Shown here: positions 1 to 64,000 of the stretch, in pieces
Layout of the letters: every line of letters starts with the position of its first letter
How positions within the stretch are numbered: the stretch's first letter is position 1
Source: Escherichia coli
Lineage (GTDB): Bacteria > Pseudomonadota > Gammaproteobacteria > Enterobacterales > Enterobacteriaceae
Assembly: GCF_016026235.1 (NCBI RefSeq)
Contig: NZ_CP065613.1
Length of the DNA: 64,000 nucleotides
Reading direction: 5' to 3' (one strand)
Position numbers and translations under genes: made by a program
Notes under the pieces: generated by a model
Seen by the model: only the letters and a program-made list of their open reading frames with translations
Databases searched by the model: none
Told to the model about the DNA's origin: nothing

Positions 1-1580
1 TGATCGCGGTAATCGCCGTAGGCGAGGGTGGCATCGCGTACCGGGTTGAGTAACGGCAGTTGCAGATTGCCGAATTCATCCTTTCCCTGCGGTGGTGGTA
101 CGTCCATAAAGGCTTTAGCCTGTGCCAGTACGTTAACGCCGGACTGCCAGTTCTGGTTGTAATAATGGTGCCAGCTTCCGACCAGCAATGCCGCCAGTGC
201 CGCGCCACAGGCGGAAAAGGCGGTCAGCCTGCGCCGGGAGCTGTTCAGCCAGACGCTGTTTTCACCTGCAAGGTTTGGCTCGGCCAGCAGGACTTCCGGG
301 AAGAGGCGGCGGGTGAAATACGGCGTTGTTTCCACCAGGGGCCAGGTCGCCAGCGAGCTGTTGCCCAGCCCGTACTGGCGGGCGGCGGACTGCGTGAAAA
401 TATCATCCACCTGGCCGCGCTGTAGCGAGGATGTGAGCCAGACGCCGCGCAGCATCACATCCATATTCTCGCCGTCCAGCAATGCGGCGAGCAGTGAAGT
501 GACGATTTCTCCCGTTCCCTGCATCTGACGGGAGAAACTGAACACGGCGCTGCGTAGCGCAGCACCGGTCTGCACGAGCATCAGGTCTGACAGCGCCAGG
601 TTCATCTGTTGCCCCCACGTCTGCCAGAACGCACTCAGCTCACTGCGCCAGTCATCGTTTTCATGGGCGCGGCGGGTAAATGTGACGCCGAGGATCGCAT
701 CGCGGCCTTTTTTATCCAGCGAATGGAAAAGTGCGGCAAAGCCAGTCAGCAGATCCAGCCGGGTCAGCACCACATAAACGGGCAACCGGCAGTGCAGGCA
801 CTGGCGGATCTCCTGGAGTTGCTGACGCAGATTTTGTACCAGTGCTTCGCGGCGGGGTTTATCCGCCGTCAGCAGATCGGGAAGATCGAGCGTCAGGATC
901 AGACCGTTGAGCGGCTGGCGTGCGCGTGTTTGCATTAGCCAGCCCAGCCAGTGTTCGCGCAGGCGGCGGTGGAGCAGATCATCCCCGCCGGGGGAGGTCA
1001 GTACACCGTCAACATCGAAAATCACCGCCTGGTTGCCCACTCGTGGTGTGATCAGCGGATGGTATTCCACACCCCGGATGCTTTCCGGCGTGTAAATAAT
1101 GTCAGATGGAAAGCTCTCACGCAACAGCGTGCTTTTACCGCTACCGGCAGGTCCAATGACCATATACCACGGCAGTTGCCACAGATAGCGGTGGTTATCC
1201 AGATGGCGGCGCAGGCGCAGCAGCCAGTGATCCAGATATTGCTGCTGGCGGTGGAGTTGCACGGTCAGCGGATCTTTTTCTTCCTCCCGCTGCTGTTTCT
1301 GCTGTTTTTCCAGCTTTTGCAGACGCTTCATTACCCGCCAGGTGAGCCAGATCAGAGCGGTAAGTCCCCAGACGGCAGTCGCAAGCCAGCGGTTTGCCAG
1401 GGGAGCCAGCCAGTGCTGCTCATAGAGCGTCCATTTCGGACCCTGCCACCAGATCCATACCAGCAGAAAAAACCATGCCAGCATCAGTAGCCAGGTGGCG
1501 GAAACTTTAAACCGCGGCATCGCTGGCCTGAGCGCAGATTTCAACGTGCTGAACAGTCGGGATGTGGGAAATTTGAACAC
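1..1580 (-). CDS. tssM: TssM (IcmF-like) T6SS inner-membrane protein, N-terminal part; gene continues past window start
   Basis: Minus-strand frame open from window edge to GTG at 1580 (AGGAG 5 nt upstream; alternative ATG at 1520). Own translation gives a hydrophobic N-terminus and Walker A GPAGSGKS. Not in ORF track because it is truncated by the window edge. Confidence 0.7.
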   Translation of the reverse strand, partial: MFKFPTSRLFSTLKSALRPAMPRFKVSATWLLMLAWFFLLVWIWWQGPKWTLYEQHWLAPLANRWLATAVWGLTALIWLTWRVMKRLQKLEKQQKQQREEEKDPLTVQLHRQQQYLDHWLLRLRRHLDNHRYLWQLPWYMVIGPAGSGKSTLLRESFPSDIIYTPESIRGVEYHPLITPRVGNQAVIFDVDGVLTSPGGDDLLHRRLREHWLGWLMQTRARQPLNGLILTLDLPDLLTADKPRREALVQNLRQQLQEIRQCLHCRLPVYVVLTRLDLLTGFAALFHSLDKKGRDAILGVTFTRRAHENDDWRSELSAFWQTWGQQMNLALSDLMLVQTGAALRSAVFSFSRQMQGTGEIVTSLLAALLDGENMDVMLRGVWLTSSLQRGQVDDIFTQSAARQYGLGNSSLATWPLVETTPYFTRRLFPEVLLAEPNLAGENSVWLNSSRRRLTAFSACGAALAALLVGSWHHYYNQNWQSGVNVLAQAKAFMDVPPPQGKDEFGNLQLPLLNPVRDATLAYGDYRD

Positions 1581-1599
1581 AGTAACTCCTTGTTATCTT

Positions 1600-3042
1600 T
1601 TACTGTTCTGCCGTGAGTTTTTGTTCCAGTGCTTTCAGCAGGGAAGGCTCCCATTCGGGTAGCATCATGTGTAAGCCTGTTTTGAAGAGCATCCGGTACT
1701 GCTGTTGTGCAAGCTGAACCATACCGGCTTCTTCCAGTAACTGCGCGCCGAAAAATTGGCGATGAAACTGGTTACGGGGATCACCTTCGGGCAGGTTTTC
1801 CAGATACCGCAGCGCGGTTTCCAGCCCGTTCTCATCGAAGCACGCCCTGGCCGCCTGTAATTCTTCATCGGTCTGTACAGCTGCTGCGGTTTGGTTGCCT
1901 GAGCCCGATGGTGCCAGCCACTGTTTCGTCTGTTCGGACACAAACGGAGTGCGGTCGTTAAACAACAGGTTGATCAGTGCGGGCAGGCGGGCCAGAAACC
2001 CGGTAACTTCATCACGAATAGCATCCGCCACCTGTTTATAACCGAGGCGCAACGCGGTCTGTGCTGAGAGGTAATGGCCGTCCAGCCAGTACGGGGCCAG
2101 CAGCAGGCTTTTTTCCACCTGCTGCCATAGCGCCATGTCGGCATTGTTCAGCCGCGCCAGGTAATCATCCATCATATCGACAGGGAAGGCTGCCAGTGGG
2201 GTCCGTCCATCGCTTTCTGCCTGCGGAGTACTGGTGATGGTCTGCCACAGCGCATGGCGGCGCAGTCGGTAACCCTGCGGTGACTCCGGCTGGCGCTCAC
2301 AGAGAATGGCTGCCACCTTCAGCAGGGTGTCGCGCCATGCTTTATCGTCGTGGCTGTCAACAGTGACTTGCGGGATTGGAGTGGCTGCAGCAGGAGGCTG
2401 AGCGGCAACCGTGTGCGGTGACATATCCGGTACAGATCCGGTCGTGGCCTGCGGCGCACTGGCGGCGGTTCGTGCCGATGATGGCATTTCAGGCGCGACA
2501 TCACGAAACGCGCGCTGAAACAGGGCAAATAAATCGTCTGTCGCCTTAGCCAGCTCAGGCGCGTTGTGCGCCTGCCAGCACTGTGCCAGTTTTGCCAGCT
2601 CTCCCAGCAAAGCATCGCGCTGTGTTGTCGCAGCATTCCCGGCAAAGTCCTGAACGGCAGACTCAAAGCGTTTTATCACCTGGGCGGCAAAGCGTTTTTT
2701 GTGGGCCATGTTCTGCGGTGCGGCGCATGTCCAGTAGTGCTCTGTATATTGTGCCAGCATCCTGGAGGCCAGCAGAATATCACCGGCATGTTGCAGGGTA
2801 CGCAGCAGGTGGGCCAGCAGGCGAAAATCTTTGGTTTCTGAGGCCAGAAGCATCAGGCCCCGGCGCTGAAGTTCGGGGATATCAAGCTGGCTGTGCGCCA
2901 GTGAGCCTAGCTTGACGATTTCGCTGTCGATAAACTCCCAGTCTGCATTACCATCATCAAGCGCGGCGGACAGCTTATCTTCCGGCAGGTTTTCCAGCAG
3001 GTGTGCAAGCCATACATCAGGATTACGTAAGTCCATTGCCAT
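1600..3042 (-). CDS. tssA: TssA (ImpA-family) T6SS protein
   Basis: Track ORF 1600..3108; start trimmed to ATG 3042 (GGGAG upstream, immediately after stop of upstream gene). N-terminal region resembles ImpA_N; position between tssM and clpV. Confidence 0.75.
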   Translation of the reverse strand: MAMDLRNPDVWLAHLLENLPEDKLSAALDDGNADWEFIDSEIVKLGSLAHSQLDIPELQRRGLMLLASETKDFRLLAHLLRTLQHAGDILLASRMLAQYTEHYWTCAAPQNMAHKKRFAAQVIKRFESAVQDFAGNAATTQRDALLGELAKLAQCWQAHNAPELAKATDDLFALFQRAFRDVAPEMPSSARTAASAPQATTGSVPDMSPHTVAAQPPAAATPIPQVTVDSHDDKAWRDTLLKVAAILCERQPESPQGYRLRRHALWQTITSTPQAESDGRTPLAAFPVDMMDDYLARLNNADMALWQQVEKSLLLAPYWLDGHYLSAQTALRLGYKQVADAIRDEVTGFLARLPALINLLFNDRTPFVSEQTKQWLAPSGSGNQTAAAVQTDEELQAARACFDENGLETALRYLENLPEGDPRNQFHRQFFGAQLLEEAGMVQLAQQQYRMLFKTGLHMMLPEWEPSLLKALEQKLTAEQ

Positions 3043-3046
3043 ATTC

Positions 3047-3790
3047 TTATTCTCCCGCCCAGTGGCAGGCGTCGCGTAGCGGCGCAATAACCCGTGCCAG
3101 CCCGTCAATGTTAAAGGTCAGCTTTCCGGCGGCGTTGTCTGCGCCGGTATCCACCGTCAGCGTTTTTGCGCCGAACAGTTGCTTAATTTCATCAATCCCG
3201 GATAACCCCCTGCTGGACTCCAGCAGGGTGCCGTTCTCGCGCACAAACCAGTGGCTGCGCAGTGCCCGTGTGTCGGCATTCAGGGTGACGGCGATATCGT
3301 GGACATCCAGAGGGTGCATCAGCGCCACCTGCATCCGGGTAATATTGTCCACGCAACTGAACATCAGCACCGGGCGTGGCGGAACATGGCCGATAGCCGG
3401 GGTGGTTATCACCACCGTCGGGCGTTCCCCCGGCACCTGCGTCACCAGCAGCTCCGTGGTGTTGCCCTGGCGGCGTTTTTCCTGCTCTGTGGCGCGGGTC
3501 CAGGCTTCGCCCACAAAGCTGGCTTTGACCAGTGCGGCGTTGCCGAAGCCGGGCTGTTCCGGCGCAAGAATGCGGTCATAACAGTCAAGCCGCTCCAGCG
3601 CCGCAGACTCCCGCCGACAGGACTGCATGGCCTGTAACGTAGCTGTCGCATCCGGCGGGGTCGTGGTGGCGACGGCGACCGCCACACCGGCCATTGACGA
3701 TGTTTCTGCGGGCGCGGCACTGGCCGGTAAGCCCGCCATCAGGCCCGCGATAAACCATCCTGTCTGCCGGAAAACGCGCAACCTGCTCAT
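3047..3790 (-). CDS. T6SS-associated secreted protein (VasI/DUF2094-like), signal peptide
   Basis: 247 aa ORF with N-terminal signal-like segment ending in AAPA; sits between clpV and tssA as in other T6SS clusters. Confidence 0.45.
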   Translation of the reverse strand: MSRLRVFRQTGWFIAGLMAGLPASAAPAETSSMAGVAVAVATTTPPDATATLQAMQSCRRESAALERLDCYDRILAPEQPGFGNAALVKASFVGEAWTRATEQEKRRQGNTTELLVTQVPGERPTVVITTPAIGHVPPRPVLMFSCVDNITRMQVALMHPLDVHDIAVTLNADTRALRSHWFVRENGTLLESSRGLSGIDEIKQLFGAKTLTVDTGADNAAGKLTFNIDGLARVIAPLRDACHWAGE

Positions 3791-6519
3791 AAAACCATTT
3801 CATCCTCTGTGACGGACTCGTCGTCCTGAGCATCTTCCACGTCTGCCGTGAATGCACCGTCTGCCGCCGACAGGCGGATGCGGGCAATCGCCGTGTTAGC
3901 CGCCATTTTCTGCAACAGCAGCAGCGAGAGCGGCGGCAGCATGTCGCCGTCGATGACCGATTCGAGCATCCTCGCGCCGTTTTCCGCGCGGGTGACGCGG
4001 CTCATGATTTCGTCCGTCACTTCCGGCTCAATAACCACCTCCGCGCCAAAGCGGCTGCGCAGCACGTTATCCAGGCGGGCCAGTTTCCCGGCGATGATGG
4101 TGGCGAGCGTCTCTTTCGACAGCGGCAGGTAAGGCACCACCTCCATTCGCGCAAGCAGGGCAGGTTTAAAGAAGTCAGCCAGCACCGGATAGAGGGCTTC
4201 CTGCATGGTCTCCGGGTCATCCGCGTGTTCGACAATCATCTGGTAACCGAGGTTGGAGGTGAGGAAGAAGACGATATTCTTACAGTCAATCAGGCGGCCT
4301 TCGCCGTCTGCCATCTCGCCCTTGTCGAACGCCTGGTAGAACAGGTTGAGCACATCCGGGTGCGCTTTTTCCACTTCATCGAGCAGTACCACCGAGTAGG
4401 GTTTCTGGCGGATGGCTTCAGTCAGTACGCCGCCTTCGCCATAGCCGACATAGCCCGGAGGGGAGCCAATCAGCCGCGAGACGGTGTGCTTCTCCTGGAA
4501 CTCGGACATATTGATGGTGGTGAGGTACTGGCGACCGCCGTAGAGCAGCTCTGCCAGTTGCAGGACGGTTTCGGTTTTACCCACGCCGCTGGGGCCAGCC
4601 AGCAGGAACGCGCCGAGCGGGCGTCCCGGACGGCGCAGGTCGGCGCGTGCGGTCAGCAGGTGTTTATGCAGGCTGGCAATTGCCAGGTCCTGGCCTTTGA
4701 TGGTGTCACCAAGCCACTTCGGCAGGTCGGTGATGACCGACATTTCATTCTGCGACAGGCGGTTAAGCGGTACGCCGGTCCATTCGGCAATCACCGCCGC
4801 AATCTGTTTTTTATCGACGTGCGGGGAAACCAGCAACCGGTCGTTATGCAGGGCGTCCAGTTCGGCAGTGAGTTGTACTAGCTGCTGCACCGGGGAAACT
4901 GTTTCAGCGGTCTCTTCCGGCTGTGTACTGCCCGCATCATCAGCCGGTGCGGTACCGGTATTATCCTGTTCTGACTCTGGCGGCGTATCCACTACGGCAT
5001 CTGTGTCCTCTGTCACACCCAGCAATAGCTGGCGCAGCGCGATAATTTCCCGTACCAGCGTCTGCTGCTGGTGCCAGGCCGCTTCCAGTTCATCCAGCGC
5101 CGTCAGCGTTTCATCGTACTGCACCAGCACCTCAGTCATCCGTGAAGTGTCGGTACGCAGCCCGATGCGAAGCTCGCGCTCAAGCTGGCGAATTTCCGCC
5201 TCCTGCTGGTGGCTCAGGGTGGTCAGCGCCGAGATTTGCTTCGGTGGCGATGACAGGTTGATTGCCACACGTGCGCAGGCCGTATCCAGCACATCAATGG
5301 CTTTGTCTGGCAACTGACGCCCGGAGAGATAACGCTCACTTAATGTCGCAGCGGCCTGCAAGGCGTCATCATCAATCAGCACACCGTGAGACTGTTCATA
5401 GACCGAAGAGAGGCCGCGCAGAATAATGGTGGCTTCGGCAGCACTGGGTTCACTGACCTTCACCAACTGGAAGCGACGCGACAGGGCGGCGTCTTTCTCG
5501 AAGTATTTTTTGTACTCGCTCCAGGTGGTGGCGGCGATGGTTTTCAGCTCGCCACGCGCCAGTGCCGGTTTGAGCAGGTTGGAGATATCCAGCCCGCCCT
5601 GCTGGTTGCCCGCGCCAATCAGGGTATGCGCTTCGTCGATAAACAGAATGACCGGCACCGGAGAGGAAATGACCTCCGCCATCAGCCCCTTGAAACGTTT
5701 TTCAAACTCACCTTTCACCGATGCTCCGGCCTGCAATGCGCCCAGGTCAAGAGTCATGATATCGGTGTTTTTCAGCTTATCCGGCACCTGCCCTGCCACG
5801 ATGCGCAGCGCCAGCCCTTCAATCAGCGCGCTTTTGCCCACGCCGGCTTCGCCCACCACCACCGGATTGTTTTTACGGCGGCGGCAGAGAATGTCGATCA
5901 TCAGGTCGATTTCGTGGTCGCGGCACAGTACCGGGTCAAGTTTTCCGTTACGGGCGTCTGCGGTCATGTTTTTGGCGTAGCGGGCCAGCAGGGTGTCGCT
6001 GGTTTCCGTTGCGCGGGGCGTTTGCCCGCCAGCCAGATCCACGGATTCGGCGGATTCTTTTGTCCATGCGGCGAAATCCTGCTGTAACTGGTCGCGGTTT
6101 ATGGCCGTCAGCAGACGGGCAGCAGCGGGTGGAATATAGCGCAGCGGTGAATGCAACAGAGTAAGCAGCAGGACGCCGCTGCGCAGTTCGCTGTGCTGCA
6201 TCTGGGCCGAGGCCAGCAGCCATGACTCCTTGAGCCATTCGACCAGCATCGGGGAGAAGCTGGGATAGCCATCGGCGGAACGTCCGCCGGGATAACTCTC
6301 CACGGTCAGCGCCTGGCGTAAATCCTCCGCACTGATGCCTGTGCGTTCGGCAATCACCCTTACGTCGTTGCGCGGGATTGCCAGCATCTGTAACAGCACA
6401 TGGGCAACGGTGATCTCACTGGCCTGCTGGCTCATACACTCCGAGGCAGCCATTTCCAGCGCCTGTTTTGCAAAGGGGTTAAGCCGCTTTACCAGCGTGG
6501 CTAAATCAATCTGGATCAT
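3787..6519 (-). CDS. clpV: ClpV (TssH) AAA+ ATPase
   Basis: 910 aa; two AAA+ modules with Walker A GEAGVGKS and GPSGVGKT; Clp N-domain-like start. Confidence 0.9.
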   Translation of the reverse strand: MIQIDLATLVKRLNPFAKQALEMAASECMSQQASEITVAHVLLQMLAIPRNDVRVIAERTGISAEDLRQALTVESYPGGRSADGYPSFSPMLVEWLKESWLLASAQMQHSELRSGVLLLTLLHSPLRYIPPAAARLLTAINRDQLQQDFAAWTKESAESVDLAGGQTPRATETSDTLLARYAKNMTADARNGKLDPVLCRDHEIDLMIDILCRRRKNNPVVVGEAGVGKSALIEGLALRIVAGQVPDKLKNTDIMTLDLGALQAGASVKGEFEKRFKGLMAEVISSPVPVILFIDEAHTLIGAGNQQGGLDISNLLKPALARGELKTIAATTWSEYKKYFEKDAALSRRFQLVKVSEPSAAEATIILRGLSSVYEQSHGVLIDDDALQAAATLSERYLSGRQLPDKAIDVLDTACARVAINLSSPPKQISALTTLSHQQEAEIRQLERELRIGLRTDTSRMTEVLVQYDETLTALDELEAAWHQQQTLVREIIALRQLLLGVTEDTDAVVDTPPESEQDNTGTAPADDAGSTQPEETAETVSPVQQLVQLTAELDALHNDRLLVSPHVDKKQIAAVIAEWTGVPLNRLSQNEMSVITDLPKWLGDTIKGQDLAIASLHKHLLTARADLRRPGRPLGAFLLAGPSGVGKTETVLQLAELLYGGRQYLTTINMSEFQEKHTVSRLIGSPPGYVGYGEGGVLTEAIRQKPYSVVLLDEVEKAHPDVLNLFYQAFDKGEMADGEGRLIDCKNIVFFLTSNLGYQMIVEHADDPETMQEALYPVLADFFKPALLARMEVVPYLPLSKETLATIIAGKLARLDNVLRSRFGAEVVIEPEVTDEIMSRVTRAENGARMLESVIDGDMLPPLSLLLLQKMAANTAIARIRLSAADGAFTADVEDAQDDESVTEDEMVL

Positions 6520-6528
6520 AAGATGTCC

Positions 6529-7302
6529 TTATCGGAGTAATTTATTGAGCTGATGCAGAATATCCTGTGTCTGGCTGTCCAGACGCAGCAGATAAAACAG
6601 ATAAAATACGGCCAGCACAACAAGACCTCCGCACATTACATGCCTGATGGTCAGCCGCCGGATTAACTGATAACGCCCACCCTGTATGTTGTTCTTCTGG
6701 TGAAGCAGCGGAAATGGCGCATCGCCGCGCAGTTTGTGCAGGGCATGGTGCAGGCGCTGGTAGATCCGCTCAAATTCATCCTGTTGCTGAATGGCAACCT
6801 TGTAGCGCCCGCGAAAGCCGAGCGAAAAACAAAGGTATAAAAATTCCAGCAGATCCTGGTAACGTATCGGCTCCCGGATAAGGCGTTCGAGCAGGATAAA
6901 CACTTTCTCGCCGCCCCAGGCTTCGTTATGAAAATGAACCAGCAGCGACTGTTTGATCCATTCGTTTTTGTTGGACCAGCCGTTGCCCAGCGCCGCTTCG
7001 TCAATAAACGTGCAGAGAATGTAGCGGAACGAAACAATGACGCCCGGTTCGTATCCCTGTTCCTGGAGTAGTTGTTCTACGGCCTGGACATCGGTTACCA
7101 CCTGGGCAAACAGATGTTCTGGCATGGCCTGGCTGTTCATGGTGGACAGACGCATCACCATGCCGAGCAACGGCGTGGCGGCGTCAATCATTGGGTTCAG
7201 GCTGTTGCCGCGAAGGGCGAGACGGTACTGACGTCCTGATGTTCCGCTCTCCGGCTCCATGGGAAAAACCGACGGTTCACCCATATCGCTGATATCGCTC
7301 AT
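6529..7302 (-). CDS. tssL: TssL (DotU-like) T6SS membrane protein
   Basis: 257 aa with C-terminal TM helix (GGLVVLAVFYLFYLL); position between tssK and clpV. Confidence 0.7.
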   Translation of the reverse strand: MSDISDMGEPSVFPMEPESGTSGRQYRLALRGNSLNPMIDAATPLLGMVMRLSTMNSQAMPEHLFAQVVTDVQAVEQLLQEQGYEPGVIVSFRYILCTFIDEAALGNGWSNKNEWIKQSLLVHFHNEAWGGEKVFILLERLIREPIRYQDLLEFLYLCFSLGFRGRYKVAIQQQDEFERIYQRLHHALHKLRGDAPFPLLHQKNNIQGGRYQLIRRLTIRHVMCGGLVVLAVFYLFYLLRLDSQTQDILHQLNKLLR

Positions 7303-7306
7303 TCAC

Positions 7307-8653
7307 TTATCCCCTTATCGCCCAGAGCTGAAGGTTCAGATCGGGGAAGGTGCCGGAGATATGCAGCGCCAGCGCGCCCGCTTTTATCACGTCCTGCCAG
7401 GCTGGGGTGCCTTTTTCCAGTTCGAAGTAAACATAACCTTCATGCCAGGGCAACTGACGCGGCGCAGCGGTAAGCGTGTGCAGCGGAATACCCGGCACCT
7501 GCACGCTGACCACGCTGCGGATTTTGTCGGTAGCGGCCACTTTCGACTGCTGGATGAACTGGCGTTGTACCTGGTCGTAGGGCATCCTGGCGCGCACTGC
7601 CAGTACCAGCTTGCAGGACTGCAACAGTGTGGGATCGTTGATGGTGGCGATCCAGGTCCCCTCTGAAAAGAACAGCGGCAGATTCTGCGCACGCGGCACC
7701 AGTACGGTATTGAGCGCGCGCCGCAGTTCCGGGATCACGGTTCTGGTGAAGGTCGCGGTAAGATCCCTGTGATTATATGGCTCCACGGTGCAGGGCAGGC
7801 GATTACCTTCGGTAAAGGTCATCAGTTCTCCCAGCAGCCCCACCAGATTCCGGTAGAAGGCTTCCGGATGCAGCGTGTGCAGTTGGGAACGATGCGTGAA
7901 CTGCATTTGATGGCGGTTAAGCATCTGCAACATCATAAATTCGGCTACATCGGCGATCCCGCTCTGTTCAGGCGAACCAATGCGCCCGGCCAGGTCAGCG
8001 GCGCGGGTGGCAAGTAGTCCCTGCACCTCGCCGGAGAATGCCCCGAGCAACCCGCTGACACGGACGGCCTGAATGGTGGGAATAAAGGTGTTGTCCAGCA
8101 CCAGCGCGCCGGTGGCATTTTTATTGAGGATACGGCACAGGGGGAGAGTCACCATCGCGCTGAGATCATCTGCGCCGCTGACTATCCTGGGGATCAACTG
8201 TCCCAGACCGACTGGCTGTTCGTCGCCTTCGTCAGTGTGAAAATCACGGACGCGGGTATGGGTGAGGCGGTAACGCTCCGTACCCTGACCGGCGCTGTGC
8301 AACCCCTGGATTTCATTGATCACGTCGCTTATCACCGGCAGCGCCAGATAAATACTGTGGCTCTCTTTCGATGAAAGGGTTCCCGGCTGGAAAGGTTCCG
8401 GCAGCAGATCCTGGTCGGGAATACTGAATACGGTGCCGTCAGGCATGCAGCCCGCCGCACGGTCAATCATAATTTTGCCCTGAGCAAGCAGTTCGGTATT
8501 GATGGAGAGTTCCGTAAAGCCCCAGAAAAAATCACCCAGTGCATCCAGACGACGGGTCAGCAGGTACTCGCAGTGACGCTGCTGTTGCTGAAAATGCTGC
8601 GGCAGGGCAAACAGCCCTTCCTGCCAGATCACCTTGTTTTTCATTGTTGCCAT
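7307..8653 (-). CDS. tssK: TssK baseplate protein
   Basis: 448 aa; N-terminus MATMKNKVIWQEGLFALPQHFQQ typical of TssK; gene order. Confidence 0.8.
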   Translation of the reverse strand: MATMKNKVIWQEGLFALPQHFQQQQRHCEYLLTRRLDALGDFFWGFTELSINTELLAQGKIMIDRAAGCMPDGTVFSIPDQDLLPEPFQPGTLSSKESHSIYLALPVISDVINEIQGLHSAGQGTERYRLTHTRVRDFHTDEGDEQPVGLGQLIPRIVSGADDLSAMVTLPLCRILNKNATGALVLDNTFIPTIQAVRVSGLLGAFSGEVQGLLATRAADLAGRIGSPEQSGIADVAEFMMLQMLNRHQMQFTHRSQLHTLHPEAFYRNLVGLLGELMTFTEGNRLPCTVEPYNHRDLTATFTRTVIPELRRALNTVLVPRAQNLPLFFSEGTWIATINDPTLLQSCKLVLAVRARMPYDQVQRQFIQQSKVAATDKIRSVVSVQVPGIPLHTLTAAPRQLPWHEGYVYFELEKGTPAWQDVIKAGALALHISGTFPDLNLQLWAIRG

Positions 8654-8655
8654 CG

Positions 8656-9180
8656 TCAGTTTTCCTCTTTTTTCATCTCAATCGCACTGGCGCGGATGTG
8701 CACCAGCAGGCGATAGTGGTGGCCGATACTTTCTACCGGCTCAATTTGTTTCCATTCTGTGGCCTGGTCGTCTGAAAAATAGGCAATGACACCGATATAA
8801 CTGGTTTTCTCATCCAGCTTGATCGGCGGCCGTGTTTTTACGGTGTCCGGCAACAGGTTGAAGTCCTGATGATCGATATAGTTTTTCCCCAGCACGTCGG
8901 GCAGCGCGGTGGTGGCAACCTGGTCGTAGTCGGCGGCCTGGAATTTGGAGTCGTCGCTCAGGTAAACCAGTTGGACATCCACCGGCGCAGCTTCGCCGTC
9001 CGCCGTCAGGTTGCTGTCCGGCTCGGTCAGCAGCGTGACGGTTAGCTCGGTTGACTGATCCATCAGCTTTCCGACCTGAATATCCGGATTGCGGATCACC
9101 TGGCTGATTTTTTTCGCTGTTTCACAGCCAGTTAATACGACGCTCATCAGAACGCAGGCCAGAAACGCTTTGCCGTTCAT
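8656..9180 (-). CDS. tssJ: TssJ outer-membrane lipoprotein
   Basis: 174 aa, lipobox LTGC after signal peptide; upstream of tssK. Confidence 0.7.
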   Translation of the reverse strand: MNGKAFLACVLMSVVLTGCETAKKISQVIRNPDIQVGKLMDQSTELTVTLLTEPDSNLTADGEAAPVDVQLVYLSDDSKFQAADYDQVATTALPDVLGKNYIDHQDFNLLPDTVKTRPPIKLDEKTSYIGVIAYFSDDQATEWKQIEPVESIGHHYRLLVHIRASAIEMKKEEN

Positions 9181-10469
9181 GCTTCCGGCTCCCGCTGTTT
9201 TTCTCGCAGCACCCGGTCATAGACCTGGGCATAAACTTCATTGAACAGCATTTCAAATCCTTGCTGTCGGCTGGAGGCCAGCTCATCGTAATAGTTGCTG
9301 TACATCTGCCATGCCCAGGCGTCGTCCATTTTCTGGCGCAGTTCATGGCTGCGGCGGTATTGCGCAAAGCGGCGCATCAGGTTGCCCGGCGAGAAGGCCT
9401 CCAGCATGACACGCAACGCTTCCACAATCGCCGCCCGGTTAGCCTCTTCATGATGCCGGATGTTGCGCAGGCTTTCGCCGATGGCCGCGGGTGCTGCGAG
9501 ATGTACCGGACTTTTACCCTCAGCGAACATGACGTTCAGCGCAGTGGCGTAGTCCATATCAAGGCGAAGCGGGTTGTCTTCCAGTGGACGCAGGTGTTTA
9601 TCCGACAGGCTGTTCTGTTGTTGTTGCAGGCTCAGCAATCCCTTAATGGCAGCCTGCAACGCCCGTCCGGCCTCTTCGAGAAACTCATCCGCATCCTGAG
9701 AATCGTGCAGCGTCAGCGGGCACTCCATACCGCGCAGCAGCGGGGTCACGGCCAGGTGGTACTGCGCCATGGCAGAAAATTCATCGTCGTCCTCATAACG
9801 GGCATTGCCGGGCGGCAGATCCATAAACGGCGTATTGATCCCGTTTGCACCTGTCAGTTCGGAGGCGGGGGCGACGGGCCGGGAAACGCGTGGTGCGATC
9901 GGATCATCTGCCACCATCAGGCTTTCCGTCTGGAGTGCCTGGAGCGGATCGCTGGAAAAACCGTGCGCCACCGTGGGGGCAAGCTGATGCTGGAACGGCA
10001 TTCCCGGATAGGACGGTTGTCCCTCGGTGGTCAGCAGGGTGTCCGCCAGACTGTCGCGGTTCATCACAATCGTTTCCGGGGTTGCCATCCGCTCGTCGTA
10101 GGTGACAGCCGCGCCGTCATGCAGAAACGCTTTCAACGCCAGTGCACCGAGCTGGATCTCATCCCCTTGGCGCAGGCGGATGAGCGCATCGGAAGAAACC
10201 GGGGCCAGATTAATCATCAGTCCCGGCGTCAGGCACCGCAGGCAATAGGCTCCGTCGTGCCGGATAACGGTACAGGCACGCGCAGCAATGCTTCCCGCCC
10301 GATCCTGTACCTGCCAGTGACATTCCGGCGTATGACCAATATCACCGCCGTTTTCGCTGAACAGGCATTTTGCGGCGCGTCCGCTTTCCAGTTCGTTGCC
10401 ATTCATCACCTGTAAAGTCAGTGAGGCCTGGCGGGATTGCTGTTTTTCCTCAGCCATAAGTGGTTCCAT
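9177..10469 (-). CDS. tagH: FHA-domain protein TagH (Fha)
   Basis: Track ORF 9177..10619; start trimmed to ATG 10469 just after tssG stop. FHA-like N-terminal region (TLQVMNGNELESGRAAKCLFSENGGDIGHTPECHWQV). Confidence 0.65.
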   Translation of the reverse strand: MEPLMAEEKQQSRQASLTLQVMNGNELESGRAAKCLFSENGGDIGHTPECHWQVQDRAGSIAARACTVIRHDGAYCLRCLTPGLMINLAPVSSDALIRLRQGDEIQLGALALKAFLHDGAAVTYDERMATPETIVMNRDSLADTLLTTEGQPSYPGMPFQHQLAPTVAHGFSSDPLQALQTESLMVADDPIAPRVSRPVAPASELTGANGINTPFMDLPPGNARYEDDDEFSAMAQYHLAVTPLLRGMECPLTLHDSQDADEFLEEAGRALQAAIKGLLSLQQQQNSLSDKHLRPLEDNPLRLDMDYATALNVMFAEGKSPVHLAAPAAIGESLRNIRHHEEANRAAIVEALRVMLEAFSPGNLMRRFAQYRRSHELRQKMDDAWAWQMYSNYYDELASSRQQGFEMLFNEVYAQVYDRVLREKQREPEA

Positions 10470-10473
10470 AGAA

Positions 10474-11523
10474 TTATTCCCTGATTCGGATGGTGATGGC
10501 GGGCGGTACTTTCGGCTGACCAATAAAGCTGGTTCTACCGAGGCGGGAGCTGGCCGGATCGCCAAGGCGCATCCCTTTAGCCTGCTGTGGTGCCAGGCAC
10601 AGCCGTAAATCCCAAGCAAACTGGTCGCGCAGAATAAAGGAAAGGAACATGGTCAGAGGCAGGTGATTTTCGCCATCGGGTAAAAATGAGAGATAACGCT
10701 CCCGCGACAGGTTGCCAATCTGCAACAGAAATTTTCCGCTGCGATCCGGCACCCGTGCGCCGAGGGTAAAATTAACGCCAAGTATGGAGCGTCCCGGAAT
10801 ATGTCCAGCCGTTTTTCCTTTCGGATTACGTACACCAAGCCGGTTCTGGTGTGCCGGATCAATGGCGACTTTACGCAGTTGCCAGCGTTCAATGGTGACA
10901 TCCGGCAAATCAAAACAGTGCGACACCAGATTACAGATAACCTCCGGCGCGCGGCCTGGTGTTGCCAGAATTCCGGCGTAAGCCAGCATTTTGCTGTGGT
11001 TAATGGCAAGCCTGTCGCGCACGCTCTGATTACCCAGCCCGACCAGCGCGTACATGCGCTGTGAAAAGGTGTCAGTGCCGCCATTACGAAAGCAGATGTA
11101 GTAGCGGTATTTGCGCCAGGCATGATAGGCAAACTGTGTCCAGCGGTGGCTGAACAGATCGAGAAATTCTTTAAGGCCGTCTTCGTTCTGTGCGGACTCC
11201 TGCGCCATCTGATCCAGATAATAGCCCGGTAGCGGCGACTGGCTGCCGGAAAAACCAAGGAACCGGGTTTGCAGTACATACTGTCCGTTCTGGCTACGGG
11301 AAAGCGCACTCAGGTCCGTACCCGGAAAACCGATACTGGCGTCAGAGCTGAAACGCACGATCTCCCGGGCAGGCTCGGTACGCAGGGAAATATCCTGGCC
11401 CGGAGCGCCATACCGACGGTACAGCGCCTCCATCAGCACATAGAAATTGCAGTTGCGCACATCCGCCGATAACGGCGGTTTTACCGCTATATAAGGGCGT
11501 GCTGACCCATTTTCTCCTGCCAT
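10474..11523 (-). CDS. tssG: TssG baseplate protein
   Basis: 349 aa; follows tssF in conserved tssE-tssF-tssG order. Confidence 0.7.
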   Translation of the reverse strand: MAGENGSARPYIAVKPPLSADVRNCNFYVLMEALYRRYGAPGQDISLRTEPAREIVRFSSDASIGFPGTDLSALSRSQNGQYVLQTRFLGFSGSQSPLPGYYLDQMAQESAQNEDGLKEFLDLFSHRWTQFAYHAWRKYRYYICFRNGGTDTFSQRMYALVGLGNQSVRDRLAINHSKMLAYAGILATPGRAPEVICNLVSHCFDLPDVTIERWQLRKVAIDPAHQNRLGVRNPKGKTAGHIPGRSILGVNFTLGARVPDRSGKFLLQIGNLSRERYLSFLPDGENHLPLTMFLSFILRDQFAWDLRLCLAPQQAKGMRLGDPASSRLGRTSFIGQPKVPPAITIRIRE

Positions 11524-13347
11524 TCCCAGGCCTCCTGACTTTCCGTGTTGATAATTTTCAGACAGTGGTACGAATTGATGCTGGCGTAGAGAGCAAAAAA
11601 GTGCGAGAGCACTGTACCAAGAAGATAAATTTCACCTTCGCAGATAAATGGATCGGGACGTATCCACAGCGTGGTCGCCAGCCCGCGAACCGGCACGCCT
11701 TTAAACAACCTGTCAACAGGTTTGGTTTCGAGTTTTTCTATGGCATCCAGTTTCTGGCGCGACAGTCTGGCCCGCTGCGGATGGTGAGCGCCTGGCAGGT
11801 CGAAGGTCCGCAGGATCTGGATCAGTGTCTCCCTGTCCAGCAGGGAGAGGTAGTTCAGGTTCATCGCGGAAATCAGCGACCAGTGCATGTCAGCCGTCCG
11901 TGACTGGCCAGAGCGGCTGCGTTGGGCGTGTGACATTATGAAATGAGGCCACCGCCGGGTTTTTGTTGACGGCCACGCAGATATCGCCGATATGCAGCCG
12001 AGCAGGGATCATACGGTTGGTACAGATTAATGACGTGGTGATCACATCATCATTAAACCGTGAGCTGTCCGGAATGCTGCCGTCCGCATGGACAAAGGCG
12101 ATACTATGTTCAAGCCCGCGGTGAAACAGGGATGTTTTAGTCCGGTGATGCCAGTAGACGACTTCCCGCTGGCGGCTGTACTCCATCTGGTGCTGGAAAC
12201 TTTCAAATTCGGGCCAGACACGCGCCTGGCTGCCAGGGTTGGATTCAGTACCTGAAACTTTGACTTTGCTGGTGACTGTGCTTATCTGAAAAATGTCATA
12301 AGCGTCGGGATGCCGGTGGCTGGCGCGCAGCGGGTATTCCGCTATCCGTCCATCAGGCCTGACGGGTTCCGCATAATGCGTAAACAGGTTAATGGCTGGC
12401 GTACAGTGCAGACGCAGTGAGTCCTGGCGTAGCTTGATGTCGGCAGGTAACGGGCGGTTAAAGTGCAGGCGCAGCGTAAACGCGCTGACCGAGAAATCGT
12501 CCGGTAGTGGCGCAACATCGCGCAGATGGAAAAAAAAGAAGGCTTCGGGATAGCAGAAATACTCCTGGAGTACCCGATAGCCGCTGTGGACATTTTTCGG
12601 CCACGGTAGCAGGGCGTCCTGGTTTTCAAATCCGGCGGCCTCCAGCCACAGATCCGGCAGCGGCAGGCGGTACTCTCCGGCAATCAGTTCCGCATCCATC
12701 AGGCATTCGCAAAACCACAGATAAAGCTGGTGTCGGGTATAATCGTCTTCATTACCCAGCCAGAACGTTATTTTGTTCAGGTCAAGCATGGCGGGGGAGA
12801 CATTGTTATCTGCGGTAAAACTGATATCTATGATGCCTTCTTTCAGGCTGCTGGCGTTGCGGGTGTCGAGAATGCGCAGTGGTTGCAGCCAGATATCGCG
12901 CGCCAGCGTGAAATGACAGGCTACGGAAGAAACGATTTTATCATGATTGTCAGACAGCACCTTCTGAGCAGCCAGGGCGGACTTTTCTGAGCGGCTTCTG
13001 ATCAGTTCATTACGGCAGACTTGAACAGGGACTTTTAACTGATCGGTTTTGGGTTCATAGGCAATAACCGTCATGGCCGGAACTGGGCGTAAATAGTTTG
13101 CCCACAGCATACGGATTAGCCCATGGGTGAATTCGGGGAATTCGTCCTCAAGTTTCTGACGCAGGCTACCGGACATAAAGGCAAAGGCTTCCATCAGGCG
13201 CTCCACGTCCGGATCACCCTCTTTCTCGGCCAGAAAGTGGGCCAGATGTGGTTTTTCCTGCGCCAGCAGTTTGCCAAGCTGGCGAAGATAATCCAGCTCT
13301 TCGCGGTAGTAACGTTCTTCAAAAGCCACAGAGATCACTCCACACAA
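11487..13347 (-). CDS. tssF: TssF baseplate protein, apparently frameshifted (two overlapping ORFs 11890..13347 and 11487..11936)
   Basis: The 485 aa and 149 aa ORFs together give about 620 aa, the normal TssF size; the C-terminal piece carries the conserved TssF C-terminus (NLNYLSLLDRETL...). Frames differ by one nucleotide within 11890-11950. Confidence 0.6.
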
Positions 13348-13760
13348 TAGCGTTGATGATTGTCCAGCAAAATGTCAAATTCAAACACTCCCCAGGTTTC
13401 GCTGACATCGACCGTAGCCACAATATGAAAACGTAGTTCCACAGGGGCGTATTCATCCGGTGCCGCAGCCGTAACAACAACATCGGTAATACGAGGTTCG
13501 TAATGTAAAATGCACTGGCTAATGGACTTACGGATTTCTCGTCTGAAATCGCTGGAGGCCAGCGATTCATCATTTAAATCAGTAATCCCCAGCTCTGGTG
13601 AGCCATAACAACTGCCGGAGCGGGTATTCAGGACCTGTTGCAGGTTACGTCTGATGGAACGTATCAGTGCTTCTTTTGGATTCTGGTATGAAGGCGGGTT
13701 GGCCGCCTCACGGATACGTTCAAAAAGACTGCTGGTTGGCCCTGAATCCCGTCTTTGCAT
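13335..13760 (-). CDS. tssE: TssE (gp25-like) baseplate protein
   Basis: 141 aa; gp25/lysozyme-like family size and position after tssC. Confidence 0.75.
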   Translation of the reverse strand: MQRRDSGPTSSLFERIREAANPPSYQNPKEALIRSIRRNLQQVLNTRSGSCYGSPELGITDLNDESLASSDFRREIRKSISQCILHYEPRITDVVVTAAAPDEYAPVELRFHIVATVDVSETWGVFEFDILLDNHQRYCVE

Positions 13761-13764
13761 CTGA

Positions 13765-15249
13765 TTATTCCTTATCCAGTCGTCCGACCAGACTCAGGTC
13801 GAAACTGGCACCCATGTATTTAAAATGCGGTCTGACAGAAATCGCGACCTGGTACCAGCCTGGCTCACCATCCACATCAAGTACCTCGATCTTCGCCTGA
13901 CGTAATGGCCGGTGGCTGCGGACTTCGGCAGGCGGATTCTCCTGGTCGGCCACATACTGGCGAATCCAGGTGTTCAGCTCGCGCTCCAGGTCACTGCGTT
14001 CTTTCCATGAGCCAAGCTGTTCGCGCTGAATTACCTTGATGTAATGCGCTAACCTACTGATAACAAATAAGTATGGCAGCTGGGTGCCGAGTTTATAGTT
14101 GGTCTCCGCAGCCTTGCCTTCGGGGGTTTTGGGGAATGTTTTGGGTTTCTGCACCGAGTTGGCCGAGAAAAAGCACGCATTATCAGACCCTTTACGCATG
14201 GTCAGTGTGATAAAGCCTTCTTCCGCCAGCTCATACTCTCTCCGGTCAGTGATCAACACTTCAGTCGGAATTTTTGCCTGCATTTGCCCCATGGATTCAT
14301 ACAGATGCACCGGGAGGTCTTTGACTGCGCCGCCGCTGGAAGGGCCAATGATATTGGGACACCAGCGATATTTAGCAAAACTTTCAGCCAGGTTCGCAGC
14401 TAGTAAAAACGAGGTGTTCCCCCACAAATAAGACTCGTGACTCTGGCTGACGTCTTCATGGTAACGGAAGGTCCTGGCTGGGTTCTCATCCGGCGAGTAA
14501 GGGTGACGCAGCAGGAACCGGGGGGCGGTCAGCCCCAGGTAGCGTGAATCTTCTGATTCACGCAAGGCACGCCAGCGGGAATAGGCCGGGCCTTCAAAGA
14601 TGGCTCCTGGTTCTTTAATCCCCGGTAACTCTGTCCATGAGTCCAGACCGAAAAATTCGGATGATACTGATGAGAGGAACGGGCTGTGCGCCATCGCACT
14701 GACCTGGCTGATATATTTCAGCAACTTCATATCCGGCGTGGTGTTCTTAAAGGCAAAGTTGCCGATTACCGCCGCCACTGGCTCACCGCCAAATTGTCCG
14801 TAACCGCTTGAATATACATGTTTGTAATATGCAGACTGCGTGATTTCAGGTGCAAATTCGAAATCATCCAGCAGTTCTTCCTGAGTGACATTCAGGAAAT
14901 GGACCTTGATGTTTTCCCGTGTATCCGCGCGTTCAACCAGCAGCTTCAGCGAGCGCAGCAGGGATTCCAGTTCCTGAAACTCCGGGGCGTGAATAATGGC
15001 ATCCATCTGCCTGCTGGTTCGGGCATCAATATCAGCAATCATGGCGTCAACGGCCAGGATATTGATAGGTTCAGCGCTACTGTCACCCTGTAACATGGCG
15101 GCAATAAAGGCGCTCACGCCCTGGCGGGTGATATCGTAGCTTTCTGATTTAGGCTGGACGCGTGTTTGCGCCATGATTTCATCAAGCAGAGATGGGGGCG
15201 CGGCGGTTTGCGACGCGCTGACGGGAGCAATATCTTCCTTTACTGACAT
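13765..15249 (-). CDS. tssC: TssC (VipB) sheath large subunit
   Basis: 494 aa, highly conserved sheath protein sequence. Confidence 0.9.
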   Translation of the reverse strand: MSVKEDIAPVSASQTAAPPSLLDEIMAQTRVQPKSESYDITRQGVSAFIAAMLQGDSSAEPINILAVDAMIADIDARTSRQMDAIIHAPEFQELESLLRSLKLLVERADTRENIKVHFLNVTQEELLDDFEFAPEITQSAYYKHVYSSGYGQFGGEPVAAVIGNFAFKNTTPDMKLLKYISQVSAMAHSPFLSSVSSEFFGLDSWTELPGIKEPGAIFEGPAYSRWRALRESEDSRYLGLTAPRFLLRHPYSPDENPARTFRYHEDVSQSHESYLWGNTSFLLAANLAESFAKYRWCPNIIGPSSGGAVKDLPVHLYESMGQMQAKIPTEVLITDRREYELAEEGFITLTMRKGSDNACFFSANSVQKPKTFPKTPEGKAAETNYKLGTQLPYLFVISRLAHYIKVIQREQLGSWKERSDLERELNTWIRQYVADQENPPAEVRSHRPLRQAKIEVLDVDGEPGWYQVAISVRPHFKYMGASFDLSLVGRLDKE

Positions 15250-15271
15250 ACTGAAAATCCTTCTGTGAAAA

Positions 15272-15775
15272 TTATTTCTGAACGGCGATACCCAGTTCTT
15301 GGATCAGCTGCTCGCGGCTGTCTTCGTTTTCCAGTAGCGCCTGAAGTTGTGCGCGGAAGGCCGGAATATTGCCTAGTGGAGACTTAAGTGCGACCAGAGC
15401 TTCACGCAATTCGAGAAGACGTTTTATTTCTGGTACCTGGCTGGCAATATGGTCCGGAGAAAGGTCATCCATAGATTTGACTTTCAGGTTGACGTACATT
15501 TGCTCATTGGGAGCGTCACTGAGTTCAGCCGGAACAACAAACTCCCGTTCAATGTCAGCTTCTGAAATGACTGCGTTGAGGTTATAGCGGTTGATAGCAA
15601 TGGCAGTTCGCTCGTCCAACGGCGTGTTATCTGGTTTCCCTTTCAGATTGCCGGTGATCAATAAATTCAGCGGCAATTCGATATCAGCAGCCACCCCATC
15701 AACTTTTGGTGTATACCGAACGCTGATTCTTTCTTTCGGCGCGACACTGCCGCCATTGTTGTTCATTTTGCTCAT
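15272..15775 (-). CDS. tssB: TssB (VipA) sheath small subunit
   Basis: 167 aa; conserved TssB sequence, immediately upstream of tssC. Confidence 0.85.
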   Translation of the reverse strand: MSKMNNNGGSVAPKERISVRYTPKVDGVAADIELPLNLLITGNLKGKPDNTPLDERTAIAINRYNLNAVISEADIEREFVVPAELSDAPNEQMYVNLKVKSMDDLSPDHIASQVPEIKRLLELREALVALKSPLGNIPAFRAQLQALLENEDSREQLIQELGIAVQK

Positions 15776-16476
15776 AAAAATGTTCCCGTTCAGGCCATGA
15801 GCACAGCATTTTCGTACTGCATAAAAATACCGAAGATACCGTTTCAGTGGCAGTTAGATAATGTAACCTTCCTTCTGTTGTGATCAGTATTCTACTCATG
15901 AAATAAAATATTAAAAGAACTATTTATATTTTAGAAAGAGATGTATTCTTCCTTGCTAATATATTATAGTGAAATAAATTTTGGTATTTATAGACTTGGT
16001 GAATATGATTTTACGGTCAATAAAATACCATAATATATTGATTTATATGCATTTATTAAATTGATTAATAAGTTTTATGTATGGTTTTATCAATTAATTA
16101 ATTGCTAGCAATACATCATAAGGAATTCCTTTAAGGAATGTCTTAATTGCGTGCTGGAACGATGGCGGAGTAAGTGTCGTAATAATTTGTTTTTGACGCG
16201 GCTGTGGATTTTTATGGGGGGGAGATACGTTATGGATAATTGTGCTGTTGAAGTTGATATATTTTTAGCTTATGTGACCGTGTTCTGAAATTGACTAAAA
16301 ATATATTTAAACACCATAAAAGAGTTTTTCAGTAGGTGCTAATTACGTGTGCCTGTAACTCGAATAAAGAAAAGGGTGTGGTTCCTGATGTGAGCCGCAT
16401 CACACTCTAACCCGTCGGGGATTAACGACGGGTTGTTCGTAAAACAGCAGTTGATAATTTCACAAGGAGTTCATAA
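15776..16476. promoter_or_regulatory. AT-rich divergent intergenic region between tssB and hcp (candidate promoters / nucleoid-protein silencing region)
   Basis: About 700 bp, extremely AT-rich with phased A/T tracts, no ORF of 60 aa or more; flanked by divergent tssB operon and hcp. Confidence 0.4.
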
Positions 16477-16995
16477 ATGCCAACCCCATGTTACATTTCA
16501 ATTACAGGTCAGACCCAGGGGAACATCACTGCCGGTGCTTTCACCGCAGATTCTGTCGGCAATATCTACGTGCAGGGACACGAAGATGAAATGCTGGTGC
16601 AGGAGTTTCTGCATAACGTTACTGTTCCAACCGATCCACAGTCTGGTCAACCTTCCGGGCAGCGCGCGCACAAACCGTTCATTTTCACCGTGGCGCTGAA
16701 CAAAGCCGTTCCGCTGCTGTACAACGCGCTGGCCTCCGGTGAAATGCTGCCGAAAGTGGAGCTGCACTGGTGGCGTACTTCAGTTGAAGGCAAGCAGGAG
16801 CACTACTTCACCACACGTCTTACTGACGCGACGATTGTGGACATGAACCTGCACATGCCGCACTGCCAGGACCCTGCACAGCGTGAGTTTACGCAATTGC
16901 TCGCAGTATCACTGGCATACCGTAAGGTTGAGTGGGAGCACATCAAATCCGGTACTTCTGGTGCCGATGACTGGCGTGCACCGCTGGAAGCATAA
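16477..16995 (+). CDS. hcp: Hcp (TssD) T6SS tube protein
   Basis: 172 aa; MPTPCYISITGQTQGNITAGAFTADSVGNIYVQGHEDEMLVQEF typical Hcp. Confidence 0.9.
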   Translation: MPTPCYISITGQTQGNITAGAFTADSVGNIYVQGHEDEMLVQEFLHNVTVPTDPQSGQPSGQRAHKPFIFTVALNKAVPLLYNALASGEMLPKVELHWWRTSVEGKQEHYFTTRLTDATIVDMNLHMPHCQDPAQREFTQLLAVSLAYRKVEWEHIKSGTSGADDWRAPLEA

Positions 16996-17003
16996 ATCTG
17001 AGT

Positions 17004-17041
17004 CAACAACATCCTGCCTTCGTGCAGGATGTTGTTTTTGT
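17004..17041 (+). terminator. Rho-independent terminator after hcp
   Basis: Inverted repeat CAACAACATCCTGC / GCAGGATGTTGTT followed by TTTTTG, 9 nt after hcp stop. Confidence 0.6.
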
Positions 17042-17215
17042 ACGTGTAAAAAATGAGTGTCAGTAAGGAGTTACGCTTTCATGAGGGAGATGGCGGATGC
17101 CGGAAACCCGGGCGGTAGCGTACCTGAAAATGTAAAGATGAGTGTAACGCTGCACTGGCACCCTTTGCTGCATGGTGAGAATCATTTGGTCCGTGAATAA
17201 ATCAGGGAGGTCATT

Positions 17216-19615
17216 ATGTCCTTAAAAGGTCTGCGCTTTACGCTGGAGGCTGACGGCCAGGAGCCGGACACCTTTGCAGTGGTGAATTTCAGGTTAATCC
17301 AGAACCAGTCTTATCCGTTTGTGATGAGTGTGGATGTTGCCAGCGACTCTTTTATGCAGACGGCGGAGATGCTGCTGGAGAAGAAGGCGACGCTGACCAT
17401 CTGGCAGGGCGTCATCCCGCTGCGTTATGTTACCGGCGTGGTGGCGGGCTTTGGCATGCAGGAGAACAATGGCTGGCAGATGCGTTACCACCTGCGTATT
17501 GAGCCGCCGTTATGGCGGTGCGGGCTGCGGCAGAATTTCCGTATCTTCCAGCAGCAGGATATCCGGACGATATCGGCCACGTTACTGAACGAGAACGGCG
17601 TCACGGAGTGGACGCCGCTGTTTTATGAGGACCATCCGGCGCGGGAGTTCTGTGTGCAGTACGGGGAGTCGGACCTGGCGTTTCTGTCCCGGCTGTGGGC
17701 GGAGGAGGGAATTTTCTTCTTTGAGCGGTTTGCGGCGGACAGTCCGGAGCAGAAGCTGACGCTGTGCGACGATGTGGCGGGGCTGTCACAGGCGGGAGAG
17801 CTTCCGTTTAACCCGGACACATCGGCAGGAGCGGAGACAGAGTGTGTCAGTATGTTCCGTTATGAGGCGTATGTCCGCCCGTCGTCGGTGCAGAGCCAGG
17901 ATTACACGTTTAAGGTGCCGGACTGGCCGGGGATGTATGAGCAGCAGGGTGAGAACCTGAACGGACAGCTGGCGCAGTACGAGATATTTGATTATCCGGG
18001 AAGGTTCAAGGATGAGCAGCACGGCAAGGATTTCACGCTGTACCAGATGGAGAGCCTGCGCAGTGATGCGGAAAAGGCCACAGGGCAGAGTAATTCGCCG
18101 AGGCTGTGGCCGGGAACGCGGTTTACGCTGACGGGGCATCCGCAGAAGATGCTGAACCGTGAATGGCAGGTGGTACAGAGCATTCTGTCAGGAAACCAGC
18201 CGCAGGCGCTGCACGGCAGCCAGGGAAAGGGAACCACACTGGGAAATCAGTTAGAGGTGATACCGGCGGACCGGACGTGGCGTCCACGGCTGCAAAGCAA
18301 ACCGAAGGTGGACGGGCCACAGAGCGCCATTGTCACCGGGCCTGCGGGAGAGGAAATCTTCTGCGATGAACATGGCCGGGTACGGGTGAAGTTCCACTGG
18401 GACCGTTATCACGGGATGACGGAGGCGAGTTCATGCTGGGTGCGGGTATCGCAGGCGTGGGCGGGGCCGGGGTTTGGTAACCTGGCGATACCGCGGGTGG
18501 GCCAGGAGGTGATTGTTGATTTTCTGAACGGAGACCCGGACCAGCCGCTGGTCATGGGCCGGACGCACCATGAGGACAACCGTTCGCCGGGCGACCTGCC
18601 GGGAACGAAGACGCAGATGACCATCCGGTCGAAGACCTATAAAGGAAGCGGATTTAACGAACTGCGCTTCGAGGACGCCACCAGTAATGAGCAGGTGTAT
18701 ATCCATGCGCAGAAGAACATGGATACGGAGGTGCTCAACGACCGGACAACGGATGTGAAACATGACCATACGGAAACCATCGGTAACGACCAGAAGATAA
18801 CGGTGGTGAAGGGTCAGACGGTTCAGGTCGGTACAAAAAAAGAGGGGGGCCACGACCAGAGTATCACGGTGGCGAACGACCGGCGTATCACGGTACGTAA
18901 TGACCAGACTCTGAAGGTGACGAATGACCGGACGGTGAGCGTGAGTCACGATGACGGTCTGTACGTCAGAAACGACCGTAAAGTGACGGTGGAAGGGAAG
19001 CAGGAGCATAAGACGACGGGGAACCATATCAGTCTGGTGGAGGGGAAACACAGCCTGGTGGTGAAGGGGGACCTGGCGGAGAAGGTGAGTGGCGCGCTGG
19101 GGATAAAAGTGGACGGGGATATCGTGCTGGAGAGCAGCAGCCGGATAAGCCTGAAGGTGGGTGGCTCGTTTATCGTCATTCAGCCGGGCGGAGTGGATAT
19201 TGCCGGGCCGAAGATAAACCTGAACGGTGGGGGCAGTGCGGGGACACCGGTGGGGACGATGCAGCCGGCGGTGCTGGAGGCTCCGGAGGATGAGAGCAGT
19301 GATGATGGCAGTGATGACTCCGGAGAGGATAGTGGCAATCCCGCAGGGAGTGACGGAGGAGGTGATGGCGGTGACGATGAAGATGATCCTGAAAAATATA
19401 CCCTCCAGTTCCATTTTACGGACGATGACGGGATACCGTATTCAGAGACGCAGTATATTGCCTTTTTTGAGGATGGCACACAGACGCGTGGTGAAACAGA
19501 CAGAGAGGGATATACAGAAATATTTTATACAGATACAGCACAGGAAATTAAAGTCCAATTGTTATTTTCGGATGCTTTTTATATTGAGCCGGAGGGGCAT
19601 TATGGCAGGGAATAA
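17216..19615 (+). CDS. vgrG: VgrG (TssI) spike protein with acidic C-terminal extension
   Basis: 799 aa; gp27/gp5-like body, repeated RNDxT/V-type beta-helix motifs, C-terminal acidic linker (DDGSDDSGED...GGDDEDD) plus about 70 aa tail. Confidence 0.9.
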   Translation: MSLKGLRFTLEADGQEPDTFAVVNFRLIQNQSYPFVMSVDVASDSFMQTAEMLLEKKATLTIWQGVIPLRYVTGVVAGFGMQENNGWQMRYHLRIEPPLWRCGLRQNFRIFQQQDIRTISATLLNENGVTEWTPLFYEDHPAREFCVQYGESDLAFLSRLWAEEGIFFFERFAADSPEQKLTLCDDVAGLSQAGELPFNPDTSAGAETECVSMFRYEAYVRPSSVQSQDYTFKVPDWPGMYEQQGENLNGQLAQYEIFDYPGRFKDEQHGKDFTLYQMESLRSDAEKATGQSNSPRLWPGTRFTLTGHPQKMLNREWQVVQSILSGNQPQALHGSQGKGTTLGNQLEVIPADRTWRPRLQSKPKVDGPQSAIVTGPAGEEIFCDEHGRVRVKFHWDRYHGMTEASSCWVRVSQAWAGPGFGNLAIPRVGQEVIVDFLNGDPDQPLVMGRTHHEDNRSPGDLPGTKTQMTIRSKTYKGSGFNELRFEDATSNEQVYIHAQKNMDTEVLNDRTTDVKHDHTETIGNDQKITVVKGQTVQVGTKKEGGHDQSITVANDRRITVRNDQTLKVTNDRTVSVSHDDGLYVRNDRKVTVEGKQEHKTTGNHISLVEGKHSLVVKGDLAEKVSGALGIKVDGDIVLESSSRISLKVGGSFIVIQPGGVDIAGPKINLNGGGSAGTPVGTMQPAVLEAPEDESSDDGSDDSGEDSGNPAGSDGGGDGGDDEDDPEKYTLQFHFTDDDGIPYSETQYIAFFEDGTQTRGETDREGYTEIFYTDTAQEIKVQLLFSDAFYIEPEGHYGRE

Positions 19616-20405
19616 TAATACTAGTGGGACTTCACAACCCGAGTCGCAAGTATGTGTAGTACCGCAAAAAATTACAAATAAATTTAAAATAATGATGAGT
19701 AAGGCTTGTAAAGCACAGAAAATGGTTTTATTGAAAAGAGCAGATGATATTATGTCATGGGAGGGGGAACAACAACGAGATTTTATTAAAGTTTTTGGCC
19801 TTAAAGGCGAGGACATTATAAAAATCAGAAAGGTTGGGGAAGATACTGGGAAACGAATGCAAGCGAGACTATTCATAATGGATGGCATCAGACGAATAAT
19901 GACGATTGCAAATGGTTTGACGATCGAAAGCTATAAAGATTATACGAACTGCAATGAATTTGCTGCTTTTATTAGTCCACATCTTGATCCTCCTTACATT
20001 GTAAATATCGGAGCGCATTTTGAATACAGACATGGTATAAAACAGTCGGTTACAGGTAGAGACTCTCATGTAAGTACACTTTGCCATGAAATGTCCCATA
20101 TATTTTGGTATTGGGGTGACAATCAAAAAGGTGGTATGTGGACTCAGGATTATACGGGTATTAATAAGTTCGCAACAAGTAATAAGGATGAAGTTAGCTA
20201 TGAGAAACATGTTTCAGTGGCTAATGATCTGGTTACATTGCGTAAAGATCAGTTATTTGAGAATGCATATAATGTTGAAAGATATTTTTATATAAAATTA
20301 AATGATGAAGATATTGAAGCTCAAGATGAGAATATGTTAGCAAAAAAAGTAGAGGATAAAATAAAAGAGATAGAAAAATGTTTTGATGAGTTGATGGGGA
20401 AATAA
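19602..20405 (+). CDS. Putative VgrG-associated effector, zincin-like metallopeptidase candidate (HExxH)
   Basis: ATG at 19602 overlaps vgrG stop by 14 nt (track ORF 19227..20405 begins inside vgrG). AT-rich; motif STLCHEMSHIFWYWGD...WTQDYTG (HExxH plus a downstream Asp). Confidence 0.45.
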   Translation: MAGNNNTSGTSQPESQVCVVPQKITNKFKIMMSKACKAQKMVLLKRADDIMSWEGEQQRDFIKVFGLKGEDIIKIRKVGEDTGKRMQARLFIMDGIRRIMTIANGLTIESYKDYTNCNEFAAFISPHLDPPYIVNIGAHFEYRHGIKQSVTGRDSHVSTLCHEMSHIFWYWGDNQKGGMWTQDYTGINKFATSNKDEVSYEKHVSVANDLVTLRKDQLFENAYNVERYFYIKLNDEDIEAQDENMLAKKVEDKIKEIEKCFDELMGK

Positions 20406-20468
20406 GATGAAGAGGTTGGCTTTCTATAATCTAAATTATGTTGTACTGATGGTTTTTTTCTTTGTTTT

Positions 20469-21155
20469 TTGCCATTATCTATTGCAATTGCAATAGATAA
20501 TGAGAATCTTTTTGTAAAAAAATACAGATTCGGTTTTGAACGAAGAAGTGACAATGGGAAACCAATTATTTATCTTAGCCATAATTTAGCGCCAGAGGAA
20601 AATATAAGTAATGAATTAACAAATGATGTTGTTGTTAAATTGGTGGTTAAGCCACATGCTGAAAATATTTTAGCTACTATAACTTTTTATAACAGTAGTA
20701 CTAAATCGTATTTTCTCCCCAGAATATATTATCCAAAGAACTTCCAAAAAGGAAATGGAGATGTATTTGATGCTTTGTGTGATGACGAATTCTTGATTAC
20801 ATCAGGAAATATTAGCTTAGACTATCTAGGAGGCTTTTGTCCCTTTGAGCTTGATTTGAATTTGAGCCGATGGGTGGAAATTACGGCAGGTAAAAAAATA
20901 TCTTTTGATGTAAAATTGAATGATATGCATTCATTTCTCCCCAGTTTAAATAATTATCATATAAAAACATTAAACTACAAACTTGTTAGGAGAAAATGGT
21001 TTGTATTAAAATCAATTAATGAAACATTCCTCTCTATTTTGATGAAAAGATACTCATGTAATGAATATGATTTTAGAGCTATATCATTTAGTGGAGAGGG
21101 ATGTGATAATTATGAATTTGATAAAAATACGTTTTTTTTGTTAATCAAATATTAG
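20469..21155 (+). CDS. Hypothetical protein, immunity candidate for the upstream effector
   Basis: AT-rich 228 aa ORF directly downstream; begins with TTG in the track; a 29-codon ATG-initiated hydrophobic peptide (20407..20496) lies in another frame just upstream across a T-run. Confidence 0.3.
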   Translation: MPLSIAIAIDNENLFVKKYRFGFERRSDNGKPIIYLSHNLAPEENISNELTNDVVVKLVVKPHAENILATITFYNSSTKSYFLPRIYYPKNFQKGNGDVFDALCDDEFLITSGNISLDYLGGFCPFELDLNLSRWVEITAGKKISFDVKLNDMHSFLPSLNNYHIKTLNYKLVRRKWFVLKSINETFLSILMKRYSCNEYDFRAISFSGEGCDNYEFDKNTFFLLIKY

Positions 21156-21394
21156 ATAAAGATGATGAGCAACATTCTGTTCATATTAGGTCTAATGAAT
21201 TTTCCATCAATATCGATGGAAGCTTGGTAAAGCAACCTTATTGATTAAAATGTATCGCAGGTTTTATTTTCTGTAATGCTGGTGCATGTGCGTAAATATT
21301 TCTTAAGAGCCGGAAACACCTCTTCCGCCTTTATCGACGATAAACCTACCGCCAGAACCGGTGATGCCATTGACTGCGGTGGCGTGGTTAAAGG

Positions 21395-21732
21395 TGGCGG
21401 GCGATGTGGTGCTGGAGAGCAGCAGCCGGATAAGCCTGAAGGTGGGCGGTTCGTTTGTGGTCATCCATTCAGGGGGCGTGGACATCGTCGGGCCGAAAAT
21501 CAATCTCAATAGCGGCGGTAGTCCGGGAACGCCGGTGCCGACGCTGCAACCGGCGGTTCTGAAAGCGCTGGCAGATGATAAAAGTTTAGCGGCTGAGCAA
21601 AATGATAGTAATGCATCGTCCGATCAGAATGATAACAACGATGAGGGTGAGGAAGCGCCAGAAAAATCGGTGTGTAAGGAGTGCCTGAAAAGGGCGCAAG
21701 AAGCCGCCGCCGTTTTTGCGCCTCGTGGATAA
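21395..21732 (+). pseudogene. vgrG 3-prime fragment (orphan VgrG C-terminal region)
   Basis: 21395-21560 is near-identical at DNA and protein level to vgrG 19103-19270 (GDVVLESSSRISLKVGGSFVVI...GPKINLN); upstream sequence is unrelated to vgrG; distinct C-terminal tail. Confidence 0.7.
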
Positions 21733-21738
21733 GGGAGA

Positions 21739-22509
21739 ATGACAATGATAACAGTATCGCCACACGCTACCGATCAAGACAAATATATTATCTGGCTGAA
21801 GCAAGCTGAATCATTCTGTTCTGCCGCTGGTTTGGATTACATAGATGTGCTTGTTGACCAGGCTGGAACCGACCAACCTTTGCAAAATGATATGCTTCAT
21901 CTGTGGCCAGCCATTCACTGGTATGCCCTGTTTGAAGGAACGCCTGAAGCTGAGACGATGGAGTATTCCCCTGTAGTGTTACGCCTGTACTTTGCGCTCA
22001 GTAGCCATCGCAAATTTCTGGCACAACTGATGGCGTCATTTGCTGATACGCCGCGTCTTACTTTGTTGATATCCCCTCTTACATTCGACCTGCTGGGGCG
22101 GCATCTTCAGGTATTGTCACAGGTTCAGTGGGAAGAACAGACCGGATTGCTGCGTTACTATGATAATCGGGTGTTCCCTTTACTGTTCACACATGTTTTG
22201 ACTAACGAGCAGCAGGCGACATTTACTGATATTGCGTTGTTCTGGAGCTGGTTAGACCGTGATGGTGAGATTAACTGGAAATCAGGAAGTTTTTCACCAG
22301 AACGCAGGCTTACTGACAACCCGGAGATGAATCGGGTGGATGATGTACAGGTGGGATTGATGGGCTGTATCTGCGACGCTGAAGTCCTGATGAAGGAGAA
22401 AGCAGTCAGTGAACTCAGTCAGGAAAGCTATTTTGCCCACTGTCTTGATATTGCTTTCAGAGCCAATGACGCGAAATATTTCGGAGCTTTGCGGGACTTC
22501 GAAGGATAA
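21739..22509 (+). CDS. DUF4123-like T6SS effector adaptor (Tap/Tec-type)
   Basis: 256 aa immediately after the vgrG fragment (RBS AAGGGAG); size and position typical of DUF4123 adaptors. Confidence 0.6.
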   Translation: MTMITVSPHATDQDKYIIWLKQAESFCSAAGLDYIDVLVDQAGTDQPLQNDMLHLWPAIHWYALFEGTPEAETMEYSPVVLRLYFALSSHRKFLAQLMASFADTPRLTLLISPLTFDLLGRHLQVLSQVQWEEQTGLLRYYDNRVFPLLFTHVLTNEQQATFTDIALFWSWLDRDGEINWKSGSFSPERRLTDNPEMNRVDDVQVGLMGCICDAEVLMKEKAVSELSQESYFAHCLDIAFRANDAKYFGALRDFEG

Positions 22510-22822
22510 TATTGTGGTGATGTACGGGGAGATTTATCTGTTTAAAAGTCCGTAGCTGTTAATATCAAGAGATAATCGTGAAATAAACGGAAAATCAAGC
22601 TCGACATGTAATGGTAGTATCCATCATGTTGCATTTGTGTTCGATCGTAATGTCAGTTCACTTGGCTGCAATATATTTTGCGTAATATCATCAATGCTCT
22701 GTCGATATTCCAATGTGTGACAATCGAAAGATATGCATTTTATTTGCTTCTTTGTCAAAACTTTATTGTCGTAGAAACAATACCCATCAATTAAAATCTC
22801 TCAAAGTAAAAGAACCAGCAAC

Positions 22823-23377
22823 ATGTCCAGCAAAATAAGGAAAAGTATCAGTATGAGAGCGATTTTCAAATGTTATTCTCTAATGATTTTATTTGCAGTA
22901 TCAGGCTGTTCAATGGCAAAAAATAGCGGTGATTACACTGCTGTGGATATTAATGGGATAAATCATACGGATAAGGATATAAATTATATACACATCAATG
23001 GTTACGGCGGACCAAATATTGGCCCATTCGGAGACGGTGGAAGATATTGTTGCGTTATGCTGCCAGATAAGTGGCATTCTGGATTAAAAGCCCGAGTTGA
23101 GTGGGAGGTTGATCCAAATACAGCTCCTCTGCCTCCAGGCTATAAGGACAGGGAGAAATTTGAAGCATGGAAGAAAGTTGCGCTAAACAGTTTTAGAAAA
23201 TATTCAACAATTGTTGATATCCCGGAATATGATGCTGAGCTTTGTGGCCTGACCGTTCATTTTCTAACGTGTAATCAGATAAAAGTGACAACCGTCTGCC
23301 AGAAATATGGTACACCAAATTATCCTATCAAAGAACCCCGCGAGATGAAGGAACCAGCAACATGTCCAGCAAAATAA
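22823..23377 (+). CDS. DUF3304-like lipoprotein, Tli1-type immunity candidate (copy a)
   Basis: 184 aa, signal peptide with lipobox VSGC; paralogous to the next gene; Cys-rich (RYCCVMLPDKWHSGLKARVEWEVDPN). Confidence 0.5.
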   Translation: MSSKIRKSISMRAIFKCYSLMILFAVSGCSMAKNSGDYTAVDINGINHTDKDINYIHINGYGGPNIGPFGDGGRYCCVMLPDKWHSGLKARVEWEVDPNTAPLPPGYKDREKFEAWKKVALNSFRKYSTIVDIPEYDAELCGLTVHFLTCNQIKVTTVCQKYGTPNYPIKEPREMKEPATCPAK

Positions 23378-23904
23378 GAAATGGAATGAATATAACAAAA
23401 GTAGTTAAAGGCTGTCTGGTATTAATTTTGATGGTGATTTCGGGTTGCTCAGCAGCTAATTACGACGATTATACTGCAGGTGATCTCCGGGCAATAAATC
23501 ATATTAAAGGTATCAGTATTAATTGGTTCACCGTAAATGGTTATCGGGTCCATGGTTTGGGCGGTGGATATTGCTGCATAATGTTACCAGAGAAGTGGCA
23601 TTCTGGATTAAAAGCCCGGATCGAGTGGGAAGTAGACCCGAACCCCCTTGAACCTATTGCAATGAAAAAAGAAGGTTTTGGCTATGAAGAAGATGCTTAT
23701 GCTAAACATGCTGCAAATTATCAAAAATATAAAGTAATTGTTGATATCCCGGAATACGGCGCTGAACGTTGTGGCCTGACCGTTCATTTTCTGCCGTGTA
23801 ATCAGATTAAAGTGACAACCGTCTGCGAGGGCTATGGCACACCGAATTATCCTATCAAAGAACCCCGCGAGATGAAGGAACCTGCAACATGTCCAGCAAA
23901 ATAA
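23362..23904 (+). CDS. DUF3304-like lipoprotein, Tli1-type immunity candidate (copy b)
   Basis: 180 aa paralog of 22823..23377; the 3-prime approx 130 bp are about 90 percent identical between the copies. Confidence 0.5.
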   Translation: MSSKIRNGMNITKVVKGCLVLILMVISGCSAANYDDYTAGDLRAINHIKGISINWFTVNGYRVHGLGGGYCCIMLPEKWHSGLKARIEWEVDPNPLEPIAMKKEGFGYEEDAYAKHAANYQKYKVIVDIPEYGAERCGLTVHFLPCNQIKVTTVCEGYGTPNYPIKEPREMKEPATCPAK

Positions 23905-25982
23905 GTGGTCTGGCTTTTCCGTGTTATGCCCCCCCGGTGTTCCCTGAAGATGGGCGATTAATATTATCTGAAGTGCAGGTAAACGCGAACTACCTAAAAC
24001 AAATCAATAAAACAGAGGAGCACAAAACCAACTGTAGTAAACAGGCTGGATTTAGAATTGGCTTTACGTGTAATCAAAGTCTGCATATTAGTCTGTTTTT
24101 TGATGGTACAAATAATAATGAATATAATGACACAAAAGTCTCTCATCCAACCAATATTGCGAAATTATTCCACACAAGTATCGAAGACCGTAATGCTGGG
24201 TATTTTTCCTATTACATACCTGGTGTAGGCACACCATTTCCCAAGATAGGTGAAATGGATTACAGCAACAGCGGACTGGAATTTGCCACCGGTGGTGAAG
24301 ACAGGATTAATTGGGCATTATTACGCCTCGTGGATGCTCTTAGCTATGCTATTGACCCTACCCAAAATGGGCTGAATGAGAAGGTGGCAAAAGAGCACAT
24401 TCCTGTCATGCGAGCTCACTGGCCGATGACTGGTGAAGTGAATCGTCGCAATGTGATTAACCCCTACCTGGAAAAATTACAGGGGCAGTTAGAACAAGCC
24501 AGTCCGCGCCTGCTAAACGTAAAGCTATTTATCTACGGATTTTCCCGTGGCGCAGCGGAAGCGCGAACCTTTGTTAACTGGTTGACTCAGTTAGCTTGCC
24601 CGCAGAGGCAACAGGTGATGCTGGCCGGTTTAGCTGTCAGTATTGAGTTTTTGGGGCTGCTGGATACCGTAGCTTCTGTGGGGGCGGCGCATGTTTTGCC
24701 GGGCGCTGCCGGTCATATGGGATGGGCCGATAGTACTCAGCAACTCCCTGATGAGCGGCACTTTCCCGGCCTGATTAAATGCTGTCGTCACTTCGTTGCC
24801 GCGCATGAGCAGCGGCTGTGCTTCCCGCTGGATTCAATCCGTCGTCCTGAAGGCAATTATCCTTTATATGCAGAGGAAGTGATCTATCCGGGGATGCACT
24901 CTGATGTCGGTGGTGGCTATCCCGTTTGCGATCAGGGGAAGTCCTGTGGAGGTCCAGATGAAATTCTCTCTCAAATTGCTCTGCATGATATGTATCTTGC
25001 GGCGTTTGATGAGGGCTCTCCATTATCAGTGCATCCTTTATTCATAACCAAAATGATAAAAGATATTTCACCATCAAGAGCTATGTCTGATTCATCAATT
25101 GCTGAATTTGTCATCGCTCCAATGTTGATTAAACGCTTCAACATCTGGCGTCAAGCGCTGCTGAACACCACCTTGCAGGGTACAGAAGAAATGATTGATA
25201 CGAGGGAAGGTTATCACTCCTATCAACTTGCCCAGGTTCTTGAAAGCGCAATTAGCGATCAGATCGGCTGGATCACCGCCTGGCGTATCGGTCGCTATGC
25301 GAATAACAGCCTTCTTGTGCAACCTTTTTATATTAAGGCGCCACAGCTGGATAAAGATGGACTTGATAAAGAGGCTAAAGCGCGTAAAGAACAAATGGAA
25401 AATATTGAAAAAGAACAGGCGAACAAGCAGAAAGGGAATGGCACACTTGATGAAAGTAATCAGGGCATTCCTATCCTTGACCCAACCAATGCTCAGTATC
25501 AGTTGCGAGAGGCAGCCCGAGAATTTCAGAGCGATTATAAAGGATGGACGCGCGATATTAACGGCAGCGTCATGGAGAAAGCCATTCAGATTCTTGTGGA
25601 TGTCATTCCTAAATATCCGGTGTATCTGATTAATGGCGATGATGAAGCAAAAGAATATCAGCAAATTAAGGCTATGGGAGACGGACTCTATCCACAATTT
25701 TTTATTGATTCACTGGGAACGGGAACGCGTACTCAGCCATGCGCTGAATTACTGGCTCTCTATGATGACCAGGTTCACGACTCCCGCGCCTGGTTTATGC
25801 AAAGTTCGCTGGGTGGACGCGAACCCTGGGGCGGTTATTTTCGCTACCGCATGATTTACTTCGGTGATGAGGCTAATAAAGAGCTGAAGCTAATCTCTGC
25901 AGATGGCAAAGTTGTTGGCGATCAGCCCACATCCAACCGGGTCATTTATTGGATGGAATCGAAAACGGTGAGCCGAGGTTAA
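23889..25982 (+). CDS. Tle1-like phospholipase effector (DUF2235 alpha/beta hydrolase)
   Basis: 697 aa; DUF2235 hallmark HISLFFDGTNNN and nucleophile elbow GFSRG; follows adaptor and lipoprotein genes. Confidence 0.7.
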   Translation: MSSKISGLAFPCYAPPVFPEDGRLILSEVQVNANYLKQINKTEEHKTNCSKQAGFRIGFTCNQSLHISLFFDGTNNNEYNDTKVSHPTNIAKLFHTSIEDRNAGYFSYYIPGVGTPFPKIGEMDYSNSGLEFATGGEDRINWALLRLVDALSYAIDPTQNGLNEKVAKEHIPVMRAHWPMTGEVNRRNVINPYLEKLQGQLEQASPRLLNVKLFIYGFSRGAAEARTFVNWLTQLACPQRQQVMLAGLAVSIEFLGLLDTVASVGAAHVLPGAAGHMGWADSTQQLPDERHFPGLIKCCRHFVAAHEQRLCFPLDSIRRPEGNYPLYAEEVIYPGMHSDVGGGYPVCDQGKSCGGPDEILSQIALHDMYLAAFDEGSPLSVHPLFITKMIKDISPSRAMSDSSIAEFVIAPMLIKRFNIWRQALLNTTLQGTEEMIDTREGYHSYQLAQVLESAISDQIGWITAWRIGRYANNSLLVQPFYIKAPQLDKDGLDKEAKARKEQMENIEKEQANKQKGNGTLDESNQGIPILDPTNAQYQLREAAREFQSDYKGWTRDINGSVMEKAIQILVDVIPKYPVYLINGDDEAKEYQQIKAMGDGLYPQFFIDSLGTGTRTQPCAELLALYDDQVHDSRAWFMQSSLGGREPWGGYFRYRMIYFGDEANKELKLISADGKVVGDQPTSNRVIYWMESKTVSRG

Positions 25983-26039
25983 GTTCATAAGATTGAGGGG
26001 TTGGTGACCGGGAAAATGTAGACATGTAGTGCCTAATCA

Positions 26040-26100
26040 CCCCAGTTCAAACCCATCCGCATCCCGCCATGCCGGAAACTTCACACTGTACTCCCAGGGA
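26040..26100 (-). pseudogene. Diverged duplicate of the yafV 3-prime end
   Basis: 26053-26092 matches 29895-29928 (catccgcatccYgccatgccggaaactt); reverse translation reads ...KFPAWRDADGFELG*, like the yafV C-terminus ...[14 protein letters not shown]. Confidence 0.45.
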
Positions 26101-26238
26101 AAAATCACGTAATGCTGCTTTTTTTGTACTAAATAATTCGCATTTTATGTTCAATAATTGAGGTGTTCCTTATTACCTAAAGCTGTTTTTCATTGCTTAT
26201 ACATGATCAAATACTCATTGCATAATTAAGGGGGCAAA

Positions 26239-27055
26239 ATGGAACTTAAAAAATTGATGGAACATATTTCTATTATCCCCGATTACAGGCAAGCCTGGAA
26301 AGTGGAACATAAATTGCAGATATTCTATCTGTTAACTATTTGCGCCGTTATTTCTGGTGCATAATGCTGGGAAGATATAGAGGATTTGGGGAAACACAAC
26401 CCGATTTTTTGAAGTGATATGGTGATTTTGAAAATGGTATTCCTGTTCACGATATCATTGCCAGAGTTGTATCCTGTATCAGTCCTGAAAAATTTCATGA
26501 GTGCTTTATTAACTGGATGCGTGACTGTCATTCTTCAGATGATAAAGACGTCATTACAATTGATGGAAAAACGCTCCGGCACTCTTATGATAAAAGTCGT
26601 CACAAGGGAGCAATTTATGTCATTAAAATCCGTCTTCATATTGTTTGCATGTCTCTGATGAATTTATTGATTTTACGTTTGAATGGAAAGGGCTGAAGAA
26701 ATTATGCATGGCAGTCTCATTTCGCTCAATAATAGCAGAACAAAAGAAAAATCCCGAAATGACGGTCAGATATTATAGCATTTCTGCTGATTTAACCGCA
26801 GAGAAGTTCGCCACAGCGAACCGAAATCACTGGCAAGTGGAGAATAAATTGCACTGGCATCTGGACGTGGTAATGAATAAAGACGACTTTATAATAAGAA
26901 GATGAAATGCAACAGAATTATTTTCAGGGATACGGAACATCGCTATTAATATTTCAAAGAAAGATAAGATACTCAAGGCCGGGGCAAGATGTAAGATGTG
27001 AAAGCAGCTGCGGACAGAGACTACCTCGCGTCAGTCCTTTCGGGGGCGGGCTTTC
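26239..27055 (+). pseudogene. H-repeat associated protein (ISAs1-family transposase) pseudogene with internal deletion and frameshifts
   Basis: Starts [26 protein letters not shown]..., then stop/frame changes; contains [28 protein letters not shown] and C-terminal [23 protein letters not shown]...[20 protein letters not shown]; about 320 bp of the middle are missing relative to the full-length family. Confidence 0.7.
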
Positions 27056-27228
27056 GTAATCTTGCTCTGCAAGGGATGATAAAAAGTGCAACTTTATTCC
27101 ACGCAGCTATTTAGACAGCGTACAGTAAACAAACGAAAGTTGTTATTTCAATGGTCAGGGCAAGAGCATGAAGTGTTTACTACACACTATGCTCTTGTAC
27201 TGGAGTCAGGTCTTGTTTGGAGGGATAA

Positions 27229-27732
27229 ATGGTAGATATTGTCGAGGCCGATAAAACGGATATTTATTTCATTCAGGAGAGTGTTTATGGCAAAATCGGG
27301 TTGCCAGCTTTTGGTAATACAATAGGACCATCCGCACAGCAAGTTGTTAAAAAGGTATTCGCTGTCGTTAAAGAACGAGATAAGACACATGCAAAACAGA
27401 GATTATTGTTGGAATATAATGGTAACAAACTCTGGATGAATGCTATTGATGGCAGTGAAGCTATCCTACCAACAGAATTTTCTAAGCGATACGAACTTTC
27501 ATTATTCAATACTACTAATTTTGGAGAAGATCCTTTTCCTGATGTTAATTTATATAATAATATGAAATCAAGTTTTTTTGTAAGGTTTGGTGGAACATCC
27601 CATCCCGAGGCTTGGGCTATTTATAATGCAAGTACGAAAGAGGTTAAATATATAGAAACTGCAAGAGAAATTGATAAAATATTCAGTGATTTTAACTTGA
27701 GTGGTACATTGCCAATTCACATTGGTCAATGA
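27229..27732 (+). CDS. Hypothetical protein (AT-rich orphan ORF)
   Basis: 167 aa ORF in a very AT-rich segment between H-repeat fragments; no recognisable motif. Confidence 0.3.
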   Translation: MVDIVEADKTDIYFIQESVYGKIGLPAFGNTIGPSAQQVVKKVFAVVKERDKTHAKQRLLLEYNGNKLWMNAIDGSEAILPTEFSKRYELSLFNTTNFGEDPFPDVNLYNNMKSSFFVRFGGTSHPEAWAIYNASTKEVKYIETAREIDKIFSDFNLSGTLPIHIGQ

Positions 27733-28005
27733 TTTTTCAAATTGTGTGATTAAATAATTGAACATTAATGATGATTTATAGCATCATTATTCTATAACAT
27801 GAATAAACGGATTGAATGTGTTATGTTAAAAATGAGTTTATACGTAATAATATTGTTATTTCCCTTTCAGATTAGTGCAGCCATTACTAGCAAGGAAAGT
27901 GAGGTTGTTTCACCATTATTAATGGATGTTAATTCTTCACTAACAATGGAAAATATTTCTGAATTATCCACATCATCGGAACCATCGCAACAGGGGGTAT
28001 TTCCC

Positions 28006-29297
28006 TGAGGGATCCCCAGAAAATTTAGTAAACCATTATCATATTGGTATACCGTTGCTGTAGAACTTTCAGCCCTGCGTCAAGTGACAGTGTGTTTAGT
28101 ATGAGTGGAGAATGTCGAATCACATTCTCCGCCAGTTTTAATAACGAGATGACTCGCCTGTGCTTCACTGTATTTGCCTGATATTTATGATGTATCCCTT
28201 TGTTTTCCAGGCTGAAACCGCTTAACCACATAATGATACTGGCTAATGTTGCGATCAGACTCAATACCGTGACCCGCCCGGATGAATGACTGGCACCAAA
28301 CCGTAGTCCAAATCCCCAGCGAGGATTTTTTTCATCCCTGAAATTTTGCTCAATTTGCATTCTACGGCTGTATAATTTCATTACCTGTTTTGGCGAGAAC
28401 TCAGTACTGTTTGTGAAAATAAACCATGGTGATTTCCCGGCAGTACGAGCTTTAGCCGTCACCGATGGTCTGGTTGCTCTTTCCTTCGAGCGTTTAAATC
28501 TACGACCTTTAGGCTTACTTTTATAAAGATAAAAATGCCCTTCATGTTGTGCATTTTTATCTCGACCCAGCAGGCCTTCACCTAAATAAATTGCTGTCGT
28601 TGATGCTTTTGTGCCTGAGTCCGACACCTTTTCCCAGCCATTACCAACATTGTAATAATGATTGCCCAGTACCCGGCAAATATAGGTCCAGCCACGGGAG
28701 CGGAGCTGTTGGAACCATCGCCCCTGAAAACCGGCATCTGTAATAACAATGACATCAGTCCCGGGGGAAAAGCACTCAGCAAGCGATTCCAGAAAACGCT
28801 CATGTACATCTGCATTCGCTGTCTGTGATGATGGAACGACACAACTCATCAACGGTAAAGAACGCCCGTCACATGCCAGGCTTGCCCGCAAAAGCTGAAA
28901 ACGAGAGGCATGATAAGCACTCCAGTCAATGAGTATCACAACACGAGACATTCCCCGCGTAATCTTTTGGGTAATTCGCTGAAAAATGGTGGAAACCTCA
29001 TTTTGCAAATGTCGATTCCCCAACAGTCGATCCACCCGCTTTATTTTGTTTTTAACTGATGCCGTACCGGTTAAATGACGCCCGATACTGGTAAGTGTGA
29101 GGGAAGCGCCATTTATTACAGCATTAGTTGCGTCAATCAGTGATTTTTGACGGTAAAGATGCAAAGGGGCCAGTATATTGTTAAGGAAATTTTGGCATAA
29201 TGAACGTGCAGGCATAGTGGTGATCTCCTTGAAATTGTTAGCACAATCAATTAGATCACATCTCACTATGCCTGTCTTGTTTTCTGGGGATTCCTCA
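28006..29297 (-). mobile_element. IS4-family-like insertion sequence, copy 1 (intact), approx 1292 bp
   Basis: Terminal inverted repeats TGAGGGATCCCCAGAAAA / TGAGGAATCCCCAGAAAA; 11-bp direct repeat GGGGTATTTCC at 27994-28004 and 29298-29308; single transposase ORF. Confidence 0.8.
28025..29215 (-). CDS. IS transposase (intact)
   Basis: Track ORF 28025..29266; start placed at ATG 29215 (MPARSLCQNFLNN...) with RBS AAGGAG, matching the start in copy 2. Confidence 0.8.
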   Translation of the reverse strand: MPARSLCQNFLNNILAPLHLYRQKSLIDATNAVINGASLTLTSIGRHLTGTASVKNKIKRVDRLLGNRHLQNEVSTIFQRITQKITRGMSRVVILIDWSAYHASRFQLLRASLACDGRSLPLMSCVVPSSQTANADVHERFLESLAECFSPGTDVIVITDAGFQGRWFQQLRSRGWTYICRVLGNHYYNVGNGWEKVSDSGTKASTTAIYLGEGLLGRDKNAQHEGHFYLYKSKPKGRRFKRSKERATRPSVTAKARTAGKSPWFIFTNSTEFSPKQVMKLYSRRMQIEQNFRDEKNPRWGFGLRFGASHSSGRVTVLSLIATLASIIMWLSGFSLENKGIHHKYQANTVKHRRVISLLKLAENVIRHSPLILNTLSLDAGLKVLQQRYTNMIMVY

Positions 29298-29635
29298 GGG
29301 GTATTTCCTGTAATATGTACTCGACTTCATCCTGGCTCTGTAATGAAACGCCAGTTATTAACCGGCTGGGGGCCTGTTTTTATAATTGGGGATGATCCTT
29401 TTTCTCTGCGCTGGATGAGTGAACATCTGGAGATCCTTAAATCGCTAAATGCCCTTGGTTTGGTTGTTAATGTTGAATCAGTAGAACGAATGGAGGTATT
29501 ACAGCAGCGGGCTGATGGGTTATTGTTATTGCCAGTTATCTGCGATAATTTCGTGCAAACTCTGCAATTAAATGCTTATCCGGTATTAATCACAGAGATG
29601 GAAATATCACAATGATTAATAACATAATTACTGCA

Positions 29636-29835
29636 AATAATATCGTAATTTTGAAAATGGTAATCCTGTTCACGACACCATAATTAGAGTTATGTCTTGT
29701 ATCCGTTCAGTATAATTTCACGAATGCTTTATTAACTGGATGCGTGACTGCCATTCATCAAATGATAAAGACGTCATCGCAATTGATGGAAAAGCGCTTC
29801 CACACTCCTATGATAAAAGTGGTCGCAGGAGAGCG
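29636..29835 (+). pseudogene. H-repeat associated protein fragment (second, diverged copy of the 5-prime region)
   Basis: Encodes ...[35 protein letters not shown]...; about 85 percent DNA identity to 26420-26590, same orientation. Confidence 0.55.
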
Positions 29836-29886
29836 GGCTTTCGTAGTAATACCCCGACTCTCCCCGTCCTTAAACACAACCCCCAC

Positions 29887-30666
29887 TCACCACAACCTAA
29901 ACTCATCCGCATCCTGCCATGCCGGAAACTTTTCTCTATATTCCCGCAATGCCATCATCGACAGCTCCGCATCAATGCGCGTTGCCTGATGCGCGTCGGC
30001 AGTAGCGATAATCTCGCCTTGTGGATTAATCACCCGGCTGTCACCGCGATAATGGCAGCCGTTGCCATCGCTGCCGACGCGATTGCATCCCGCCACATAC
30101 GCCTGATTCTCAATCGCGCGGGCCGTCAGCAATGCCTGCCAGTGCAGAGAGCGCGGAGCAGGCCAGTTGGCAACGTAGATGGCGAGGTCATAATCGTTGA
30201 GATTGCGCGACCACACCGGAAAACGTAAGTCGTAGCACACCAACGGCAAAATACGCCAGCCGCGCCATTCCACAATCACTCGCGCATTGCCCGCTTTATA
30301 ATGTAGATGCTCATCTGCCATGCGGAACAGATGACGCTTATCATAAAAATGTACCGTGCCGCCCGGCTCAACCAGCAAAAAGCGGTTAACCGAACCAGAC
30401 TCCGTTTGTAATGCAACACTGCCTGCAATCAGCGCATTGCACTGCTGCGCCTTAGCTGTCATCCAGTTCACTACGTCATCTTGTGCTAGCGACGAAGCTG
30501 CCGCTTCCATGGCAAAGCCGCTGGTAAACATCTCCGGTAGAACGATCACATCGCGCCCGGTAATACCTTCCAGTTGACGATCAAAATGACGCAGGTTGGC
30601 AGGGCCATCCATCCACACCAGTGGTTGCTGCAAAAGCGTAATCTTCAAACCAGGCACGGTGTACAA
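29887..30666 (-). CDS. yafV: YafV-like carbon-nitrogen hydrolase (omega-amidase)
   Basis: 259 aa nitrilase-superfamily protein; true start may be a GTG three codons downstream ([11 protein letters not shown]...). Confidence 0.85.
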
Positions 30667-30810
30667 CTCCTTTATGCGAAGGGTTTTATAACTTTAACAC
30701 CTTATCAGGCAGTTGCCTTAGCGCAGAATAAATTGATAACAAATGCTGATATTGGAAATATCTGATTTGCAAATTATCGTGTTATCGCCAGGCTTTAGAA
30801 GGTTAATAAC

Positions 30811-31284
30811 ATGGGCAGGATAAGCTCGGGAGGAATGATGTTTAAGGCAATAACGACAGTCGCCGCTCTGGTCATCGCCACCAGTGCAATGGCGCAGGAT
30901 GATTTAACCATTAGCAGCCTTGCAAAGGGCGAAACCACCAAAGCTGCATTTAATCAGATGGTACAAGGGCATAAGCTGCCTGCCTGGGTGATGAAAGGCG
31001 GTACTTATACTCCCGCACAAACCGTAACGTTGGGAGATGAGACGTATCAGGTGATGAGCGCGTGCAAACCGCATGACTGTGGCTCGCAACGTATCGCTGT
31101 GATGTGGTCCGAGAAATCTAATCAGATGACGGGGCTGTTCTCGACTATTGATGAGAAAACGTCGCAAGAGAAACTCACCTGGCTGAATGTGAACGATGCG
31201 CTTTCGATTGATGGTAAAACGGTGCTGTTCGCGGCGTTGACCGGCAGCCTGGAAAACCATCCGGATGGCTTTAATTTTAAATAA
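30811..31284 (+). CDS. ivy: Ivy, inhibitor of vertebrate lysozyme
   Basis: 157 aa periplasmic protein with signal peptide and CKPHDCG motif. Confidence 0.85.
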   Translation: MGRISSGGMMFKAITTVAALVIATSAMAQDDLTISSLAKGETTKAAFNQMVQGHKLPAWVMKGGTYTPAQTVTLGDETYQVMSACKPHDCGSQRIAVMWSEKSNQMTGLFSTIDEKTSQEKLTWLNVNDALSIDGKTVLFAALTGSLENHPDGFNFK

Positions 31285-31294
31285 TTGGCGGATA

Positions 31295-31325
31295 AAGAAA
31301 CGGAGCCTTTCGGCTCCGTTATTCA
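31295..31325. terminator. Bidirectional stem-loop terminator between ivy and fadE
   Basis: CGGAGCC-TTTC-GGCTCCG hairpin flanked by A-run upstream and T-run downstream, between convergent genes. Confidence 0.5.
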
Positions 31326-31326
31326 A

Positions 31327-33771
31327 TTACGCGGCTTCAACTTTCCGCACTTTCTCCGGCAACTTTACCGGCTTCGTCGCCAGCTCTTCCGGATCAAAGT
31401 CATCAACGTTAATACTGCGCAGACGGCTTTCTTCAGCTTTCACCAGAATAGCGGCTTCATCTTTATCAATCAGCCCCTTCGCCAGCGCGTTGTGCGCCAG
31501 TTCATCCAGACGGGTAAACGGCAGGTTTTTACCCAGCTCTTTACAGATCCGCTGATGAATTGGGTCGGCGGCAATCACATCCACCAGCGCCTCTTCCAGC
31601 AAGCCAACCGGATTATGCTCGCTCGGCGTCAGGTACTGACCGCGACCAATGCGGGAACGGGTGGCGTTCGGCACTTGTAAAATCTTCGCCACTTTATGAT
31701 TCAGCTTGTCAGAAGGTGCCAGATAATGACGTCCGGTCGGGAAGATCACCACATTCAGCAGCCCGGCAACCACGCGGTTCGGGAAGTTTTGCAGTAAATC
31801 ATCCATCGCCTGTTCAGCCTGATACAGCGCATCTTGTACGCCCCAGTGCACCAGCGGCAGGTCGGCTTCATTACGGCCTTCGTCGTCATAACGCTTCAGC
31901 ACGGCAGAGGCGAGGTAGAGCTGGCTTAAAATATCCCCCAGACGGGCCGAGATGCGCTCGCGACGTTTCAGGCTGCCGCCCAGCACCGCCATAGACACAT
32001 CAGAAAGCAGGGCGAGGTTGGCGCTCAGGCGGTTCAGGTGCTGATAGTAGCGTTTAGTGGCATCGCCGGTTGGCGTGCTGCTGGTTAAACCGCGCGTCAG
32101 GCCCAGCCAGAAGCTGCGAACTTTGTTGCTACCGACGTGACCGATATGTTTGAACAACAGTTTATCGAACGCGTTGACGTCATTGTTCTTCGCCGCTTCC
32201 ATCTCTTCCAGCACGTACGGATGGCAACGAATCGCTCCTTGTCCGAAGATCATCATGCTGCGGGTCAGAATGTTAGCCCCTTCAACGGTGATGGCAATCG
32301 GTGCGCCCTGGTAAGCACGCGCCAGGAAGTTGCTTTGCCCGAGCATAATGCCTTTGCCACCAGTGATATCCATCGCATCAATAATCGACTGCTGCCCGCG
32401 GTGGGTACAGTGATACTTAACGATAGCCGACAGCACGGCAGGTTTTTCGCCGAGCATAATGCCGTAGGTAATCAGCGATGCCGCAGCATCCATCACGTAG
32501 GCATTACCGGCAATACGCGCCAGCGGCTCTTCAATCCCTTCCATCTTACCGATAGAGATTTTGAACTGACGGCGAATGTGAGCATACGCGCCCGTTGCCA
32601 GCGCTACCGATTTCACGCCGCCGGTTGAGTTGGAAGGCAGGGTGATGCCGCGGCCTACCGAGAGGCACTCCACCAGCATCCGCCAGCCTTGCCCGGCCAT
32701 TTTCGGCCCACCGATGATGTAATCGATCGGTACGAAGACATCTTTACCGCGCGTCGGTCCGTTCTGGAACGGTACGTTCAGCGGGAAGTGGCGACGACCA
32801 ATTTCCACGCCCGGCGTGGTGGTCGGGATCAGCGCACAGGTAATACCTAAATCTTCTGCGCCACCCAGCAGCTTTTCCGGGTCGGAGAGTTTAAACGCCA
32901 GCCCAAGCACAGTCGCAATCGGTGCCAGCGTAATATAGCGTTTGTTCCAGGTCAGACGCATCCCCAGCACCTGCTGGCCCTGCCATTCGCCCATGCAGAC
33001 AATCCCGGTGTCCGGAATCGCGCCCGCATCGGAACCCGCTTCCGGGCTTGTCAGTGCAAAGCAAGGGATCTCCTGACCACGCGCCAGACGCGGCAGATAG
33101 TGATCTTTCTGCTCGTCAGTGCCGTAATGTTGCAGCAGCTCGCCCGGGCCTAATGAGTTCGGCACGCCGACGGTAATCGCCAGGATCCCGCTCACGCCGG
33201 AGAGTTTTTGCAGCACGCGAGACTGGGCATAAGCTGAGAACTCCAGTCCGCCGTACTCTTTTTTGATAATCATCGCGAAGAAGCGATGCTCTTTAAGGTA
33301 CGCCCACAACTCCGGCGGCAGATCCGCCAGCTCATGAGTAATCTGGAAATCATTCGCCATCCGGCAGGCTTCTTCTACCGGGCCGTCGAGAAACGCTTGC
33401 TCTTCGGCGGTCAGGCGCGGCTGCGGATAGTTATGCAGCTTTTTCCAGTCCGGCTTGCCCTGGAACAAGTCGCCCTCCCACCAGGTGGTGCCCGCATCAA
33501 TCGCTTCTTTCTCAGTGCGCGACATCGGCGGCATCACCTTACGGAAACCGCGAAATACCGGCGCGGAAATCATCGACTTACGCATAGGCGCAAAGTTAAA
33601 TGGCACGAGGATAATGGCCAGAGGCACCAGTACCCACGCCGACCACAGACCAGCAACGCCGAGGGCGGCTGTCCAGGCGAGCAAAATCAGACTGCTGATA
33701 AATAAGCTCACGCGGTGATAGAACAACGCGCCGAGCAGGACAACCGTAGCGAGAATACTCAAAATCATCAT
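31327..33771 (-). CDS. fadE: FadE acyl-CoA dehydrogenase
   Basis: Track ORF 31327..33849; start trimmed to the [13 protein letters not shown]... methionine (814 aa). Confidence 0.9.
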
Positions 33772-34010
33772 AACGAAAAGCCCCTTACTTGTAGGAGGTC
33801 TGACCACTTGTGATGATATGGTTGTAGTGGATGTAAAAACATTTAGCAATGTGTTTACAATATAATTACAACAAAGCTCACATTGTTGCTGTTTTTATCC
33901 GCACTTCAGGTCAAAAAGTCCTGGTCATAGCACCTGCCCGTACTTCTCGCTTTTGGCGGTATCCGGTACACTGCATTTTGTCTATTACATTTATGCTGAA
34001 GGATATCCTC

Positions 34011-34589
34011 ATGTACCAGGATCTTATTCGTAACGAACTGAACGAAGCGGCGGAAACGCTGGCTAACTTTTTAAAAGATGACGCCAATATTCACGCCATT
34101 CAGCGCGCGGCGGTCCTGTTAGCAGACAGCTTTAAAGCCGGTGGCAAAGTGCTTTCCTGCGGCAACGGCGGTTCCCATTGCGACGCTATGCACTTTGCCG
34201 AAGAGTTGACCGGTCGCTACCGTGAAAACCGTCCGGGCTACCCGGCGATTGCTATTTCTGACGTTAGTCATATTTCCTGCGTCGGTAATGATTTCGGTTT
34301 CAATGATATTTTCTCCCGCTACGTTGAAGCGGTAGGTCGCGAAGGCGATGTACTGCTGGGGATCTCCACCTCCGGTAACTCTGCAAACGTGATCAAAGCG
34401 ATCGCAGCGGCGCGTGAGAAGGGGATGAAAGTGATCACCCTGACCGGTAAAGACGGCGGTAAAATGGCTGGCACGGCGGATATCGAAATTCGCGTTCCGC
34501 ACTTTGGTTATGCCGACCGCATTCAGGAGATTCACATTAAAGTGATCCATATCCTGATCCAGTTAATTGAAAAAGAGATGGTTAAGTAA
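34011..34589 (+). CDS. gmhA: GmhA (LpcA) sedoheptulose-7-phosphate isomerase
   Basis: Track ORF 33849..34589; start trimmed to [15 protein letters not shown]... (192 aa), SIS domain. Confidence 0.9.
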
Positions 34590-34594
34590 GTCTG

Positions 34595-34740
<146 letters not shown>

Positions 34741-34794
34741 CTTAAATCAATCTTCGCCGGGGGCCATGCGCTCCCGCTGTTGTGGAGGTTACCC

Positions 34795-35562
34795 ATGTGC
34801 GAATTGCTCGGGATGAGCGCCAACGTCCCTACCGATATCTGCTTTAGTTTCACCGGTCTGGTGCAGCGTGGTGGTGGAACCGGGCCACATAAAGATGGCT
34901 GGGGCATTACCTTTTACGAAGGTAAAGGCTGTCGCACATTTAAAGATCCACAACCCAGCTTTAATTCCCCCATCGCCAAACTTGTCCAGGACTACCCGAT
35001 AAAATCCTGTTCGGTGGTGGCTCATATTCGCCAGGCCAATCGGGGCGAGGTGGCGCTGGAAAATACTCACCCGTTTACCCGTGAGTTATGGGGGCGTAAC
35101 TGGACTTATGCCCATAACGGACAACTGACGGGCTACAAATCACTGGAAACCGGCAACTTCCGCCCGGTCGGTGAAACCGATAGCGAAAAAGCCTTCTGCT
35201 GGCTCCTGCATAAATTAACGCAGCGTTACCCGCGCACACCGGGCAACATGGCGGCAGTGTTTAAATATATCGCCTCACTGGCGGATGAACTGCGGCAGAA
35301 GGGCGTTTTCAACATGCTGCTTTCTGACGGGCGCTATGTGATGGCGTATTGCTCGACTAATTTACACTGGATCACCCGCCGCGCGCCGTTTGGCGTGGCA
35401 ACGCTGCTGGATCAGGATGTGGAAATCGACTTCAGCTCGCAGACCACACCGAATGATGTGGTCACGGTGATTGCAACACAGCCGCTGACGGGCAATGAAA
35501 CCTGGCAAAAGATTATGCCAGGCGAATGGCGCTTATTTTGCCTCGGGGAGCGTGTAGTTTGA
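34795..35562 (+). CDS. yafJ: YafJ class-II glutamine amidotransferase
   Basis: Starts [10 protein letters not shown] (N-terminal Cys nucleophile after Met); 255 aa. Confidence 0.85.
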
Positions 35563-36273
35563 TGCCAGTTGTGGCTGCACAACTTCGTGGCTTAACGGCT
35601 TGCTGACCACGTAACGACCATTGACCACAGAAACGGTCGGTGGCTTACGGGTTTGCTCAAAGTAGTCGTAACCCAGCTTCAGTTGCTCCCAGAAGTCCTT
35701 AAAGTTGGAATATTTATGGCGCTTCATATTGGCGTCGGTCATGCGGAACGGGTAAATACTCACTTGCACGCTCGGCTGACCAAACACCAGCGCACCAGTA
35801 ACGAACTGGAAGATCTCATCAATACCCTGATTGGTCATTGCGTAGCAGCCGATGGAAACACAATCGCCGTGGATCATCAGGTATTTCCCTTCATAACCAT
35901 GCGCACGGTCATAGGCATTGGGGAAACCAATATTAATCGCTTTGTAGTAACGGCTGTCTGGTTTTAACTGATTACGCTGGACGCTATAAAACCCTTCCGG
36001 GCTTTTGAAATCGCCCTGACGCTGTTTTGGCCCTAAGCCGCCGGAATATTTACAGATTTTATAACTGTCGAGCAGCTGATATTGCTCGCCCATTTTGACG
36101 TAGAGATCGAGCGTACGTTCTTCCTTGAAGATCTGGATGTAGACAGGGGATCCCATCAACTGCTGCTTATACTCTTTGCTCACTGGCGTGGTCGAGCTAC
36201 TGCTGCCCAGCAAACCGGCAAACGAAACGCACGGGATCAACAACATCGCAAGAATTAATGCGATTTTACGCAT
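35533..36273 (-). CDS. yafK: YafK L,D-transpeptidase-fold protein
   Basis: 246 aa with signal peptide and YkuD-like catalytic region ([14 protein letters not shown]). Confidence 0.85.
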
Positions 36274-36428
36274 ACTGCTTATTCCTTGATAAAACGGTTA
36301 CACACGCCAGGACGGCAAAATAGATCCCAAATCGGAATAGTCTGGATTTGGAAGGCTCACATTATCACCAAAAGAGTTTTACGCAAGCCTGTCGGCGCAG
36401 GGTTTACAAATTTCATCGGCAGCGTGCT

Positions 36429-36707
36429 TTACCCAAAGAGCGCCGCGTGAGTTCCAGTTCTCTCAAATCGTAAAAGTTTATCGGTAAGTTTGTAAATCAG
36501 GATCCAGTCCGGTTCGACATGAGCATCGCGATAACCTTTCCATGAACCTTGCAGCGGGTGGTCTTTATAAACAGCTGGAAGCGGTAAAGCATTATTGATA
36601 AGAAGCGTCATAAGATATTTCAATTTATTCATATACTTATGACGCTTTTGTGCAAGTTTTACATCCTTTGAAAATTGTCCCGAGTATTCAATATCCCTTT
36701 GAATCAT
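36429..36707 (-). CDS. yafQ: YafQ toxin (RelE-family mRNA interferase)
   Basis: 92 aa, directly downstream of dinJ with 2-nt gap. Confidence 0.85.
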   Translation of the reverse strand: MIQRDIEYSGQFSKDVKLAQKRHKYMNKLKYLMTLLINNALPLPAVYKDHPLQGSWKGYRDAHVEPDWILIYKLTDKLLRFERTGTHAALFG

Positions 36708-36709
36708 AT

Positions 36710-36970
36710 TTAAATTCCTAATTTATCAAATAAATCATCGGCGTCTTTGGCCTTATGAACATCAACGCCAGCTTCGCTGTTTTTGATTGATTGAATGGTT
36801 AATTGATTAGGCTCGCGTAAATCAAACGGCAATGCCTTTTCACGCGCGACCTTTGTGAGGGTTATGCGAACCAGGTCAGAGATGGTCAGCCCCATCCCGG
36901 CCAGTACGTCCGCCGCCTGATTCTTCAGATCTTCATCGATTCGGGCACGAACAAACGCGTTAGCAGCCAT
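36710..36970 (-). CDS. dinJ: DinJ antitoxin
   Basis: 86 aa RHH antitoxin upstream of yafQ. Confidence 0.85.
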   Translation of the reverse strand: MAANAFVRARIDEDLKNQAADVLAGMGLTISDLVRITLTKVAREKALPFDLREPNQLTIQSIKNSEAGVDVHKAKDADDLFDKLGI

Positions 36971-36985
36971 TGGGGTATCTCCTGT

Positions 36986-37005
36986 GCTGTATATTTATTC
37001 AGCTT
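36986..37005 (-). promoter_or_regulatory. LexA box (SOS operator) upstream of dinJ
   Basis: Minus-strand sequence AGCTGAATAAATATACAGCA: CTG-N10-CAG palindromic half-sites 16-35 nt upstream of dinJ start. Confidence 0.55.
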
Positions 37006-37179
37006 GAATTGTAGCTCAAATGAGCAACAGCGGCAATTCATGAGCAATTCAATAAACTGATGTATTTACATAATTCACTGAAATATATATGTTAATTTTA
37101 TAATAATGGTTTATTAAGTTTGTTCAGAAACGATCTGGGATACACTGCAACATTAAAGCATGACCAGCCATTATTGAGT

Positions 37180-37929
37180 ATGTCCTTGCCGTCGATTCCA
37201 TCCTTTGTATTGTCGGGATTACTGTTGATTTGTTTGCCGTTTTCTTCATTTGCCAGCGCCACCACATCACATATCTCTTTCAGCTACGCCGCCCGCCAGC
37301 GGATGCAAAACCGTGCGCGTTTATTAAAACAGTACCAAACCCATCTGAAAAAGCAGGCCAGCTATATTGTGGAAGGCAATGCCGAAAGCAGAAGGGCGCT
37401 GCGCCAGCACAACCGCGAACAGATAAAACAGCATCCAGAATGGTTTCCTGCGCCGCTCAAGGCGAGTGACAGACGCTGGCAGGCGCTGGCGGAAAACAAC
37501 CACTTTTTAAGCAGCGATCACCTGCATAACATCACCGAAGTGGCGATTCACCGCCTGGAGCAGCAGCTTGGCAAGCCTTACGTCTGGGGCGGCACGCGGC
37601 CTGATAAAGGCTTCGACTGTAGCGGGTTGGTTTTTTATGCCTACAACAAGATCCTCGAGGCGAAGCTCCCGCGCACGGCCAATGAGATGTATCACTACCG
37701 CCGGGCAACGATTGTGGCGAATAACGACCTGCGCCGGGGAGATTTGCTGTTTTTCCATATTCACAGTCGTGAGATTGCCGACCATATGGGGGTGTATCTG
37801 GGCGACGGTCAGTTTATTGAGTCACCGCGCACCGGGGAAACCATTCGGGTAAGTCGGTTAGCTGAACCTTTCTGGCAGGATCACTTTTTAGGCGCGCGGC
37901 GGATTTTGACGGAGGAGACGATTTTGTAG
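37180..37929 (+). CDS. yafL: YafL NlpC/P60-family peptidase lipoprotein
   Basis: Track ORF 37120..37929; start trimmed to MSLPSIPSF...; NlpC/P60 motifs DCSGLVFYAY and HMGVYLGDGQFIES. Confidence 0.8.
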   Translation: MSLPSIPSFVLSGLLLICLPFSSFASATTSHISFSYAARQRMQNRARLLKQYQTHLKKQASYIVEGNAESRRALRQHNREQIKQHPEWFPAPLKASDRRWQALAENNHFLSSDHLHNITEVAIHRLEQQLGKPYVWGGTRPDKGFDCSGLVFYAYNKILEAKLPRTANEMYHYRRATIVANNDLRRGDLLFFHIHSREIADHMGVYLGDGQFIESPRTGETIRVSRLAEPFWQDHFLGARRILTEETIL

Positions 37930-38010
37930 GACGGATAAGGCGTTTACGCCGCATCCGGCAGTTGTGCACGGATGCCTGATGCGACGCTGACGCGTCTTAT
38001 CATGCCTACA
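37930..38010. repeat. REP elements
   Basis: GTAGGACGGATAAGGCGTTTACGCCGCATCCGGCA... palindromes after yafL. Confidence 0.65.
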
Positions 38011-38104
38011 AATTTGTGCGTTTTTGCGAGCCGCTTTCCCGTTATTCCATCACCTCATTGCCGACCTTTCCTTTTCTTCTTACCGTTGAGAAAAAGGAGT
38101 CGCC

Positions 38105-38602
38105 ATGTCTGAATATCGTCGGTATTACATCAAAGGGGGAACCTGGTTTTTCACGGTTAACCTACGAAATCGTCGAAGCCACCTTCTGACCGCTCAGTTC
38201 CAGATGCTCCGTAACGCCATTATTAACGTTAAGCGAGACAGACCTTTTGAAATTAACGCCTGGGTCGTTTTGCCGGAGCATATGCATTGCATATGGACAT
38301 TACCCGAAAGCGATGATGATTTTTCCTCGCGCTGGCGGGAGATTAAAAAGCAGTTCACCCATGCTTGCGGATTGAATAATATCTGGCAACCGCGTTTTTG
38401 GGAGCATGCCATTCGCAATACCACAGATTACCGACATCATGTTGATTATATTTATATAAATCCAGTGAAACATGGCTGGGTAAAGCAGGTGAGAGATTGG
38501 CCATTCTCAACGTTCCATCGCGATGTGGCGCGAGGGTTATATCCCATTGATTGGGCGGGAGACATAACGGATTTAAATGCTGGCGAGCGTATTATTTTAT
38601 AA
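38105..38602 (+). CDS. rayT: RayT (TnpA-REP) REP-associated tyrosine transposase
   Basis: 165 aa with HxH-type motif (LPEHMHCIW) and Y1 transposase-like C-terminus; flanked on both sides by REP clusters. Confidence 0.8.
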   Translation: MSEYRRYYIKGGTWFFTVNLRNRRSHLLTAQFQMLRNAIINVKRDRPFEINAWVVLPEHMHCIWTLPESDDDFSSRWREIKKQFTHACGLNNIWQPRFWEHAIRNTTDYRHHVDYIYINPVKHGWVKQVRDWPFSTFHRDVARGLYPIDWAGDITDLNAGERIIL

Positions 38603-38604
38603 TT

Positions 38605-38785
<181 letters not shown>

Positions 38786-38787
38786 AC

Positions 38788-40864
<2,077 letters not shown>

Positions 40865-40881
<17 letters not shown>

Positions 40882-42004
40882 CCAGTTTAAGCACCTCTTT
40901 GGGAATGGAAATATGTCTGTTCAGGGCCGGGCGCGGCTGTGCGCCCTCGCGCCAGTGTTTCATTTGCAGGACGTAGGTCAGAACGTGGGCGATGGCCCGG
41001 TAAAGCTGAAACGGAATTTGCTGGTTCACCTGGGTGGTGTAGTAAACCGAGCGCGCCAGCCGCGGGAACTCGACCACTTCCACCTGATTCTCAGCGGCGA
41101 CCTGGCGAATATAGAGGGCGATTTCATCGGTGCCCTTCGCCACCACAAACGGCGCGGCGGCGCGCGACTGGTCATACTGCAACGCCACGGCGTAGTGGGT
41201 CGGGTTGGTGATCACCACGTTGGCTTTCGGCACCACTTTGCGAATTTGCCCCATCGCCAGTTGCCGTTGCAGCCGCCGCACGCGCGCCTTCACTTCCGGC
41301 TTGCCTTCCTGATTTTTGTACTCTTCTTTCAGCTCCTGTTTGGTCATCTTCAGCCCTTTGGTGAACAGGGCTTTCGCCAGCGGCACGTCGAGAAGCGCAA
41401 AGAAGATAAACAGGATGACAAAGTTGCGCATCACGCTGGCGTAGAGCGACAAACCCTCATTCATCGCCAGTTTGAAGGGGAGCGCCTGCAGGCCGAGAAA
41501 GGAGGCAAAGTTATTGCGCAGGCTTACCCACAGCATCACCAGCACCACCACCGACTTCACCGTCATCTTTCCCGTTTCCGCCAGATGCTCACTGGAAAAC
41601 AGCCGCCCAATGCCTTTTAACGGACTGATTTTGCTGAAGTCCGGGAGGATTTTTTTCGGTAAAAACAGCCAGCCGCCGGGCACCAGCGAAGAGAGCAGCG
41701 CGGCGGCGGGCATCGGCAGCAAGGTGAGAATAAACTTGCCGAGAATTAACAGGTGATGGCGCAGAAACTGGCCGATCACTTGCGGGTTATTAATCTCCTG
41801 CGCGTACTGATGCACGCTGATAAAACTCTCGCGTACAAAATCGGCATACCACGGGAAGCTGCTGGAGATCACCACAAACGCCGCAAACAGGCTCGCCGCC
41901 AGCCCCATATCCTTCGAGCGCGGCAGTTGCCCCTCTTCACGCGCTTTACGCAGCTTTTGCGCCGAGGGTTTCTCTGTTTTTTCTTCGCTGCTGCTATCCG
42001 CCAT
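40865..42004 (-). CDS. lfhB: Lateral flagellar export protein FlhB homolog
   Basis: 379 aa; N-terminus MADSSSEEKTEKPSAQKLRKAREEGQLPRSKD and NPTH autocleavage motif (VVITNPTHYAVAL). Confidence 0.85.
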
Positions 42005-42776
42005 AGTGACCTTTCAGCGCGTCGAGCTGCTGCAACACAAAATTCGCCAGATGCAGGTAGTGATCCGGCAGGTTGTAGAGCAAGGTGGCGAAGCAAACCA
42101 GCCCCGCCAGCATGTTGATGGGAAAGCCCAGTGAAAAGAGATTCAGCGGCGGCGCAATGCGGTTGAGCAGGCCAAAGCAGCCCTGCACAATCAGCATGAT
42201 AAAGGTGGTCGGCAGCGCCAGCAGCGATGCGGACGCCAGCACCCAGCTAAAGGCCAGCGCGATGGTGCGCAGGGTTTGTGGATGCAGCGCGTTGCCAATC
42301 GGCCAGTAGGTGAAACCTTTGTACAACACGCTTACCAGCAGCAGATGTCCGTCCATGGCAAAAAACAGCAGGATCGCGTAAACGTTAATAAGCTCCGCCA
42401 GCACGGTGGTCGATGCGCCGCTGCTTGGGTCGTTCATCACCGCCATGCTCATCCCCATATTGAACGAGAGAATTTGCCCGGCGAGTTGTAGCGCCAGAAA
42501 CAGAAACTGGAACATCAGCCCGAATAACATGCCCCATAAAATTTGCTCCACCGTCAGGATCAGACTGTTGAGCGATAACAGATCGTGGGGAATGGGATGG
42601 GGGATCAACGGCGTGATGATGATTGCCAGCGCCAGCGACAGAATAATCCGCACGCGCACGGTCAGGGCGCTGTTATCCAGCACCGGCACATAGCGCAGAA
42701 ACGCCATAATGCGCACGAAGGGAAACCACAGCCCCAGCGCCAGATCCGTCAGTTGCGTAACGTCGCTTGTGCGCAT
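41994..42776 (-). CDS. lfiR: Lateral flagellar export protein FliR homolog
   Basis: Track ORF 41994..42827; start trimmed to ATG 42776 adjacent to lfiQ stop; polytopic membrane protein. Confidence 0.75.
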   Translation of the reverse strand: MRTSDVTQLTDLALGLWFPFVRIMAFLRYVPVLDNSALTVRVRIILSLALAIIITPLIPHPIPHDLLSLNSLILTVEQILWGMLFGLMFQFLFLALQLAGQILSFNMGMSMAVMNDPSSGASTTVLAELINVYAILLFFAMDGHLLLVSVLYKGFTYWPIGNALHPQTLRTIALAFSWVLASASLLALPTTFIMLIVQGCFGLLNRIAPPLNLFSLGFPINMLAGLVCFATLLYNLPDHYLHLANFVLQQLDALKGHYGG

Positions 42777-42777
42777 C

Positions 42778-43050
42778 TTAATGAACCAGCAGAGCGGCTT
42801 GGGTAAACAGATGAATGCACAGATCATGCAACTGGATAATCATCCATTTGCCGCACACGCCCAGCACCACCAGCGTGACAATCAGCCTCGGCAAAAAGCT
42901 CAGGGTCTGTTCGTTAATCTGCGTCACCGCCTGGAACACGCTCACCAGCAGGCCAACCAGCAGGCTTGGCACCACCAGTACCGAAACCAGCAAAATCACT
43001 ACTTTTATGCCGCTGGCGACAATGTCGGCGGCAACGTCTACGGTCAACAT
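42778..43050 (-). CDS. lfiQ: Lateral flagellar export protein FliQ homolog
   Basis: 90 aa, two TM helices, FliQ-like. Confidence 0.8.
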   Translation of the reverse strand: MLTVDVAADIVASGIKVVILLVSVLVVPSLLVGLLVSVFQAVTQINEQTLSFLPRLIVTLVVLGVCGKWMIIQLHDLCIHLFTQAALLVH

Positions 43051-43052
43051 AA

Positions 43053-43805
43053 TCAGCCCAGCCCCAGCCCGCGAATGCTGGTGGTGAGCGTGCCGATGGT
43101 CAGCGACCAGCCGTCGATCAGCACAAACAGCATCAGCTTAAAGGGCAGCGAAACAATCAGCGGCGACAGCATCATCATCCCCATCGCCATCAATACGCTT
43201 GCGACAATCAGGTCGATAACCAGAAACGGGATGTAAATCATAAAGCCAATCTGGAAGGCCGTTTTCAGCTCGCTCAACACATAGGCAGGCACCACAATCG
43301 TGAGATCCTGGTCGGCGGCATTGCCCTTCGCGCCTCCGATGGTCATGATTTGCGCCATCGCTTTTTTGTCTGTCTGCGCCAGCATAAAGCGTTTGAGTGG
43401 CGTCGCGGCGGTGCTTAACGCATCGGTCAGGGTAATCTGATCGTTTTCGAACGGTACCACCGCGTGGTCGTAAATATTGAGCCAGATAGGGCGCATCACC
43501 AGCATGGTGAGGGAGAGCGCAATGCCAATCAGAATGCGATTCGGCGGCGTTTGTTGCAGCCCCAGCGCCTGGCGCAGCAGCGACAGCACGATAATAAAGC
43601 GCGTAAAGCAGGTCATCATCAGCACCATCGTCGGCAGCAAACCGACGAGGGTCATCAGAATCAGTACCTGAATTTTGACGCTGTACTCCTGGGTGTTGCC
43701 GTGGGTGACCACGTTAAGTAGCGCAATATCGCCGCCCTGGGCCAACGCCAGCGGGGCGAGCGCCAGCAGCCCAAGGCCCAGCGTCAGTTGAGTGCGGCGT
43801 TTCAT
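43053..43805 (-). CDS. lfiP: Lateral flagellar export protein FliP homolog
   Basis: 250 aa with signal peptide and FliP-conserved membrane blocks. Confidence 0.85.
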   Translation of the reverse strand: MKRRTQLTLGLGLLALAPLALAQGGDIALLNVVTHGNTQEYSVKIQVLILMTLVGLLPTMVLMMTCFTRFIIVLSLLRQALGLQQTPPNRILIGIALSLTMLVMRPIWLNIYDHAVVPFENDQITLTDALSTAATPLKRFMLAQTDKKAMAQIMTIGGAKGNAADQDLTIVVPAYVLSELKTAFQIGFMIYIPFLVIDLIVASVLMAMGMMMLSPLIVSLPFKLMLFVLIDGWSLTIGTLTTSIRGLGLG

Positions 43806-44173
43806 GGCGCCAGGTCGTTGATATCGCGGGTGTTAAACTCCAGCACGCGCAGGCCGTACTTCTCGTTGACCACCACCACTTCCGCTTTGCCCAGCAGGAT
43901 ATTGTTCACTTTAATATCCAGCGGCTCCCCGGCGAGTTTATCCAGCTCAATCACCGTGTCGTCGTCGATATTAAGGAGGTCGGCTAACATGATTTCCACC
44001 GACGACACTTCCAGCGTTAAGGTCACCGGAATGCGTTTCAGCAGCGTCATCGAGTCGGAAAAACGGTCTTCCAGGCGGGTGACCAGCGTTTCAGCGTCGG
44101 CGGATTTTGCGACAGGCGCAACTTCATCGGTGAGGCCAAAATCCCCGGCTAAAATATCTTCTTGCTTACTCAT
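43802..44173 (-). CDS. lfiN: Lateral flagellar switch protein FliN homolog
   Basis: Track ORF 43802..44233; start trimmed to ATG 44173; C-terminal SpoA-like region (LLGKAEVVVVNEKYGLRVLE). Confidence 0.7.
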   Translation of the reverse strand: MSKQEDILAGDFGLTDEVAPVAKSADAETLVTRLEDRFSDSMTLLKRIPVTLTLEVSSVEIMLADLLNIDDDTVIELDKLAGEPLDIKVNNILLGKAEVVVVNEKYGLRVLEFNTRDINDLAP

Positions 44174-45017
44174 GGCTATTCTCATTTTTGCCCGCCAGCT
44201 CCGACAAAAACAGTTTGTCTTTGTCTTCCACAATCAGAGCGCTAAATAATTCAGATTGCCCAATCGCCACCGGGAACGTTTCTCCCAGTGATATGGGTAA
44301 AATATCCCCGGCTTTTATCTGCGTGAGATCCGCGACATTCATCGATAGCTCGGCGATTTTGACGTTCAGGGTCAGCGGCAGGGAGCGGATGATCTCTTTA
44401 ATCAGGGCCGGTTTATTAACGGATTTCGCCACCTGCTGCGGTTTACTGTGCTCGCTGTGGCGGATCAGATTTAAAATAAAATCGGTGTGGGCGTCGTCGA
44501 GCAAAATACGAAAACTGCTCTCTTCATCGCCCGCAAGGGTAAAGGTTAATTGATACGCCCAGTGGGTAATTACCGTGCTGCTGTCCAGCTTTAATTTCAG
44601 CGCAATACCGGATGTTTGCAGATTAAATATCAGCGTGCAGATATCCAGCGCCAGACGGTTTTTTAATCGTGTTTCAGTTTTGGTCGGCAGGACGTTATGC
44701 GCTTTAGCCTCTTCCAGAGACGACTCCAGACCATAAAAATTGCCCAGCAGCATTAACAGCAAGGAGCGATCGATATTAAACGCCAGATGCCCGACCTGGG
44801 AAACCATCAGTTCAGCGTTTTTATTAATAATATCCATTTCGCAGCCAATCTTTTTTAAGGTGATATTGCTGCGATGCTTTTTGAGAAAGTAGCTGCCCAG
44901 ATGCGAATCAATCACGTCAAAATTCCCTGTAAACAGGGTCGGCAGGCGATGGTAGGGGCGTCCGAGCCGATTACCTTCTAATTTAAAGATGCCTGGCGTT
45001 TTACTGTACTTCAGCAT
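44166..45017 (-). CDS. lfiM: Lateral flagellar switch protein FliM-like
   Basis: 283 aa upstream of lfiN in conserved order; assignment mainly positional. Confidence 0.55.
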   Translation of the reverse strand: MLKYSKTPGIFKLEGNRLGRPYHRLPTLFTGNFDVIDSHLGSYFLKKHRSNITLKKIGCEMDIINKNAELMVSQVGHLAFNIDRSLLLMLLGNFYGLESSLEEAKAHNVLPTKTETRLKNRLALDICTLIFNLQTSGIALKLKLDSSTVITHWAYQLTFTLAGDEESSFRILLDDAHTDFILNLIRHSEHSKPQQVAKSVNKPALIKEIIRSLPLTLNVKIAELSMNVADLTQIKAGDILPISLGETFPVAIGQSELFSALIVEDKDKLFLSELAGKNENSHE

Positions 45018-45189
45018 GGCTTACTTTCTCTGCTGTAATGGTATGGGCGATTTTGTGCACGCAAATCCGGCAGTGACACAAGGTGAGGTATTAAATAGAG
45101 AGGGCGTGAAAGGGGCAAATTATTAATAGGGTGAAAAAATAATTAAATTATTAAAGGGTGAGATATCGGGCATCGTCATAACACATTGC

Positions 45190-45285
<96 letters not shown>

Positions 45286-45404
45286 TAACTCATTGTTTAC
45301 CATCAAATAATATTTTTATTATCGTTTAATTCGAACTTGTTAATCCCGCCGGTGATACGCTTCACAATATCCTGTTTTCTGTCGCTACTTATATCGTTCA
45401 CCCT

Positions 45405-46382
45405 ATGTCTGAACTTATTGCAACTGCCGCTTCCAGCATTAACGCTTTTACTCTGGCAAAGCGTGTCGCCGCCTTTAACGTGCCGGTGCTCATTCAGGGC
45501 GAAACCGGCGCGGGCAAAGAGTGCGTGGCAAAATATATTCACACCGTAGCCTTTGGTGAAAATGAAAACGTCCCCTATATCGGCGTGAACTGCGCGGCGA
45601 TCCCGGAAAACATGCTGGAAGCCACGTTATTTGGCTACGACAAAGGCGCATTTACCGGCGCAATTGCCAGCGTGCCAGGAAAAATGGAACTGGCGAATAA
45701 CGGTACCTTATTACTCGATGAAATTGGCGATATGCCGCTGGCATTACAGGCTAAAATATTACGCGTATTGCAGGAACAGCAGGTTGAGCGATTAGGCAGC
45801 AACCGACAAATTAAACTCAATTTTCGCCTGATTGCCTGCACCAATAAAAACCTTGAACAGGAAGTGGCTGCCGGGCGTTTTCGTGAAGATCTCTATTATC
45901 GTCTGGCGGTTATTCCTATTACCATGCCGCCGCTGCGCGAACGTCTGAACGATATTATTCCGCTGGCAGAGTCATTTATTAAAAAATACTCCACGGTGCT
46001 GGTGAAAAATATCACCCTTTCAGAATCTACCCGCCGTGCGCTGCTCAATTACCGCTGGCCCGGCAACGTGCGCCAGTTGGAGAACGCCATTCAGCGGGGA
46101 ATGATTTTAAACCGCGATGGCGTGATTTACCCGGACGCGTTAGGCCTGCCGGAAAATGACGTTGCCGACCGCAGCGAACTGCAATGGCCTGCCGTCAACA
46201 TTGCTGAAACCAGCGATTTAGGCCAGCACGGACGAAGCGCGCAATATCAATATATCGCCGACCTGATGCGTAAATATCAGGGCAACCGCAGCAAAATCGC
46301 CGACCTGTTAGGCATTACCCCGCGCGCACTGCGTTATCGACTGGCCTCCATGCGCAAGCAAGGTATCGAAGTTTTCTCCTGA
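45405..46382 (+). CDS. lafK: Sigma-54-dependent transcriptional activator (LafK-like), no receiver domain
   Basis: 325 aa; Walker A GETGAGKE, GAFTGA motif, C-terminal HTH; protein begins directly with the AAA+ domain. Confidence 0.75.
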   Translation: MSELIATAASSINAFTLAKRVAAFNVPVLIQGETGAGKECVAKYIHTVAFGENENVPYIGVNCAAIPENMLEATLFGYDKGAFTGAIASVPGKMELANNGTLLLDEIGDMPLALQAKILRVLQEQQVERLGSNRQIKLNFRLIACTNKNLEQEVAAGRFREDLYYRLAVIPITMPPLRERLNDIIPLAESFIKKYSTVLVKNITLSESTRRALLNYRWPGNVRQLENAIQRGMILNRDGVIYPDALGLPENDVADRSELQWPAVNIAETSDLGQHGRSAQYQYIADLMRKYQGNRSKIADLLGITPRALRYRLASMRKQGIEVFS

Positions 46383-46396
46383 CCCGGAAGTTAAAA

Positions 46397-46738
46397 ATGA
46401 GCATTACCACAATCAACAGCACCATGCAGGCGCAAATCATGCAGGACGTGCAGCGGATGCAGGCCAACGCCCAGGCGCCGGTGCTGCCCGCCATGACCTT
46501 CAGTTCCACTGACCTGGACGTTTCGTTTAACCGCATTATGCAGGGCGCGCTCGGTCACGTTGACCAGTTCCAGCAGGTGGCGGAGCAGCAGCAAACGGCA
46601 ATCGACCTGGGAAAAAGCGATGACCTGGCCGGCGCGATGATCGCCAGCCAGCAGGCGTCGCTCTCTTTCTCGGCGCTGGTTCAGGTGCGCAATAAAATTG
46701 CCACCGGGTTTAACGACCTGATGAGTATGTCGATCTAA
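46397..46738 (+). CDS. lfiE: Lateral flagellar FliE homolog
   Basis: 113 aa, position before fliF homolog. Confidence 0.6.
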   Translation: MSITTINSTMQAQIMQDVQRMQANAQAPVLPAMTFSSTDLDVSFNRIMQGALGHVDQFQQVAEQQQTAIDLGKSDDLAGAMIASQQASLSFSALVQVRNKIATGFNDLMSMSI

Positions 46739-46742
46739 CCCT

Positions 46743-48398
46743 ATGAATGCACAAATAAAGAAGTTAACCCAGGCGTTTCCGGCGTTTCGACTGCGTCTTG
46801 CAGATAACAAACGCTGGGCGTTGATGGCGGGTGTGGGGATTGCCGTGGCGGCGACGGCGATTATCGTCAGCGTGCTGTGGACCGCTAATCGCGGCTACGT
46901 CTCGCTCTACGGACGCCAGGAAAATCTGCCCGTGTCGCAGATTGTTACCGTGCTGGACGGTGAAAAACTCAGCTACCGCATCGACCCGCAAAGCGGGCAG
47001 ATACTGGTGCCGGAAGATGAACTGTCGAAAACGCGCATGACCCTTGCCGCGAAAGGCGTGCAGGCGATCTTGCCCAGCGGCTACGAGCTGATGGACAAAG
47101 ACGAAGTGCTCGGCAGCAGCCAGTTCGTACAGAATGTGCGCTACAAACGCAGCCTCGAAGGGGAGCTGGCGCAGAGCATCATGTCGCTGGACGCGGTGGA
47201 GAGCGCGCGGGTGCATCTGGCGCTCAACGAAGAAAGCTCGTTTGTGGTCAGCGATGTGCCGCAAAACAGCGCCTCGGTAGTGGTGCGCCTGCACTACGGC
47301 GCGAAGCTGAACATGGACCAGGTGAACGCCATCGTGCATCTGGTTTCCGGCAGTATTCCGGGGCTGCACGCCAGCAAAGTCAGCGTCGTCGATCAGGCGG
47401 GTAACTTGCTGACCGACGGCATTGGCGCGGGCGAGGCGGTTTCTGCCGCTACCCGTAAACGCGATCAGATCCTCAAAGATATTCAGGATAAAACCCGCGC
47501 CAGCGTGGCAAACGTGCTGGATTCGCTGGTCGGCAGCGGGAATTACCGCGTCAGCGTGATGCCGGATCTCGACCTCAGCACCATCGACGAAACCCAGGAA
47601 CACTACGGCGACGCGCCGAAAATCAACCGCGAAGAGAGCGTGCTGGATAGCGACACCAATCAGGTGGCGATGGGCGTGCCCGGTTCGCTCAGCAACCGTC
47701 CGCCCGTTGCGCCTAATCAGGTAACCAACGGCGCGACGCCTGCCGATGAAAATCGCTCGCCGGAAGCGCTTTCGAAACATAGCGAAAGCAAGCGCGATTA
47801 CTCTTACGACCGTAGCGTCCAGCATATTCAGCATCCCGGCTTTGCGGTGAAACGCCTCAACGTGGCGGTGGTGCTCAATCAAAACGCCCCGGCGCTGAAA
47901 AACTGGAAGCCGGAGCAGACCACGCAGCTTACCGCGTTGCTGAACAATGCCGCCGGTATCGACGTCCAGCGCGGTGACAATCTCACTTTATCGCTGCTCA
48001 ACTTTGTCCCGCAGGTGGTCCCGGTCGAGCCTGTCATTCCGCTGTGGAAAGATGACAGCGTGCTGGCCTGGGTGCGGCTGATTGGCTGCGGCCTGCTGGC
48101 GCTGTTGCTGCTGTTCTTCGTGGTGCGACCGCTGATGAAACGGCTGACGGCGGTGCGAGTGCCGGTTATCACACCAGAACCGGAAGCCGTCAGCGAACCG
48201 TGGATCGCCACGCCGGAAGAAGAACGTAAAAACGTCGATCTGCCGTCGCTGCCTGGCGATGACAGCCTGCCTTCGCAGAGTTCCGGCCTCGAAGTAAAAC
48301 TCGAGTTCTTGCAAAAACTGGCCATGAGCGACACCGATCGCGTAGCCGAAGTTCTCAGACAATGGATCACCAGCAATGAGCGAATTGACAACAAATAA
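46743..48398 (+). CDS. lfiF: Lateral flagellar MS-ring protein FliF homolog
   Basis: 551 aa with N-terminal and late TM segments. Confidence 0.85.
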   Translation: MNAQIKKLTQAFPAFRLRLADNKRWALMAGVGIAVAATAIIVSVLWTANRGYVSLYGRQENLPVSQIVTVLDGEKLSYRIDPQSGQILVPEDELSKTRMTLAAKGVQAILPSGYELMDKDEVLGSSQFVQNVRYKRSLEGELAQSIMSLDAVESARVHLALNEESSFVVSDVPQNSASVVVRLHYGAKLNMDQVNAIVHLVSGSIPGLHASKVSVVDQAGNLLTDGIGAGEAVSAATRKRDQILKDIQDKTRASVANVLDSLVGSGNYRVSVMPDLDLSTIDETQEHYGDAPKINREESVLDSDTNQVAMGVPGSLSNRPPVAPNQVTNGATPADENRSPEALSKHSESKRDYSYDRSVQHIQHPGFAVKRLNVAVVLNQNAPALKNWKPEQTTQLTALLNNAAGIDVQRGDNLTLSLLNFVPQVVPVEPVIPLWKDDSVLAWVRLIGCGLLALLLLFFVVRPLMKRLTAVRVPVITPEPEAVSEPWIATPEEERKNVDLPSLPGDDSLPSQSSGLEVKLEFLQKLAMSDTDRVAEVLRQWITSNERIDNK

Positions 48399-49386
48399 GA
48401 GCAACAGCTACCTGGAACAGGCGGCGATCCTGCTGCTGTGTCTGGGCGAAGAAGCGGCGGCGACGGTGATGCAAAAACTCAGCCGCGAAGAAGTGGTGCG
48501 CCTGAGCGAAAACATGGCGCGGCTTTCCGGCGTGAAAACCAGCATGGCGCGCAAAGTGATCAACAACTTCTTTGATGAGTTCCGCGAACAGAGCGGGATC
48601 AACGGTGCATCGCGATCCATGTTGCAGGGCATTCTCAACAAAGCCCTCGGCACCGAGATCGCCAGCAGCGTGATCAACGGCATCTACGGCGATGAGATCC
48701 GCTCGCGGATGGCACGCCTGCAATGGATGGAACCGCGCCAGCTGGCGATGCTGATCTCCGAAGAACATCTGCAATTACAGGCGGTGTTCCTCGCGTTTCT
48801 GACGCCAGAAATCTCGGCGGCGGTGCTCTCGTATCTCAATGAATCGGTGCAAAACGAAATTCTCTACCGGGTGGCGAAACTCAACGACGTTAACCGCGAT
48901 GTGGTGGATGAACTGGACAGGTTGATCGAACGCGGCCTGTCGGTGCTTTCGGAACATGGCTCGAAGGTGAAAGGCATTAAACAGGCGGCGGATATCGTCA
49001 ACCGCTTCCAGGGCAACCAGCAGGTGATCCTCGACCAGATGCGCGAGCGCGACGAGGACGTGCTGGAGCAGCTCCAGGATGAGATGTACGACTTCTTTAT
49101 CCTCAGCCGTCAGAACGAAGAGGTGCGCCGACGCCTGCTTGACGAAGTGCAGATGGAAGACTGGGCGGTGGCGCTGAAAGGCACCGAAGCCCTGCTGCGC
49201 CGTTCGATTTACGCGGTAATGCCAAAACGGCAGGCGCAGCAACTGGAAGCCATCACCGCGCGTCTGGGGCCGGTGCCGGTCAGCCGTATCGAACAGATCC
49301 GCCGCGAAATCATGGGCATCGCCCGTGAACTGGAAGAGGCGGGCGAAATTCAGCTACAGCTCTTTGCGGAACAGACGGCGGAGTAA
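48376..49386 (+). CDS. lfiG: Lateral flagellar motor switch protein FliG homolog
   Basis: 336 aa; FliG-like armadillo repeats. Confidence 0.85.
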   Translation: MSELTTNKSNSYLEQAAILLLCLGEEAAATVMQKLSREEVVRLSENMARLSGVKTSMARKVINNFFDEFREQSGINGASRSMLQGILNKALGTEIASSVINGIYGDEIRSRMARLQWMEPRQLAMLISEEHLQLQAVFLAFLTPEISAAVLSYLNESVQNEILYRVAKLNDVNRDVVDELDRLIERGLSVLSEHGSKVKGIKQAADIVNRFQGNQQVILDQMRERDEDVLEQLQDEMYDFFILSRQNEEVRRRLLDEVQMEDWAVALKGTEALLRRSIYAVMPKRQAQQLEAITARLGPVPVSRIEQIRREIMGIARELEEAGEIQLQLFAEQTAE

Positions 49387-49388
49387 CC

Positions 49389-50099
49389 ATGACCATTGAA
49401 ACACTGCGCGGGCGCTATCGCCTGCACCGTTTCCCGCCCCGCCAGCGTGCGGTGACCGGAGAACCGCTCACCGCCAGCATCAGCGCCGCCGATTACCAGC
49501 GCCAGTTGATGGACGGTTTTCAGGAAGGGCTGCAAAAAGGGTTTGCTCAGGGAATGACCGAAGGTCAGGAGCAGGGCTTTAGCGAAGGTCATCAGCAAGG
49601 TTTTGCCGAAGGGCGACGTCAGGGCTACACCGAAGGCAGCCTCGCCGGGCAGCAGGAAGGGCGCAAACAGTTTGTTGAGGCGGCGCAGCCGCTGGAAGCT
49701 ATCACCGGTAAAGTGAACGATTTCCTCGCCCATATCGAACGTAAACAGCGGGAAGATTTGCTGCAACTGGTGGAAAAAGTCACCCGTCAGGTGATCCGCT
49801 GCGAACTGGCGCTGCAACCGACGCAGTTGCTGGCGCTGGTGGAAGAGGCGCTGGCGGCCTTCCCGGCAATGCCGGAAACATTACAGGTGATGCTGAGTAC
49901 AGAAGAGTTTAACCGCCTGCGCGACGCGGTGCCGGAAAAAGTCAGCGAATGGGGGTTGACGCCTTCGCCGGATCTGCCGCTGGGGGAATGTCGGGTGATC
50001 ACTGACAAATCCGAACTGGATATCGGCTGCGAGCATCGCCTTGAACAATGCATGACCGCGCTGAAAGAAACACTCACGCCGGAGTCGCAGGGTGAGTGA
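49389..50099 (+). CDS. lfiH: Lateral flagellar FliH homolog
   Basis: 236 aa between fliG and fliI homologs; repeated GxxxG-type segment (QEGLQKGFAQGMTEGQEQGFSEG). Confidence 0.6.
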   Translation: MTIETLRGRYRLHRFPPRQRAVTGEPLTASISAADYQRQLMDGFQEGLQKGFAQGMTEGQEQGFSEGHQQGFAEGRRQGYTEGSLAGQQEGRKQFVEAAQPLEAITGKVNDFLAHIERKQREDLLQLVEKVTRQVIRCELALQPTQLLALVEEALAAFPAMPETLQVMLSTEEFNRLRDAVPEKVSEWGLTPSPDLPLGECRVITDKSELDIGCEHRLEQCMTALKETLTPESQGE

Positions 50100-51429
50100 T
50101 TTTTCTGCGTTCGATAACGCCCTGCGCTCGCTGGAGTCGATCCCGCTGGCCCGCGTCGCCGGGCGGCTGGTGCGCCTTAACGGCATCCTGCTGGAGAGTG
50201 TCGGCTGCCCGCTAATGACCGGGCAGCTGTGCCGCATCGAAAGTGCCAATCACACGCTGATCGACGCGCAGGCCGTGGGCTTTAATCGCGACATCACCTA
50301 TTTAATGCCGTTTAAACAGCCGGTCGGCCTGATGGCAGGCGCACGCGTCTTCCCAGAAGAAAAAGCCCACGACATCCTGATAGGCGAAAGCTGGTTAGGC
50401 CGCGTGGTGAATGGCCTCGGCGAACCGCTGGATGGCAAAGGCCGCCTGAACGGCAACGACCTTCTGCCGCCGTTGCCGCCCTCGGTTAATCCCTTAACTC
50501 GTCGTTCGGTAGACGAACCGCTGGACGTGGGCGTGAAAGCGATCAACGGCCTGCTGACCATCGGCAAAGGCCAGCGCGTCGGACTAATGGCGGGCAGCGG
50601 CGTCGGGAAAAGCGTGCTGCTGGGGATGATCACCCGCCAGACCAAAGCCGATATCGTGGTGGTTGGGCTGATTGGGGAACGCGGGCGCGAAGTGAAAGAG
50701 TTTATCGACCACTCGCTGGGCGCGGACGGGCTGGCAAAGTCTATCGTCGTCGTCGCGCCTGCCGATGAATCGCCGCTGATGCGTCTGAAAGCCACCGAAC
50801 TGTGCCACTCCATCGCCGCCTGGTTTCGCGACCGCGGGCATCACGTCTTACTGCTGGTGGATTCCCTGACCCGCTACGCGATGGCGCAGCGGGAAATCGC
50901 CCTTTCGCTCGGCGAACCGCCCGCCACCAAAGGCTATCCGCCGTCGGCATTCGGCATGATCCCCAAACTGGTCGAGAGCGCAGGCAACAGCGAAAGCGCG
51001 GGATCGATGACCGCCATTTACACCGTGCTGGCGGAAGGCGACGACCAGCAAGATCCGATTGTCGACTGCGCCCGCGCGGTGCTGGACGGGCATATCGTGT
51101 TAACCCGCAAACTGGCGGAAGCGGGGCACTATCCGGCCATTGATATCGGCCAGTCGATCAGCCGCTGCATGAATCAGGTCACCAGCCTGGAACATCAGCA
51201 ATCTGCCCGCGCGTTAAAGCAAAACTATGCCGCCTACATGGAGATCAAACCGCTGATCCCGCTCGGCGGCTACGTGGCAGGCGCCGACGCCAGCGTCGAC
51301 AAAGCGGTGAAAATGTTCCCAGCTATCGAGCGGTTTTTGCGCCAGGAGATGCGCGAACCCGCCTCCCTCGAACTGGTGCAAAGCCGCCTGCAAATCCTCT
51401 TTCCTGGTGTCAAAAAGGCAGAACAGTAA
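50092..51429 (+). CDS. lfiI: Lateral flagellar export ATPase FliI homolog
   Basis: 445 aa; Walker A GSGVGKS, F1-ATPase beta-like. Confidence 0.9.
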   Translation: MSDFSAFDNALRSLESIPLARVAGRLVRLNGILLESVGCPLMTGQLCRIESANHTLIDAQAVGFNRDITYLMPFKQPVGLMAGARVFPEEKAHDILIGESWLGRVVNGLGEPLDGKGRLNGNDLLPPLPPSVNPLTRRSVDEPLDVGVKAINGLLTIGKGQRVGLMAGSGVGKSVLLGMITRQTKADIVVVGLIGERGREVKEFIDHSLGADGLAKSIVVVAPADESPLMRLKATELCHSIAAWFRDRGHHVLLLVDSLTRYAMAQREIALSLGEPPATKGYPPSAFGMIPKLVESAGNSESAGSMTAIYTVLAEGDDQQDPIVDCARAVLDGHIVLTRKLAEAGHYPAIDIGQSISRCMNQVTSLEHQQSARALKQNYAAYMEIKPLIPLGGYVAGADASVDKAVKMFPAIERFLRQEMREPASLELVQSRLQILFPGVKKAEQ

Positions 51430-51431
51430 CT

Positions 51432-51866
51432 ATGCGACAAATCATCGACACCCTGGCGCAGTTGCAGCGCCTGCGGGATAAATCGGTCAAAGACAAAACC
51501 GTCGAGCTGGCAAAGCAAAAACAGATTTGCGCGGGCTATGACAACAATATCAAAGCATTAGGCTATCTGGTGGAGAAAACGTCTGCGGGCGCGGCGGCGT
51601 CGGTGGAATCGCTGAAAAACGTCAGCGGCTACAAAGGCACTTTGCGCAAGGTGATCGCCTGGCAGGAGCAGGAAAAAACGCTAGCTAACATCAAAGCCAC
51701 GCGAATGCAGAAAAACCTGACGGCGGCGGCGTGCGAAGAGAAAGTGGTGGCCCTGACGCTGGACGACAAACGCCGCGAGCAACAAGAAAGCGCCACGGCG
51801 AAAGCGCAAAAAGCGGTGGACGACATCGCCGTTCAGTGCTGGCTGCGGCATAAATTAGCGGAGTAG
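51432..51866 (+). CDS. lfiJ: Lateral flagellar FliJ homolog
   Basis: 144 aa coiled-coil protein after fliI homolog. Confidence 0.55.
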   Translation: MRQIIDTLAQLQRLRDKSVKDKTVELAKQKQICAGYDNNIKALGYLVEKTSAGAAASVESLKNVSGYKGTLRKVIAWQEQEKTLANIKATRMQKNLTAAACEEKVVALTLDDKRREQQESATAKAQKAVDDIAVQCWLRHKLAE

Positions 51867-51868
51867 CC

Positions 51869-52264
51869 ATGAAAACGGTCATCACCTTCGGCACCTTCGA
51901 TGTGTTTCATGTCGGTCATCTGCGCCTTTTACAACGCGCCCGCAAGCTGGGCGAACGGCTGCTGGTCGGCGTATTGTCCGACGCCCTGAACATCGCCAAA
52001 AAGGGCAGGGCACCGGTTTACCATCAGGATGACCGCATGGCGATCATCGCCGGGCTGGCGTGCGTGGATGGCGTATTTCTGGAGGAATCGCTGGCGCAGA
52101 AAGCGGAGTATTTGCGGGGGTACAGTGCGGATATTTTAGTGATGGGGGATGACTGGGCAGGGAAGTTTGACGATTTCTCGTGTGTCTGTGAGGTGGTCTA
52201 TTTTCCCCGTACGCCGTCGGTATCGACGACGGGGATCATTGAGGTGATTAGGGGGAATGCATGA
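51869..52264 (+). CDS. Glycerol-3-phosphate cytidylyltransferase (TagD/TarD-like)
   Basis: 131 aa; VITFGTFDVFHVGHLRLL (HxGH motif), VMGDDWAGKFD and EVVYFPRTPSVSTTGI closely parallel Bacillus TagD as I recall it. Confidence 0.8.
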   Translation: MKTVITFGTFDVFHVGHLRLLQRARKLGERLLVGVLSDALNIAKKGRAPVYHQDDRMAIIAGLACVDGVFLEESLAQKAEYLRGYSADILVMGDDWAGKFDDFSCVCEVVYFPRTPSVSTTGIIEVIRGNA

Positions 52265-52275
52265 CAAAATAAAAT

Positions 52276-52839
52276 TTATTTTTGAGCCTCAAAGTAATTG
52301 AAGAAATATGTGTTATATTTATTTGTGTCTTTTTGTTTTATTCCATTTTTGCTAAAATAACTGTTTTTGTTTGTTGATATCTCTATTTCGATAGATTTTT
52401 CTTTTTTCATATATTCAATTTTGCATTTGTAATATCTAATAACGATATTTTCCCCATCCTTTATAACTTCAAAAATATTTGCATCATGCAGTTTGTCTAA
52501 TTTTCTATTCAAAAAGAAAGCGTCTGTTACCAGCGTTTCAACCTTGTTATTATAAGAAAAAAAGAAGCTCGCTGCACCCATATCGTTGCTTTCAAAAACT
52601 TGCTGTATATTCCCTTTAAAAAGGATGGTTTGCACTATAGTTGTTGGGGAAGAGTTTTTCTTACTATGGTTACTATAAGTTTTCATATTAATAACCATAT
52701 CCTTAAGTATGTCATTTTCCCCATATACTTCAAAGGCAGGTAGGTTTTTATTATAATCTGGATACACTATTATCATGAATAATAGAATCAAGCTTCTCAA
52801 TATAATACTAATCATTTGATTTATTCTTCCGGTGATCAT
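52276..52839 (-). CDS. Hypothetical membrane/secreted protein (AT-rich insert, gene 2)
   Basis: 187 aa, N-terminal hydrophobic segment (MISIILRSLILLFMIIVY), Asn/Lys-rich; 32-nt overlap with upstream gene. Confidence 0.4.
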   Translation of the reverse strand: MITGRINQMISIILRSLILLFMIIVYPDYNKNLPAFEVYGENDILKDMVINMKTYSNHSKKNSSPTTIVQTILFKGNIQQVFESNDMGAASFFFSYNNKVETLVTDAFFLNRKLDKLHDANIFEVIKDGENIVIRYYKCKIEYMKKEKSIEIEISTNKNSYFSKNGIKQKDTNKYNTYFFNYFEAQK

Positions 52840-53629
52840 TAAAACTGCTTTGATTGCAGGTTAAAATCAATTTCCCATTATTATAACACTGCATAGGGAG
52901 AGACTTTAGTGGATTTTTATCATCCGGAAATAAGGCATCCCATCCTTGACCTTCAGAACAGGCAACCATGTATGTTGGTGAAAAAGACCAACCTATATTT
53001 ATTGACCTCATAATCGAAGTTGTCCTAATATCTGGGAAATAAGATGGATAAGTACTTTCTGTTTGTCCCCAGACATTAACGTCCTTAAAATTATCTAATA
53101 GGGATAATTTACTGGCAAAACCTTGTCCTGAATCATCACTTGCATAACTAGTGCGACAACCATACATAACAAACATAGCGTTATTTGACCAGTTAAAATC
53201 AATTGAATCCCATCCTCCGATTATGTTCATTTGTTGTGGGTATTTAGGCACGGAAGGTGTATTTACAGAGTCTGAGGTTGTAGGACCATGAATTGGCCCC
53301 CCATGTGAGAATAAACTGACTTCTTTAACTTTTGCTTTGGTTATACCTCCATTCTTGTTTATAAAGGTTTCTAATATTTCTTTGATTTGATTAAATGTGT
53401 TAATTGATAAATGGTAAACTATCTGTGTTTCTTTTTTATACTCGGGGGAGTAAAGGATGTTGAAATAACGCGTCAGACATGCTTCTTCAAAAATAGAACG
53501 TCGGCTATCACCGGACTCATCAACCCAAAATAATAGAAACAATTCCTTTGGGCGAGATATTTTTTGAGTGACAATGTTGTTTTGTTTCTGGCTTGTTGTA
53601 CCGGAAGTTACTTTTTTATCATAAGTCAT
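52808..53629 (-). CDS. Hypothetical protein (AT-rich insert, gene 1)
   Basis: 273 aa; candidate catalytic residues in SLFSHGGPIHG (approx 105-115) and MYGCRTSY (approx 155-162); no family recognised. Confidence 0.4.
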   Translation of the reverse strand: MTYDKKVTSGTTSQKQNNIVTQKISRPKELFLLFWVDESGDSRRSIFEEACLTRYFNILYSPEYKKETQIVYHLSINTFNQIKEILETFINKNGGITKAKVKEVSLFSHGGPIHGPTTSDSVNTPSVPKYPQQMNIIGGWDSIDFNWSNNAMFVMYGCRTSYASDDSGQGFASKLSLLDNFKDVNVWGQTESTYPSYFPDIRTTSIMRSINIGWSFSPTYMVACSEGQGWDALFPDDKNPLKSLPMQCYNNGKLILTCNQSSFNDHRKNKSND

Positions 53630-53844
53630 GTTATCGTTTATGCTCTATCAATTTTAACAAAATGTTAAATTACGCAATAATTGTTATAGTGTGTAACCTA
53701 TATTTATGATAAGCAATATGTTTAGCAAGATTCAGGTTTTTTCAGAATTCATAAAGATCGCTCCCCCACAATCTACGACTTTTACCGATTCACCAGTCAT
53801 AAAGCGATGAGTTTGAAATCAGAGGGTAGTTAAGTGCGTTGTTC

Positions 53845-53945
53845 GTGCCAGATGCGGCGTAAACGCCTTAACCGGCCTACAAATCCTTACAAATTCAATA
53901 CATTGCAAGGTCGCGTAGGCCTGATAAGCGAAGCGCATCAGGCAC
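53845..53945. repeat. REP elements
   Basis: GCCAGATGCGGCGTAAACGCCTTAACCGGCCTAC and GTAGGCCTGATAAGCGAAGCGCATCAGGC palindromes. Confidence 0.6.
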
Positions 53946-53954
53946 TTGCGCGGT

Positions 53955-54767
53955 TTACCCAAACGCCTCTACAATCACCATCGCCGCCCGTTCTCCCGCT
54001 TTGCCATCCATAAACGCATCGCAATAATGATGGCGAATTTCCGCCAGCTTCGTCTGCACCGCCCCCCAGTCAAACGCCTCTGACAGCAAATAACGCAGTT
54101 CCGCGACATTATGAGCCACCGGCAATATTTCGCGAATCCGCTGGTCGGCGCTCTCTGCCGTGGAGTAACTTTTCTCACCGTCGAGCAAATCATTCATGCC
54201 CGGAAAGTCGAGCAGGATCACCCGCTTATCAACGTGGATAGCATCGAAAATAAAACCGCTGTTATCGGTCAGCACGTAATCGGCCTTTGCCAGTAGCGCC
54301 AGCGTGTGGCGGGCGGAGTCGGTGCGCTGTTTTAAGTGCCTGCGCGCCAGGGCCAGCGATGCGGCTTCTTCCGGGCGTGAGCAGGTGCCGTGGTGCAGTT
54401 TGCAAATCAGGTTCACATCACCGCTTAAGCGGCCCAATTTTTCTGCCCAGTGGGGCAGGGAGCTTAGTGCGCCAAACGTTGGGGCGTAGAGCACCGTAGG
54501 TTTACGGTCATCCAGTTCGATATTTCTCGGCAACGCGCGATCAAACGTGCCGTTATGCCAGGCGTCGAAGCGCGGGTTGCCGACCACTTTTGCGCTGCCG
54601 AAATGTTCCAGCGCCTGCTGGCTGTAGTGGCTGTAACACAAAATGCGCTGATAAAAACGGTTCCAGTCGGCGTGGTTCCACGTCTCTTTAGCTAAGCCGT
54701 ACATAGCGCGGACGTTCACCGCTGCCAGGCCATTGAGTATGGCGTGTGGTAGGGGCTGACCAGGCAT
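53955..54767 (-). CDS. CDP-glycerol glycerophosphotransferase (TagF/TagB-like) C-terminal region
   Basis: 270 aa with TagF-family blocks GNPRFD, VLYAPTF, KLHH, YVLTDNSGFIFDAIHVDKRVILLD. Confidence 0.65.
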   Translation of the reverse strand: MPGQPLPHAILNGLAAVNVRAMYGLAKETWNHADWNRFYQRILCYSHYSQQALEHFGSAKVVGNPRFDAWHNGTFDRALPRNIELDDRKPTVLYAPTFGALSSLPHWAEKLGRLSGDVNLICKLHHGTCSRPEEAASLALARRHLKQRTDSARHTLALLAKADYVLTDNSGFIFDAIHVDKRVILLDFPGMNDLLDGEKSYSTAESADQRIREILPVAHNVAELRYLLSEAFDWGAVQTKLAEIRHHYCDAFMDGKAGERAAMVIVEAFG

Positions 54768-56392
54768 TTCACTCGCAGGCCGTGTGCCTGCATTGCCGAT
54801 AAGTGCATTCCTTTAAGCTGCGGGTCGTCGATGCTTTTTAGCGTTGCCAGCATCTCATCAAGAAACGGTTTAAACACGCGGTCGTTGATCACCAGCGTGC
54901 AGCTCTGCCCCTGCGCCTGTAGCGCGGTGATGATTGGGCGGTAGAGCGCGTAGTGGAAGGAGGTTTCCATAAAAAAGCCGATGGTGTCGGCGATGGGTAA
55001 TGCGGATGGCTTTGTGGCTACGGGTAACTTATTGAAATAGTGACCAATGTTGTCAGTCGCTTTTTTCTCTATATCGCTAAAGCCCGGTCGCTGATAACTA
55101 AGGCTCGGATAACAGGCCAGCCATTTGTCGGCGCGTAGCAGCGGCTGCCAGCAGGCTTCCAGCGAGTGCTCATCGTTGCTCATCTGCTGCGCCAGTTGCG
55201 GGTAGTAGCGGCTGTTCACCAGATAAGCGCATACCTTGCGGCAGTCCCGCGCGTGCACCAGCCCCGGCAAACTTTTTAGCATCGTTCCCTGCGAAATTTC
55301 GCCGCCAAGGATCATCACCTGCCAGGGAATTTTCGCCAGGCTCGCCAGCAGCGTGTTCAGCACCTGAATATGTTTCTCCTGCTTGAGAATAACCGCGTCA
55401 TCTTCCAGCAGCAGGTAGTTTTGCCAGCTGTGCTGTTGCGCCAGGCGCAGCGCCTGCAAGTGTGAATGGCGGCGGCCCCGTTGACCGTTTTCATCTTCAT
55501 TGGCGGCAAGGCGGGTGATCTTCTCGGGTGGAATATGCAGCAGTGCCAGTTCTTCACGGATCTGCTGTAAGCGATCCGGGCGTTTATCCAGATTCACGAT
55601 GACCACCTGATCAATCGCCTGATGGTTGATTGCCTGGTGATGAGTGGCGTTATGCAGACTCAGATAAGCGTTGCGTAGCAGCGGATCGCTGACGATGTCG
55701 CTCAGTTCGGCGTTTACAGGCGTGCTGGCCCCGAGAATAAAGTCTTTATCAAAGGTGTTGTGGCTGTGCGAGATACACAGAATCGTGCGCTCGCCGGGCA
55801 ACTGCAGCGGGTTAACGCTGAAATTGTTGGTGAAACTTTTCTCTTCGCTCAGATTGCAATCGTCATCGTAACGGTGCTTTTTCAGGTAGTTACAGTGATA
55901 GCAAAAGGTGCCGTTGAGGATGTTATGCGGGCCAAAGCTGCGGCTTTGAAAGATACGGTTGATATGGCTGTACCAGATGGGGATCTGGTCAGAACCGGAG
56001 ATGAGCGCCCGGTGTTTTTGCATTATGGCGATGGTGTAAGAGATTTTATCTGCCGGGTAGTAGTCGTCGTCATCCATGCAGAGGATATATTCGCCGCGCG
56101 CCAGTTCGTTGAGCATATTGCGTTTTTTGCCCAGCGGCAGTTTTTCCGGGTGATGGATGTAGCGGATGTTGAAGGACTCCGGCGTGCCATTGGTCAGGCG
56201 GTCGATGATGTGTTGATGGCTTTGCGGGGAGTCGTCGAGGATGACCAGTTCGCGGTGATCTGCCGGGTAGTCCTGATAGCGGTACATGTAGAGCAGGTAC
56301 GGCAGGAATGTGGCACGGTTCCAAGTTGGCGTGACGACGCTCACGAAGGGTTTTTCGCGGTGAGTAGCGAGTGTTTTGATGATGGTTTGCAT
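54716..56392 (-). CDS. Multidomain glycosyltransferase (GT2-like N-terminus, GT25-like middle, TagF-like tail)
   Basis: 558 aa; GT2-type start (VSVVTPTWNRATFLP...ILDDSP, DDD), central VVIVNLDKRPDRL block; overlaps the downstream TagF-like ORF by 52 nt in another frame. Confidence 0.6.
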   Translation of the reverse strand: MQTIIKTLATHREKPFVSVVTPTWNRATFLPYLLYMYRYQDYPADHRELVILDDSPQSHQHIIDRLTNGTPESFNIRYIHHPEKLPLGKKRNMLNELARGEYILCMDDDDYYPADKISYTIAIMQKHRALISGSDQIPIWYSHINRIFQSRSFGPHNILNGTFCYHCNYLKKHRYDDDCNLSEEKSFTNNFSVNPLQLPGERTILCISHSHNTFDKDFILGASTPVNAELSDIVSDPLLRNAYLSLHNATHHQAINHQAIDQVVIVNLDKRPDRLQQIREELALLHIPPEKITRLAANEDENGQRGRRHSHLQALRLAQQHSWQNYLLLEDDAVILKQEKHIQVLNTLLASLAKIPWQVMILGGEISQGTMLKSLPGLVHARDCRKVCAYLVNSRYYPQLAQQMSNDEHSLEACWQPLLRADKWLACYPSLSYQRPGFSDIEKKATDNIGHYFNKLPVATKPSALPIADTIGFFMETSFHYALYRPIITALQAQGQSCTLVINDRVFKPFLDEMLATLKSIDDPQLKGMHLSAMQAHGLRVKCLVSPYHTPYSMAWQR

Positions 56393-57092
56393 GATATGTT
56401 TACGAAGTAGATAAGGCCGGGAAAAACCGGCCTGAAAGCGTTAGCAAGGTAGCAGCGAAAACGCATAAAGCAGCGGCTCTGCGCAACATTCAGCCTGAAT
56501 TTGTTGGCGAATCAGCAGCGCATTTTCACTCTCTCGCCAGCGTTCAAACATGGCAAAGAGGGCGAAAATATCCTCCTGCCGCAGCGGAGAACCATCCAGC
56601 GTCCATAAACTGATTAACGTGCGGAGGAGATAAAAATCGCACACCAGCGGGAAATAATCCGCCCCGTCAGTCTGCCCAATCATATCGTGGTAAACGCGGT
56701 AAATCAGCCAGTTACGCATCATCCAGGGCGCGGTGGCAAAATGCTGTTGCCAGGTGGTTTGCCACTGCGTCTGAAGCTGCTGTTGTAACAGGGCTTCGCT
56801 GTTGGCGTCATGCAGCGTCAGTAAAGTAACCTGCAACGGCAGCGAGGCTTTGCGCGGGCTTTCCGGCAAAATCGACCAGTCAAACGCACAACCGCCGAGC
56901 AGCGTCATCAACTGGCGCGCCAGCTGTGGCACGGGTGGGAGCTGGGCGTACTGTGCCTGTAGCGTACCTTTTTTCGCATGATCGGCCAGCGCCTGTGGCA
57001 GCGTCGTCAAACGGGCCAGGATGTCTCCGTCTCTGCCCGGCATTTTGCTGGCGCGGGAGAGCAAAATCCCGACAGCATACAGGGAAAGCTCC

Positions 57093-58383
57093 TGAGGAAT
57101 CCCCAGAAAACAAGACAGGCATAGTGAGATGTGATCTAATTGATTGTGCTAACAATTTCAAGGAGATCACCACTATGCCTGCACGTTCATTATGCCAAAA
57201 TTTCCTTAACAATATACTGGCCCCTTTGCATCTTTACCGTCAAAAATCACTGATTGACGCAACTAATGCTGTAATAAATGGCGCTTCCCTCACACTTACC
57301 AGTATCGGGCGTCATTTAACCGGTACGGCATCAGTTAAAAACAAAATAAAGCGGGTGGATCGACTGTTGGGGAATCGACATTTGCAAAATGAGGTTTCCA
57401 CCATTTTTTAGCGAATTACCCAAAAGATTACGCGGGGAATGTCTCGTGTTGTGATACTCATTGACTGGAGTGCTTATCATGCCTCTCGTTTTCAGCTTTT
57501 GCGGGCAAGCCTGGCATGTGACGGGCGTTCTTTACCGTTGATGAGTTGTGTCGTTCCATCATCACAGACAGCGAATGCAGATGTACATGAGCGTTTTCTG
57601 GAATCGCTTGCTGAGTGCTTTTCCCCCGGGACTGATGTCATTGTTATTACAGATGCCGGTTTTCAGGGGCGATGGTTCCAACAGCTCCGCTCCCGTGGCT
57701 GGACCTATATTTGCCGGGTACTGGGCAATCATTATTACAATGTTGGTAATGGCTGGGAAAAGGTGTCGGACTCAGGCACAAAAGCATCAACGACAGCAAT
57801 TTATTTAGGTGAAGGCCTGCTGGGTCGAGATAAAAATGCACAACATGAAGGGCATTTTTATCTTTATAAAAGTAAGCCTAAAGGTCGTAGATTTAAACGC
57901 TCGAAGGAAAGAGCAACCAGACCATCGGTGACGGCTAAAGCTCGTACTGCCGGGAAATCACCATGGTTTATTTTCACAAACAGTACTGAGTTCTCGCCAA
58001 AACAGGTAATGAAATTATACAGCCGTAGAATGCAAATTGAGCAAAATTTCAGGGATGAAAAAATCCTCGCTGGGGATTTGGACTACGGTTTGGTGCCAGT
58101 CATTCATCCGGGCGGGTCACGGTATTGAGTCTGATCGCAACATTAGCCAGTATCATTATGTGGTTAAGCGGTTTCAGCCTGGAAAACAAAGGGATACATC
58201 ATAAATATCAGGCAAATACAGTGAAGCACAGGCGAGTCATCTCGTTATTAAAACTGGCGGAGAATGTGATTCGACATTCTCCACTCATACTAAACACACT
58301 GTCACTTGACGCAGGGCTGAAAGTTCTACAGCAACGGTATACCAATATGATAATGGTTTACTAAATTTTCTGGGGATCCCTCA
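57093..58383 (+). mobile_element. IS4-family-like insertion sequence, copy 2 (mutated), inverted relative to copy 1
   Basis: Same inverted repeats as copy 1; 11-bp direct repeat GGGAAAGCTCC at 57082-57092 and 58385-58395. Confidence 0.8.
57175..58364 (+). pseudogene. IS transposase pseudogene (nonsense codon plus 1-bp deletion)
   Basis: Relative to copy 1: CAG to TAG at approx 57410 and an A6 run where copy 1 has A7 (approx 58066-58071); track shows three ORF pieces. Confidence 0.75.
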
Positions 58384-58802
58384 GGGGAAAGCTCCGGGGT
58401 TAAATCACGGAGCGTGAGGGTACTCAAAATCACCTGGTTTACTATCGCATCGCGCGCGGAAAGCTCTGCGGAATTATCTTCCACAGGGCGGTAGGTGAGC
58501 TGTAAATCAAAGGCCCTGACATCGTTGAGCACCGCTTCGCAGCTGGCAATATCGGTCAATGACAGGCTCAGGCGAATCTCGTTTTTCCACACCTTGCGGA
58601 CGTATAAAGGCGAACCGGGGTGACGCGCTAAAAATTTGCGCACGTATTCCGGTTCGTAACATTCAATAAAACTCATAGGTGGCTTCCAGTCTTTAATGCT
58701 GTGCAGGATATGCAATAAGCGTGCCGGGGATTTTTGTAATTAAAAACAAGGGATTGGAAATCAGGCGGAAAATCCATTTCCGCTATGGGGAAGGTATTCG
58801 CG

Positions 58803-59231
58803 TTATTCCTGATAGAGAAAATCTGCTTCGCTGCCTAAAAACGACTGAATAAATTCATACTGGCGAATCAACAGCTCGCCGTTTTTATCGTTGTAGGCTT
58901 TGCAGCGTTCCGCTTTTTGCTCAAGGCGTTGCCACAACTGCTGTGCTGCCGCTTTTTGTACCGCAGGAAGCCAGGCAAATACCTGCGCCAGACCGTCACG
59001 ATTTACGCTAACACCGAGCATTTTCAGCAGGCTGTGCCGTTGATGGCTATGTCCATGCAACTGCTCATAGTGATGCATTATCTCCTCGTTTACTGCCAGC
59101 AGCTCCTCGCTGGCGCGGCGAATCATGCAGATCCGCTGGCGCTGGAGACGTTCGCGCAGGGAATCATACAGCGCGTCGTCGTCACGAATTCCCTGCAGCA
59201 ACGCCTTCACCTGTTGTAACCGGATACTCAC
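58803..59231 (-). CDS. lfgN: Lateral flagellar chaperone FlgN-like
   Basis: 142 aa helical protein downstream of flgM homolog; mainly positional. Confidence 0.5.
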   Translation of the reverse strand: MSIRLQQVKALLQGIRDDDALYDSLRERLQRQRICMIRRASEELLAVNEEIMHHYEQLHGHSHQRHSLLKMLGVSVNRDGLAQVFAWLPAVQKAAAQQLWQRLEQKAERCKAYNDKNGELLIRQYEFIQSFLGSEADFLYQE

Positions 59232-59243
59232 TTCATCGGCCTC

Positions 59244-59522
59244 TTAGTTCTGGAAAAAACTCAGCATGTCGCTGGCTAACTGTTCGGTGTTCACTTGCGG
59301 GCTGCCGGAGGCCAGCATCGCCTGCATTTGCGCCACTTTGTCGCTGTCGATATCGCTCTCTTGCTGGTCGTTCAGCGTTTGCTGGGCAGACTGCAATCCC
59401 GCCTGAGTAATGTCGTCGGCGCTCAGCGCCGTGGTGGTGGTCGCCGTGCTTTTGGGCGGCTGGCTGGCGCCTGCCGTCGTGGCTGTCGGGCGATTGCCTG
59501 GCATAGTCGGGGTGATTTTCAT
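59244..59522 (-). CDS. lfgM: Anti-sigma-28 factor FlgM-like
   Basis: 92 aa, Ser/Thr/Gln-rich with FlgM-like C-terminal helix; between flgA and flgN homologs. Confidence 0.55.
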   Translation of the reverse strand: MKITPTMPGNRPTATTAGASQPPKSTATTTTALSADDITQAGLQSAQQTLNDQQESDIDSDKVAQMQAMLASGSPQVNTEQLASDMLSFFQN

Positions 59523-59602
59523 CGCAACCTCGTCTCGGTATTTGGGTGGGTTACACTGGTAAAGCGGTTAACAGGCGGCAAAACTTTAATCGCCTGCGCA
59601 AA

Positions 59603-60361
59603 TTACTCCGCACTTACCGTCGTCACCACGCCGCTTTCTGCCACCATCGCGCTGATGATCCGCTGGCTGCTGGCGTTACGTATTTTCACCATCTCGCCTT
59701 TGCGACCATTTTTCAGCGCCACGCCGGGCATCGAGGCGGTGATCCCTGCGCTCTGGTAAACAATCATCACCGGCTGATCGCGCTCGACCAGCACAGGCGA
59801 AACCAGTTCTTCTTTGGTGATTGGCCTGCCCGGTTGCAGCGCGTGCTTACTGCTTAAACCAATTGCGTCATTGAGATCCATCAACACATCGCGGCGCTGG
59901 GCGCTGACGTTGTAGGGCTTCAACTCCACATCATTCGCCGTGAGCGGCGTATCGCGGGCAACCAGTGACTTTGTCATCACCACCGGCACCAGCACATCCG
60001 GGCGCACCGCCACGTTCATCTGCCAGCTTTGCGGGCAACTGACGGTGAAGTTCATCCGGTTGAGGGCGATTTCCGCAGGCGAAGTGAGCGTAACGCCGGG
60101 TGTTGTCGCACAGGGCGCGGCGGTCGCAATCTGCGAGGGAATGTAGACCTTAAAGGTGTAGCGATAGTCATGCCACTGCCGCTGCTGCGCCAGCGATTCA
60201 ATTTCCTGGCTCGCGGCATTCAGCACCTGGGCGTTGACTTGTTCCCGTGCGCTGTGTTGCACGGGGTGGACGGCGGCGTAGCCCGGTAAGGCCAGCGCCA
60301 GGAGGAAATACAACTTCCGCCTGCAAAATTGAAAACTCATAAACCCTTTCTCATCAGTCAC
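59603..60361 (-). CDS. lfgA: FlgA-like P-ring assembly chaperone
   Basis: 252 aa with signal peptide and C-terminal GEMVKIRNASSQRIISAMV motif; divergent from lfgB. Confidence 0.7.
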   Translation of the reverse strand: MTDEKGFMSFQFCRRKLYFLLALALPGYAAVHPVQHSAREQVNAQVLNAASQEIESLAQQRQWHDYRYTFKVYIPSQIATAAPCATTPGVTLTSPAEIALNRMNFTVSCPQSWQMNVAVRPDVLVPVVMTKSLVARDTPLTANDVELKPYNVSAQRRDVLMDLNDAIGLSSKHALQPGRPITKEELVSPVLVERDQPVMIVYQSAGITASMPGVALKNGRKGEMVKIRNASSQRIISAMVAESGVVTTVSAE

Positions 60362-60374
60362 TTAAAAAATGACA

Positions 60375-60391
60375 CGGCGATTGCTTAGCGT
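60375..60391 (+). promoter_or_regulatory. Candidate sigma-54 promoter upstream of lfgB
   Basis: TGACACGGCGATTGCT matches TGGCAC-N5-TTGC except the first G of the -24 GG; about 30 nt upstream of the lfgB start; sigma-54 activator lafK is in the locus. Confidence 0.25.
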
Positions 60392-60421
60392 ATGCGGATT
60401 GAAGCAGGAGTGACGCAGGAA

Positions 60422-60757
60422 ATGGGGATCAGTTTTCAGCAGGCATTGGGAGTACATCCGCAGGCAGTGAAGTTACGTCTTGAGAGGACCGAGCTACTGA
60501 CTGCGAATCTGGCGAACGTTGATACGCCAAATTTCAAGGCTAAAGATATTGATTTTGCCAGGGAGATGCAACGGGCAAATAACGCGGCGGTGGATGTCCA
60601 GTACCGCGTGCCGATGCAGCCTTCCGAAGATGGCAACACCGTGGAACTGAACAGCGAACAGGCGCGGTTTTCACAAAATAGTATGGATTATCAAAGCAGT
60701 CTGACCTTTCTGAATCTGCAAATCAGCGGCATCAGAGAGGCCATTGAAGGGAAATAA
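60422..60757 (+). CDS. lfgB: Lateral flagellar rod protein FlgB homolog
   Basis: Track ORF 60392..60757; start trimmed to MGISFQQALGVHPQAVKLRLERTELLTANLANVDTPNFKAKDIDF. Confidence 0.8.
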   Translation: MGISFQQALGVHPQAVKLRLERTELLTANLANVDTPNFKAKDIDFAREMQRANNAAVDVQYRVPMQPSEDGNTVELNSEQARFSQNSMDYQSSLTFLNLQISGIREAIEGK

Positions 60758-60759
60758 GC

Positions 60760-61191
60760 ATGTCATTTACTGATATCTATCAGATTTCCGGCTCGGCGAT
60801 GACGGCGCAAACGCTACGTTTGAATACCGTTGCCAGTAACCTGGCGAATGCCAATGCGCCCGCCAGCAGCGAGGCGCAGGCGTATAAAGCGCGCAGCCCA
60901 GTGTTTGCGGCGGTGTATCACCACAGCTTGCTGGCGGGAACGCATCGCCATGCGATCGACGGTGCCAGCGTGCAGGTGCAGGACGTGCTGCAAACCGGCG
61001 GGGCGGTGAAACGCTATGAACCGCATTCGCCGCTCGCCGATGCTAACGGCGACGTCTGGTATCCCGACGTCAACGTGGTGGAACAGATGGCGGACATGAT
61101 GTCGGCCTCGCGCGATTTCGAAACCAATGTCGATGTGCTCAACAACGTGAAAAGTATGCAGCAAAGTTTGCTGAAACTGGGAGAAGCCTGA
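60760..61191 (+). CDS. lfgC: Lateral flagellar rod protein FlgC homolog
   Basis: 143 aa; FlgC-conserved N- and C-terminal blocks. Confidence 0.85.
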   Translation: MSFTDIYQISGSAMTAQTLRLNTVASNLANANAPASSEAQAYKARSPVFAAVYHHSLLAGTHRHAIDGASVQVQDVLQTGGAVKRYEPHSPLADANGDVWYPDVNVVEQMADMMSASRDFETNVDVLNNVKSMQQSLLKLGEA

Positions 61192-61904
61192 TGAATACCC
61201 TGGCGCTGAATGCGCAATCGCCGCAACCCACCGCCACGGCGGAAAGCAATAATGTGGCGGCCAGCGACACGACAAGCAGCAGCGATAGCTCGCCCGTCGA
61301 TACTTTCCTGACGCTGTTTGTCGCCGAGATCCAAAACCAGGACCCGACTGACCCGACCGACGCCACCGAATATATCGACCAGCTTTCGTCGATGGCGCAG
61401 GTGGCGATGATGGAAGAGATGAGTGTGCAGGCCAACACCAACGCGGTGCTGATGAGCAACATCCAGGTGATGGCGCTCGGTAACCTGGTGGGCGACGACA
61501 TTATGGTGCAGACCACCGCCTTGCAGGTGAGCGACCAGACCATAAATGGTCGCGCTACGCTGGACGACGCCTGTACCACCGCCGATCTCCACTTTACCGA
61601 TGCCGCAGGCGATGACTACACCGTCTCGCTGATCCCGGAAGGCAGTTCGTCCGTCGGGCCAGGGCAGGTGGATTTCTCGGTGAACCCTGCCGATTACGGT
61701 ATCCCGCCGGGCGATTACGACGTTTCGGTGGTCACCAATACCGGGGAAGAAGAGGTGCCGATTGAAGTGTCCGGCGAAGTGGAAGATGTGCGCATCCCGC
61801 TCGACGGCAGCTCTCCGGTGCTCAACGTTGCAGGCGTGGGCGAAGTGCCGTTCACCATGATTAGCCAGTTTGGCGTACCCGATGCCGACAGTAATGTAGC
61901 GTGA
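61191..61904 (+). CDS. lfgD: Lateral flagellar hook-cap protein FlgD homolog
   Basis: 237 aa; FLTLFVAEIQNQDPTDP motif typical of FlgD. Confidence 0.75.
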   Translation: MNTLALNAQSPQPTATAESNNVAASDTTSSSDSSPVDTFLTLFVAEIQNQDPTDPTDATEYIDQLSSMAQVAMMEEMSVQANTNAVLMSNIQVMALGNLVGDDIMVQTTALQVSDQTINGRATLDDACTTADLHFTDAAGDDYTVSLIPEGSSSVGPGQVDFSVNPADYGIPPGDYDVSVVTNTGEEEVPIEVSGEVEDVRIPLDGSSPVLNVAGVGEVPFTMISQFGVPDADSNVA

Positions 61905-61919
61905 TGTCCGGTGCCAAAT

Positions 61920-62008
61920 AGCCTGATGCGCTTCGCTTATCAGGCCAACACCAAAGTTATCGCCACCAGCACGCAGCTCGATGACGCGCTGTTCCAGGCA
62001 ATGTAATG
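61920..62008 (+). other. REP-like palindrome plus approx 20-codon coding remnant where lfgE is expected
   Basis: GCCTGATGCGCTTCGCTTATCAGGCC followed by an in-frame ...NTKVIATSTQLDDALFQAM-stop that overlaps the lfgF ATG as TAATG. Confidence 0.45.
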
Positions 62009-62743
62009 GACCGTTTGATTTATACCGCCCTGAGCGGTGCTTCTCAGACCCTGTACGAGCAGCAGATTAGCGCCAACAACCTGGCGAACGTCAACACCAA
62101 CGGTTTTCGCGCCGATATGGCGATGGCGACCAACGACAAGGTGAAAGGCAGCGGCTTCGACACGCGCTATATGGCGCAGGAAGGGGCCAGCGGCGTGAAC
62201 GACAGCACGGGTGTAGCGGAGAAAACCGAACGCCCGCTGGACGTGGCGATTCAGGGCGCGGGTTACATTGCGGTGCAGGATAAAAACGGCAACGAAGTCT
62301 ATACCCGCAACGGCAACATTCAGCAGGACGACCAGGGGCAACTGACTATCGACGGCAATCTGGTGCTGGGGGATAACGGGCCGATCATTCTGCCGCCGAA
62401 CGCCATTGCTTCGTTTGGCAGCGACGGCACGCTGTCGGTGACGCCCGATGACGGCGACGTAACCGCGACGATGGATATCGACCGCCTGAAGCTGGTGGAT
62501 ATCCCGGTCGCTAACCTGGCGAAAAATCCTGAAGGGATGCTGGTGACTAGCGACGGCATTCCGGCCCAGCGCGATGAAAACATCAAAGTCAGCGGCGGTT
62601 TTCTCGAAGGCAGCAACGTCTCGGCGGTGAGCGAGATGATGTCGTCCATCGCCATGAACCGCCAGTTTGAAGCGCAGATCAAAATGATGAAAACCGCCGA
62701 AGATATCAGCGACGCGGGCAACCGCTTATTGCGCGGCTCGTAA
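62006..62743 (+). CDS. lfgF: Lateral flagellar rod protein FlgF homolog
   Basis: 245 aa; MDRLIYTALSGASQTLYEQQISANNLANVNTNGFRAD. Confidence 0.8.
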   Translation: MDRLIYTALSGASQTLYEQQISANNLANVNTNGFRADMAMATNDKVKGSGFDTRYMAQEGASGVNDSTGVAEKTERPLDVAIQGAGYIAVQDKNGNEVYTRNGNIQQDDQGQLTIDGNLVLGDNGPIILPPNAIASFGSDGTLSVTPDDGDVTATMDIDRLKLVDIPVANLAKNPEGMLVTSDGIPAQRDENIKVSGGFLEGSNVSAVSEMMSSIAMNRQFEAQIKMMKTAEDISDAGNRLLRGS

Positions 62744-62749
62744 CCGCAC

Positions 62750-62800
<51 letters not shown>

Positions 62801-62821
62801 AATAACACGGAATTTACCACC

Positions 62822-63607
62822 ATGAACGCAGCATTATGGATCAGCAAAACTGGCCTCTCGGCGCAGGATGCTGAAATGAGCGCGATTGCCAACAACATCG
62901 CCAACGTTAACACCACTGGCTTCAAGCGCGATCGGGTGATGTTTCAGGATCTGTTTTACCAGACCCAGGAAGCGCCGGGGGCGATGCTCGACCAGAACAA
63001 CATCATGCCGACCGGGCTGCAATTCGGTAGCGGCGTGCGCATTGTTGGCACCCAGAAAACCTTCACCGAAGGCAACGTTGAAACCACCGACAACGCGATG
63101 AATGTCGCCATTATGGGGCAGGTTTTTTTGCAGGTGCAAAAGGCCAATGGCGATATTGCCTATACCCGCGATGGCAATTTGCAGGTGAACGCTGACGGCG
63201 TGCTGACCAACTCGCAGGGCTTGCCGTTGCAGCTGGAAATCGACGTTCCGGCAGGGGCGACTAATGTTGCTTTTGGCGAAGACGGCACGGTGACGGCGAT
63301 CTTACCCGGCGACAGCGACGTGACCGAGTTAGGGCAACTGACGCTGGTGAACTTCGCCAACCCGGCGGGGCTTTCCGCCGAGGGCGACAACCTCTATCTG
63401 GAAACCGCCGCCAGCGGTCAGCCGACCGAAGGCGTACCGGGCGAAGATGGGCTTGGCACCTTGCAGGACAACGCCCTGGAAGGCTCAAACGTGGATATTG
63501 TCAACGAAATGGTGGCGATGATTACGGTGCAACGTGCGTACGAGATGAACGCCAAAATGGTGTCGGCGGCGGACGATATGTTGCAGTACATCAGCCAGAC
63601 GCTGTAA
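62822..63607 (+). CDS. lfgG: Lateral flagellar distal rod protein FlgG homolog
   Basis: 261 aa, highly conserved FlgG sequence. Confidence 0.9.
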   Translation: MNAALWISKTGLSAQDAEMSAIANNIANVNTTGFKRDRVMFQDLFYQTQEAPGAMLDQNNIMPTGLQFGSGVRIVGTQKTFTEGNVETTDNAMNVAIMGQVFLQVQKANGDIAYTRDGNLQVNADGVLTNSQGLPLQLEIDVPAGATNVAFGEDGTVTAILPGDSDVTELGQLTLVNFANPAGLSAEGDNLYLETAASGQPTEGVPGEDGLGTLQDNALEGSNVDIVNEMVAMITVQRAYEMNAKMVSAADDMLQYISQTL

Positions 63608-63609
63608 GG

Positions 63610-63660
63610 CGAAATGTCGGATGCGACGCTGACGCGTCTTATCCGACCTACAAAAGCCCA
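63610..63660. repeat. REP element
   Basis: GTCGGATGCGACGCTGACGCGTCTTATCCGACCTAC after lfgG. Confidence 0.6.
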
Positions 63661-63689
63661 TAACTCACTGTATTTAAAACAGGCAGAAC

Positions 63690-64000
63690 GTGAAAAATTA
63701 TCTCTGGCTGGTGGCGCTGCTTCCCCTGCTTAGCGGGTGTGAATCGCAGGCCATTCTGGTCAAAAAAGACGACGCATACTTTGCGCCACCGAAAACCGAA
63801 GCGCCGCCTCCGGCAGACGGGCGTGCCGGGGGCGTATTTGAAACCGGCTACAACTGGTCGCTAACCGCCGATCGGCGGGCTTATCGTGTGGGCGATATCC
63901 TGACGGTGATCCTCGAAGAATCCACCCAGTCGAGCAAACAGGCGAAAACCAACTTCGGCAAAAGCAACACCGTCGATATCGGCGCGCCGACCATTTTTGG
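63690..64000 (+). CDS. lfgH: Lateral flagellar L-ring lipoprotein FlgH homolog, N-terminal part; continues past window end
   Basis: GTG start, signal peptide with lipobox LSGC, then FlgH-like sequence (GVFETGYNWSLTADRRAYRVGDILTVILEE); not in ORF track because truncated. Confidence 0.75.
   Translation, partial: MKNYLWLVALLPLLSGCESQAILVKKDDAYFAPPKTEAPPPADGRAGGVFETGYNWSLTADRRAYRVGDILTVILEESTQSSKQAKTNFGKSNTVDIGAPTIF

Follow-up and report, generated by a model that had tools for sequence, protein, structure and literature searches.

A single inserted base divides tssF in a subtype-i1 T6SS cluster of an Escherichia coli lineage

In a 64-kb stretch of Escherichia coli DNA (referred to as the window), the T6SS gene tssF, which encodes an essential subunit of the baseplate, is divided by one inserted base into two parts that lie in different reading frames, and this insertion is a genuine mutation inherited in one clonal lineage. 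We consider it very likely that it represents a recent, vertically inherited, lineage-specific +1 insertion by which tssF became a pseudogene and the i1 T6SS was most likely disabled.

The T6SS cluster and the break in tssF

The interrupted gene belongs to a T6SS cluster that begins at the left edge of the window and comprises genes on both strands. The cluster and the two neighbors of tssF are as follows.

1..25982, both strands: aspV-linked subtype-i1 T6SS cluster
Minus-strand genes of the cluster: tssM-tssA-vasI-tssH-tssL-tssK-tssJ-tagH-tssG-tssF (interrupted)-tssE-tssC-tssB
Plus-strand genes of the cluster: hcp-vgrG-M35 peptidase gene-hypothetical gene-vgrG remnant-DUF4123 gene-two DUF3304 genes-Tle1-like phospholipase gene
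10474..11523, minus strand: tssG, intact, 349 aa, with a 37-nt overlap with the 3′ end of tssF
13335..13760, minus strand: tssE, intact, 141 aa, immediately upstream of tssF

The cluster corresponds to Ec042-0210-0226 and is of subtype i1, within the E. coli "T6SS-2" phylogenetic cluster, an assignment based on gene content (TagH, VasI, VasL) and on Leimbach et al. 2017 (PMC5422975) and not on a tree. A tblastn comparison with all 20 annotated proteins of strain ECNB21-M121 showed that the cluster genes in the window besides tssF have their full length and are uninterrupted, with tssM present only in part; it is cut by the left edge of the window, and its first 506 codons are open. To judge the integrity of tssM, contigs were reached by an exact look-up with the TssA protein of the window. 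Contig GCA_001907385.1, which carries the insertion and matches the window at 100% identity over 13 kb, contains a complete tssM gene (1155 aa); after tssM come a VasL-domain gene, another hcp gene, yafT, and dnaQ/rnhA. The TssM protein of strain FDAARGOS_943, used as an exact probe, was unique to that strain. With tssM judged on the identical contig, tssF is the only gene among tssA-M, hcp, and vgrG whose interruption keeps the locus from being a complete subtype-i1 T6SS, and the view of the preliminary description that the gene set is otherwise complete can be maintained. The tssG gene has a strong Shine-Dalgarno (SD) sequence of its own (−10.3 kcal/mol).

Three observations concern the plus-strand part of the cluster. 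An orphan remnant of a VgrG C terminus at 21388-21678 shares 57% identity with residues 630-731 of the main VgrG. Both this remnant and a pair of DUF3304 genes, arranged in tandem with an overlap (22823-23904), precede the Tle1-like phospholipase gene (23889-25982). Nowhere in the cluster is divergence greater than in the effector region, which shows 87-92% identity to ECNB21-M121.

Within tssF, the following features were distinguished.

11890..13347, minus strand: N-terminal open reading frame (ORF) as obtained mechanically, 485 aa, TTG start
11487..11936, minus strand: C-terminal ORF as obtained mechanically, 149 aa, ATG start
11892..11892, minus strand: inserted base, read as A on the plus strand and T on the coding strand; in the 1842-nt tssF it follows nucleotide 1437
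11890..11892, minus strand: premature TGA, made directly by the insertion, ending the N-terminal fragment after Gly479
11890..13329, minus strand: N-terminal fragment of tssF, GTG start at 13329, 479 codons and stop
11487..11888, minus strand: C-terminal fragment of tssF in the +1 frame, native Met481 to Ile613 and stop, 133 aa

The two mechanical ORFs overlap by 47 bp (11890-11936) in frames that are one nucleotide apart, as the preliminary description had reported, and they are clearly consecutive halves of one family model when compared with the Pfam profile of TssF, PF05947 (608 positions, gathering cut-off 25 bits). The N-terminal fragment matched profile positions 7-475 (E 4.8e-91, 306.6 bits) and the C-terminal fragment positions 476-607 (E 6.7e-26, 91.4 bits). 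The lengths of 485 and 149 aa given before are correct for the mechanical ORFs, but the part that is TssF sequence amounts to 479 and 133 aa. Relatives are annotated with a start that corresponds to the GTG at 13329 of the window, and the resulting N-terminal fragment of 479 aa was 99.8% identical to residues 1-479 of intact TssF in the tblastn comparison. The first 16 codons of the 149-aa ORF (11936-11889) are the 3′ end of the N-terminal fragment read out of frame. The locus keeps the place of tssF between tssE and tssG in a T6SS cluster; what it encodes is not the single polypeptide of about 570-620 aa with all three domains that characterizes the family, but two pieces of 479 and 133 aa.

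The alignment to TssF homologs that had been proposed for locating the indel led to a single base at window position 11892. Global alignment to FDAARGOS_943, to E. coli 042, and to intact tssF placed one extra T, which changes the coding strand from ...ACG GAC GGC GAC ATG CAC... to ...ACG GAC GGC TGA C ATG CAC... The inserted T is flanked by C and G, so that no homopolymer is involved and its position is unambiguous. It is the sole frame-changing difference between the tssF of the window and intact tssF; a 2001-nt query around tssF corresponded to 2000 nt in every close relative, and FDAARGOS_943 showed one other difference from the window in 2 kb. Intact TssF is encoded by E. coli 042 (EC042_RS01195, WP_000863395.1, within Ec042-0210-0226) and by ECNB21-M121 (WP_047624552.1). 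Their tssF genes are 99.2-99.9% identical to that of the window at the nucleotide level, show the same tssE-tssF-tssG synteny, and lie at the same place in the chromosome, with aspV/yafT on one side and yafV/Flag-2 on the other, whereas in the window the 613-aa protein is broken into pieces of 479 and 133 aa by the T inserted behind nucleotide 1437.

Consequences for TssF

Intact TssF could be aligned over its full length with TssF of the EAEC Sci-1 system (PDB 6GIY, 6GJ1, 6N38; E 6e-69). Sci-1 TssF belongs to a different T6SS subtype, is a distant homolog by sequence, and is one polypeptide, but it shares with intact TssF the three-domain organization and the conserved PTxPxYPxT...HW motif, which spans the break point. 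Domain boundaries were taken from this solved homolog and from Park et al. 2018 (PMC6300606), who assigned residues 90-457 to a central beta-barrel domain and residues 460-587 to a C-terminal domain. In the alignment, Gly479 corresponds to Sci-1 Asp458, Asp480 to Arg459, and Met481 to Phe460. The break falls between the central and the C-terminal domain, in a linker of two residues (Sci-1 D458/R459), and Asp480 is the only residue lost. The N-terminal fragment spans the N-terminal helix and the central beta-barrel domain; Met481-Ile613 (window 11888..11490 without the stop) form the whole C-terminal domain.

In the solved TssKFGE baseplate wedge of EAEC, two TssF subunits and one TssG contribute their C-terminal domains to a triangular core, and these domains also make the contacts between wedges (PMC6300606). 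The extra T places a TGA immediately after Gly479, at which TssF would be released without its whole C-terminal domain. As the 479-aa product lacks the core-forming domain, assembly of the TssEFGK baseplate should fail, and with it sheath polymerization and export of Hcp and VgrG; this system should then be unable to deliver the linked M35-peptidase and Tle1-like cargo. With translation ending about 370 nt before tssG, polarity may in addition lower the expression of tssG to tssM, despite the strong SD sequence of tssG. From the sequence, the T6SS is most likely non-functional owing to the split in tssF. In the related system of S. sonnei, a ΔtssF strain serves as the mutant without T6SS activity (Leung et al. 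2024, PMC10924462). The earlier claim that the split decides whether the cargo can be delivered was overstated, because a second T6SS elsewhere in the genome would lie beyond the view of the 64-kb window.

A different outcome would be expected if ribosomes that terminate at the new stop reinitiated at Met481. TssF(1-479) and TssF(481-613) could then assemble non-covalently with TssG, and the T6SS would be at least partly active. Such a two-piece TssF has room because the cut falls exactly in the domain linker, removing only Asp480, and because the native ATG of Met481 (11888-11886) begins 1 nt past the new stop (TGAcATG), an arrangement that makes separate translation of the C-terminal domain by termination-reinitiation mechanistically possible. 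The SD-like pairing calculated for Met481 (−5.7 kcal/mol) is within the range of the real starts of the cluster (−2.3 to −11.8 kcal/mol), the median of all ATGs on the strand being −2.4 kcal/mol, and the integrity of all other cluster genes also counts in favor of this reading. These points have to be weighed against the highly interdigitated structure of the TssF2-TssG trimer described by Park et al. 2018 (PMC6300606) and against a further non-synonymous change, Pro280Ser, that has accumulated on the frameshift allele. Moreover, the homolog and genome comparisons presented below revealed no conserved natural two-gene TssF, the short C-domain representatives being singletons beside broken genes or contig fragments, and close relatives have inactivated the same cluster by other lesions, so that the system looks dispensable in the lineage. 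On balance we regard a working two-piece TssF as unlikely, and loss of function by the insertion is retained as the preferred reading.

Programmed recoding, by +1 frameshifting at GGC UGA C or by transcriptional slippage, could restore some full-length TssF. The UGA-C context at the break resembles the shift site of prfB. If the Gly tRNA slipped from GGC to GCU, however, the middle position would be mispaired. As read from the sequence, the SD-like element near the break does not have the spacing of prfB. The combination of a shift-prone codon, an SD-like stimulator ~3 nt upstream, and conservation that defines a prfB-type +1 frameshift was not found at the site. The interval in which a change of frame could give full-length TssF, reaching from the opening of the downstream frame to the new stop, is 119 nt long, and the longest homopolymer within it is A5 (window 11964), in place of the long A or T run before the stop, open in both frames, that is expected for transcriptional slippage. 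The insertion site is also absent from 547 of 547 relatives, so there is no conserved recoding signal. A precedent for the rescue of a T6SS gene from a frameshift does exist: tssM1 of C. rodentium (Gueguen et al. 2014, PMC4256274), like tssF here, is a T6SS core gene with a premature stop and a C-terminal domain in another frame. This gene has, however, an A11 slippery run just before the stop, and the long-run type of slippage was named here after tssM of C. rodentium and Y. pseudotuberculosis. Lacking both a slippery run and conservation, slippage and programmed frameshifting were rejected as explanations; a contribution of recoding to TssF synthesis is very improbable.

Distribution of the insertion and of other lesions in the cluster

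A 61-mer across the insertion was searched in the complete RefSeq E. coli genomes, 547 of which carry the locus. There was no perfect match in any of these 547 genomes, all of which showed a one-base gap. The exact 479-aa truncated protein was nevertheless present on 23 contigs; its database entry STL99794.1 belongs to a contig of 4.56 Mb, and Logan assemblies, which are built from raw reads, contain the protein too. At least eight assemblies or SRA runs, independent of one another and stemming from different projects and technologies, have the same inserted T. It was verified at the DNA level in GCA_002467115.1, GCA_902503985.1, GCA_001907385.1, GCA_018228945.1, and GCA_031665325.1 and in the Logan assemblies of SRR13627086 (same contig in 7 samples) and SRR3578993. 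An exact look-up of the mechanical 149-aa ORF gave no match, because gene callers start the C-terminal fragment at Met481; the resulting 133-aa ORF has been called in public assemblies.

The insertion is found on at least two haplotypes, one with Ser280, as in the window, and one with Pro280. In GCA_902503985.1, which shows 2 SNPs relative to the window over 15.9 kb, it occurs together with the ancestral Pro280, and GCA_018228945.1 combines it with a 9-nt indel in tssM. The latter is part of an in-frame length polymorphism of tssM (1155 versus 1158 aa) among near-identical strains, carriers of the frameshift included, which was observed beyond the left edge of the window (L019-L024, ~11523-14999). 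In the frameshift-bearing strains no secondary decay was seen in other T6SS genes, and the divergence (2 SNPs in 15.9 kb) is too low for this to carry weight.

A sequencing or assembly error in the source of the window, with an intact tssF in reality, had been left as an alternative by the preliminary description. Frameshifts of this type do occur at the locus, since several homopolymer deletions were present in the public assemblies L012, L014, and L015. An identical insertion outside any homopolymer, shared by at least eight independent assemblies including those from Logan and found on two haplotypes, identifies the extra T as a genuine mutation, and an error is extremely unlikely. As a separate observation, a T8 run on the coding strand (window 12530-12537, tssF nucleotide ~793) is shortened in L012, L014, and L015. 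These sequences also have several other single-base deletions, and the deletions are probably long-read assembly errors rather than biology, which calls for caution when tssF pseudogenes are counted from assemblies.

The least probable explanation, with a likelihood close to nil, is that tssF naturally consists of two genes in this clade. Only the split itself speaks for it, and it was ruled out by the search with the 61-mer, in which 0 of 547 complete genomes had the insertion, by the single 613-aa TssF of annotated relatives, and by a search for homologs of the C-terminal fragment. For the latter, 1.84 billion representatives were searched, and the best 150 of 831 homologs were inspected along with context look-ups. 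The majority of these 150 were about 570-620 aa long. The short C-domain representatives examined were each present on one or two contigs, beside a broken or remnant tssF, or were contig fragments; examples are a pair of 467 and 147 aa in a vgrG-tssF-tssG remnant next to an integrase and a pair of 368 and 129 aa with a gap. A conserved natural two-gene TssF was not found among the best 150 of the 831 C-domain representatives and their contexts.

Different lesions of the same cluster were present in close relatives. Strain FDAARGOS_943 (L007, 16017-19636) is ~99.9% identical across the cluster and has an intact tssF, with an IS21 element inside tssC and IS600 and IS1 in the effector region. GCA_002461615.1 (L023, 6523-9256) has an identical TssA, an intact tssF, and a tssH gene that is frameshifted by a +1 T at nucleotide 1023. 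Independent lesions of tssF itself, in other E. coli, were a nonsense mutation in codon 471 (SRR36619591, L013), a nonsense mutation in codon 474 (GCA_965264685.1, L016), and an additional C at nucleotide 1339 (SRR31464324, L011), the last in a sequence in which tagH is split as well. A hotspot for tssF lesions at codons 448-479 was considered and rejected, because the lesions had been found via the same 133-aa downstream ORF. That the cluster has been hit repeatedly and independently in near-identical strains is consistent with T6SS activity being under relaxed or negative selection.

The remainder of the window was compared with FDAARGOS_943 as well. An IS4-family element is present in two copies (28004-29300 and 57092-58385) that are ~99.8% identical to ISEc60 of FDAARGOS_943; its transposase ORF (28025..29266) matches NF033591 with E 1e-107, and an 11-bp overlap of the flanks at the copies may reflect duplication of the target site. 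A small gene for an "integrating conjugative element protein" is interrupted by the first copy, and the second is located inside the lysine-N-methylase gene of the Flag-2 cluster. In FDAARGOS_943 the ISEc60 copies are at other sites (flgH and a glycosyltransferase gene), and its IS5 is absent from the window. Because the insertion sites differ between FDAARGOS_943 and the window, ISEc60 has been recently active in the lineage. The Flag-2 lateral-flagella cluster (38788-64000) is located ~13 kb from the T6SS cluster and includes flhA, flhB, fliR/Q/P, fliM/N, a sigma-54 activator gene, fliE-J, a glycosyltransferase gene, flgN/M/A, and flgB-G. Between the two clusters are yafV, ivy, fadE, lpcA, yafJ, dpaA, dinJ-yafQ, yafL, and rayT, as derived from collinearity with FDAARGOS_943.

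Implications for annotation, TssF, and the lineage

The tssF gene of this lineage should be annotated as a genuine frameshifted pseudogene and should not be "corrected" as if it were an error. For the strains of the lineage, the presence of the full set of genes is no ground for scoring them as T6SS proficient.

The clean split at a domain boundary provides a ready-made natural construct with which the function of the TssF C-terminal domain in trans can be tested. If a two-piece TssF were indeed formed and, together with TssG, kept the T6SS active, it would be a natural demonstration that the C-terminal core domain works in trans, and it would parallel TssG, a TssF-like protein without the central domain.

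No description of this tssF allele or of its lineage was found in the literature searched. As an event, the insertion is an ordinary one, a new allele of the already familiar loss of a bacterial weapon. In S. sonnei, T6SS genes carry frameshift and IS lesions and Hcp is not secreted; the lesions listed in the accessible part of that report are in tssM, tssA2, tssH, tssK, and tssC, not in tssF (PMC10924462). In experimental evolution of EAEC, T6SS genes were lost readily and fast (bioRxiv 10.1101/2025.02.08.637259), and many subtype-i1 T6SS/1 clusters of bovine E. coli are variable or degraded and probably non-functional (PMC5422975). In all of these, as here, core T6SS genes were affected by frameshifting indels with premature stops and by IS insertions. 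The tssF, tssC::IS21, and tssH alleles indicate that the same cluster has been hit repeatedly in close strains, which fits the picture now emerging from S. sonnei and from the evolution experiments with EAEC.

What the first reader, a model, noticed from the sequence alone, without database searches (positions are those of the whole stretch)
15776..16476. 700-bp AT-rich divergent control region for the T6SS
The tssB operon and hcp-vgrG are transcribed divergently from a long, extremely AT-rich spacer with phased A/T tracts and short inverted repeats. Such regions are typical targets of nucleoid-protein silencing and may hold the main regulatory inputs for the whole cluster.
Basis: inference. 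Interest (0 to 1): 0.35.

Follow-up and report, generated by a model that had tools for sequence, protein, structure and literature searches.

The report
Known T6SS-2 two-way promoter region
This 701-bp AT-rich gap is the already-studied two-way control region of the E. coli type VI secretion system 2, silenced by H-NS; the only new observation is that both genes have conserved leaders, and the hcp leader folds into two RNA hairpins.

Summary
The coordinates are exact. 15776-16476 is the 701-bp gap between divergent tssB (minus strand) and hcp (plus strand) of an E. coli T6SS-2 cluster. Published APEC "T6SS2" hcp2B-promoter primers map onto it.

- **Confirmed:** GC is 33% against 52% for the window. 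A 235-bp core has 20% GC and includes the lowest-GC 200-nt stretch of the whole 64 kb. Inverted repeats exceed chance.
- **Not confirmed:** helical phasing of A/T tracts and predicted curvature do not exceed shuffled controls.
- **Interpretation:** supported, and already published. In APEC, hns deletion derepresses both operons and CpxR-P binds the hcp2B promoter fragment. The homologous EHEC and Shigella sonnei regions are described as H-NS-repressed bidirectional promoters.
- **New here:** the long AT-rich gap is kept across Enterobacterales (487-1150 bp). The middle evolves fast and both ends are conserved. The tssB side has an invariant TAnnAT -10 and a ~107-nt leader. The hcp leader has two hairpins with strong covariation, and the second carries GGA in its loop 47 nt upstream of a near-invariant ACAAGGAG Shine-Dalgarno. 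This layout suggests CsrA-type post-transcriptional control.

Ordinary as a kind of feature, with a modest new detail.

The parts
15272..15775 (-). tssB (vipA), first gene of the structural operon
   Evidence: Pfam T6SS_VipA, E = 1.2e-44. Annotated tssB in matching genomes.
15776..15882 (-). Predicted tssB 5' leader, about 107 nt. It holds conserved stems GCCA(15851-15848)/TGGC(15797-15794) and ACGGTAT(15842-15836)/ATGCTGT(15809-15803), and a GGGA Shine-Dalgarno at 15787-15784.
   Evidence: Mean identity is 0.6-0.73 across 10 other lineages whose TssB proteins are only 54-80% identical. The RNAalifold structure is 95.8% paired, but only one pair shows compensatory change. The transcription start is inferred, not mapped.
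15889..15894 (-). PtssB -10 hexamer TAGAAT (the TAnnAT positions are invariant)
   Evidence: T, A, A and T are invariant columns in 13 lineages. A GATC at 15882-15885 overlaps the predicted start.
15911..15916 (-). PtssB -35-like TTTTAA, with a 16-nt spacer to the -10
   Evidence: The block 'TTTTAAAAT' is conserved. It matches only 3 of 6 consensus positions, so this is inference.
15918..15955 (-). Conserved block upstream of PtssB (sense strand AGAATAC..CTCTTT..ATAAAAAG); a possible activator or UP site
   Evidence: Alignments; conservation 0.5-0.7. An 8-bp inverted repeat, 15904-15911/15926-15933, flanks the -35.
15881..16115 (.). AT-rich core (GC 0.20); the proposed H-NS nucleation zone
   Evidence: Composition. 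Of the six H-NS-motif-like 10-mers (at most 2 mismatches) in the gap, four lie in this core; the whole window has 80. Window versus UTI89 divergence is 13.8% for the 15960-16120 part, against 4-8% at third codon positions of the flanking genes.
16120..16145 (.). Palindrome AAGGAATTCCTT (16120-16131) followed by the conserved island TTTAAGGAATGTCTTA (16130-16145)
   Evidence: The island reaches 0.60 conservation in an otherwise unalignable centre. Direct and inverted repeats D6 and I12. Function unknown.
16257..16306 (.). Perfect 12-bp inverted repeat ATATATTTTTAG / CTAAAAATATAT with a 26-nt spacer
   Evidence: a repeat of at least 12 bp occurs in 0.3% of shuffles. Both arms are present in the window and in all five other E. 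coli sequences of this lineage tested; the right arm is altered in E. whittamii.
16267..16290 (+). Segment required for CpxR-P binding in APEC, placed here by homology
   Evidence: The APEC EMSA probe maps to 16267-16490. The non-shifting deletion probe starts at 16291. The window has GTGAC where APEC has GTAAT.
16291..16320 (+). Candidate hcp promoter: TTGACT (16291-16296), 18-nt spacer, CATAAA (16315-16320)
   Evidence: It lies inside the fragment that drove lacZ in APEC (16267-16501). The zone 16260-16345 diverges only 1.2-3.5% within the lineage, against 13.6-16.4% for 16120-16260 in the three more diverged strains. The A-rich TAAAA is partly conserved across lineages. The transcription start is not mapped.
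16377..16399 (+). hcp leader hairpin HP1 (16377-16384 pairs with 16392-16399)
   Evidence: RNAalifold. 93% of cells are paired, and 4 of 7 pairs show compensatory change.
16389..16404 (.). Perfect CRP core TGTGA-N6-TCACA, overlapping the 3' half of HP1
   Evidence: It is present in all E. coli sequences of this lineage. It is absent in EHEC and the other lineages. Function untested.
16410..16433 (+). hcp leader hairpin HP2 (ACCCGTC / GACGGGT), with GGA at 16419-16421 in the loop
   Evidence: 98.9% of cells are paired, and 4 of 7 pairs show compensatory change. GGA is in the loop in 11 of 13 lineages.
16462..16469 (+). ACAAGGAG: the Shine-Dalgarno, which also resembles a CsrA site (ACA-RGGA)
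   Evidence: The columns are nearly invariant or invariant. GGA sits at -11 or -12 in 13 of 13 lineages, 47 nt from the loop GGA in the window.
16477..16995 (+). hcp (hcp2B in APEC nomenclature), first gene of the hcp-vgrG operon
   Evidence: Pfam T6SS_HCP, E = 1.5e-32. The hcp2B RT-PCR primers match exactly.

Best explanation
The gap is the bidirectional regulatory region of the E. coli T6SS-2 cluster (APEC 'T6SS2'). Two back-to-back sigma-70-type promoters sit roughly 400 bp apart. One drives the tssB structural operon leftwards and the other drives hcp-vgrG rightwards.

The very AT-rich, fast-evolving DNA between and over the promoters is a platform on which H-NS polymerises and keeps both promoters off in the laboratory. 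Phosphorylated CpxR binds just upstream of the hcp promoter and raises hcp-operon transcription.

Each promoter is followed by a long conserved leader, about 107 nt for tssB and probably about 150 nt for hcp. The hcp leader folds into two hairpins on the RNA.

My inference is that the hcp leader adds a second, post-transcriptional gate. Most likely a CsrA dimer bridges the GGA in the second hairpin loop and the ACAAGGAG at the ribosome-binding site. For the tssB leader, which has a GGGA at its ribosome-binding site but little structural evidence, the same idea is weaker.

Shown here or in the literature: gene identities, composition, conservation pattern, the invariant -10, RNA covariation, derepression on hns deletion, and the CpxR-P band shift. 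Inferred: transcription start positions, the extent of H-NS binding on this allele, and the CsrA mechanism.
For: Identity of the locus.

Published genetics on this locus type: hns deletion derepresses both operons, Fur has no effect, and hcp2B-xmtV is one operon (PMC5874247). CpxR-P EMSA and a lacZ fusion are in PMC6534853.

Homologous EHEC and S. sonnei regions are treated as H-NS-repressed bidirectional promoters.

The architecture is conserved. Every one of the 35 loci fetched from other species (genome scan) that holds enough flank has hcp divergent from tssB. The gap is 487-1150 bp in Enterobacterales, and its GC is 8.5-20 points below the flanks.

Conservation has two ends. The leaders and promoter zones are conserved, while the centre diverges 14-16% within the lineage, against 0.8-3.5% for the leaders and the hcp promoter zone. 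This agrees with the published observation that H-NS-bound regulatory intergenic regions evolve faster (PMC4720273).

The TAnnAT -10 for tssB is invariant.

For the hcp leader hairpins, 96.1% of cells are paired, against 35-46% when partners are slid. Eight of 14 pairs show compensatory change, and 0 of 500 shuffles reach the observed values. About 38 G.U cells on the hcp-sense strand against 7 other non-pairs indicate an RNA structure rather than a DNA operator.

EHEC data fit a post-transcriptional block: hns deletion raises tssB and hcp3 mRNA but little protein appears, and CsrA is reported to repress hcp3 and tssC.
Against: No transcription start site is mapped for this allele. The hcp promoter assignment is weak: CATAAA with an 18-nt spacer. 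Other lineages carry a better -10-like element, TATAAT or TACAAT, about 290 nt upstream of hcp.

Promoter-like hexamer pairs are not enriched over shuffles (6 against 4.4 +/- 2.1).

The H-NS evidence for this exact locus is genetic only. Curvature and phasing, often cited for H-NS sites, are not above chance, and no H-NS motif match with fewer than 2 mismatches lies in the gap.

The window allele differs at 2 nt inside the 24-bp segment needed for CpxR-P binding in APEC.

The tssB leader structure has almost no covariation. Two of 13 lineages lack GGA in the HP2 loop. CsrA regulation of hcp3 is known to me only through a citation.

tssF is frameshifted in this strain, so the region may control a defective machine.
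Confidence: 0.85

Rival explanations
1. The hcp-leader hairpins are real RNA elements but act without CsrA. They could be 5' stabilisers against RNase E, an RNase III site, an sRNA/Hfq docking platform, or a thermosensor.
For: Covariation proves only the structure, not the partner. The consensus structure does not sequester the Shine-Dalgarno. The stretch between HP2 and the Shine-Dalgarno is moderately conserved and unpaired. The leader is more stable than shuffles (z = -2.37). In EHEC a hairpin 3' of hcp3 is reported to protect the mRNA.
Against: GGA is in the HP2 loop in 11 of 13 lineages. The ACA before AGGA at the Shine-Dalgarno is nearly invariant, which a plain ribosome-binding site does not need. 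CsrA repression of hcp3 is reported in EHEC.
Confidence: 0.3
2. The centre of the gap is only neutral, AT-rich filler left from horizontal transfer. Regulation resides entirely in the two short promoter-proximal parts, and H-NS silencing is a generic effect of base composition.
For: The centre is poorly conserved between lineages (0.13-0.5) and diverges 14-16% within the lineage, faster than third codon positions. Phasing and curvature do not exceed chance.
Against: The gap length stays at 645-740 bp across the Escherichia, Citrobacter, Lelliottia and Buttiauxella lineages, although the TssB proteins fall to 54% identity. Conserved islands persist in the centre (16130-16145, and the AATATTTATTCATGAT block in other lineages). 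A 12-bp perfect repeat is unlikely by chance.
Confidence: 0.25
3. The gap hides an unannotated gene, either a small protein or a small RNA. One candidate is the 18-codon ORF 16233-16289 (MDNCAVEVDIFLAYVTVF) behind a GGGGGGGAG Shine-Dalgarno.
For: The ORF and a Shine-Dalgarno-like run are intact in the window, UTI89 and E. whittamii. Other lineages have an ATG within the conserved TTCATGAT block, followed by short ORFs.
Against: Between the window and UTI89, my own reading of the alignment gives four non-synonymous changes to one synonymous. ORF lengths run from 11 to 57 codons with frame changes between lineages, and EHEC has no ATG at the equivalent place. Rfam finds nothing, and no terminator-like site lies inside the gap.
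Confidence: 0.07
4. hcp is driven by a sigma-54 promoter with an enhancer-binding protein, as in Vibrio cholerae (VasH), or by a Fur/Dam switch, as in EAEC sci-1.
For: The gene order of the structural operon resembles the V. cholerae vas cluster.
Against: No GG-N10-GC element lies inside the gap, and no vasH-like gene is in the annotated cluster. The best Fur-box match is 12 of 19, and the gap has a single GATC. Fur and iron do not affect T6SS2 in APEC.
Confidence: 0.03

Closest known systems
APEC/ExPEC T6SS2 vipA-hcp2B divergent promoter region (strains DE719 and TW-XM; Ma et al. 2018, Yi et al. 2019)
   Same: It is the same locus. Published primers map with 0-2 mismatches. UTI89 and APEC O1 carry the gap at 91.5-91.6% identity. 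H-NS represses it, CpxR-P binds the hcp2B promoter fragment, and Fur has no effect.
   Different: The window is a different allele. It is 99.7% identical to strain PapM-32-1 and about 8% diverged from the B2-type allele, mostly in the centre. It has two substitutions inside the segment needed for CpxR-P binding. tssF is frameshifted here.
EHEC O157:H7 T6SS-2 tssB(z0264)-hcp3 bidirectional promoter 't6sP' (Wan 2017; Kim 2022; Vazquez-Lopez 2026), and the same region in Shigella sonnei
   Same: Synteny is the same and the gap length is almost the same (696 against 701 bp), as is the GC (0.33). They share the tssB -10, the tssB leader blocks, the two hcp-leader hairpins and the ACAAGGAG Shine-Dalgarno. 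H-NS represses it, and reporters are low in wild type.
   Different: Global identity is only about 58%, and BLASTN does not detect the match. TssB is 54% identical, although Hcp is 94% identical. The CRP core, the 12-bp repeat and the CpxR segment of the window lineage are absent. EHEC has a -10-like TACAAT about 290 nt upstream of hcp that is degenerate in the window.
H-NS silencing of the Salmonella SPI-6 T6SS (Brunet et al. 2015) and of other horizontally acquired islands
   Same: The logic is the same: an AT-rich promoter region of an acquired T6SS that is silent in the laboratory and derepressed without H-NS (cited).
   Different: It is a different T6SS cluster, and no sequence relationship was tested. 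Here there are two divergent promoters with long structured leaders.
RsmA/CsrA control of T6SS mRNAs in Pseudomonas aeruginosa (Allsopp et al. 2017) and classical CsrA leaders
   Same: One GGA sits in a hairpin loop and another overlaps the Shine-Dalgarno. They are 45-49 nt apart in most lineages and 37 nt in Buttiauxella (47 nt in the window), within the range a CsrA dimer can bridge (range from my own knowledge; motifs).
   Different: No binding data exist for this leader. Two lineages lack the loop GGA. There is no sequence homology to Pseudomonas leaders.
Vibrio cholerae hcp promoters (sigma-54 / VasH) and the EAEC sci-1 Fur/Dam switch
   Same: They control the same kind of genes.
   Different: There is no -24/-12 element, no VasH gene, no Fur box and no Fur-overlapping GATC.

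Membership tests
E. coli T6SS-2 (APEC 'T6SS2') tssB/hcp2B bidirectional regulatory region | Lies between divergently oriented tssB and hcp of a T6SS-2 cluster (tssB-tssC-tssE-tssF-tssG-tagH-tssJ-tssK-tssL-clpV-vasI-tssA-tssM-vasL-hcp on one side, hcp-vgrG cargo on the other) | tested here: met
   Pfam on the flanking ORFs; RefSeq annotation of a 99.7%-identical genome.
E. coli T6SS-2 (APEC 'T6SS2') tssB/hcp2B bidirectional regulatory region | Sequence identity with the experimentally studied APEC region | tested here: met
   Phcp2B, EMSA, hcp2B and vipA primers map with 0-2 mismatches. APEC O1 and UTI89 are 91.5-91.6% identical over 100% of the query.
H-NS-silenced AT-rich regulatory region of acquired DNA | A+T content well above the genome and flanking genes | tested here: met
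   GC 0.33 (core 0.20) against 0.52-0.53.
H-NS-silenced AT-rich regulatory region of acquired DNA | Derepression of the flanking operons when hns is deleted | not testable with these tools
   Literature only: APEC TW-XM and EHEC.
H-NS-silenced AT-rich regulatory region of acquired DNA | Direct H-NS occupancy (ChIP, EMSA or footprint) | not testable with these tools
   Stated for EHEC in PMC13141884, citing Kim et al. 2022, which is not held. I found no data for this allele.
H-NS-silenced AT-rich regulatory region of acquired DNA | Intrinsic curvature or helically phased A-tracts (a frequent, not obligatory, feature) | tested here: not met
   Periodicity p = 0.06-0.21; predicted curvature equals the shuffles.
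H-NS-silenced AT-rich regulatory region of acquired DNA | High-affinity nucleation motif TCGATAAATT | tested here: inconclusive
   Six matches with 2 mismatches and none better. The density is 7-fold above the window average, but that is expected from composition.
CsrA/RsmA-regulated mRNA leader | A GGA motif overlapping the Shine-Dalgarno, ideally in an A(N)GGA context | tested here: met
   ACAAGGAG at 16462-16469; GGA at -11 or -12 in 13 of 13 lineages.
CsrA/RsmA-regulated mRNA leader | A second GGA presented in a hairpin loop within about 10-63 nt | tested here: met
   The HP2 loop GGA at 16419-16421 is 47 nt upstream. It is present in 11 of 13 lineages, and the stem is supported by covariation.
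CsrA/RsmA-regulated mRNA leader | CsrA binds the RNA and changes translation or stability | not testable with these tools
   Only a second-hand report that CsrA represses hcp3 and tssC in EHEC.
CpxR-activated promoter | A CpxR box (GTAAA-N4-8-GTAAA) in the segment shown to be needed for CpxR-P binding | tested here: inconclusive
   The homologous segment is 16267-16290. The window reads GTGAC where APEC reads GTAAT. No match with at most 2 mismatches falls in that segment.
Sigma-54 / VasH-dependent hcp promoter (V. cholerae type) | A -24 GG / -12 GC element upstream of hcp and an enhancer-binding protein gene in the cluster | tested here: not met
   No GG-N10-GC element inside the gap; no vasH homologue annotated.
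Fur/Dam epigenetic switch (EAEC sci-1) | A Fur box overlapping GATC sites at the promoter | tested here: not met
   Best Fur-box match 12 of 19; a single GATC at 15882.
Any curated RNA family (Rfam 15) | A covariance-model match at or near the gathering score | tested here: not met
   Four hits, all far below threshold, to eukaryotic or viral families.

The most novel reading that the evidence does not exclude
The conserved two-hairpin hcp leader (16377-16433, together with ACAAGGAG at 16462-16469) is a previously undescribed cis-regulatory RNA of enterobacterial T6SS-2 clusters. It gates Hcp synthesis after transcription, most likely through a CsrA dimer that bridges the HP2 loop GGA and the Shine-Dalgarno GGA. 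This would explain why removing H-NS raises T6SS-2 mRNA in EHEC but yields little protein, and why this system has resisted activation in the laboratory.
Probability: 0.35. Interest if true: 0.45.

Novelty: already known. Interest (0 to 1): 0.28.

Why it matters
T6SS-2 is present in many pathogenic E. coli (ExPEC, APEC, NMEC, EHEC) and in Shigella sonnei, yet it stays almost silent in the laboratory. This silence has blocked functional study of the system.

That the tssB-hcp gap is its H-NS-repressed two-way promoter is already established, so the finding adds nothing new as stated.

The comparative map made here is of practical use. It shows which roughly 300 bp are free to vary. It gives a precise prediction for the tssB promoter, from the invariant -10. 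It also shows that the hcp leader is a structured RNA under selection.

If the leader is a CsrA-type (or similar) gate, then promoter derepression alone cannot switch the system on. Constructs that keep the native leaders would under-report activity.

Tried and rejected
- **Rfam:** an E-value-threshold scan of 15500-16800 gave only sub-threshold eukaryotic and viral hits.
- **Promoter and terminator scans:** simple consensus scans of the gap showed no enrichment over shuffles. No terminator-like site was found in the hcp-vgrG spacer.
- **Phasing and curvature:** helical phasing of AA/TT and wedge-model curvature do not exceed chance.
- **Other promoter types:** sigma-54, Fur-box and CpxR-box scans found nothing convincing in the gap. 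The only perfect site found was a CRP core.
- **Hidden coding sequences:** I checked the 45-codon GTG ORF, a TTG-initiated frame, the 18-codon ORF at 16233 and ATG-initiated ORFs in other lineages. Lengths and frames are not conserved, and substitutions are mostly non-synonymous.
- **Extra copies of the hcp leader:** a covariance model of the leader found no further copies in the window. It found no match in Trabulsiella, Xenorhabdus, Serratia or Pasteurellaceae loci.
- **EHEC homology:** BLASTN with the gap did not find the EHEC region, even in distant mode. The homology appeared only after the syntenic locus was fetched and aligned.
- **Transcription start data:** Kim et al. 2022 is not held, and the Sy et al. 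2020 dRNA-seq supplements are not held.
- **tssB leader structure:** it is compatible with the sequences but has too little covariation to claim.
Full report
**What is there**

The window is E. coli chromosome. ORF 15272-15775(-) is TssB/VipA, 13765-15249(-) is TssC, 13335-13760(-) is TssE, 11890-13347(-) is TssF, 16477-16995(+) is Hcp and 17216-19615(+) is VgrG. The finding's coordinates, 15776-16476, are exactly the 701-bp gap between the tssB and hcp start codons.

The gap occurs at 91-99.7% identity in 552 of 5426 complete E. coli genomes. It is always chromosomal and never carries an annotated feature. UTI89 and APEC O1 are among the genomes. In the best match it is the largest intergenic gap in 40.7 kb of a complete T6SS cluster.

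Primers published for the APEC "T6SS2" hcp2B promoter, hcp2B and vipA map onto the window with 0-2 mismatches. The locus is therefore the ExPEC/APEC T6SS-2 tssB(vipA)/hcp2B divergent region.

**Checking the observation**

- *AT-richness is real.* GC is 0.331 against 0.521 for the window and 0.534 for the flanks. The core 15881-16115 has GC 0.204 and contains the lowest-GC 200-nt stretch of the whole 64 kb. The two ends have 41-45% GC.
- *Phased A/T tracts are not supported.* Runs of at least 4 A or T are mildly enriched (19 against 13.7 +/- 2.5). AA/TT power at 10-11.5 bp is reached by 21% of dinucleotide shuffles for the whole gap and 6% for the core.
- *Predicted curvature is not elevated.* It averages 7.8 degrees per turn, the same as composition-matched shuffles (7.82 +/- 0.74). 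There is one local peak at 16251-16325.
- *Inverted repeats are real and exceed chance.* They include a perfect 12-bp repeat, 16257-16268/16295-16306 (0.3% of shuffles reach 12 bp), and a 9-bp G+C-rich hairpin, 16409-16417/16426-16434.

**What the literature already shows**

For this locus type (APEC TW-XM), hns deletion raises clpV2, hcp2A and hcp2B. Fur and iron have no effect, 50% duck serum induces, and hcp2B-xmtV is one operon (PMC5874247).

In APEC DE719, cpxR deletion lowers the hcp2B operon. A fragment equal to window 16267-16501 drives lacZ. CpxR-P shifts 16267-16490 but not 16291-16490 (PMC6534853).

EHEC carries a syntenic T6SS-2:
- hns deletion raised hcp about 60-fold (PMC5363993).
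- The tssB-hcp3 gap is called a bidirectional promoter, "t6sP". H-NS is stated to bind it and it is stated to have several start sites. Both statements cite Kim et al. 2022, which I could not read.
- The hcp3-side t6sP reporter goes from almost null in wild type to clearly detectable in the hns mutant, while the tssB side stays very low. Protein stays scarce even though mRNA rises.
- Replacing the promoter region gives TssB, ClpV and Hcp3 protein.
- The same paper cites a report that CsrA represses hcp3 and tssC.

S. sonnei has the same region, with low reporter output.

**Comparative anatomy (new here)**

EHEC Sakai has tssB and hcp separated by 696 bp at GC 0.33. Hcp is 94% identical to the window's, TssB is only 54% identical, and the gap is 58% identical, with conserved patches at both ends. 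A third E. coli lineage (MRY15-117) has a 682-bp gap.

A scan of one genome per species with a TssB alignment returned 38 loci. They come from Escherichia whittamii and E. albertii, Citrobacter, Trabulsiella, Buttiauxella, Lelliottia, Serratia silvae, many Xenorhabdus, and two Pasteurellaceae. Every locus with enough flank (35 of the 38) has hcp divergent from tssB. The gap is 487-1150 bp in Enterobacterales and 53 and 224 bp in the two Pasteurellaceae. In Enterobacterales its GC is 8.5-20 points below the flanks.

- *tssB side.* A TAnnAT hexamer is invariant in 13 lineages: window TAGAAT, minus strand 15894-15889. It is preceded by a conserved TTTTAA-like block 16 nt upstream and by further conserved sequence up to about 15955. 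This places the tssB start near 15881-15883 and gives a leader of about 107 nt. The leader's sequence is better conserved (0.6-0.73) than the TssB protein would predict.
- *tssB leader structure.* A structure is compatible with all sequences (95.8% paired) but rests on a single compensatory pair, so I do not claim it.
- *hcp side.* Conservation runs from about 16346 to the ATG. RNAalifold predicts two hairpins, HP1 (16377-16384/16392-16399) and HP2 (16410-16416/16427-16433).
- *Support for the hairpins.* On 13 lineages, 96.1% of cells pair, against 35-46% with slid partners. Eight of 14 pairs carry compensatory changes, and no shuffle of 500 reaches the observed values.
- *RNA, not DNA.* G.U pairs on the hcp-sense strand are common, about 38 cells against 7 other non-pairs. 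The structure is therefore selected in the hcp-sense RNA and not as a DNA operator.
- *GGA motifs.* HP2's loop carries GGA in 11 of 13 lineages. The Shine-Dalgarno context ACAAGGAG is nearly invariant. The two GGAs are 47 nt apart in the window.
- *No other copies, no known family.* A covariance model of this leader finds no other copy in the window and no match in the Trabulsiella, Xenorhabdus or Serratia loci. Rfam has no match.

**The centre of the gap**

Within the ExPEC lineage, the window and UTI89 differ as follows:

| Segment | Divergence |
|---|---|
| hcp leader | 0.8% |
| tssB leader | 2.8% |
| hcp promoter zone, 16260-16345 | 3.5% |
| AT core segment, 15960-16120 | 13.8% |
| 16120-16260 | 16.4% |
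| Third codon positions of the flanking genes | 4.2-8.5% |

The centre is therefore free to change, and the promoter-proximal parts are constrained. This fits the published observation that H-NS-bound regulatory intergenic regions evolve faster than unbound ones (PMC4720273).

Two small conserved islands persist in the centre:
- TTTAAGGAATrTCT, at window 16130-16145, next to the palindrome AAGGAATTCCTT.
- AATATTTATTCATGAT in other lineages, which includes TATAAT or TACAAT. It is degenerate in the window lineage.

**Mechanism proposed**

The gap holds two back-to-back sigma-70 promoters about 400 bp apart. H-NS nucleating on the AT-rich DNA silences both. CpxR-P acts as a positive input just upstream of the hcp promoter.

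The second layer at the hcp leader is inferred. Most likely a CsrA dimer bridges the HP2 loop GGA and the Shine-Dalgarno. A similar role for the tssB leader is possible but weaker.

Sigma-54/VasH-type and Fur/Dam-type control are rejected by sequence and by the published Fur result. Hidden small genes are unlikely.

**Verdict**

The added value is a conservation map, a precise tssB promoter prediction, and evidence for a structured hcp leader under selection.

Noticed in passing
window 11490-13329 (minus strand), indel near 11892: tssF is split by a 1-nt insertion relative to the intact 613-aa tssF of E. coli PapM-32-1. Residues 1-479 and 479-613 lie in different frames. The insertion is not in a homopolymer. 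Either the T6SS-2 baseplate gene is a pseudogene in this strain, or this is a sequencing error.
   Followed up: partly
window 16389-16404 and 16273-16288: A perfect CRP core, TGTGA-N6-TCACA, overlaps the 3' half of hcp-leader hairpin HP1. It occurs only in the ExPEC-type lineage. A second, 8-of-10 CRP-like site falls in the CpxR-required segment, and the window's GTGAC allele improves its match. Neither sits at a canonical distance from any candidate transcription start.
   Followed up: partly
window 16233-16289 (+): An 18-codon ORF (MDNCAVEVDIFLAYVTVF) lies behind a GGGGGGGAG run. It is intact in the window, UTI89 and E. whittamii, but its substitutions are mostly non-synonymous and EHEC has no equivalent ATG.
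   Followed up: partly
window 15776-15800 against other lineages: Next to the tssB Shine-Dalgarno, the ExPEC-type lineage lacks about 10-12 nt that all other lineages carry (..GATAACCTGACGGACTA..). In the window's minimum-free-energy fold, GCUCAU (in the conserved TCATGGCC block) pairs with the AUGAGC start region.
   Followed up: no
window 19500-21200, 27600-27700 and 52240-52340: These are further very AT-rich stretches (GC 0.22-0.30), downstream of vgrG and elsewhere. ORF 19227-20405 has no Pfam match. They are probably variable effector/immunity cargo.
   Followed up: no
L002 (EHEC Sakai) 17679-17903, L008 2218-2442: EHEC-type clusters carry an extra 74-codon hypothetical gene between tssB and tssC. 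It is absent from the window's cluster.
   Followed up: no
L042 (Avibacterium gallinarum), L043 (Rodentibacter rarus): In the two Pasteurellaceae, tssB and hcp are still divergent but only 53 and 224 bp apart. The long spacer is therefore a feature of the enterobacterial branch.
   Followed up: no

Follow-up and report, generated by a model that had tools for sequence, protein, structure and literature searches.

The locus raises the question of what is encoded by two AT-rich genes, here called A and B, that directly follow vgrG in a T6SS-1 cluster of E. coli. An initial annotation of the window (the whole 64,000-nt stretch of DNA analyzed) had proposed a VgrG-coupled metallopeptidase effector and its immunity gene. 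On sequence grounds, the pair belongs to the known T6SS 'M35' effector-immunity family, in which the closest tested protein is 57% identical. The features needed for vgrG and gene A are as follows.

17216..19615, + strand: vgrG, the spike carrying the effector, 799 aa (NCBIfam TIGR03361, E = 9e-179; Pfam Phage_GPD, Phage_base_V and Gp5_trimer_C).
19277..19396, + strand: acidic VgrG linker, rich in Gly, Ser, Asp and Glu, residues about 688-727 (from the translation).
19397..19612, + strand: VgrG tail domain, residues 728-799, YTLQFHFTDDDGIPYSETQYIAFFEDGTQTRGETDREGYTEIF..., recurring across family loci; putative effector docking site.
19602..20405, + strand: gene A, encoding a predicted 267-aa aspzincin (M35-like) zinc metallopeptidase effector without a signal peptide.
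20085..20099, + strand: gene A codons for H162-E163-M-S-H166, predicted zinc ligands and catalytic Glu, invariant in 24/24 sequences.
20148..20150, + strand: gene A codon for D183, predicted third zinc ligand, in GGM-W/G-T-x-D (the aspzincin GTxD), invariant in 24/24 sequences.

As the initial annotation had noted, gene A overlaps the end of vgrG by 14 nt, with its ATG at 19602-19604 and the vgrG stop codon, TAA, at 19613-19615; a Shine-Dalgarno sequence, GGAGGGG, lies inside vgrG 5-11 nt 5' of the gene A ATG. The low GC content was also borne out, at 34.3% for gene A and 29.2% for gene B, whereas the vgrG core has 58.6% and the window as a whole 52.1%. Because a promoter and terminator scan of 19300-21800 gave no signal above shuffled sequences, no separate immunity promoter can be claimed. 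The genes for Tla1, Tli1a and Tle1 come later in the same window, and a 3' remnant of a Tle1-type vgrG is present at 21385-21732.

The window vgrG ends in a conserved tail domain of roughly 60-70 residues, directly before and overlapping the effector gene. This domain co-occurs with the effector module, and its motif closes the upstream ORF at all family loci for which upstream sequence was compared, although the VgrG cores bearing the shared tail are only 24% identical. Comparable acidic linkers precede the tail domain at family loci L003, L012 and L013. In E. coli PAR, a C-terminal VgrG piece containing the tail domain co-precipitates the M35 effector (PMC10673891). Taken with this published co-immunoprecipitation of a homologue, the co-occurrence of the tail domain is consistent with the earlier proposal that the effector may be loaded via the VgrG C-terminal tail. 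The tail had no match among PDB sequences and Pfam finds no VgrG domain beyond residue 672, so a transthyretin-like nature of the tail is tentative.

The product of gene A contains STLCHEMSHIFWYWGD (HEMSH, residues 162-166) and WTQDYTG, which had been read as an HExxH motif with a possible third ligand. Both are present, and H162, E163, H166 and D183 are invariant in an alignment of 24 family sequences, so the HExxH is no chance match. A fortuitous HExxH was ruled out, as the motif is invariant family-wide and lies inside an M35 fold. HEMSH aligns with the HExxH of AsaP1 and GfMEP, and D183 with the Asp of GTDD in AsaP1 and with D130 of GfMEP; the invariant blocks of the family are TG.DS..TLCHE.SH, GGM.T.D and NAYN.E.YF. 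The aspzincin signature GTxDxxYG is retained in its GTxD half while its YG is not conserved in the family, and gene A has an 8-residue insertion between HExxH and this motif. The designation of gene A as a putative zinc peptidase of the HExxH type, with WTQD supplying a predicted third ligand, is supported. In the NAD.HE motif, whose residues we take to be the carboxylates of the Lys-specificity (P1') pocket of GfMEP and AsaP1, gene A has a Tyr (Y223) that is invariant in the family at the place of the Asp, and retains the Glu as E226 (NAYN.E).

Profile searches, which the initial annotation had suggested as a check, placed gene A in M35 in part. Significance was reached by family-profile and profile-profile searches only: the family profile matched PDB sequences with E values of 5e-7 and 1.6e-5, and hhalign of the effector family gave 97.8%. 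The M35 fold is assigned to gene A. In contrast, Pfam Aspzincin_M35 remained below threshold (E = 0.0022, 18.9 bits, model positions 37-104 of 142), where a genuine AsaP1 homologue scores 161.7 bits on the Pfam model (M35 models PF14521 and PF02102). NCBIfam assigned no family to gene A or gene B, and phmmer of gene A against the PDB returned chance matches only.

The initial annotation had considered both proteins unmatched and the module possibly undescribed. Neither description held: A and B both have homologues, RefSeq names gene A "peptidase M35", and relatives have been tested in strain BCE049 (PMC7904677) and as M35-PAR/AKO63_2956 (PMC10673891). Gene A is 57% identical over its full length to BCE049 FQU84_RS13640 (E = 1e-120), with all motifs kept. 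That M35 peptidase (FQU84_13640, effector locus 1; the same type occurs in EAEC 042, cluster P0006) was toxic only with a PelB leader, i.e., when exported to the periplasm, and the toxin was tested without its immunity gene (PMC7904677). The gene order is common to both loci, with a (PAAR-)VgrG, an 11-14-nt overlap, the M35 gene, and a B-type gene sharing 41% identity; the VgrG tails hardly differ. However, the BCE049 gene belongs to an orphan island flanked by ansP/yncG and yddH whereas the window cassette lies in the T6SS-1 cluster, and the BCE049 type is common (641/5426 genomes) while the window type is rare, being found in 12 of 5426 complete E. coli genomes.

A more distant relative is the M35-PAR type (AKO63_2955; 28% identity, E = 4e-29), recognised via the published primers, which encode MSNDRGSS...RYFEID. 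M35-PAR is toxic from a pelB vector, is neutralised by the downstream AKO63_2956, and interacts with its VgrG through the C-terminal part of the latter (PMC10673891). The effector, immunity protein and VgrG tail domain of E. coli PAR are all of the same family as those of the window, but M35-PAR sits in a T6SS-2-type cluster, the core of its VgrG is only 24% identical to that of the window, and the peptidase has long insertions and lacks the C-terminal helix of the gene A product. Within the T6SS-1 cluster itself, the resident cargo, EAEC VgrG1-Tle1, is likewise borne on a VgrG C-terminal extension, although Tle1, unlike gene A, is a phospholipase with a DUF4123 adaptor. Through its overlap with vgrG, the conserved VgrG tail and its homology to tested toxins, the proposal that gene A is a VgrG-coupled T6SS cargo effector is supported.

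Gene B required a different reading of the DNA, using strain PapRG-04-4 (T8 at tract 1, T9 at tract 2) as the reference for frameshifts.

20407..21244 (if repaired), + strand: gene B, immunity gene, one base short in each of two homopolymers; when intact, it codes for a secreted protein of 279 aa (alignment to the intact allele).
20469..21155, + strand: ORF read in the initial annotation and by RefSeq (FDAARGOS_943), TTG start, 228 aa, which is the middle of gene B.
20453..20459, + strand: poly-T tract 1, T7 here and T8 in frame, splitting the signal-peptide codons from the rest of gene B.
21132..21139, + strand: poly-T tract 2, T8 here and T9 in frame, removing the last 28-30 residues of gene B.

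The intact gene starts with an ATG at 20407, two bases past the gene A stop codon, and its product has a signal peptide, MKRLAFYNLNYVVLMVFFLCFLPLSIAIA/IDNE. Signal peptides are likewise present in the homologues, whose C-terminus is complete. The role that had been suggested for the second ORF stands, given its 31% identity to the AKO63_2956 type, while its boundaries do not, since the ORF is truncated at both ends. Among complete genomes, tract 1 has 7, 8 or 9 T. The 279-aa gene B is intact in 5 of the 12 cassette-bearing genomes, and a T8/T8 product of 249 aa (WP_088129800.1) is annotated in four strains. With gene B interrupted at both poly-T tracts, immunity in the window is either defective or rescued by slippage, or else the tracts are assembly errors.

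The two frameshifts also raise a doubtful but appreciable possibility, compatible with the family assignment, that the cassette is a decaying remnant here, with an immunity pseudogene and a disused effector. The T7/T8 state of the window is shared by FDAARGOS_943, in which tssC is cut by IS21, and by 2018-05-2CC, in which IS600 cuts the vgrG-gene A junction; vgrG is frameshifted in two further carriers, and the rarity of the cassette points the same way. On the other hand, no break affects gene A, vgrG or the core ORFs of the T6SS in the window, homopolymer length is the commonest error of long-read assemblies, and the five intact alleles argue against decay. A -1 slip on T_TTT_TTC could moreover rescue the T7 allele (frame read by eye).

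That gene B is the immunity gene for gene A is supported by homology. It matches the type of the validated immunity protein AKO63_2956 (31% identity, E = 2e-29), and each family member examined is directly followed by a B homologue that has a signal peptide. In sampled partial matches from the 641 E. coli genomes, only the immunity half of the query was covered, and at the one locus inspected, this orphan immunity gene follows an M35 pair of another type. Pfam returned nothing for gene B, even at E = 10, and the family profile of B found nothing relevant among PDB sequences and hence no link to a solved structure.

Profile-profile comparison was also made with M35 zymogens, among them Aeromonas salmonicida AsaP1 (PDB 2x3a; PF02102, PF14521). 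The protease domain of AsaP1 is homologous to A, with HExxH and GTxD conserved, and its propeptide is homologous to the core of gene B. In hhalign, the B family aligned with the propeptide at 96.5% (E = 1e-9, 102 columns), versus 0.1-0.2% for cross-controls, and the alignment score was 68.8 versus 7.7-18.7 for reversed and shuffled templates. The homology covers a beta-sandwich core in B (residues about 72-190) and residues about 21-123 of AsaP1; the structure model of B is of moderate confidence (pLDDT 69), with the core at about 85. The most conserved loop of B, I-x-LDYLGG-x-C-x-F, aligns with the propeptide segment Y-x-G-x-x-x-K-R, retaining the Y and G, but the invariant K-R of the AsaP1 loop is absent and C-x-F stands in its place. 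The Lys of this propeptide loop reportedly plugs the S1' pocket. AsaP1 is a single secreted polypeptide of signal peptide, propeptide and protease, whereas the window has two genes in the reverse order, of which the producer would export the propeptide-like half only.

From this homology, we give even weight to the reading that the pair is a split M35 zymogen, in which the immunity protein descended from the inhibitory propeptide of the peptidase itself, acquired its own signal peptide, and neutralises the toxin by occupying the active-site cleft. Under this reading, plug and pocket changed together, Lys-Arg becoming Cys-x-Phe in the loop and the Asp of the AsaP1 pocket (NAD) becoming Tyr in gene A, which would suggest that the enzyme prefers substrates other than those of the Lys-specific M35 enzymes. 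Literature searches (aspzincin/T6SS, 'peptidase M35'/T6SS and propeptide/immunity) found no paper stating a propeptide-immunity link.

M35 propeptides are intramolecular chaperones as well as inhibitors. The homology of the gene B core could accordingly also mean that B is a trans-acting prodomain or chaperone that folds or activates A, as the AsaP1 propeptide does in cis, with no role in immunity. We consider this unlikely: B and all of its homologues have a signal peptide and A has none, so that within the producer A and B are in separate compartments; toxicity is neutralised by AKO63_2956, a homologue of B (PMC10673891); and, like orphan immunity genes, B-type genes are found following other modules where a cognate A is missing.

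Slightly less probable still is an anti-host virulence protease like AsaP1 with no antibacterial activity, for which it counts that AsaP1, an M35 protease from a fish pathogen, is secreted and toxic (title of PDB 2x3a) and that T6SS-1 and T6SS-2 contribute to BCE049 virulence (PMC7904677). Yet a secreted immunity homologue is always adjacent and orphan immunity genes exist, the 57% identical homologue of A has periplasm-specific toxicity to E. coli, and deletion of the BCE049 effector locus left mouse survival unchanged (PMC7904677).

Most improbable is that gene A belongs with the C-terminal metallopeptidases of the P. aeruginosa VgrG2b type, which are gluzincins resembling thermolysin (HExxH plus Glu), for although AKO63_2955 has been equated with the M35 toxin domain of VgrG2b (PA0262) (PMC10673891), and both families have HExxH, act in the periplasm, are VgrG-adjacent or -fused and have secreted, cysteine-containing immunity proteins, the sequence and fold comparisons argue against it. 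VgrG2b C-ter/PA0261 is also a VgrG-delivered, periplasm-toxic HExxH metallopeptidase with a secreted, disulfide-dependent immunity protein, but it is fused to VgrG and uses Glu as the third ligand, whereas gene A is separate and is predicted to use Asp. No sequence or fold match was detected between VgrG2b C-ter (PDB 6H56) and gene A; a Glu about 45 residues downstream of HExxH and the 6H56 fold were sought in gene A and not found. The gene A family is probably a true aspzincin family, apart from the VgrG2b gluzincins.

Overall, the T6SS-1 cluster of E. coli probably carries in this region a cassette of cargo effector and immunity gene that works as follows. Translation of gene A would be coupled to that of vgrG, as suggested by the 14-nt overlap. 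The product may then dock on the VgrG end domain of roughly 60-70 residues, hung on its acidic flexible linker; we infer this from the co-occurrence of the tail domain and the co-immunoprecipitation in the PAR homologue. Firing would carry VgrG and A into a neighbouring Gram-negative cell. There, A would act as a periplasmic zinc endopeptidase of the aspzincin (MEROPS M35) fold, with H162, H166 and D183 as predicted ligands and E163 as the base, periplasmic action being proposed from the toxicity of the homologues in BCE049 (57%) and M35-PAR (28%). Its targets would be envelope proteins, cleaved other than Lys-specifically, since A has an invariant Tyr (NAYN.E) where Lys-specific M35 enzymes carry the pocket Asp (NAD.HE). 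The intact 279-aa B would be exported through its Sec signal peptide and protect sister cells by binding A, and since its core is homologous to an AsaP1-type M35 propeptide, it may block the active-site cleft in propeptide fashion, using the loop I-x-LDYLGG-x-C-x-F.

As an effector-immunity pair, the cassette is ordinary, a rare allele of a polymorphic toxin family, of which E. coli has at least four subtypes, with tests published for two. The assignment to the aspzincins and not to the gluzincins changes which residues and substrates are worth testing. The split-zymogen reading, if true, would also make the 'M35' effectors of E. coli a peptidase family unrelated to VgrG2b C-ter, with which the literature now merges it. 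Since it accompanies the cassette on VgrG cores that are unrelated to one another, the short tail domain is a candidate for a portable module that docks cargo on T6SS spikes. The propeptide homology of B provides a testable mechanism of immunity, a plausible evolutionary origin, and a loop to mutate (LDYLGG-x-C-x-F); if true, the split zymogen would be a documented origin of a T6SS immunity protein from a prodomain.

The window holds an E. coli T6SS-1 (Sci-1-like) cluster. Its vgrG is followed by A, encoding a 267-aa M35-like (aspzincin) peptidase effector, and by the immunity gene B; the features considered here are as follows.

Features of the cassette and of the DNA downstream
17216-19615, vgrG, 799 aa (TIGR03361, E 9e-179)
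19602-20405, A, with motif residues H162, E163, H166 and D183
20407-21244, B as it would read if repaired
20453-20459, first poly-T tract of B, T7 in the window, one T short of strain PapRG-04-4
21132-21139, second poly-T tract of B, T8 in the window, one T short of PapRG-04-4
21328-21399, 3' remnant of a PAAR gene, 89% identical to positions 706-777 of the PapRG-04-4 locus (L002), in the PAAR gene preceding this vgrG
about 21385-21732, 3' remnant of a second vgrG, abutting the PAAR remnant and 80% identical to the matching part of the resident vgrG
21739-22509, Tla1 chaperone gene
22823-23377 and 23362-23904, two Tli1a immunity genes in tandem
23889-25982, Tle1 phospholipase gene

The ATG of A at 19602 lies 14 nt inside the 3' end of vgrG, with GGAGGGG 5-11 nt 5' of it. 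Both cassette genes are AT-rich, with a GC content of 34.3% (A) and 29.2% (B), compared with 58.6% for the vgrG core. The vgrG overlap, low GC content and motifs that the initial annotation had described for A are thus present in the sequence, and its reading of the pair as an effector-immunity module was right. Over positions 19400-21300 the window matches FDAARGOS_943 at 100% identity and eleven further complete genomes at 99.7-99.8%; this region was found in only 12 of 5426 genomes. FDAARGOS_943 has IS21 within tssC, a copy of IS600 separating the vgrG remnant from tla1, and a tli1a gene interrupted by IS1. The window lacks all three insertions, indicating that the window genome is related but less IS-ridden.

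Because the cassette is followed by the 3' remnants of a PAAR gene and a vgrG, and then by the Tle1 genes, it looks as if the AT-rich cassette displaced most of a resident, Tle1-carrying vgrG via recombination within vgrG. The Tle1 module itself is complete (21739-25982), while its dedicated VgrG survives only as a fragment.

In single-sequence searches, A gave a weak Pfam match to Aspzincin_M35 (E 0.0022) and no match in NCBIfam or the PDB. The family is small, with 9 clusters in a word-indexed search, and a 7-sequence profile searched against 1.84 billion proteins yielded 49 representatives at 50% identity. A 24-sequence alignment contains three invariant blocks, TG.DS..TLCHE.SH, GGM.T.D and NAYN.E.YF, and the AlphaFold model built from it is confident (pLDDT 89.2, pTM 0.85); its six best Foldseek matches represent three proteins. 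The family profile reached AsaP1, the M35 zymogen of Aeromonas salmonicida (PDB 2x3a), at E 5e-7 and GfMEP, a further M35 enzyme, at 1.6e-5, and hhalign against 46 AsaP1-type protease domains gave 97.8%. In aspzincins the third zinc ligand is the Asp of a GTxD motif, and D183 of A aligned both to the Asp of AsaP1 GTDD and to GfMEP D130. We conclude that A is an aspzincin with D183 as its predicted third zinc ligand. The YG of GTxDxxYG is not kept in the A family. Furthermore, the A family has an invariant Tyr in place of the Asp in the C-terminal NAD.HE block; this Asp is one carboxylate of the Lys-binding S1' pocket and is invariant in 46/46 AsaP1-type enzymes. We also considered A as a domain of the type found in VgrG2b, the P. 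aeruginosa metallopeptidase effector (PDB 6H56), and rejected this assignment, as our searches gave no sequence or fold match between the two.

The suggestion that the pair was undescribed fails, since relatives of A have already been tested as toxins in two papers. The 'M35-peptidase' encoded at effector locus 1 of E. coli BCE049 was growth-inhibitory only as a fusion with a PelB leader (PMC7904677). We located this gene as FQU84_RS13640, 3' of PAAR and vgrG genes and beside ansP/yncG; its product and A share 57% identity along their entire length. This subtype is found in 641 of 5426 genomes, EAEC 042 among them, a count in which the sampled partial matches cover the immunity half only. The second relative, M35-PAR (AKO63_2955) of E. 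coli PAR, killed E. coli when expressed from a pET22b construct. AKO63_2956 neutralised this toxicity, and the toxin co-precipitated with the C-terminal piece of VgrG and not with the N-terminal piece (PMC10673891). The primers of that study specify a toxin beginning MSNDRGSS and ending RYFEID* and an immunity protein ending LYSSMQ*, and at least 195 E. coli genomes carry a locus matching them. The PAR-type toxin is 28% identical to A (E 4e-29) and its immunity protein 31% identical to intact B (E 2e-29). The 'VgrG-PAR' and 'DUF2345-PAR' of the same study, treated there as separate proteins, seem to derive from a single vgrG split into two halves: the reverse primer closes with SLSTDA-TAG, whereas intact genomes have SLSTDAQ, with CAG, and the 'DUF2345' construct begins at an internal TTG (LQQSVK) about 19 codons further on. 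In strain N64 (NZ_CM165879.1), the PAR-type vgrG is unbroken and encodes a single 836-aa VgrG.

A fourth subtype occurs in E. coli O6:K2:H1 C 691-04A (NZ_CP109929.1, 1-4300), where a VgrG is followed by a 200-aa M35 toxin, 27% identical to A, and a 227-aa homologue of B, 32% identical. This is the one inspected locus among those with partial matches to the 042 type; 3' of the pair it has a 042-type orphan immunity gene, which matches the expectation for a polymorphic toxin system. VgrG, M35 gene and B homologue keep the same order in four distant metagenomic members. In one metagenomic locus (L012, 2423-3686), a second module, PG_binding_1 plus Peptidase_M23 with a small ORF, lies 3' of the immunity gene. 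A and B constitute a genuine effector-immunity module that is a rare new member of a known family.

Beyond its beta-helix, VgrG continues with an acidic linker of Gly, Ser, Asp and Glu (residues about 688-727) and then a tail domain, YTLQFHFTDDDGIPYSETQYIAFFEDGTQTRGETDREGYTEIF...VQLL. This domain also terminates the PAR-type VgrG, whose core shows only 24% identity, as well as the 042-type VgrG and, wherever upstream sequence was covered, the VgrG of all metagenomic members. Its recurrence with the M35 cassette across VgrG types supports the earlier proposal that the effector would be loaded on the VgrG tail. Another metagenomic locus (L011, 1-553) has two tandem tail domains before the M35 gene, one ending vgrG and one in a free-standing 78-aa ORF.

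The limits first assigned to the immunity ORF (20469-21155, TTG start, 228 aa) were wrong, as this ORF is a fragment of B. In PapRG-04-4, B has 279 aa and starts with an ATG two bases past the A stop; its product begins with a typical signal peptide (MKRLAFYNLNYVVLMVFFLCFLPLSIAIA/IDNE), and its C-terminus is conserved. Signal peptide and complete C-terminus are present in all B homologues from Salmonella and metagenomes. Among the twelve cassette carriers, five encode 279 aa and one 258 aa (T9/T9), FDAARGOS_943 and 2018-05-2CC encode 228 aa like the window (T7/T8), and four unrelated strains encode an identical 249-aa protein (T8/T8; WP_088129800.1). The differences in tract length may reflect true polymorphism or homopolymer assembly error; T8/T8 recurs in four strains, which points to at least part of the variation being real. 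In BCE049 (NZ_CP042250.1, 11063-11834), the annotation splits the immunity gene 3' of the tested toxin into two short ORFs, apparently because of a frameshift. Breakage of these AT-rich immunity genes recurs across subtypes.

Within the codons of the B signal-peptide cleavage site lies a perfect 15+15-nt palindrome (CATTATCTATTGCAA/TTGCAATAGATAATG, 20473-20502) with a predicted RNA fold of -19.8 kcal/mol (z-score -4.0). Its start lies 12 nt past the heptamer T_TTT_TTC (20454-20460). This heptamer has X_XXY_YYZ phase in the frame of the ATG at 20407, and a -1 slip on it would give a product identical to that of the in-frame T8 allele. Ribosomal or transcriptional slippage might rescue B, although the spacer is long for classical -1 frameshifting; the palindrome might just as well serve to bind a protein.

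The model of B has a pLDDT of 69 overall, with a good beta-sandwich core (residues about 75-194). Its matches did not include GfMEP or deuterolysin, for which only the mature enzyme is represented, so that the match must lie in the propeptide half. From 80 AsaP1-homologue loci we extracted 46 full-length zymogens for profile-profile comparisons. In hhalign the B family gave 96.5% against the AsaP1 propeptide (E 1e-9, 102 columns; B 72-186 with AsaP1 21-123) and 0.1% against the protease half, and the A family gave 0.2% against the propeptide. The real propeptide template scored 68.8 with the B family, compared with 7.7-18.7 for reversed or column-shuffled templates. PF02102 covers both propeptide and protease of an AsaP1 homologue; the prodomain is therefore a regular part of M35 zymogens. 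We conclude that B, the immunity protein, and the M35 propeptide are related.

The most conserved motif of B, I-x-LDYLGG-x-C-x-F, aligned to propeptide Y79-x-G81-x-x-x-K85-R86, which is invariant in 46/46 zymogens; the Tyr and Gly are retained in B, whereas the Lys-Arg is absent. In AsaP1, a propeptide Lys reportedly fills the S1' pocket. Taken together, the missing Lys of B and the Tyr that replaces Asp in the pocket of A would fit a coordinated change in specificity. The possible propeptide origin of B is worth pursuing, as is the distinction between the A family and that of VgrG2b.

Follow-up and report, generated by a model that had tools for sequence, protein, structure and literature searches.

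INTRODUCTION

The binding of Tle1 by EAEC VgrG1 is mediated by a transthyretin-like (TTR) domain (PMC10433429), for which structures are available from the Sci-1 VgrG1 (PDB 6SJL/6SK0; Flaugnatti et al. 2016, 2020, as summarised in PMC10433429). This TTR domain is located behind a DUF2345 beta-helix, and Tle1 is carried without an adaptor. The pairing of a TTR edge strand with a single strand of the effector has been reported for VgrG1 and Tle1, and predicted for VgrG17 and Tae17 (PMC11796386). Pseudomonas aeruginosa VgrG2b is an evolved VgrG, in which DUF2345, the TTR domain, and a metallopeptidase are part of one chain (Wood et al. 2019, PMC6899460), and the same study documented recombination at the 3′ ends of vgrG genes. 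A different solution is used by P. aeruginosa VgrG4a, where an unstructured C-terminal extension, which ends in a short helix and a strand, binds Tla1 and Tle1 (JBC 2026, PMC13133936). In the E. coli PAR locus AKO63_2953-2956, which encodes VgrG, a "DUF2345" protein, an M35 toxin, and its immunity protein, the C-terminal VgrG piece AKO63_2954 was found to co-precipitate with the toxin, M35-PAR, and to act as the bridge between this toxin and VgrG (Commun Biol 2023, PMC10673891). The toxicity of M35-PAR is neutralised by the product of the next gene, while the binding of the toxin was ascribed to DUF2345 and not to a TTR domain (PMC10673891).

Here, we compare with these systems a vgrG locus located in a 64,000-nucleotide stretch of E. 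coli DNA, which is called the window below. An earlier reading of this locus from its letters alone (the sequence-only reading) had proposed that the C-terminal tails of an intact VgrG and of a downstream vgrG fragment specify two different cargoes. Our analysis suggests that the last 109 residues of the intact VgrG are probably a cargo adaptor, in which a TTR-like domain docks an M35-like protease, and that the fragment is a displaced tail of the Tla1/Tle1 type.

RESULTS

The intact VgrG carries an acidic linker of variable length

The window is an E. coli T6SS-1 cluster, and its positions 17216–22509 are 100% identical to strain FDAARGOS_943; all features described here lie on the + strand. 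The intact vgrG gene (17216..19615) encodes a protein of 799 aa, in which a gp27/gp5 spike body is extended by a beta-helix, and an acidic linker leads to the TTR-like tail. The product matched Phage_GPD, Phage_base_V, and Gp5_trimer_C in Pfam, and TssI/VgrG in NCBIfam. While DUF2345 precedes the TTR domain in EAEC VgrG1 and in P. aeruginosa VgrG2b and VgrG4b, the Pfam search of the window VgrG gave no DUF2345 (PF10106) match at E ≤ 0.01. It further differs from EAEC VgrG1 in having a 34-residue acidic linker before the TTR-like domain and in its presumed cargo, an M35-like protease. None of the solved VgrG structures reaches past residue ~692.

The run of Asp, Glu, Gly, and Ser residues noticed in the sequence-only reading was found as DDGSDDSGEDSGNPAGSDGGGDGGDDEDD, and the full low-complexity stretch covers aa 691–724 (19286..19387). 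These four residues make up 91% of the linker compared with 28% of the remaining protein, its net charge is −16, and its DNA has a GC content of 0.60. The linker, in contrast to the tail behind it, is not private to the intact gene, since the fragment has a polar and acidic linker of its own, ADDKSLAAEQNDSNASSDQNDNNDEGEEAPEK, with a net charge of about −9, preceding its private end. The linker length varies from ~8 to ~50 residues among loci that agree in TTR domain and effector subfamily, so that the linker probably acts as a passive tether and does not itself determine specificity. No tandem DNA repeat was found in the linker, and hence a slippage mechanism is not supported.

The VgrG tail folds into a TTR-like domain

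Beyond the linker, the intact VgrG contains 75 further residues (aa 725–799, nt 19388–19612), in agreement with the earlier estimate of about 70. Structure prediction, which had been proposed as a check of this tail, gave a folded TTR-like domain with only the last 13 residues disordered. In the AlphaFold2 model, based on an alignment of nine tails, residues 1–60 had pLDDT values of 84–95, and 62 of the 75 residues (aa 725–786; 19388..19573) formed a confident TTR-like beta-sandwich, which superposes on the Tle1-binding TTR domain of EAEC VgrG1. We propose that the M35-like effector docks to this domain. As in the known cases, it is located at the C-terminal side of the gp5 beta-helix (aa 725–786 of 799), although the DUF2345 beta-helix extension that precedes it elsewhere had no Pfam match in the window VgrG; DUF2345 is present in the more distant TTR-bearing VgrGs P0086, P0117, and P0134. 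The other structural neighbors of the tail domain were adhesin, pilin, and complement Ig-like domains. The nine tails share 22 invariant positions. In the disordered end (aa 787–799; 19574..19615) pLDDT was below 50 (tail-model residues 63–75), and the same DNA also encodes, inside the tail codons, a Shine-Dalgarno sequence GGAGG (19591–19595) and the effector start codon (19602). The endings that follow the TTR domain sort into classes, which match the effector subfamilies.

Pfam searches with each of the two tails alone gave no significant match, and tblastn detected no second copy of either tail in the 64-kb window. A profile of the TTR-like tail matched 214 proteins at E ≤ 0.001. Of the ten that were checked in Pfam, two were unrelated PD40-repeat proteins, another was a stand-alone DUF2345 protein, and the other seven had VgrG-type domains and matched the profile with their C-terminal ends. 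A word-indexed protein search returned only short fragments for the tail and nine proteins for the effector; full-length VgrGs with the TTR tail are probably hidden in 90% clusters represented by other tails.

The overlapping gene encodes an M35-like metallopeptidase

The next gene (19602..20405) encodes a 267-aa M35/aspzincin-like metallopeptidase effector, which the TTR tail presumably carries. It overlaps vgrG by 14 nt and is not fused to the spike as in evolved VgrGs, since it starts at 19602 in a different frame, while the vgrG stop codon is at 19613–19615. The HExxH zinc-binding motif is present as HEMSH, with H162, E163, and H166 invariant in 11 homologs. An aspartate, D183, in GGMWTQDYTG, 17 residues past HExxH, is also invariant in these homologs and is a candidate for the third zinc ligand, although its motif differs from the canonical GTxDxxYG-like one. 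The effector itself scored 19.9 bits against Pfam Aspzincin_M35, which is below the gathering cutoff of 30, while eight of the 11 homologs matched this family at E ≤ 0.01 (best 8e-11). The aspzincin fold was found for the effector, and its matches in sequence and fold searches were true M35 aspzincins. A single-sequence phmmer search of the effector against PDB gave nothing meaningful, and the identity of the effector is therefore based on the profile and fold searches.

The architecture of the locus is analogous to that of VgrG2b, as both contain a spike, a TTR-like domain, an HExxH peptidase, and then a periplasmic immunity protein, while the window peptidase has an ORF of its own in a different frame. 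The locus was also considered as a split VgrG2b ortholog; this was rejected for the peptidase, as no VgrG2b chain was among the sequence or fold matches.

The cognate immunity gene (20407..21155) has homologs 3′ of every M35-like effector examined, and these homologous proteins carry signal peptides. In the window the gene is frameshifted in the signal-peptide region, where a run of seven T residues (20453–20459) replaces the run of eight found in other strains. This frameshift makes it doubtful whether the module is active in the window strain. RNA structure at the overlap of vgrG and the effector gene showed no excess over shuffled controls (z = 0.40), and no promoters or terminators above shuffle expectation were found in 19500–22000.

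The TTR domain, effector, and immunity genes form one low-GC module

To describe the gene neighborhood of the TTR subfamily we used 13 loci with tails at least 53% identical to the window tail, which were found both by tail and by effector. They span Escherichia, Salmonella, Trabulsiella, Buttiauxella, and read-assembly contigs, and are all enterobacterial and related by descent. The data showed that the next gene was a homolog of the M35-like protease in 13 of 13 loci, and that it was followed by an immunity homolog. The next-gene products matched the M35-like effector profile with E values from 5e-51 to 7e-132; as 11 of the 13 effectors had gone into the profile, the independent matches are those of L019 and L020. 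The vgrG and effector genes overlap by 8–14 nt in nine of the 13 loci. This perfect synteny could in part come from the inheritance of one cassette and not from functional constraint. The products encoded after more distant TTR tails were Ntox44, Tae4, or unknown proteins, with no M35-like protein among them.

The GC content drops from 0.585 in the vgrG body to 0.41 in the TTR domain, 0.34 in the M35 gene, and 0.29 in the immunity gene. The TTR domain, effector, and immunity gene are one low-GC module placed on a spike body of a different lineage, and it is this composition, together with the synteny, that supports reading the module as mobile. The exact cassette is present in 12 of 5426 complete genomes.

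The primers of the PAR study, when translated, showed that AKO63_2954 ends with ...LGGVHE*, while the M35 gene starts with ATGAGTAA, overlapping this stop, and ends with ...ERYFEID*. These primer sequences, which are the only link between the two systems, indicate that the PAR piece and its toxin would share the tail family and the effector family of the window. The PAR primers had no match in the loci of this analysis. The two systems also differ in that VgrG is split into two ORFs in PAR, while it is intact in the window, and the tail subclasses are distinct, ...GGV(H/N/Y)E in PAR and ...EGHYGRE in the window, where the effector subfamily is only ~30% identical to the PAR type.

The downstream vgrG fragment retains a Tla1/Tle1-type tail

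The orphan vgrG 3′ fragment (21386..21732) is labeled in RefSeq as a partial VgrG without the N-terminus. BLASTP of VgrG's C-terminal region against the fragment ORF gave E = 1e-33, with the similarity high over ~60 residues (IKVDGDIVLESS...PAVLEA) and decaying beyond. At the DNA level, the homology starts at 21386–21395 and ends at ~21581, with ~80% identity to the last beta-helix rungs of vgrG (19104..19300), and the sequences beyond are unrelated. In this repeat of ~190 nt (19104–19300 and 21386–21581), more than 40 consecutive bases are identical. The alignment of the two C-terminal regions, suggested in the sequence-only reading, thus gave shared rungs followed by unrelated tails; the different tails were as described there, while the shared part is slightly longer than the ~55 codons given, at ~62–65 codons. 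The private part of the fragment (21582–21729) consists of the polar linker and a helix-like end, ...EKSVCKECLKRAQEAAAVFAPRG, and is a tail of the Tla1/Tle1 type. Judged by eye, this end is compatible with the short helix and terminal strand described for VgrG4a.

The origin of the fragment was examined by comparison with strain L1PEag1, in which an intact vgrG of 743 aa lies directly 5′ of the DUF4123 gene. The fragment is 96.6% identical to the 3′ end of this gene, and the body of the window vgrG, to 19293, is 93% identical to the same Tla1-type gene in DNA. A three-way DNA alignment showed that the window vgrG tracks the L1PEag1 gene to ~19170 and diverges beyond, while the fragment tracks it to the end, which places the left recombination boundary at ~19171, within the rungs that are copied in the fragment. 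The last ~115 codons of a Tla1-type VgrG survive in the window, with the docking site unattached to the spike. No ribosome-binding site is evident for the fragment itself, which is fused to the 3′ remnant of a PAAR gene (21321..21400), which was recognized by its identity to PAAR genes. The remnant matches the 3′ part of the PAAR genes of strain MFDS1022581 with 84–89% identity, and for 42 nt of it the identity to PAAR genes from five other genomes is 97.6%.

Directly behind the fragment lies the gene for Tla1, the DUF4123 adaptor for Tle1 (21739..22509), which matched Pfam DUF4123 and the NCBIfam Tla1 equivalog with 218 bits against a cutoff of 200. It is followed by two genes for Tli1a-family (DUF3304) immunity lipoproteins (22823–23377 and 23362–23904), both of which matched Pfam and NCBIfam Tli1a_fam, and by a gene for a 697-aa Tle1-family phospholipase effector (23889..25982; Pfam T6SS_Tle1-like_cat and T6SS_Tle1-like_C), the cargo of the orphan-type tail. 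The VgrG4a-Tla1-Tli1a-Tle1 module is the model for this arrangement. The window Tla1 and Tli1a proteins score above the NCBIfam cutoffs, while the docking site, unlike that of VgrG4a, is present only in the fragment and not on the spike. The junction of the orphan-type tail with tla1 was followed in 67 E. coli genomes and was contiguous in 66 of them, where this tail is the regular C-terminus of the VgrG encoded directly 5′ of Tla1 and Tle1. Tle1 in the E. coli lineage of the window is thus associated with a different tail and with the Tla1 adaptor, in contrast to EAEC.

DISCUSSION

Comparison of the pairing of the TTR tail with the M35-like gene (13 of 13 loci) and of the orphan tail with Tla1 and Tle1 (66 of 67 genomes) supports two cargo specificities as the best reading of the two tails, as had been suggested from the window alone. 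On the other hand, the proposal that the intact tail could also dock the DUF4123 protein gained no support, since this adaptor goes with the orphan-type tail.

The adaptor would consist of the flexible acidic tether (aa 691–724), the TTR-like beta-sandwich (aa 725–786), and the disordered end (aa 787–799). The M35/aspzincin-like protease, the product of the overlapping gene 19602–20405, is likely docked to the TTR domain, most plausibly by edge-to-edge pairing of beta-strands with a short strand near the N-terminus of the effector. The spike trimer could in this way carry up to three protease molecules into the periplasm of a neighboring bacterium, where the protease is expected to act, while sister cells would be protected by the immunity protein encoded at 20407–21155, whose homologs have a signal peptide. 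The TTR domain, effector, and immunity gene would travel together onto an existing spike body, and the fragment at 21386–21732 would be a leftover of the 3′ end that the gene had before, carrying the alternative docking tail, which in other E. coli strains is expected to recruit the Tla1 adaptor and the Tle1 phospholipase.

Two other explanations deny the tail a role in effector docking. It could be a disordered, low-complexity extension, with the M35-like protein loaded via PAAR, Hcp, or the beta-helix, or not being a T6SS substrate at all. The linker and the last 13 residues are indeed low-complexity or predicted to be disordered, the tail has no Pfam family match, and the cassette contains a remnant of a PAAR gene; however, most of the tail is confidently TTR-like and matches the Tle1-binding domain of EAEC VgrG1, the domain is conserved at its invariant positions, the M35-like gene is always next, and in vitro binding to the M35 toxin was shown for a homologous C-terminal piece, whose only link to the window is through primer sequences (PMC10673891), so that we regard this explanation as very unlikely. 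It is slightly less improbable, while still unlikely, that the domain is a folded one which binds the target-cell surface, PAAR, or the baseplate instead of an effector, and that the synteny with the M35 gene reflects a co-inherited cassette. This would agree with the adhesin, pilin, and complement Ig-like domains among the structural neighbors, with the occurrence of TTR folds also in PAAR proteins (PMC6899460), and with the enterobacterial origin of all 13 loci, possibly from one ancestral cassette.

It could also be considered that the orphan fragment is a stored tail, and that recombination between the repeats deletes the M35 cassette and restores a Tla1/Tle1-type VgrG, thereby switching the cargo. 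In favor of this, the direct repeat contains the run of identical bases given above, both end states exist in E. coli, where 12 genomes have the cassette and others have the restored form, and tla1, tli1a, and tle1 are still intact ORFs in the window. Exchange of 3′ ends was proposed for vgrG genes (Wood et al., PMC6899460), and cargo switching likewise for orphan Rhs and CdiA C-terminal modules. The locus resembles these modules in that a new 3′ end with its downstream genes precedes the displaced old one, in which a stretch of shared sequence is kept, and differs from them in that the displaced part is a docking tail rather than a toxin domain, and that its effector and immunity genes are full length. 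However, such an event would be a one-way deletion and not a reversible switch, the fragment is without an evident ribosome-binding site, and the fused PAAR remnant suggests decay by deletion in a former tandem array of vgrG modules, such as that of strain MFDS1022581, which makes a stored tail doubtful.

For the docking of the M35-like protease by the TTR domain, the secondary structure and fold matches allow only moderate confidence in strand pairing between the two proteins. In a model of the tail fused to the effector, a beta-strand was predicted at effector residues 7–13 (pLDDT ~64) with disordered surroundings, and the best Foldseek matches, over 66–90 aligned columns, were the strand-complemented SpyCatcher/SpyTag and CnaB2 domains. 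The effectors encoded 3′ of TTR-tailed VgrGs, which include M35-like, Tae4, Ntox44, and unknown proteins, have a polar N-terminal peptide, M-A/G-x-N-x-x-T-x-G, often followed by (E)QKIT. It could be speculated, with little confidence, that the TTR tail and the first ~15 residues of the effector are a portable dock-and-tag pair, which works by strand complementation similarly to SpyCatcher and SpyTag. If this were true, it would account for the repeated use of one TTR scaffold with many toxins, and the N-terminal peptide, similarly to MIX or FIX, would be a new sequence marker by which T6SS cargo effectors could be predicted.

The understanding of T6SS cargo loading is unchanged by these data, and the locus is an ordinary example of a known design. 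The data assign a likely delivery route to an M35-like family of antibacterial proteases that is rare in E. coli, and the TTR-like end of the E. coli PAR piece may be where the binding ascribed to "DUF2345" takes place. As the orphan fragment holds the only copy of the Tla1/Tle1 docking tail found in window-type strains, Tle1 may be undeliverable in them while its immunity genes are kept. The locus is a natural example of a change of T6SS payload, in which a docking domain, a toxin, and its immunity gene came as a low-GC cassette and displaced the old docking tail.

VgrG tail and its predicted fold

The intact vgrG gene (17216-19615, 799 aa) of this E. coli T6SS-1 cluster lies downstream of hcp and of tssB/tssC, the latter on the minus strand. 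The encoded protein contains the Pfam domains Phage_GPD, Phage_base_V and Gp5_trimer_C, while no Pfam match to DUF2345 was detected in it. The β-helix is followed by an acidic linker of 34 residues, EDESSDDGSDDSGEDSGNPAGSDGGGDGGDDEDD (aa 691-724), in which D, E, G and S make up 91% of the sequence, as compared to 28% in the remainder of VgrG, and which has a net charge of −16. A further 75 residues lie beyond the linker. An AlphaFold2 model of the tail, built on an alignment of nine homologous tails, showed five β-strands with pLDDT of 84-95 over the first 60 residues, and pLDDT below 50 was confined to the last 13. The sequence-only reading had named disorder of this tail as the observation that would speak against its role in cargo choice; the model instead predicts a folded transthyretin-like (TTR) domain.

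The search of 1.84 billion representatives with a tail profile returned 214 proteins at E ≤ 0.001. Of the ten that were checked, Pfam assigned VgrG-type domains to seven, in some cases together with DUF2345, and in these seven the match was C-terminal; a stand-alone DUF2345 protein and two unrelated PD40-repeat proteins made up the remainder. Several matched tails, including those of proteins P0017, P0018, P0020 and P0025, contained two tandem TTR copies. At one comparison locus (L013, 1093-6611) the double-TTR VgrG, P0017, is followed by four genes, two of them with effector-like polar N-termini, which would fit one TTR domain for each cargo.

Association of the TTR domain with an M35-like effector

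The M35-like effector gene (19602-20405) is the next one and starts within vgrG, with an overlap of 14 nt; its ribosome-binding site, GGAGG (19591-19595), lies within the final vgrG tail codons. Comparison loci were found by the tail (other E. coli loci, Escherichia sp., two Trabulsiella species and three Salmonella contigs) or by the effector (Buttiauxella, another E. coli locus and two read-assembly contigs). In 13 of 13 loci a VgrG with the same TTR subfamily (53-85% identical) was directly followed by a match to the M35-like profile (E 5e-51 to 7e-132), although 11 of these effectors were in the alignment behind that profile, and those of L019 and L020 are the independent matches. A homologous immunity protein came next, and the effectors had diverged to 24-31% identity across loci. 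More distant TTR tails precede Ntox44, Tae4 or unknown proteins, and none precedes an M35-like protein, which suggests that the TTR fold is a general cargo holder, of which the subfamily in the window is tied to M35-like cargo.

The base composition follows the same division. The vgrG body has a GC content of 0.585 and the linker of 0.60, and the values are lower in the TTR domain (0.41), the effector gene (0.34) and the immunity gene (0.29). The resulting island (19375-21320, GC 0.29-0.41) extends from the start of the TTR domain through the immunity gene and a spacer, is flanked by vgrG sequences with GC of 0.58-0.62, and has its edge at the linker/TTR junction. The drop at the TTR domain argues that the docking domain belongs to the toxin cassette and that the linker is the seam.

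The signal peptides of the homologous immunity proteins pointed to a periplasmic target. In the window the signal-peptide part (MKRLAFYNLNYVVLMVFF..., 20407-20496) and the body ORF (20469-21155) are in different frames, with T7 at 20453-20459 where strain 23CRST031 has T8. Strain FDAARGOS_943 has the same frameshift; the segment length differs in other cassette genomes, eight of which are 1-2 bases longer, compatible with T8. Either a true pseudogene or an error in sequencing the homopolymer may account for the frameshift.

The closest available experimental support for TTR-M35 docking is provided by binding data from E. coli PAR, where AKO63_2953-2956 encode VgrG, a "DUF2345" protein, M35 and immunity (PMC10673891). 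That 2023 study found M35-PAR to be toxic and the following gene to neutralise it; the "DUF2345" piece co-precipitated with both VgrG-PAR and M35-PAR, and M35-PAR bound VgrG-PAR solely via this piece (PMC10673891). According to the published primers AKO63_2954 ends with ...LGGVHE*, while the M35 gene starts with ATGAGTAA, overlapping the AKO63_2954 stop, and ends with ...ERYFEID*. The former end matches the ...IDMI(L/W/E)GGV(N/Y)E subclass of tails (P0031, L003, L004, L006, L021), and the latter the invariant ...NAYNIERYFE terminus of the window effector family. These primer sequences make it very probable that the PAR "DUF2345" protein is a separated VgrG C-terminus with the same TTR-like end. 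The window VgrG keeps the M35 association despite having no detectable DUF2345, and M35 binding in PAR could reside in the TTR end rather than in DUF2345.

Possible mode of docking

The three-stranded TTR face is reported to pair with one short effector strand in VgrG1-Tle1 and predicted to do so in VgrG17-Tae17, and in VgrG17 the post-TTR segment is described as threading into the effector (PMC11796386). The tail and effector were modelled as a single chain using a paired alignment of 12 loci. In this model the effector domain was well folded, and a β-strand was placed at effector residues 7-13 (pLDDT ~64) inside a disordered stretch of ~35 residues. The best Foldseek matches were strand-complemented SpyCatcher/SpyTag and CnaB2 domains, with 66-90 aligned columns, exceeding the 60-residue TTR domain alone. 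The model is compatible with, and hints at, strand complementation, in which the short effector strand would probably pair with a face of the TTR sandwich.

The linker probably serves as a passive acidic tether. Among loci with the same TTR domain it spans ~8 (EDENDDEN) to ~50 residues, with variation even within one effector subfamily (locus L017 versus the window). The classes of the disordered post-TTR end (...EGHYGR(E), ...GGV(Y/N)E and others) track effector subfamilies. The start codon and ribosome-binding site of the effector gene, which overlap this end, dictate part of the match, and shared descent is a confounder for the remainder.

The proteins whose genes directly follow those of TTR-tailed VgrGs start with a polar low-complexity peptide regardless of their toxin domain, for example MAGNNNTSGTSQ..., VAGNTTKGKFS... 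and MGDPKDNKLNTSD... (window 19602-19690; L013 3645-4556 and 5751-6611; L014 3197-4060; L015 5938-6894; L016 1120-1749), and in several an (E)QKIT-like motif lies 20-45 residues from the start. Such N-termini in unrelated effectors may be a shared docking tag.

The orphan vgrG fragment and the probable Tla1/Tle1 route

The small ORF at 21361-21732 aligned with the VgrG C-terminal region (E = 1e-33), with ~60 residues highly similar and the remainder unrelated, and the DNA common to both copies spans 19104-19300 and 21386-21581. Hence, the earlier claim that different tails follow a common stretch was borne out by both protein and DNA alignment, while its estimate of 55 shared codons has to be raised to ~62-65. 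No second copy of either tail was found in the window.

L1PEag1-type strains carry at the same locus hcp, vgrG (743 aa), DUF4123, DUF3304 genes and Tle1, and the orphan tail corresponds to the end of this 743-aa VgrG (DNA identity 96.6%). The window DUF4123 protein exceeded the NCBIfam cutoff for the Tla1 equivalog, and both lipoproteins belong to the NCBIfam Tli1a family. The C-terminal extension of P. aeruginosa VgrG4a, which consists of an unstructured linker, a short helix and a terminal strand, binds Tla1 and Tle1 (PMC13133936). By analogy, the orphan tail, a polar linker followed by ...CKECLKRAQEAAAVFAPRG, looks like an extension of this design. The junction of an orphan-type tail with tla1 was present in 67 of 5426 genomes, typically once per genome, and was contiguous in 66. 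Thus, the tail-neighbour evidence suggests two loading routes, the TTR domain for M35 and the Tla1 adaptor for Tle1.

The cassette is rare: of 5426 complete E. coli genomes, 12 contained it. In the window tla1, the two tli1a genes and tle1 (21739-25982) are intact ORFs. In the six cassette strains listed, the Tla1/Tle1-type tail (21582-21732) occurs at one place per record, the orphan fragment. As this tail is apparently present only there, Tle1 may have lost its spike route and may be stranded in cassette-bearing strains.

Origin of the arrangement

Over 17216-22509 the window matches strain FDAARGOS_943 at 100% identity and eleven further complete genomes at ~98.5%. Decay of the locus was seen in close relatives (NZ_CP065615.1, NZ_AP027877.1, NZ_AP045800.1): vgrG of 23CRST031 is annotated as frameshifted, and FDAARGOS_943, elsewhere 100% identical to the window locus, carries an IS600 of ~1.27 kb inserted close to the start of tla1; IS600 is also present in strain 2018-05-2CC. 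A short ORF follows tle1 at 26645-26905, at a position where RefSeq annotates related strains with an ISAs1-family transposase that is frameshifted; this ORF is a probable marker of the variable region's edge.

The window vgrG body up to ~19293 is 93% identical to the Tla1-type vgrG, from which it departs at ~19171, and only 77-86% identical to vgrG genes of other TTR-bearing loci. Exchange of vgrG 3' ends has been described previously (PMC6899460). One of the two best explanations is that the cassette was inserted through two crossovers, one homologous and the other illegitimate. The other is recombination between vgrG paralogues, combined with a deletion that extends from PAAR into the final vgrG. 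An 80-nt remnant of a PAAR 3' part (21321-21400) directly precedes the orphan fragment and is fused to it out of frame, which pointed to a deletion in a former PAAR-vgrG pair; the two homologies overlap by ~15 nt at the fusion, which looks like a microhomology junction. A tandem array at the same locus in MFDS1022581 contains, in this order, vgrG(TTR), M35-like, immunity, IS2, PAAR, vgrG, Tae4..., and then PAAR, M23..., vgrG, a vgrG fragment, DUF4123, Tli and Tle1.

The window protein belongs to an already known type, the VgrGs that carry a TTR-type cargo adaptor internally. What distinguishes it is the long acidic tether, a TTR domain that no detectable DUF2345 precedes, a cargo that is a true M35/aspzincin-fold protease, and the displaced Tla1/Tle1-type tail, which is clearly preserved nearby.
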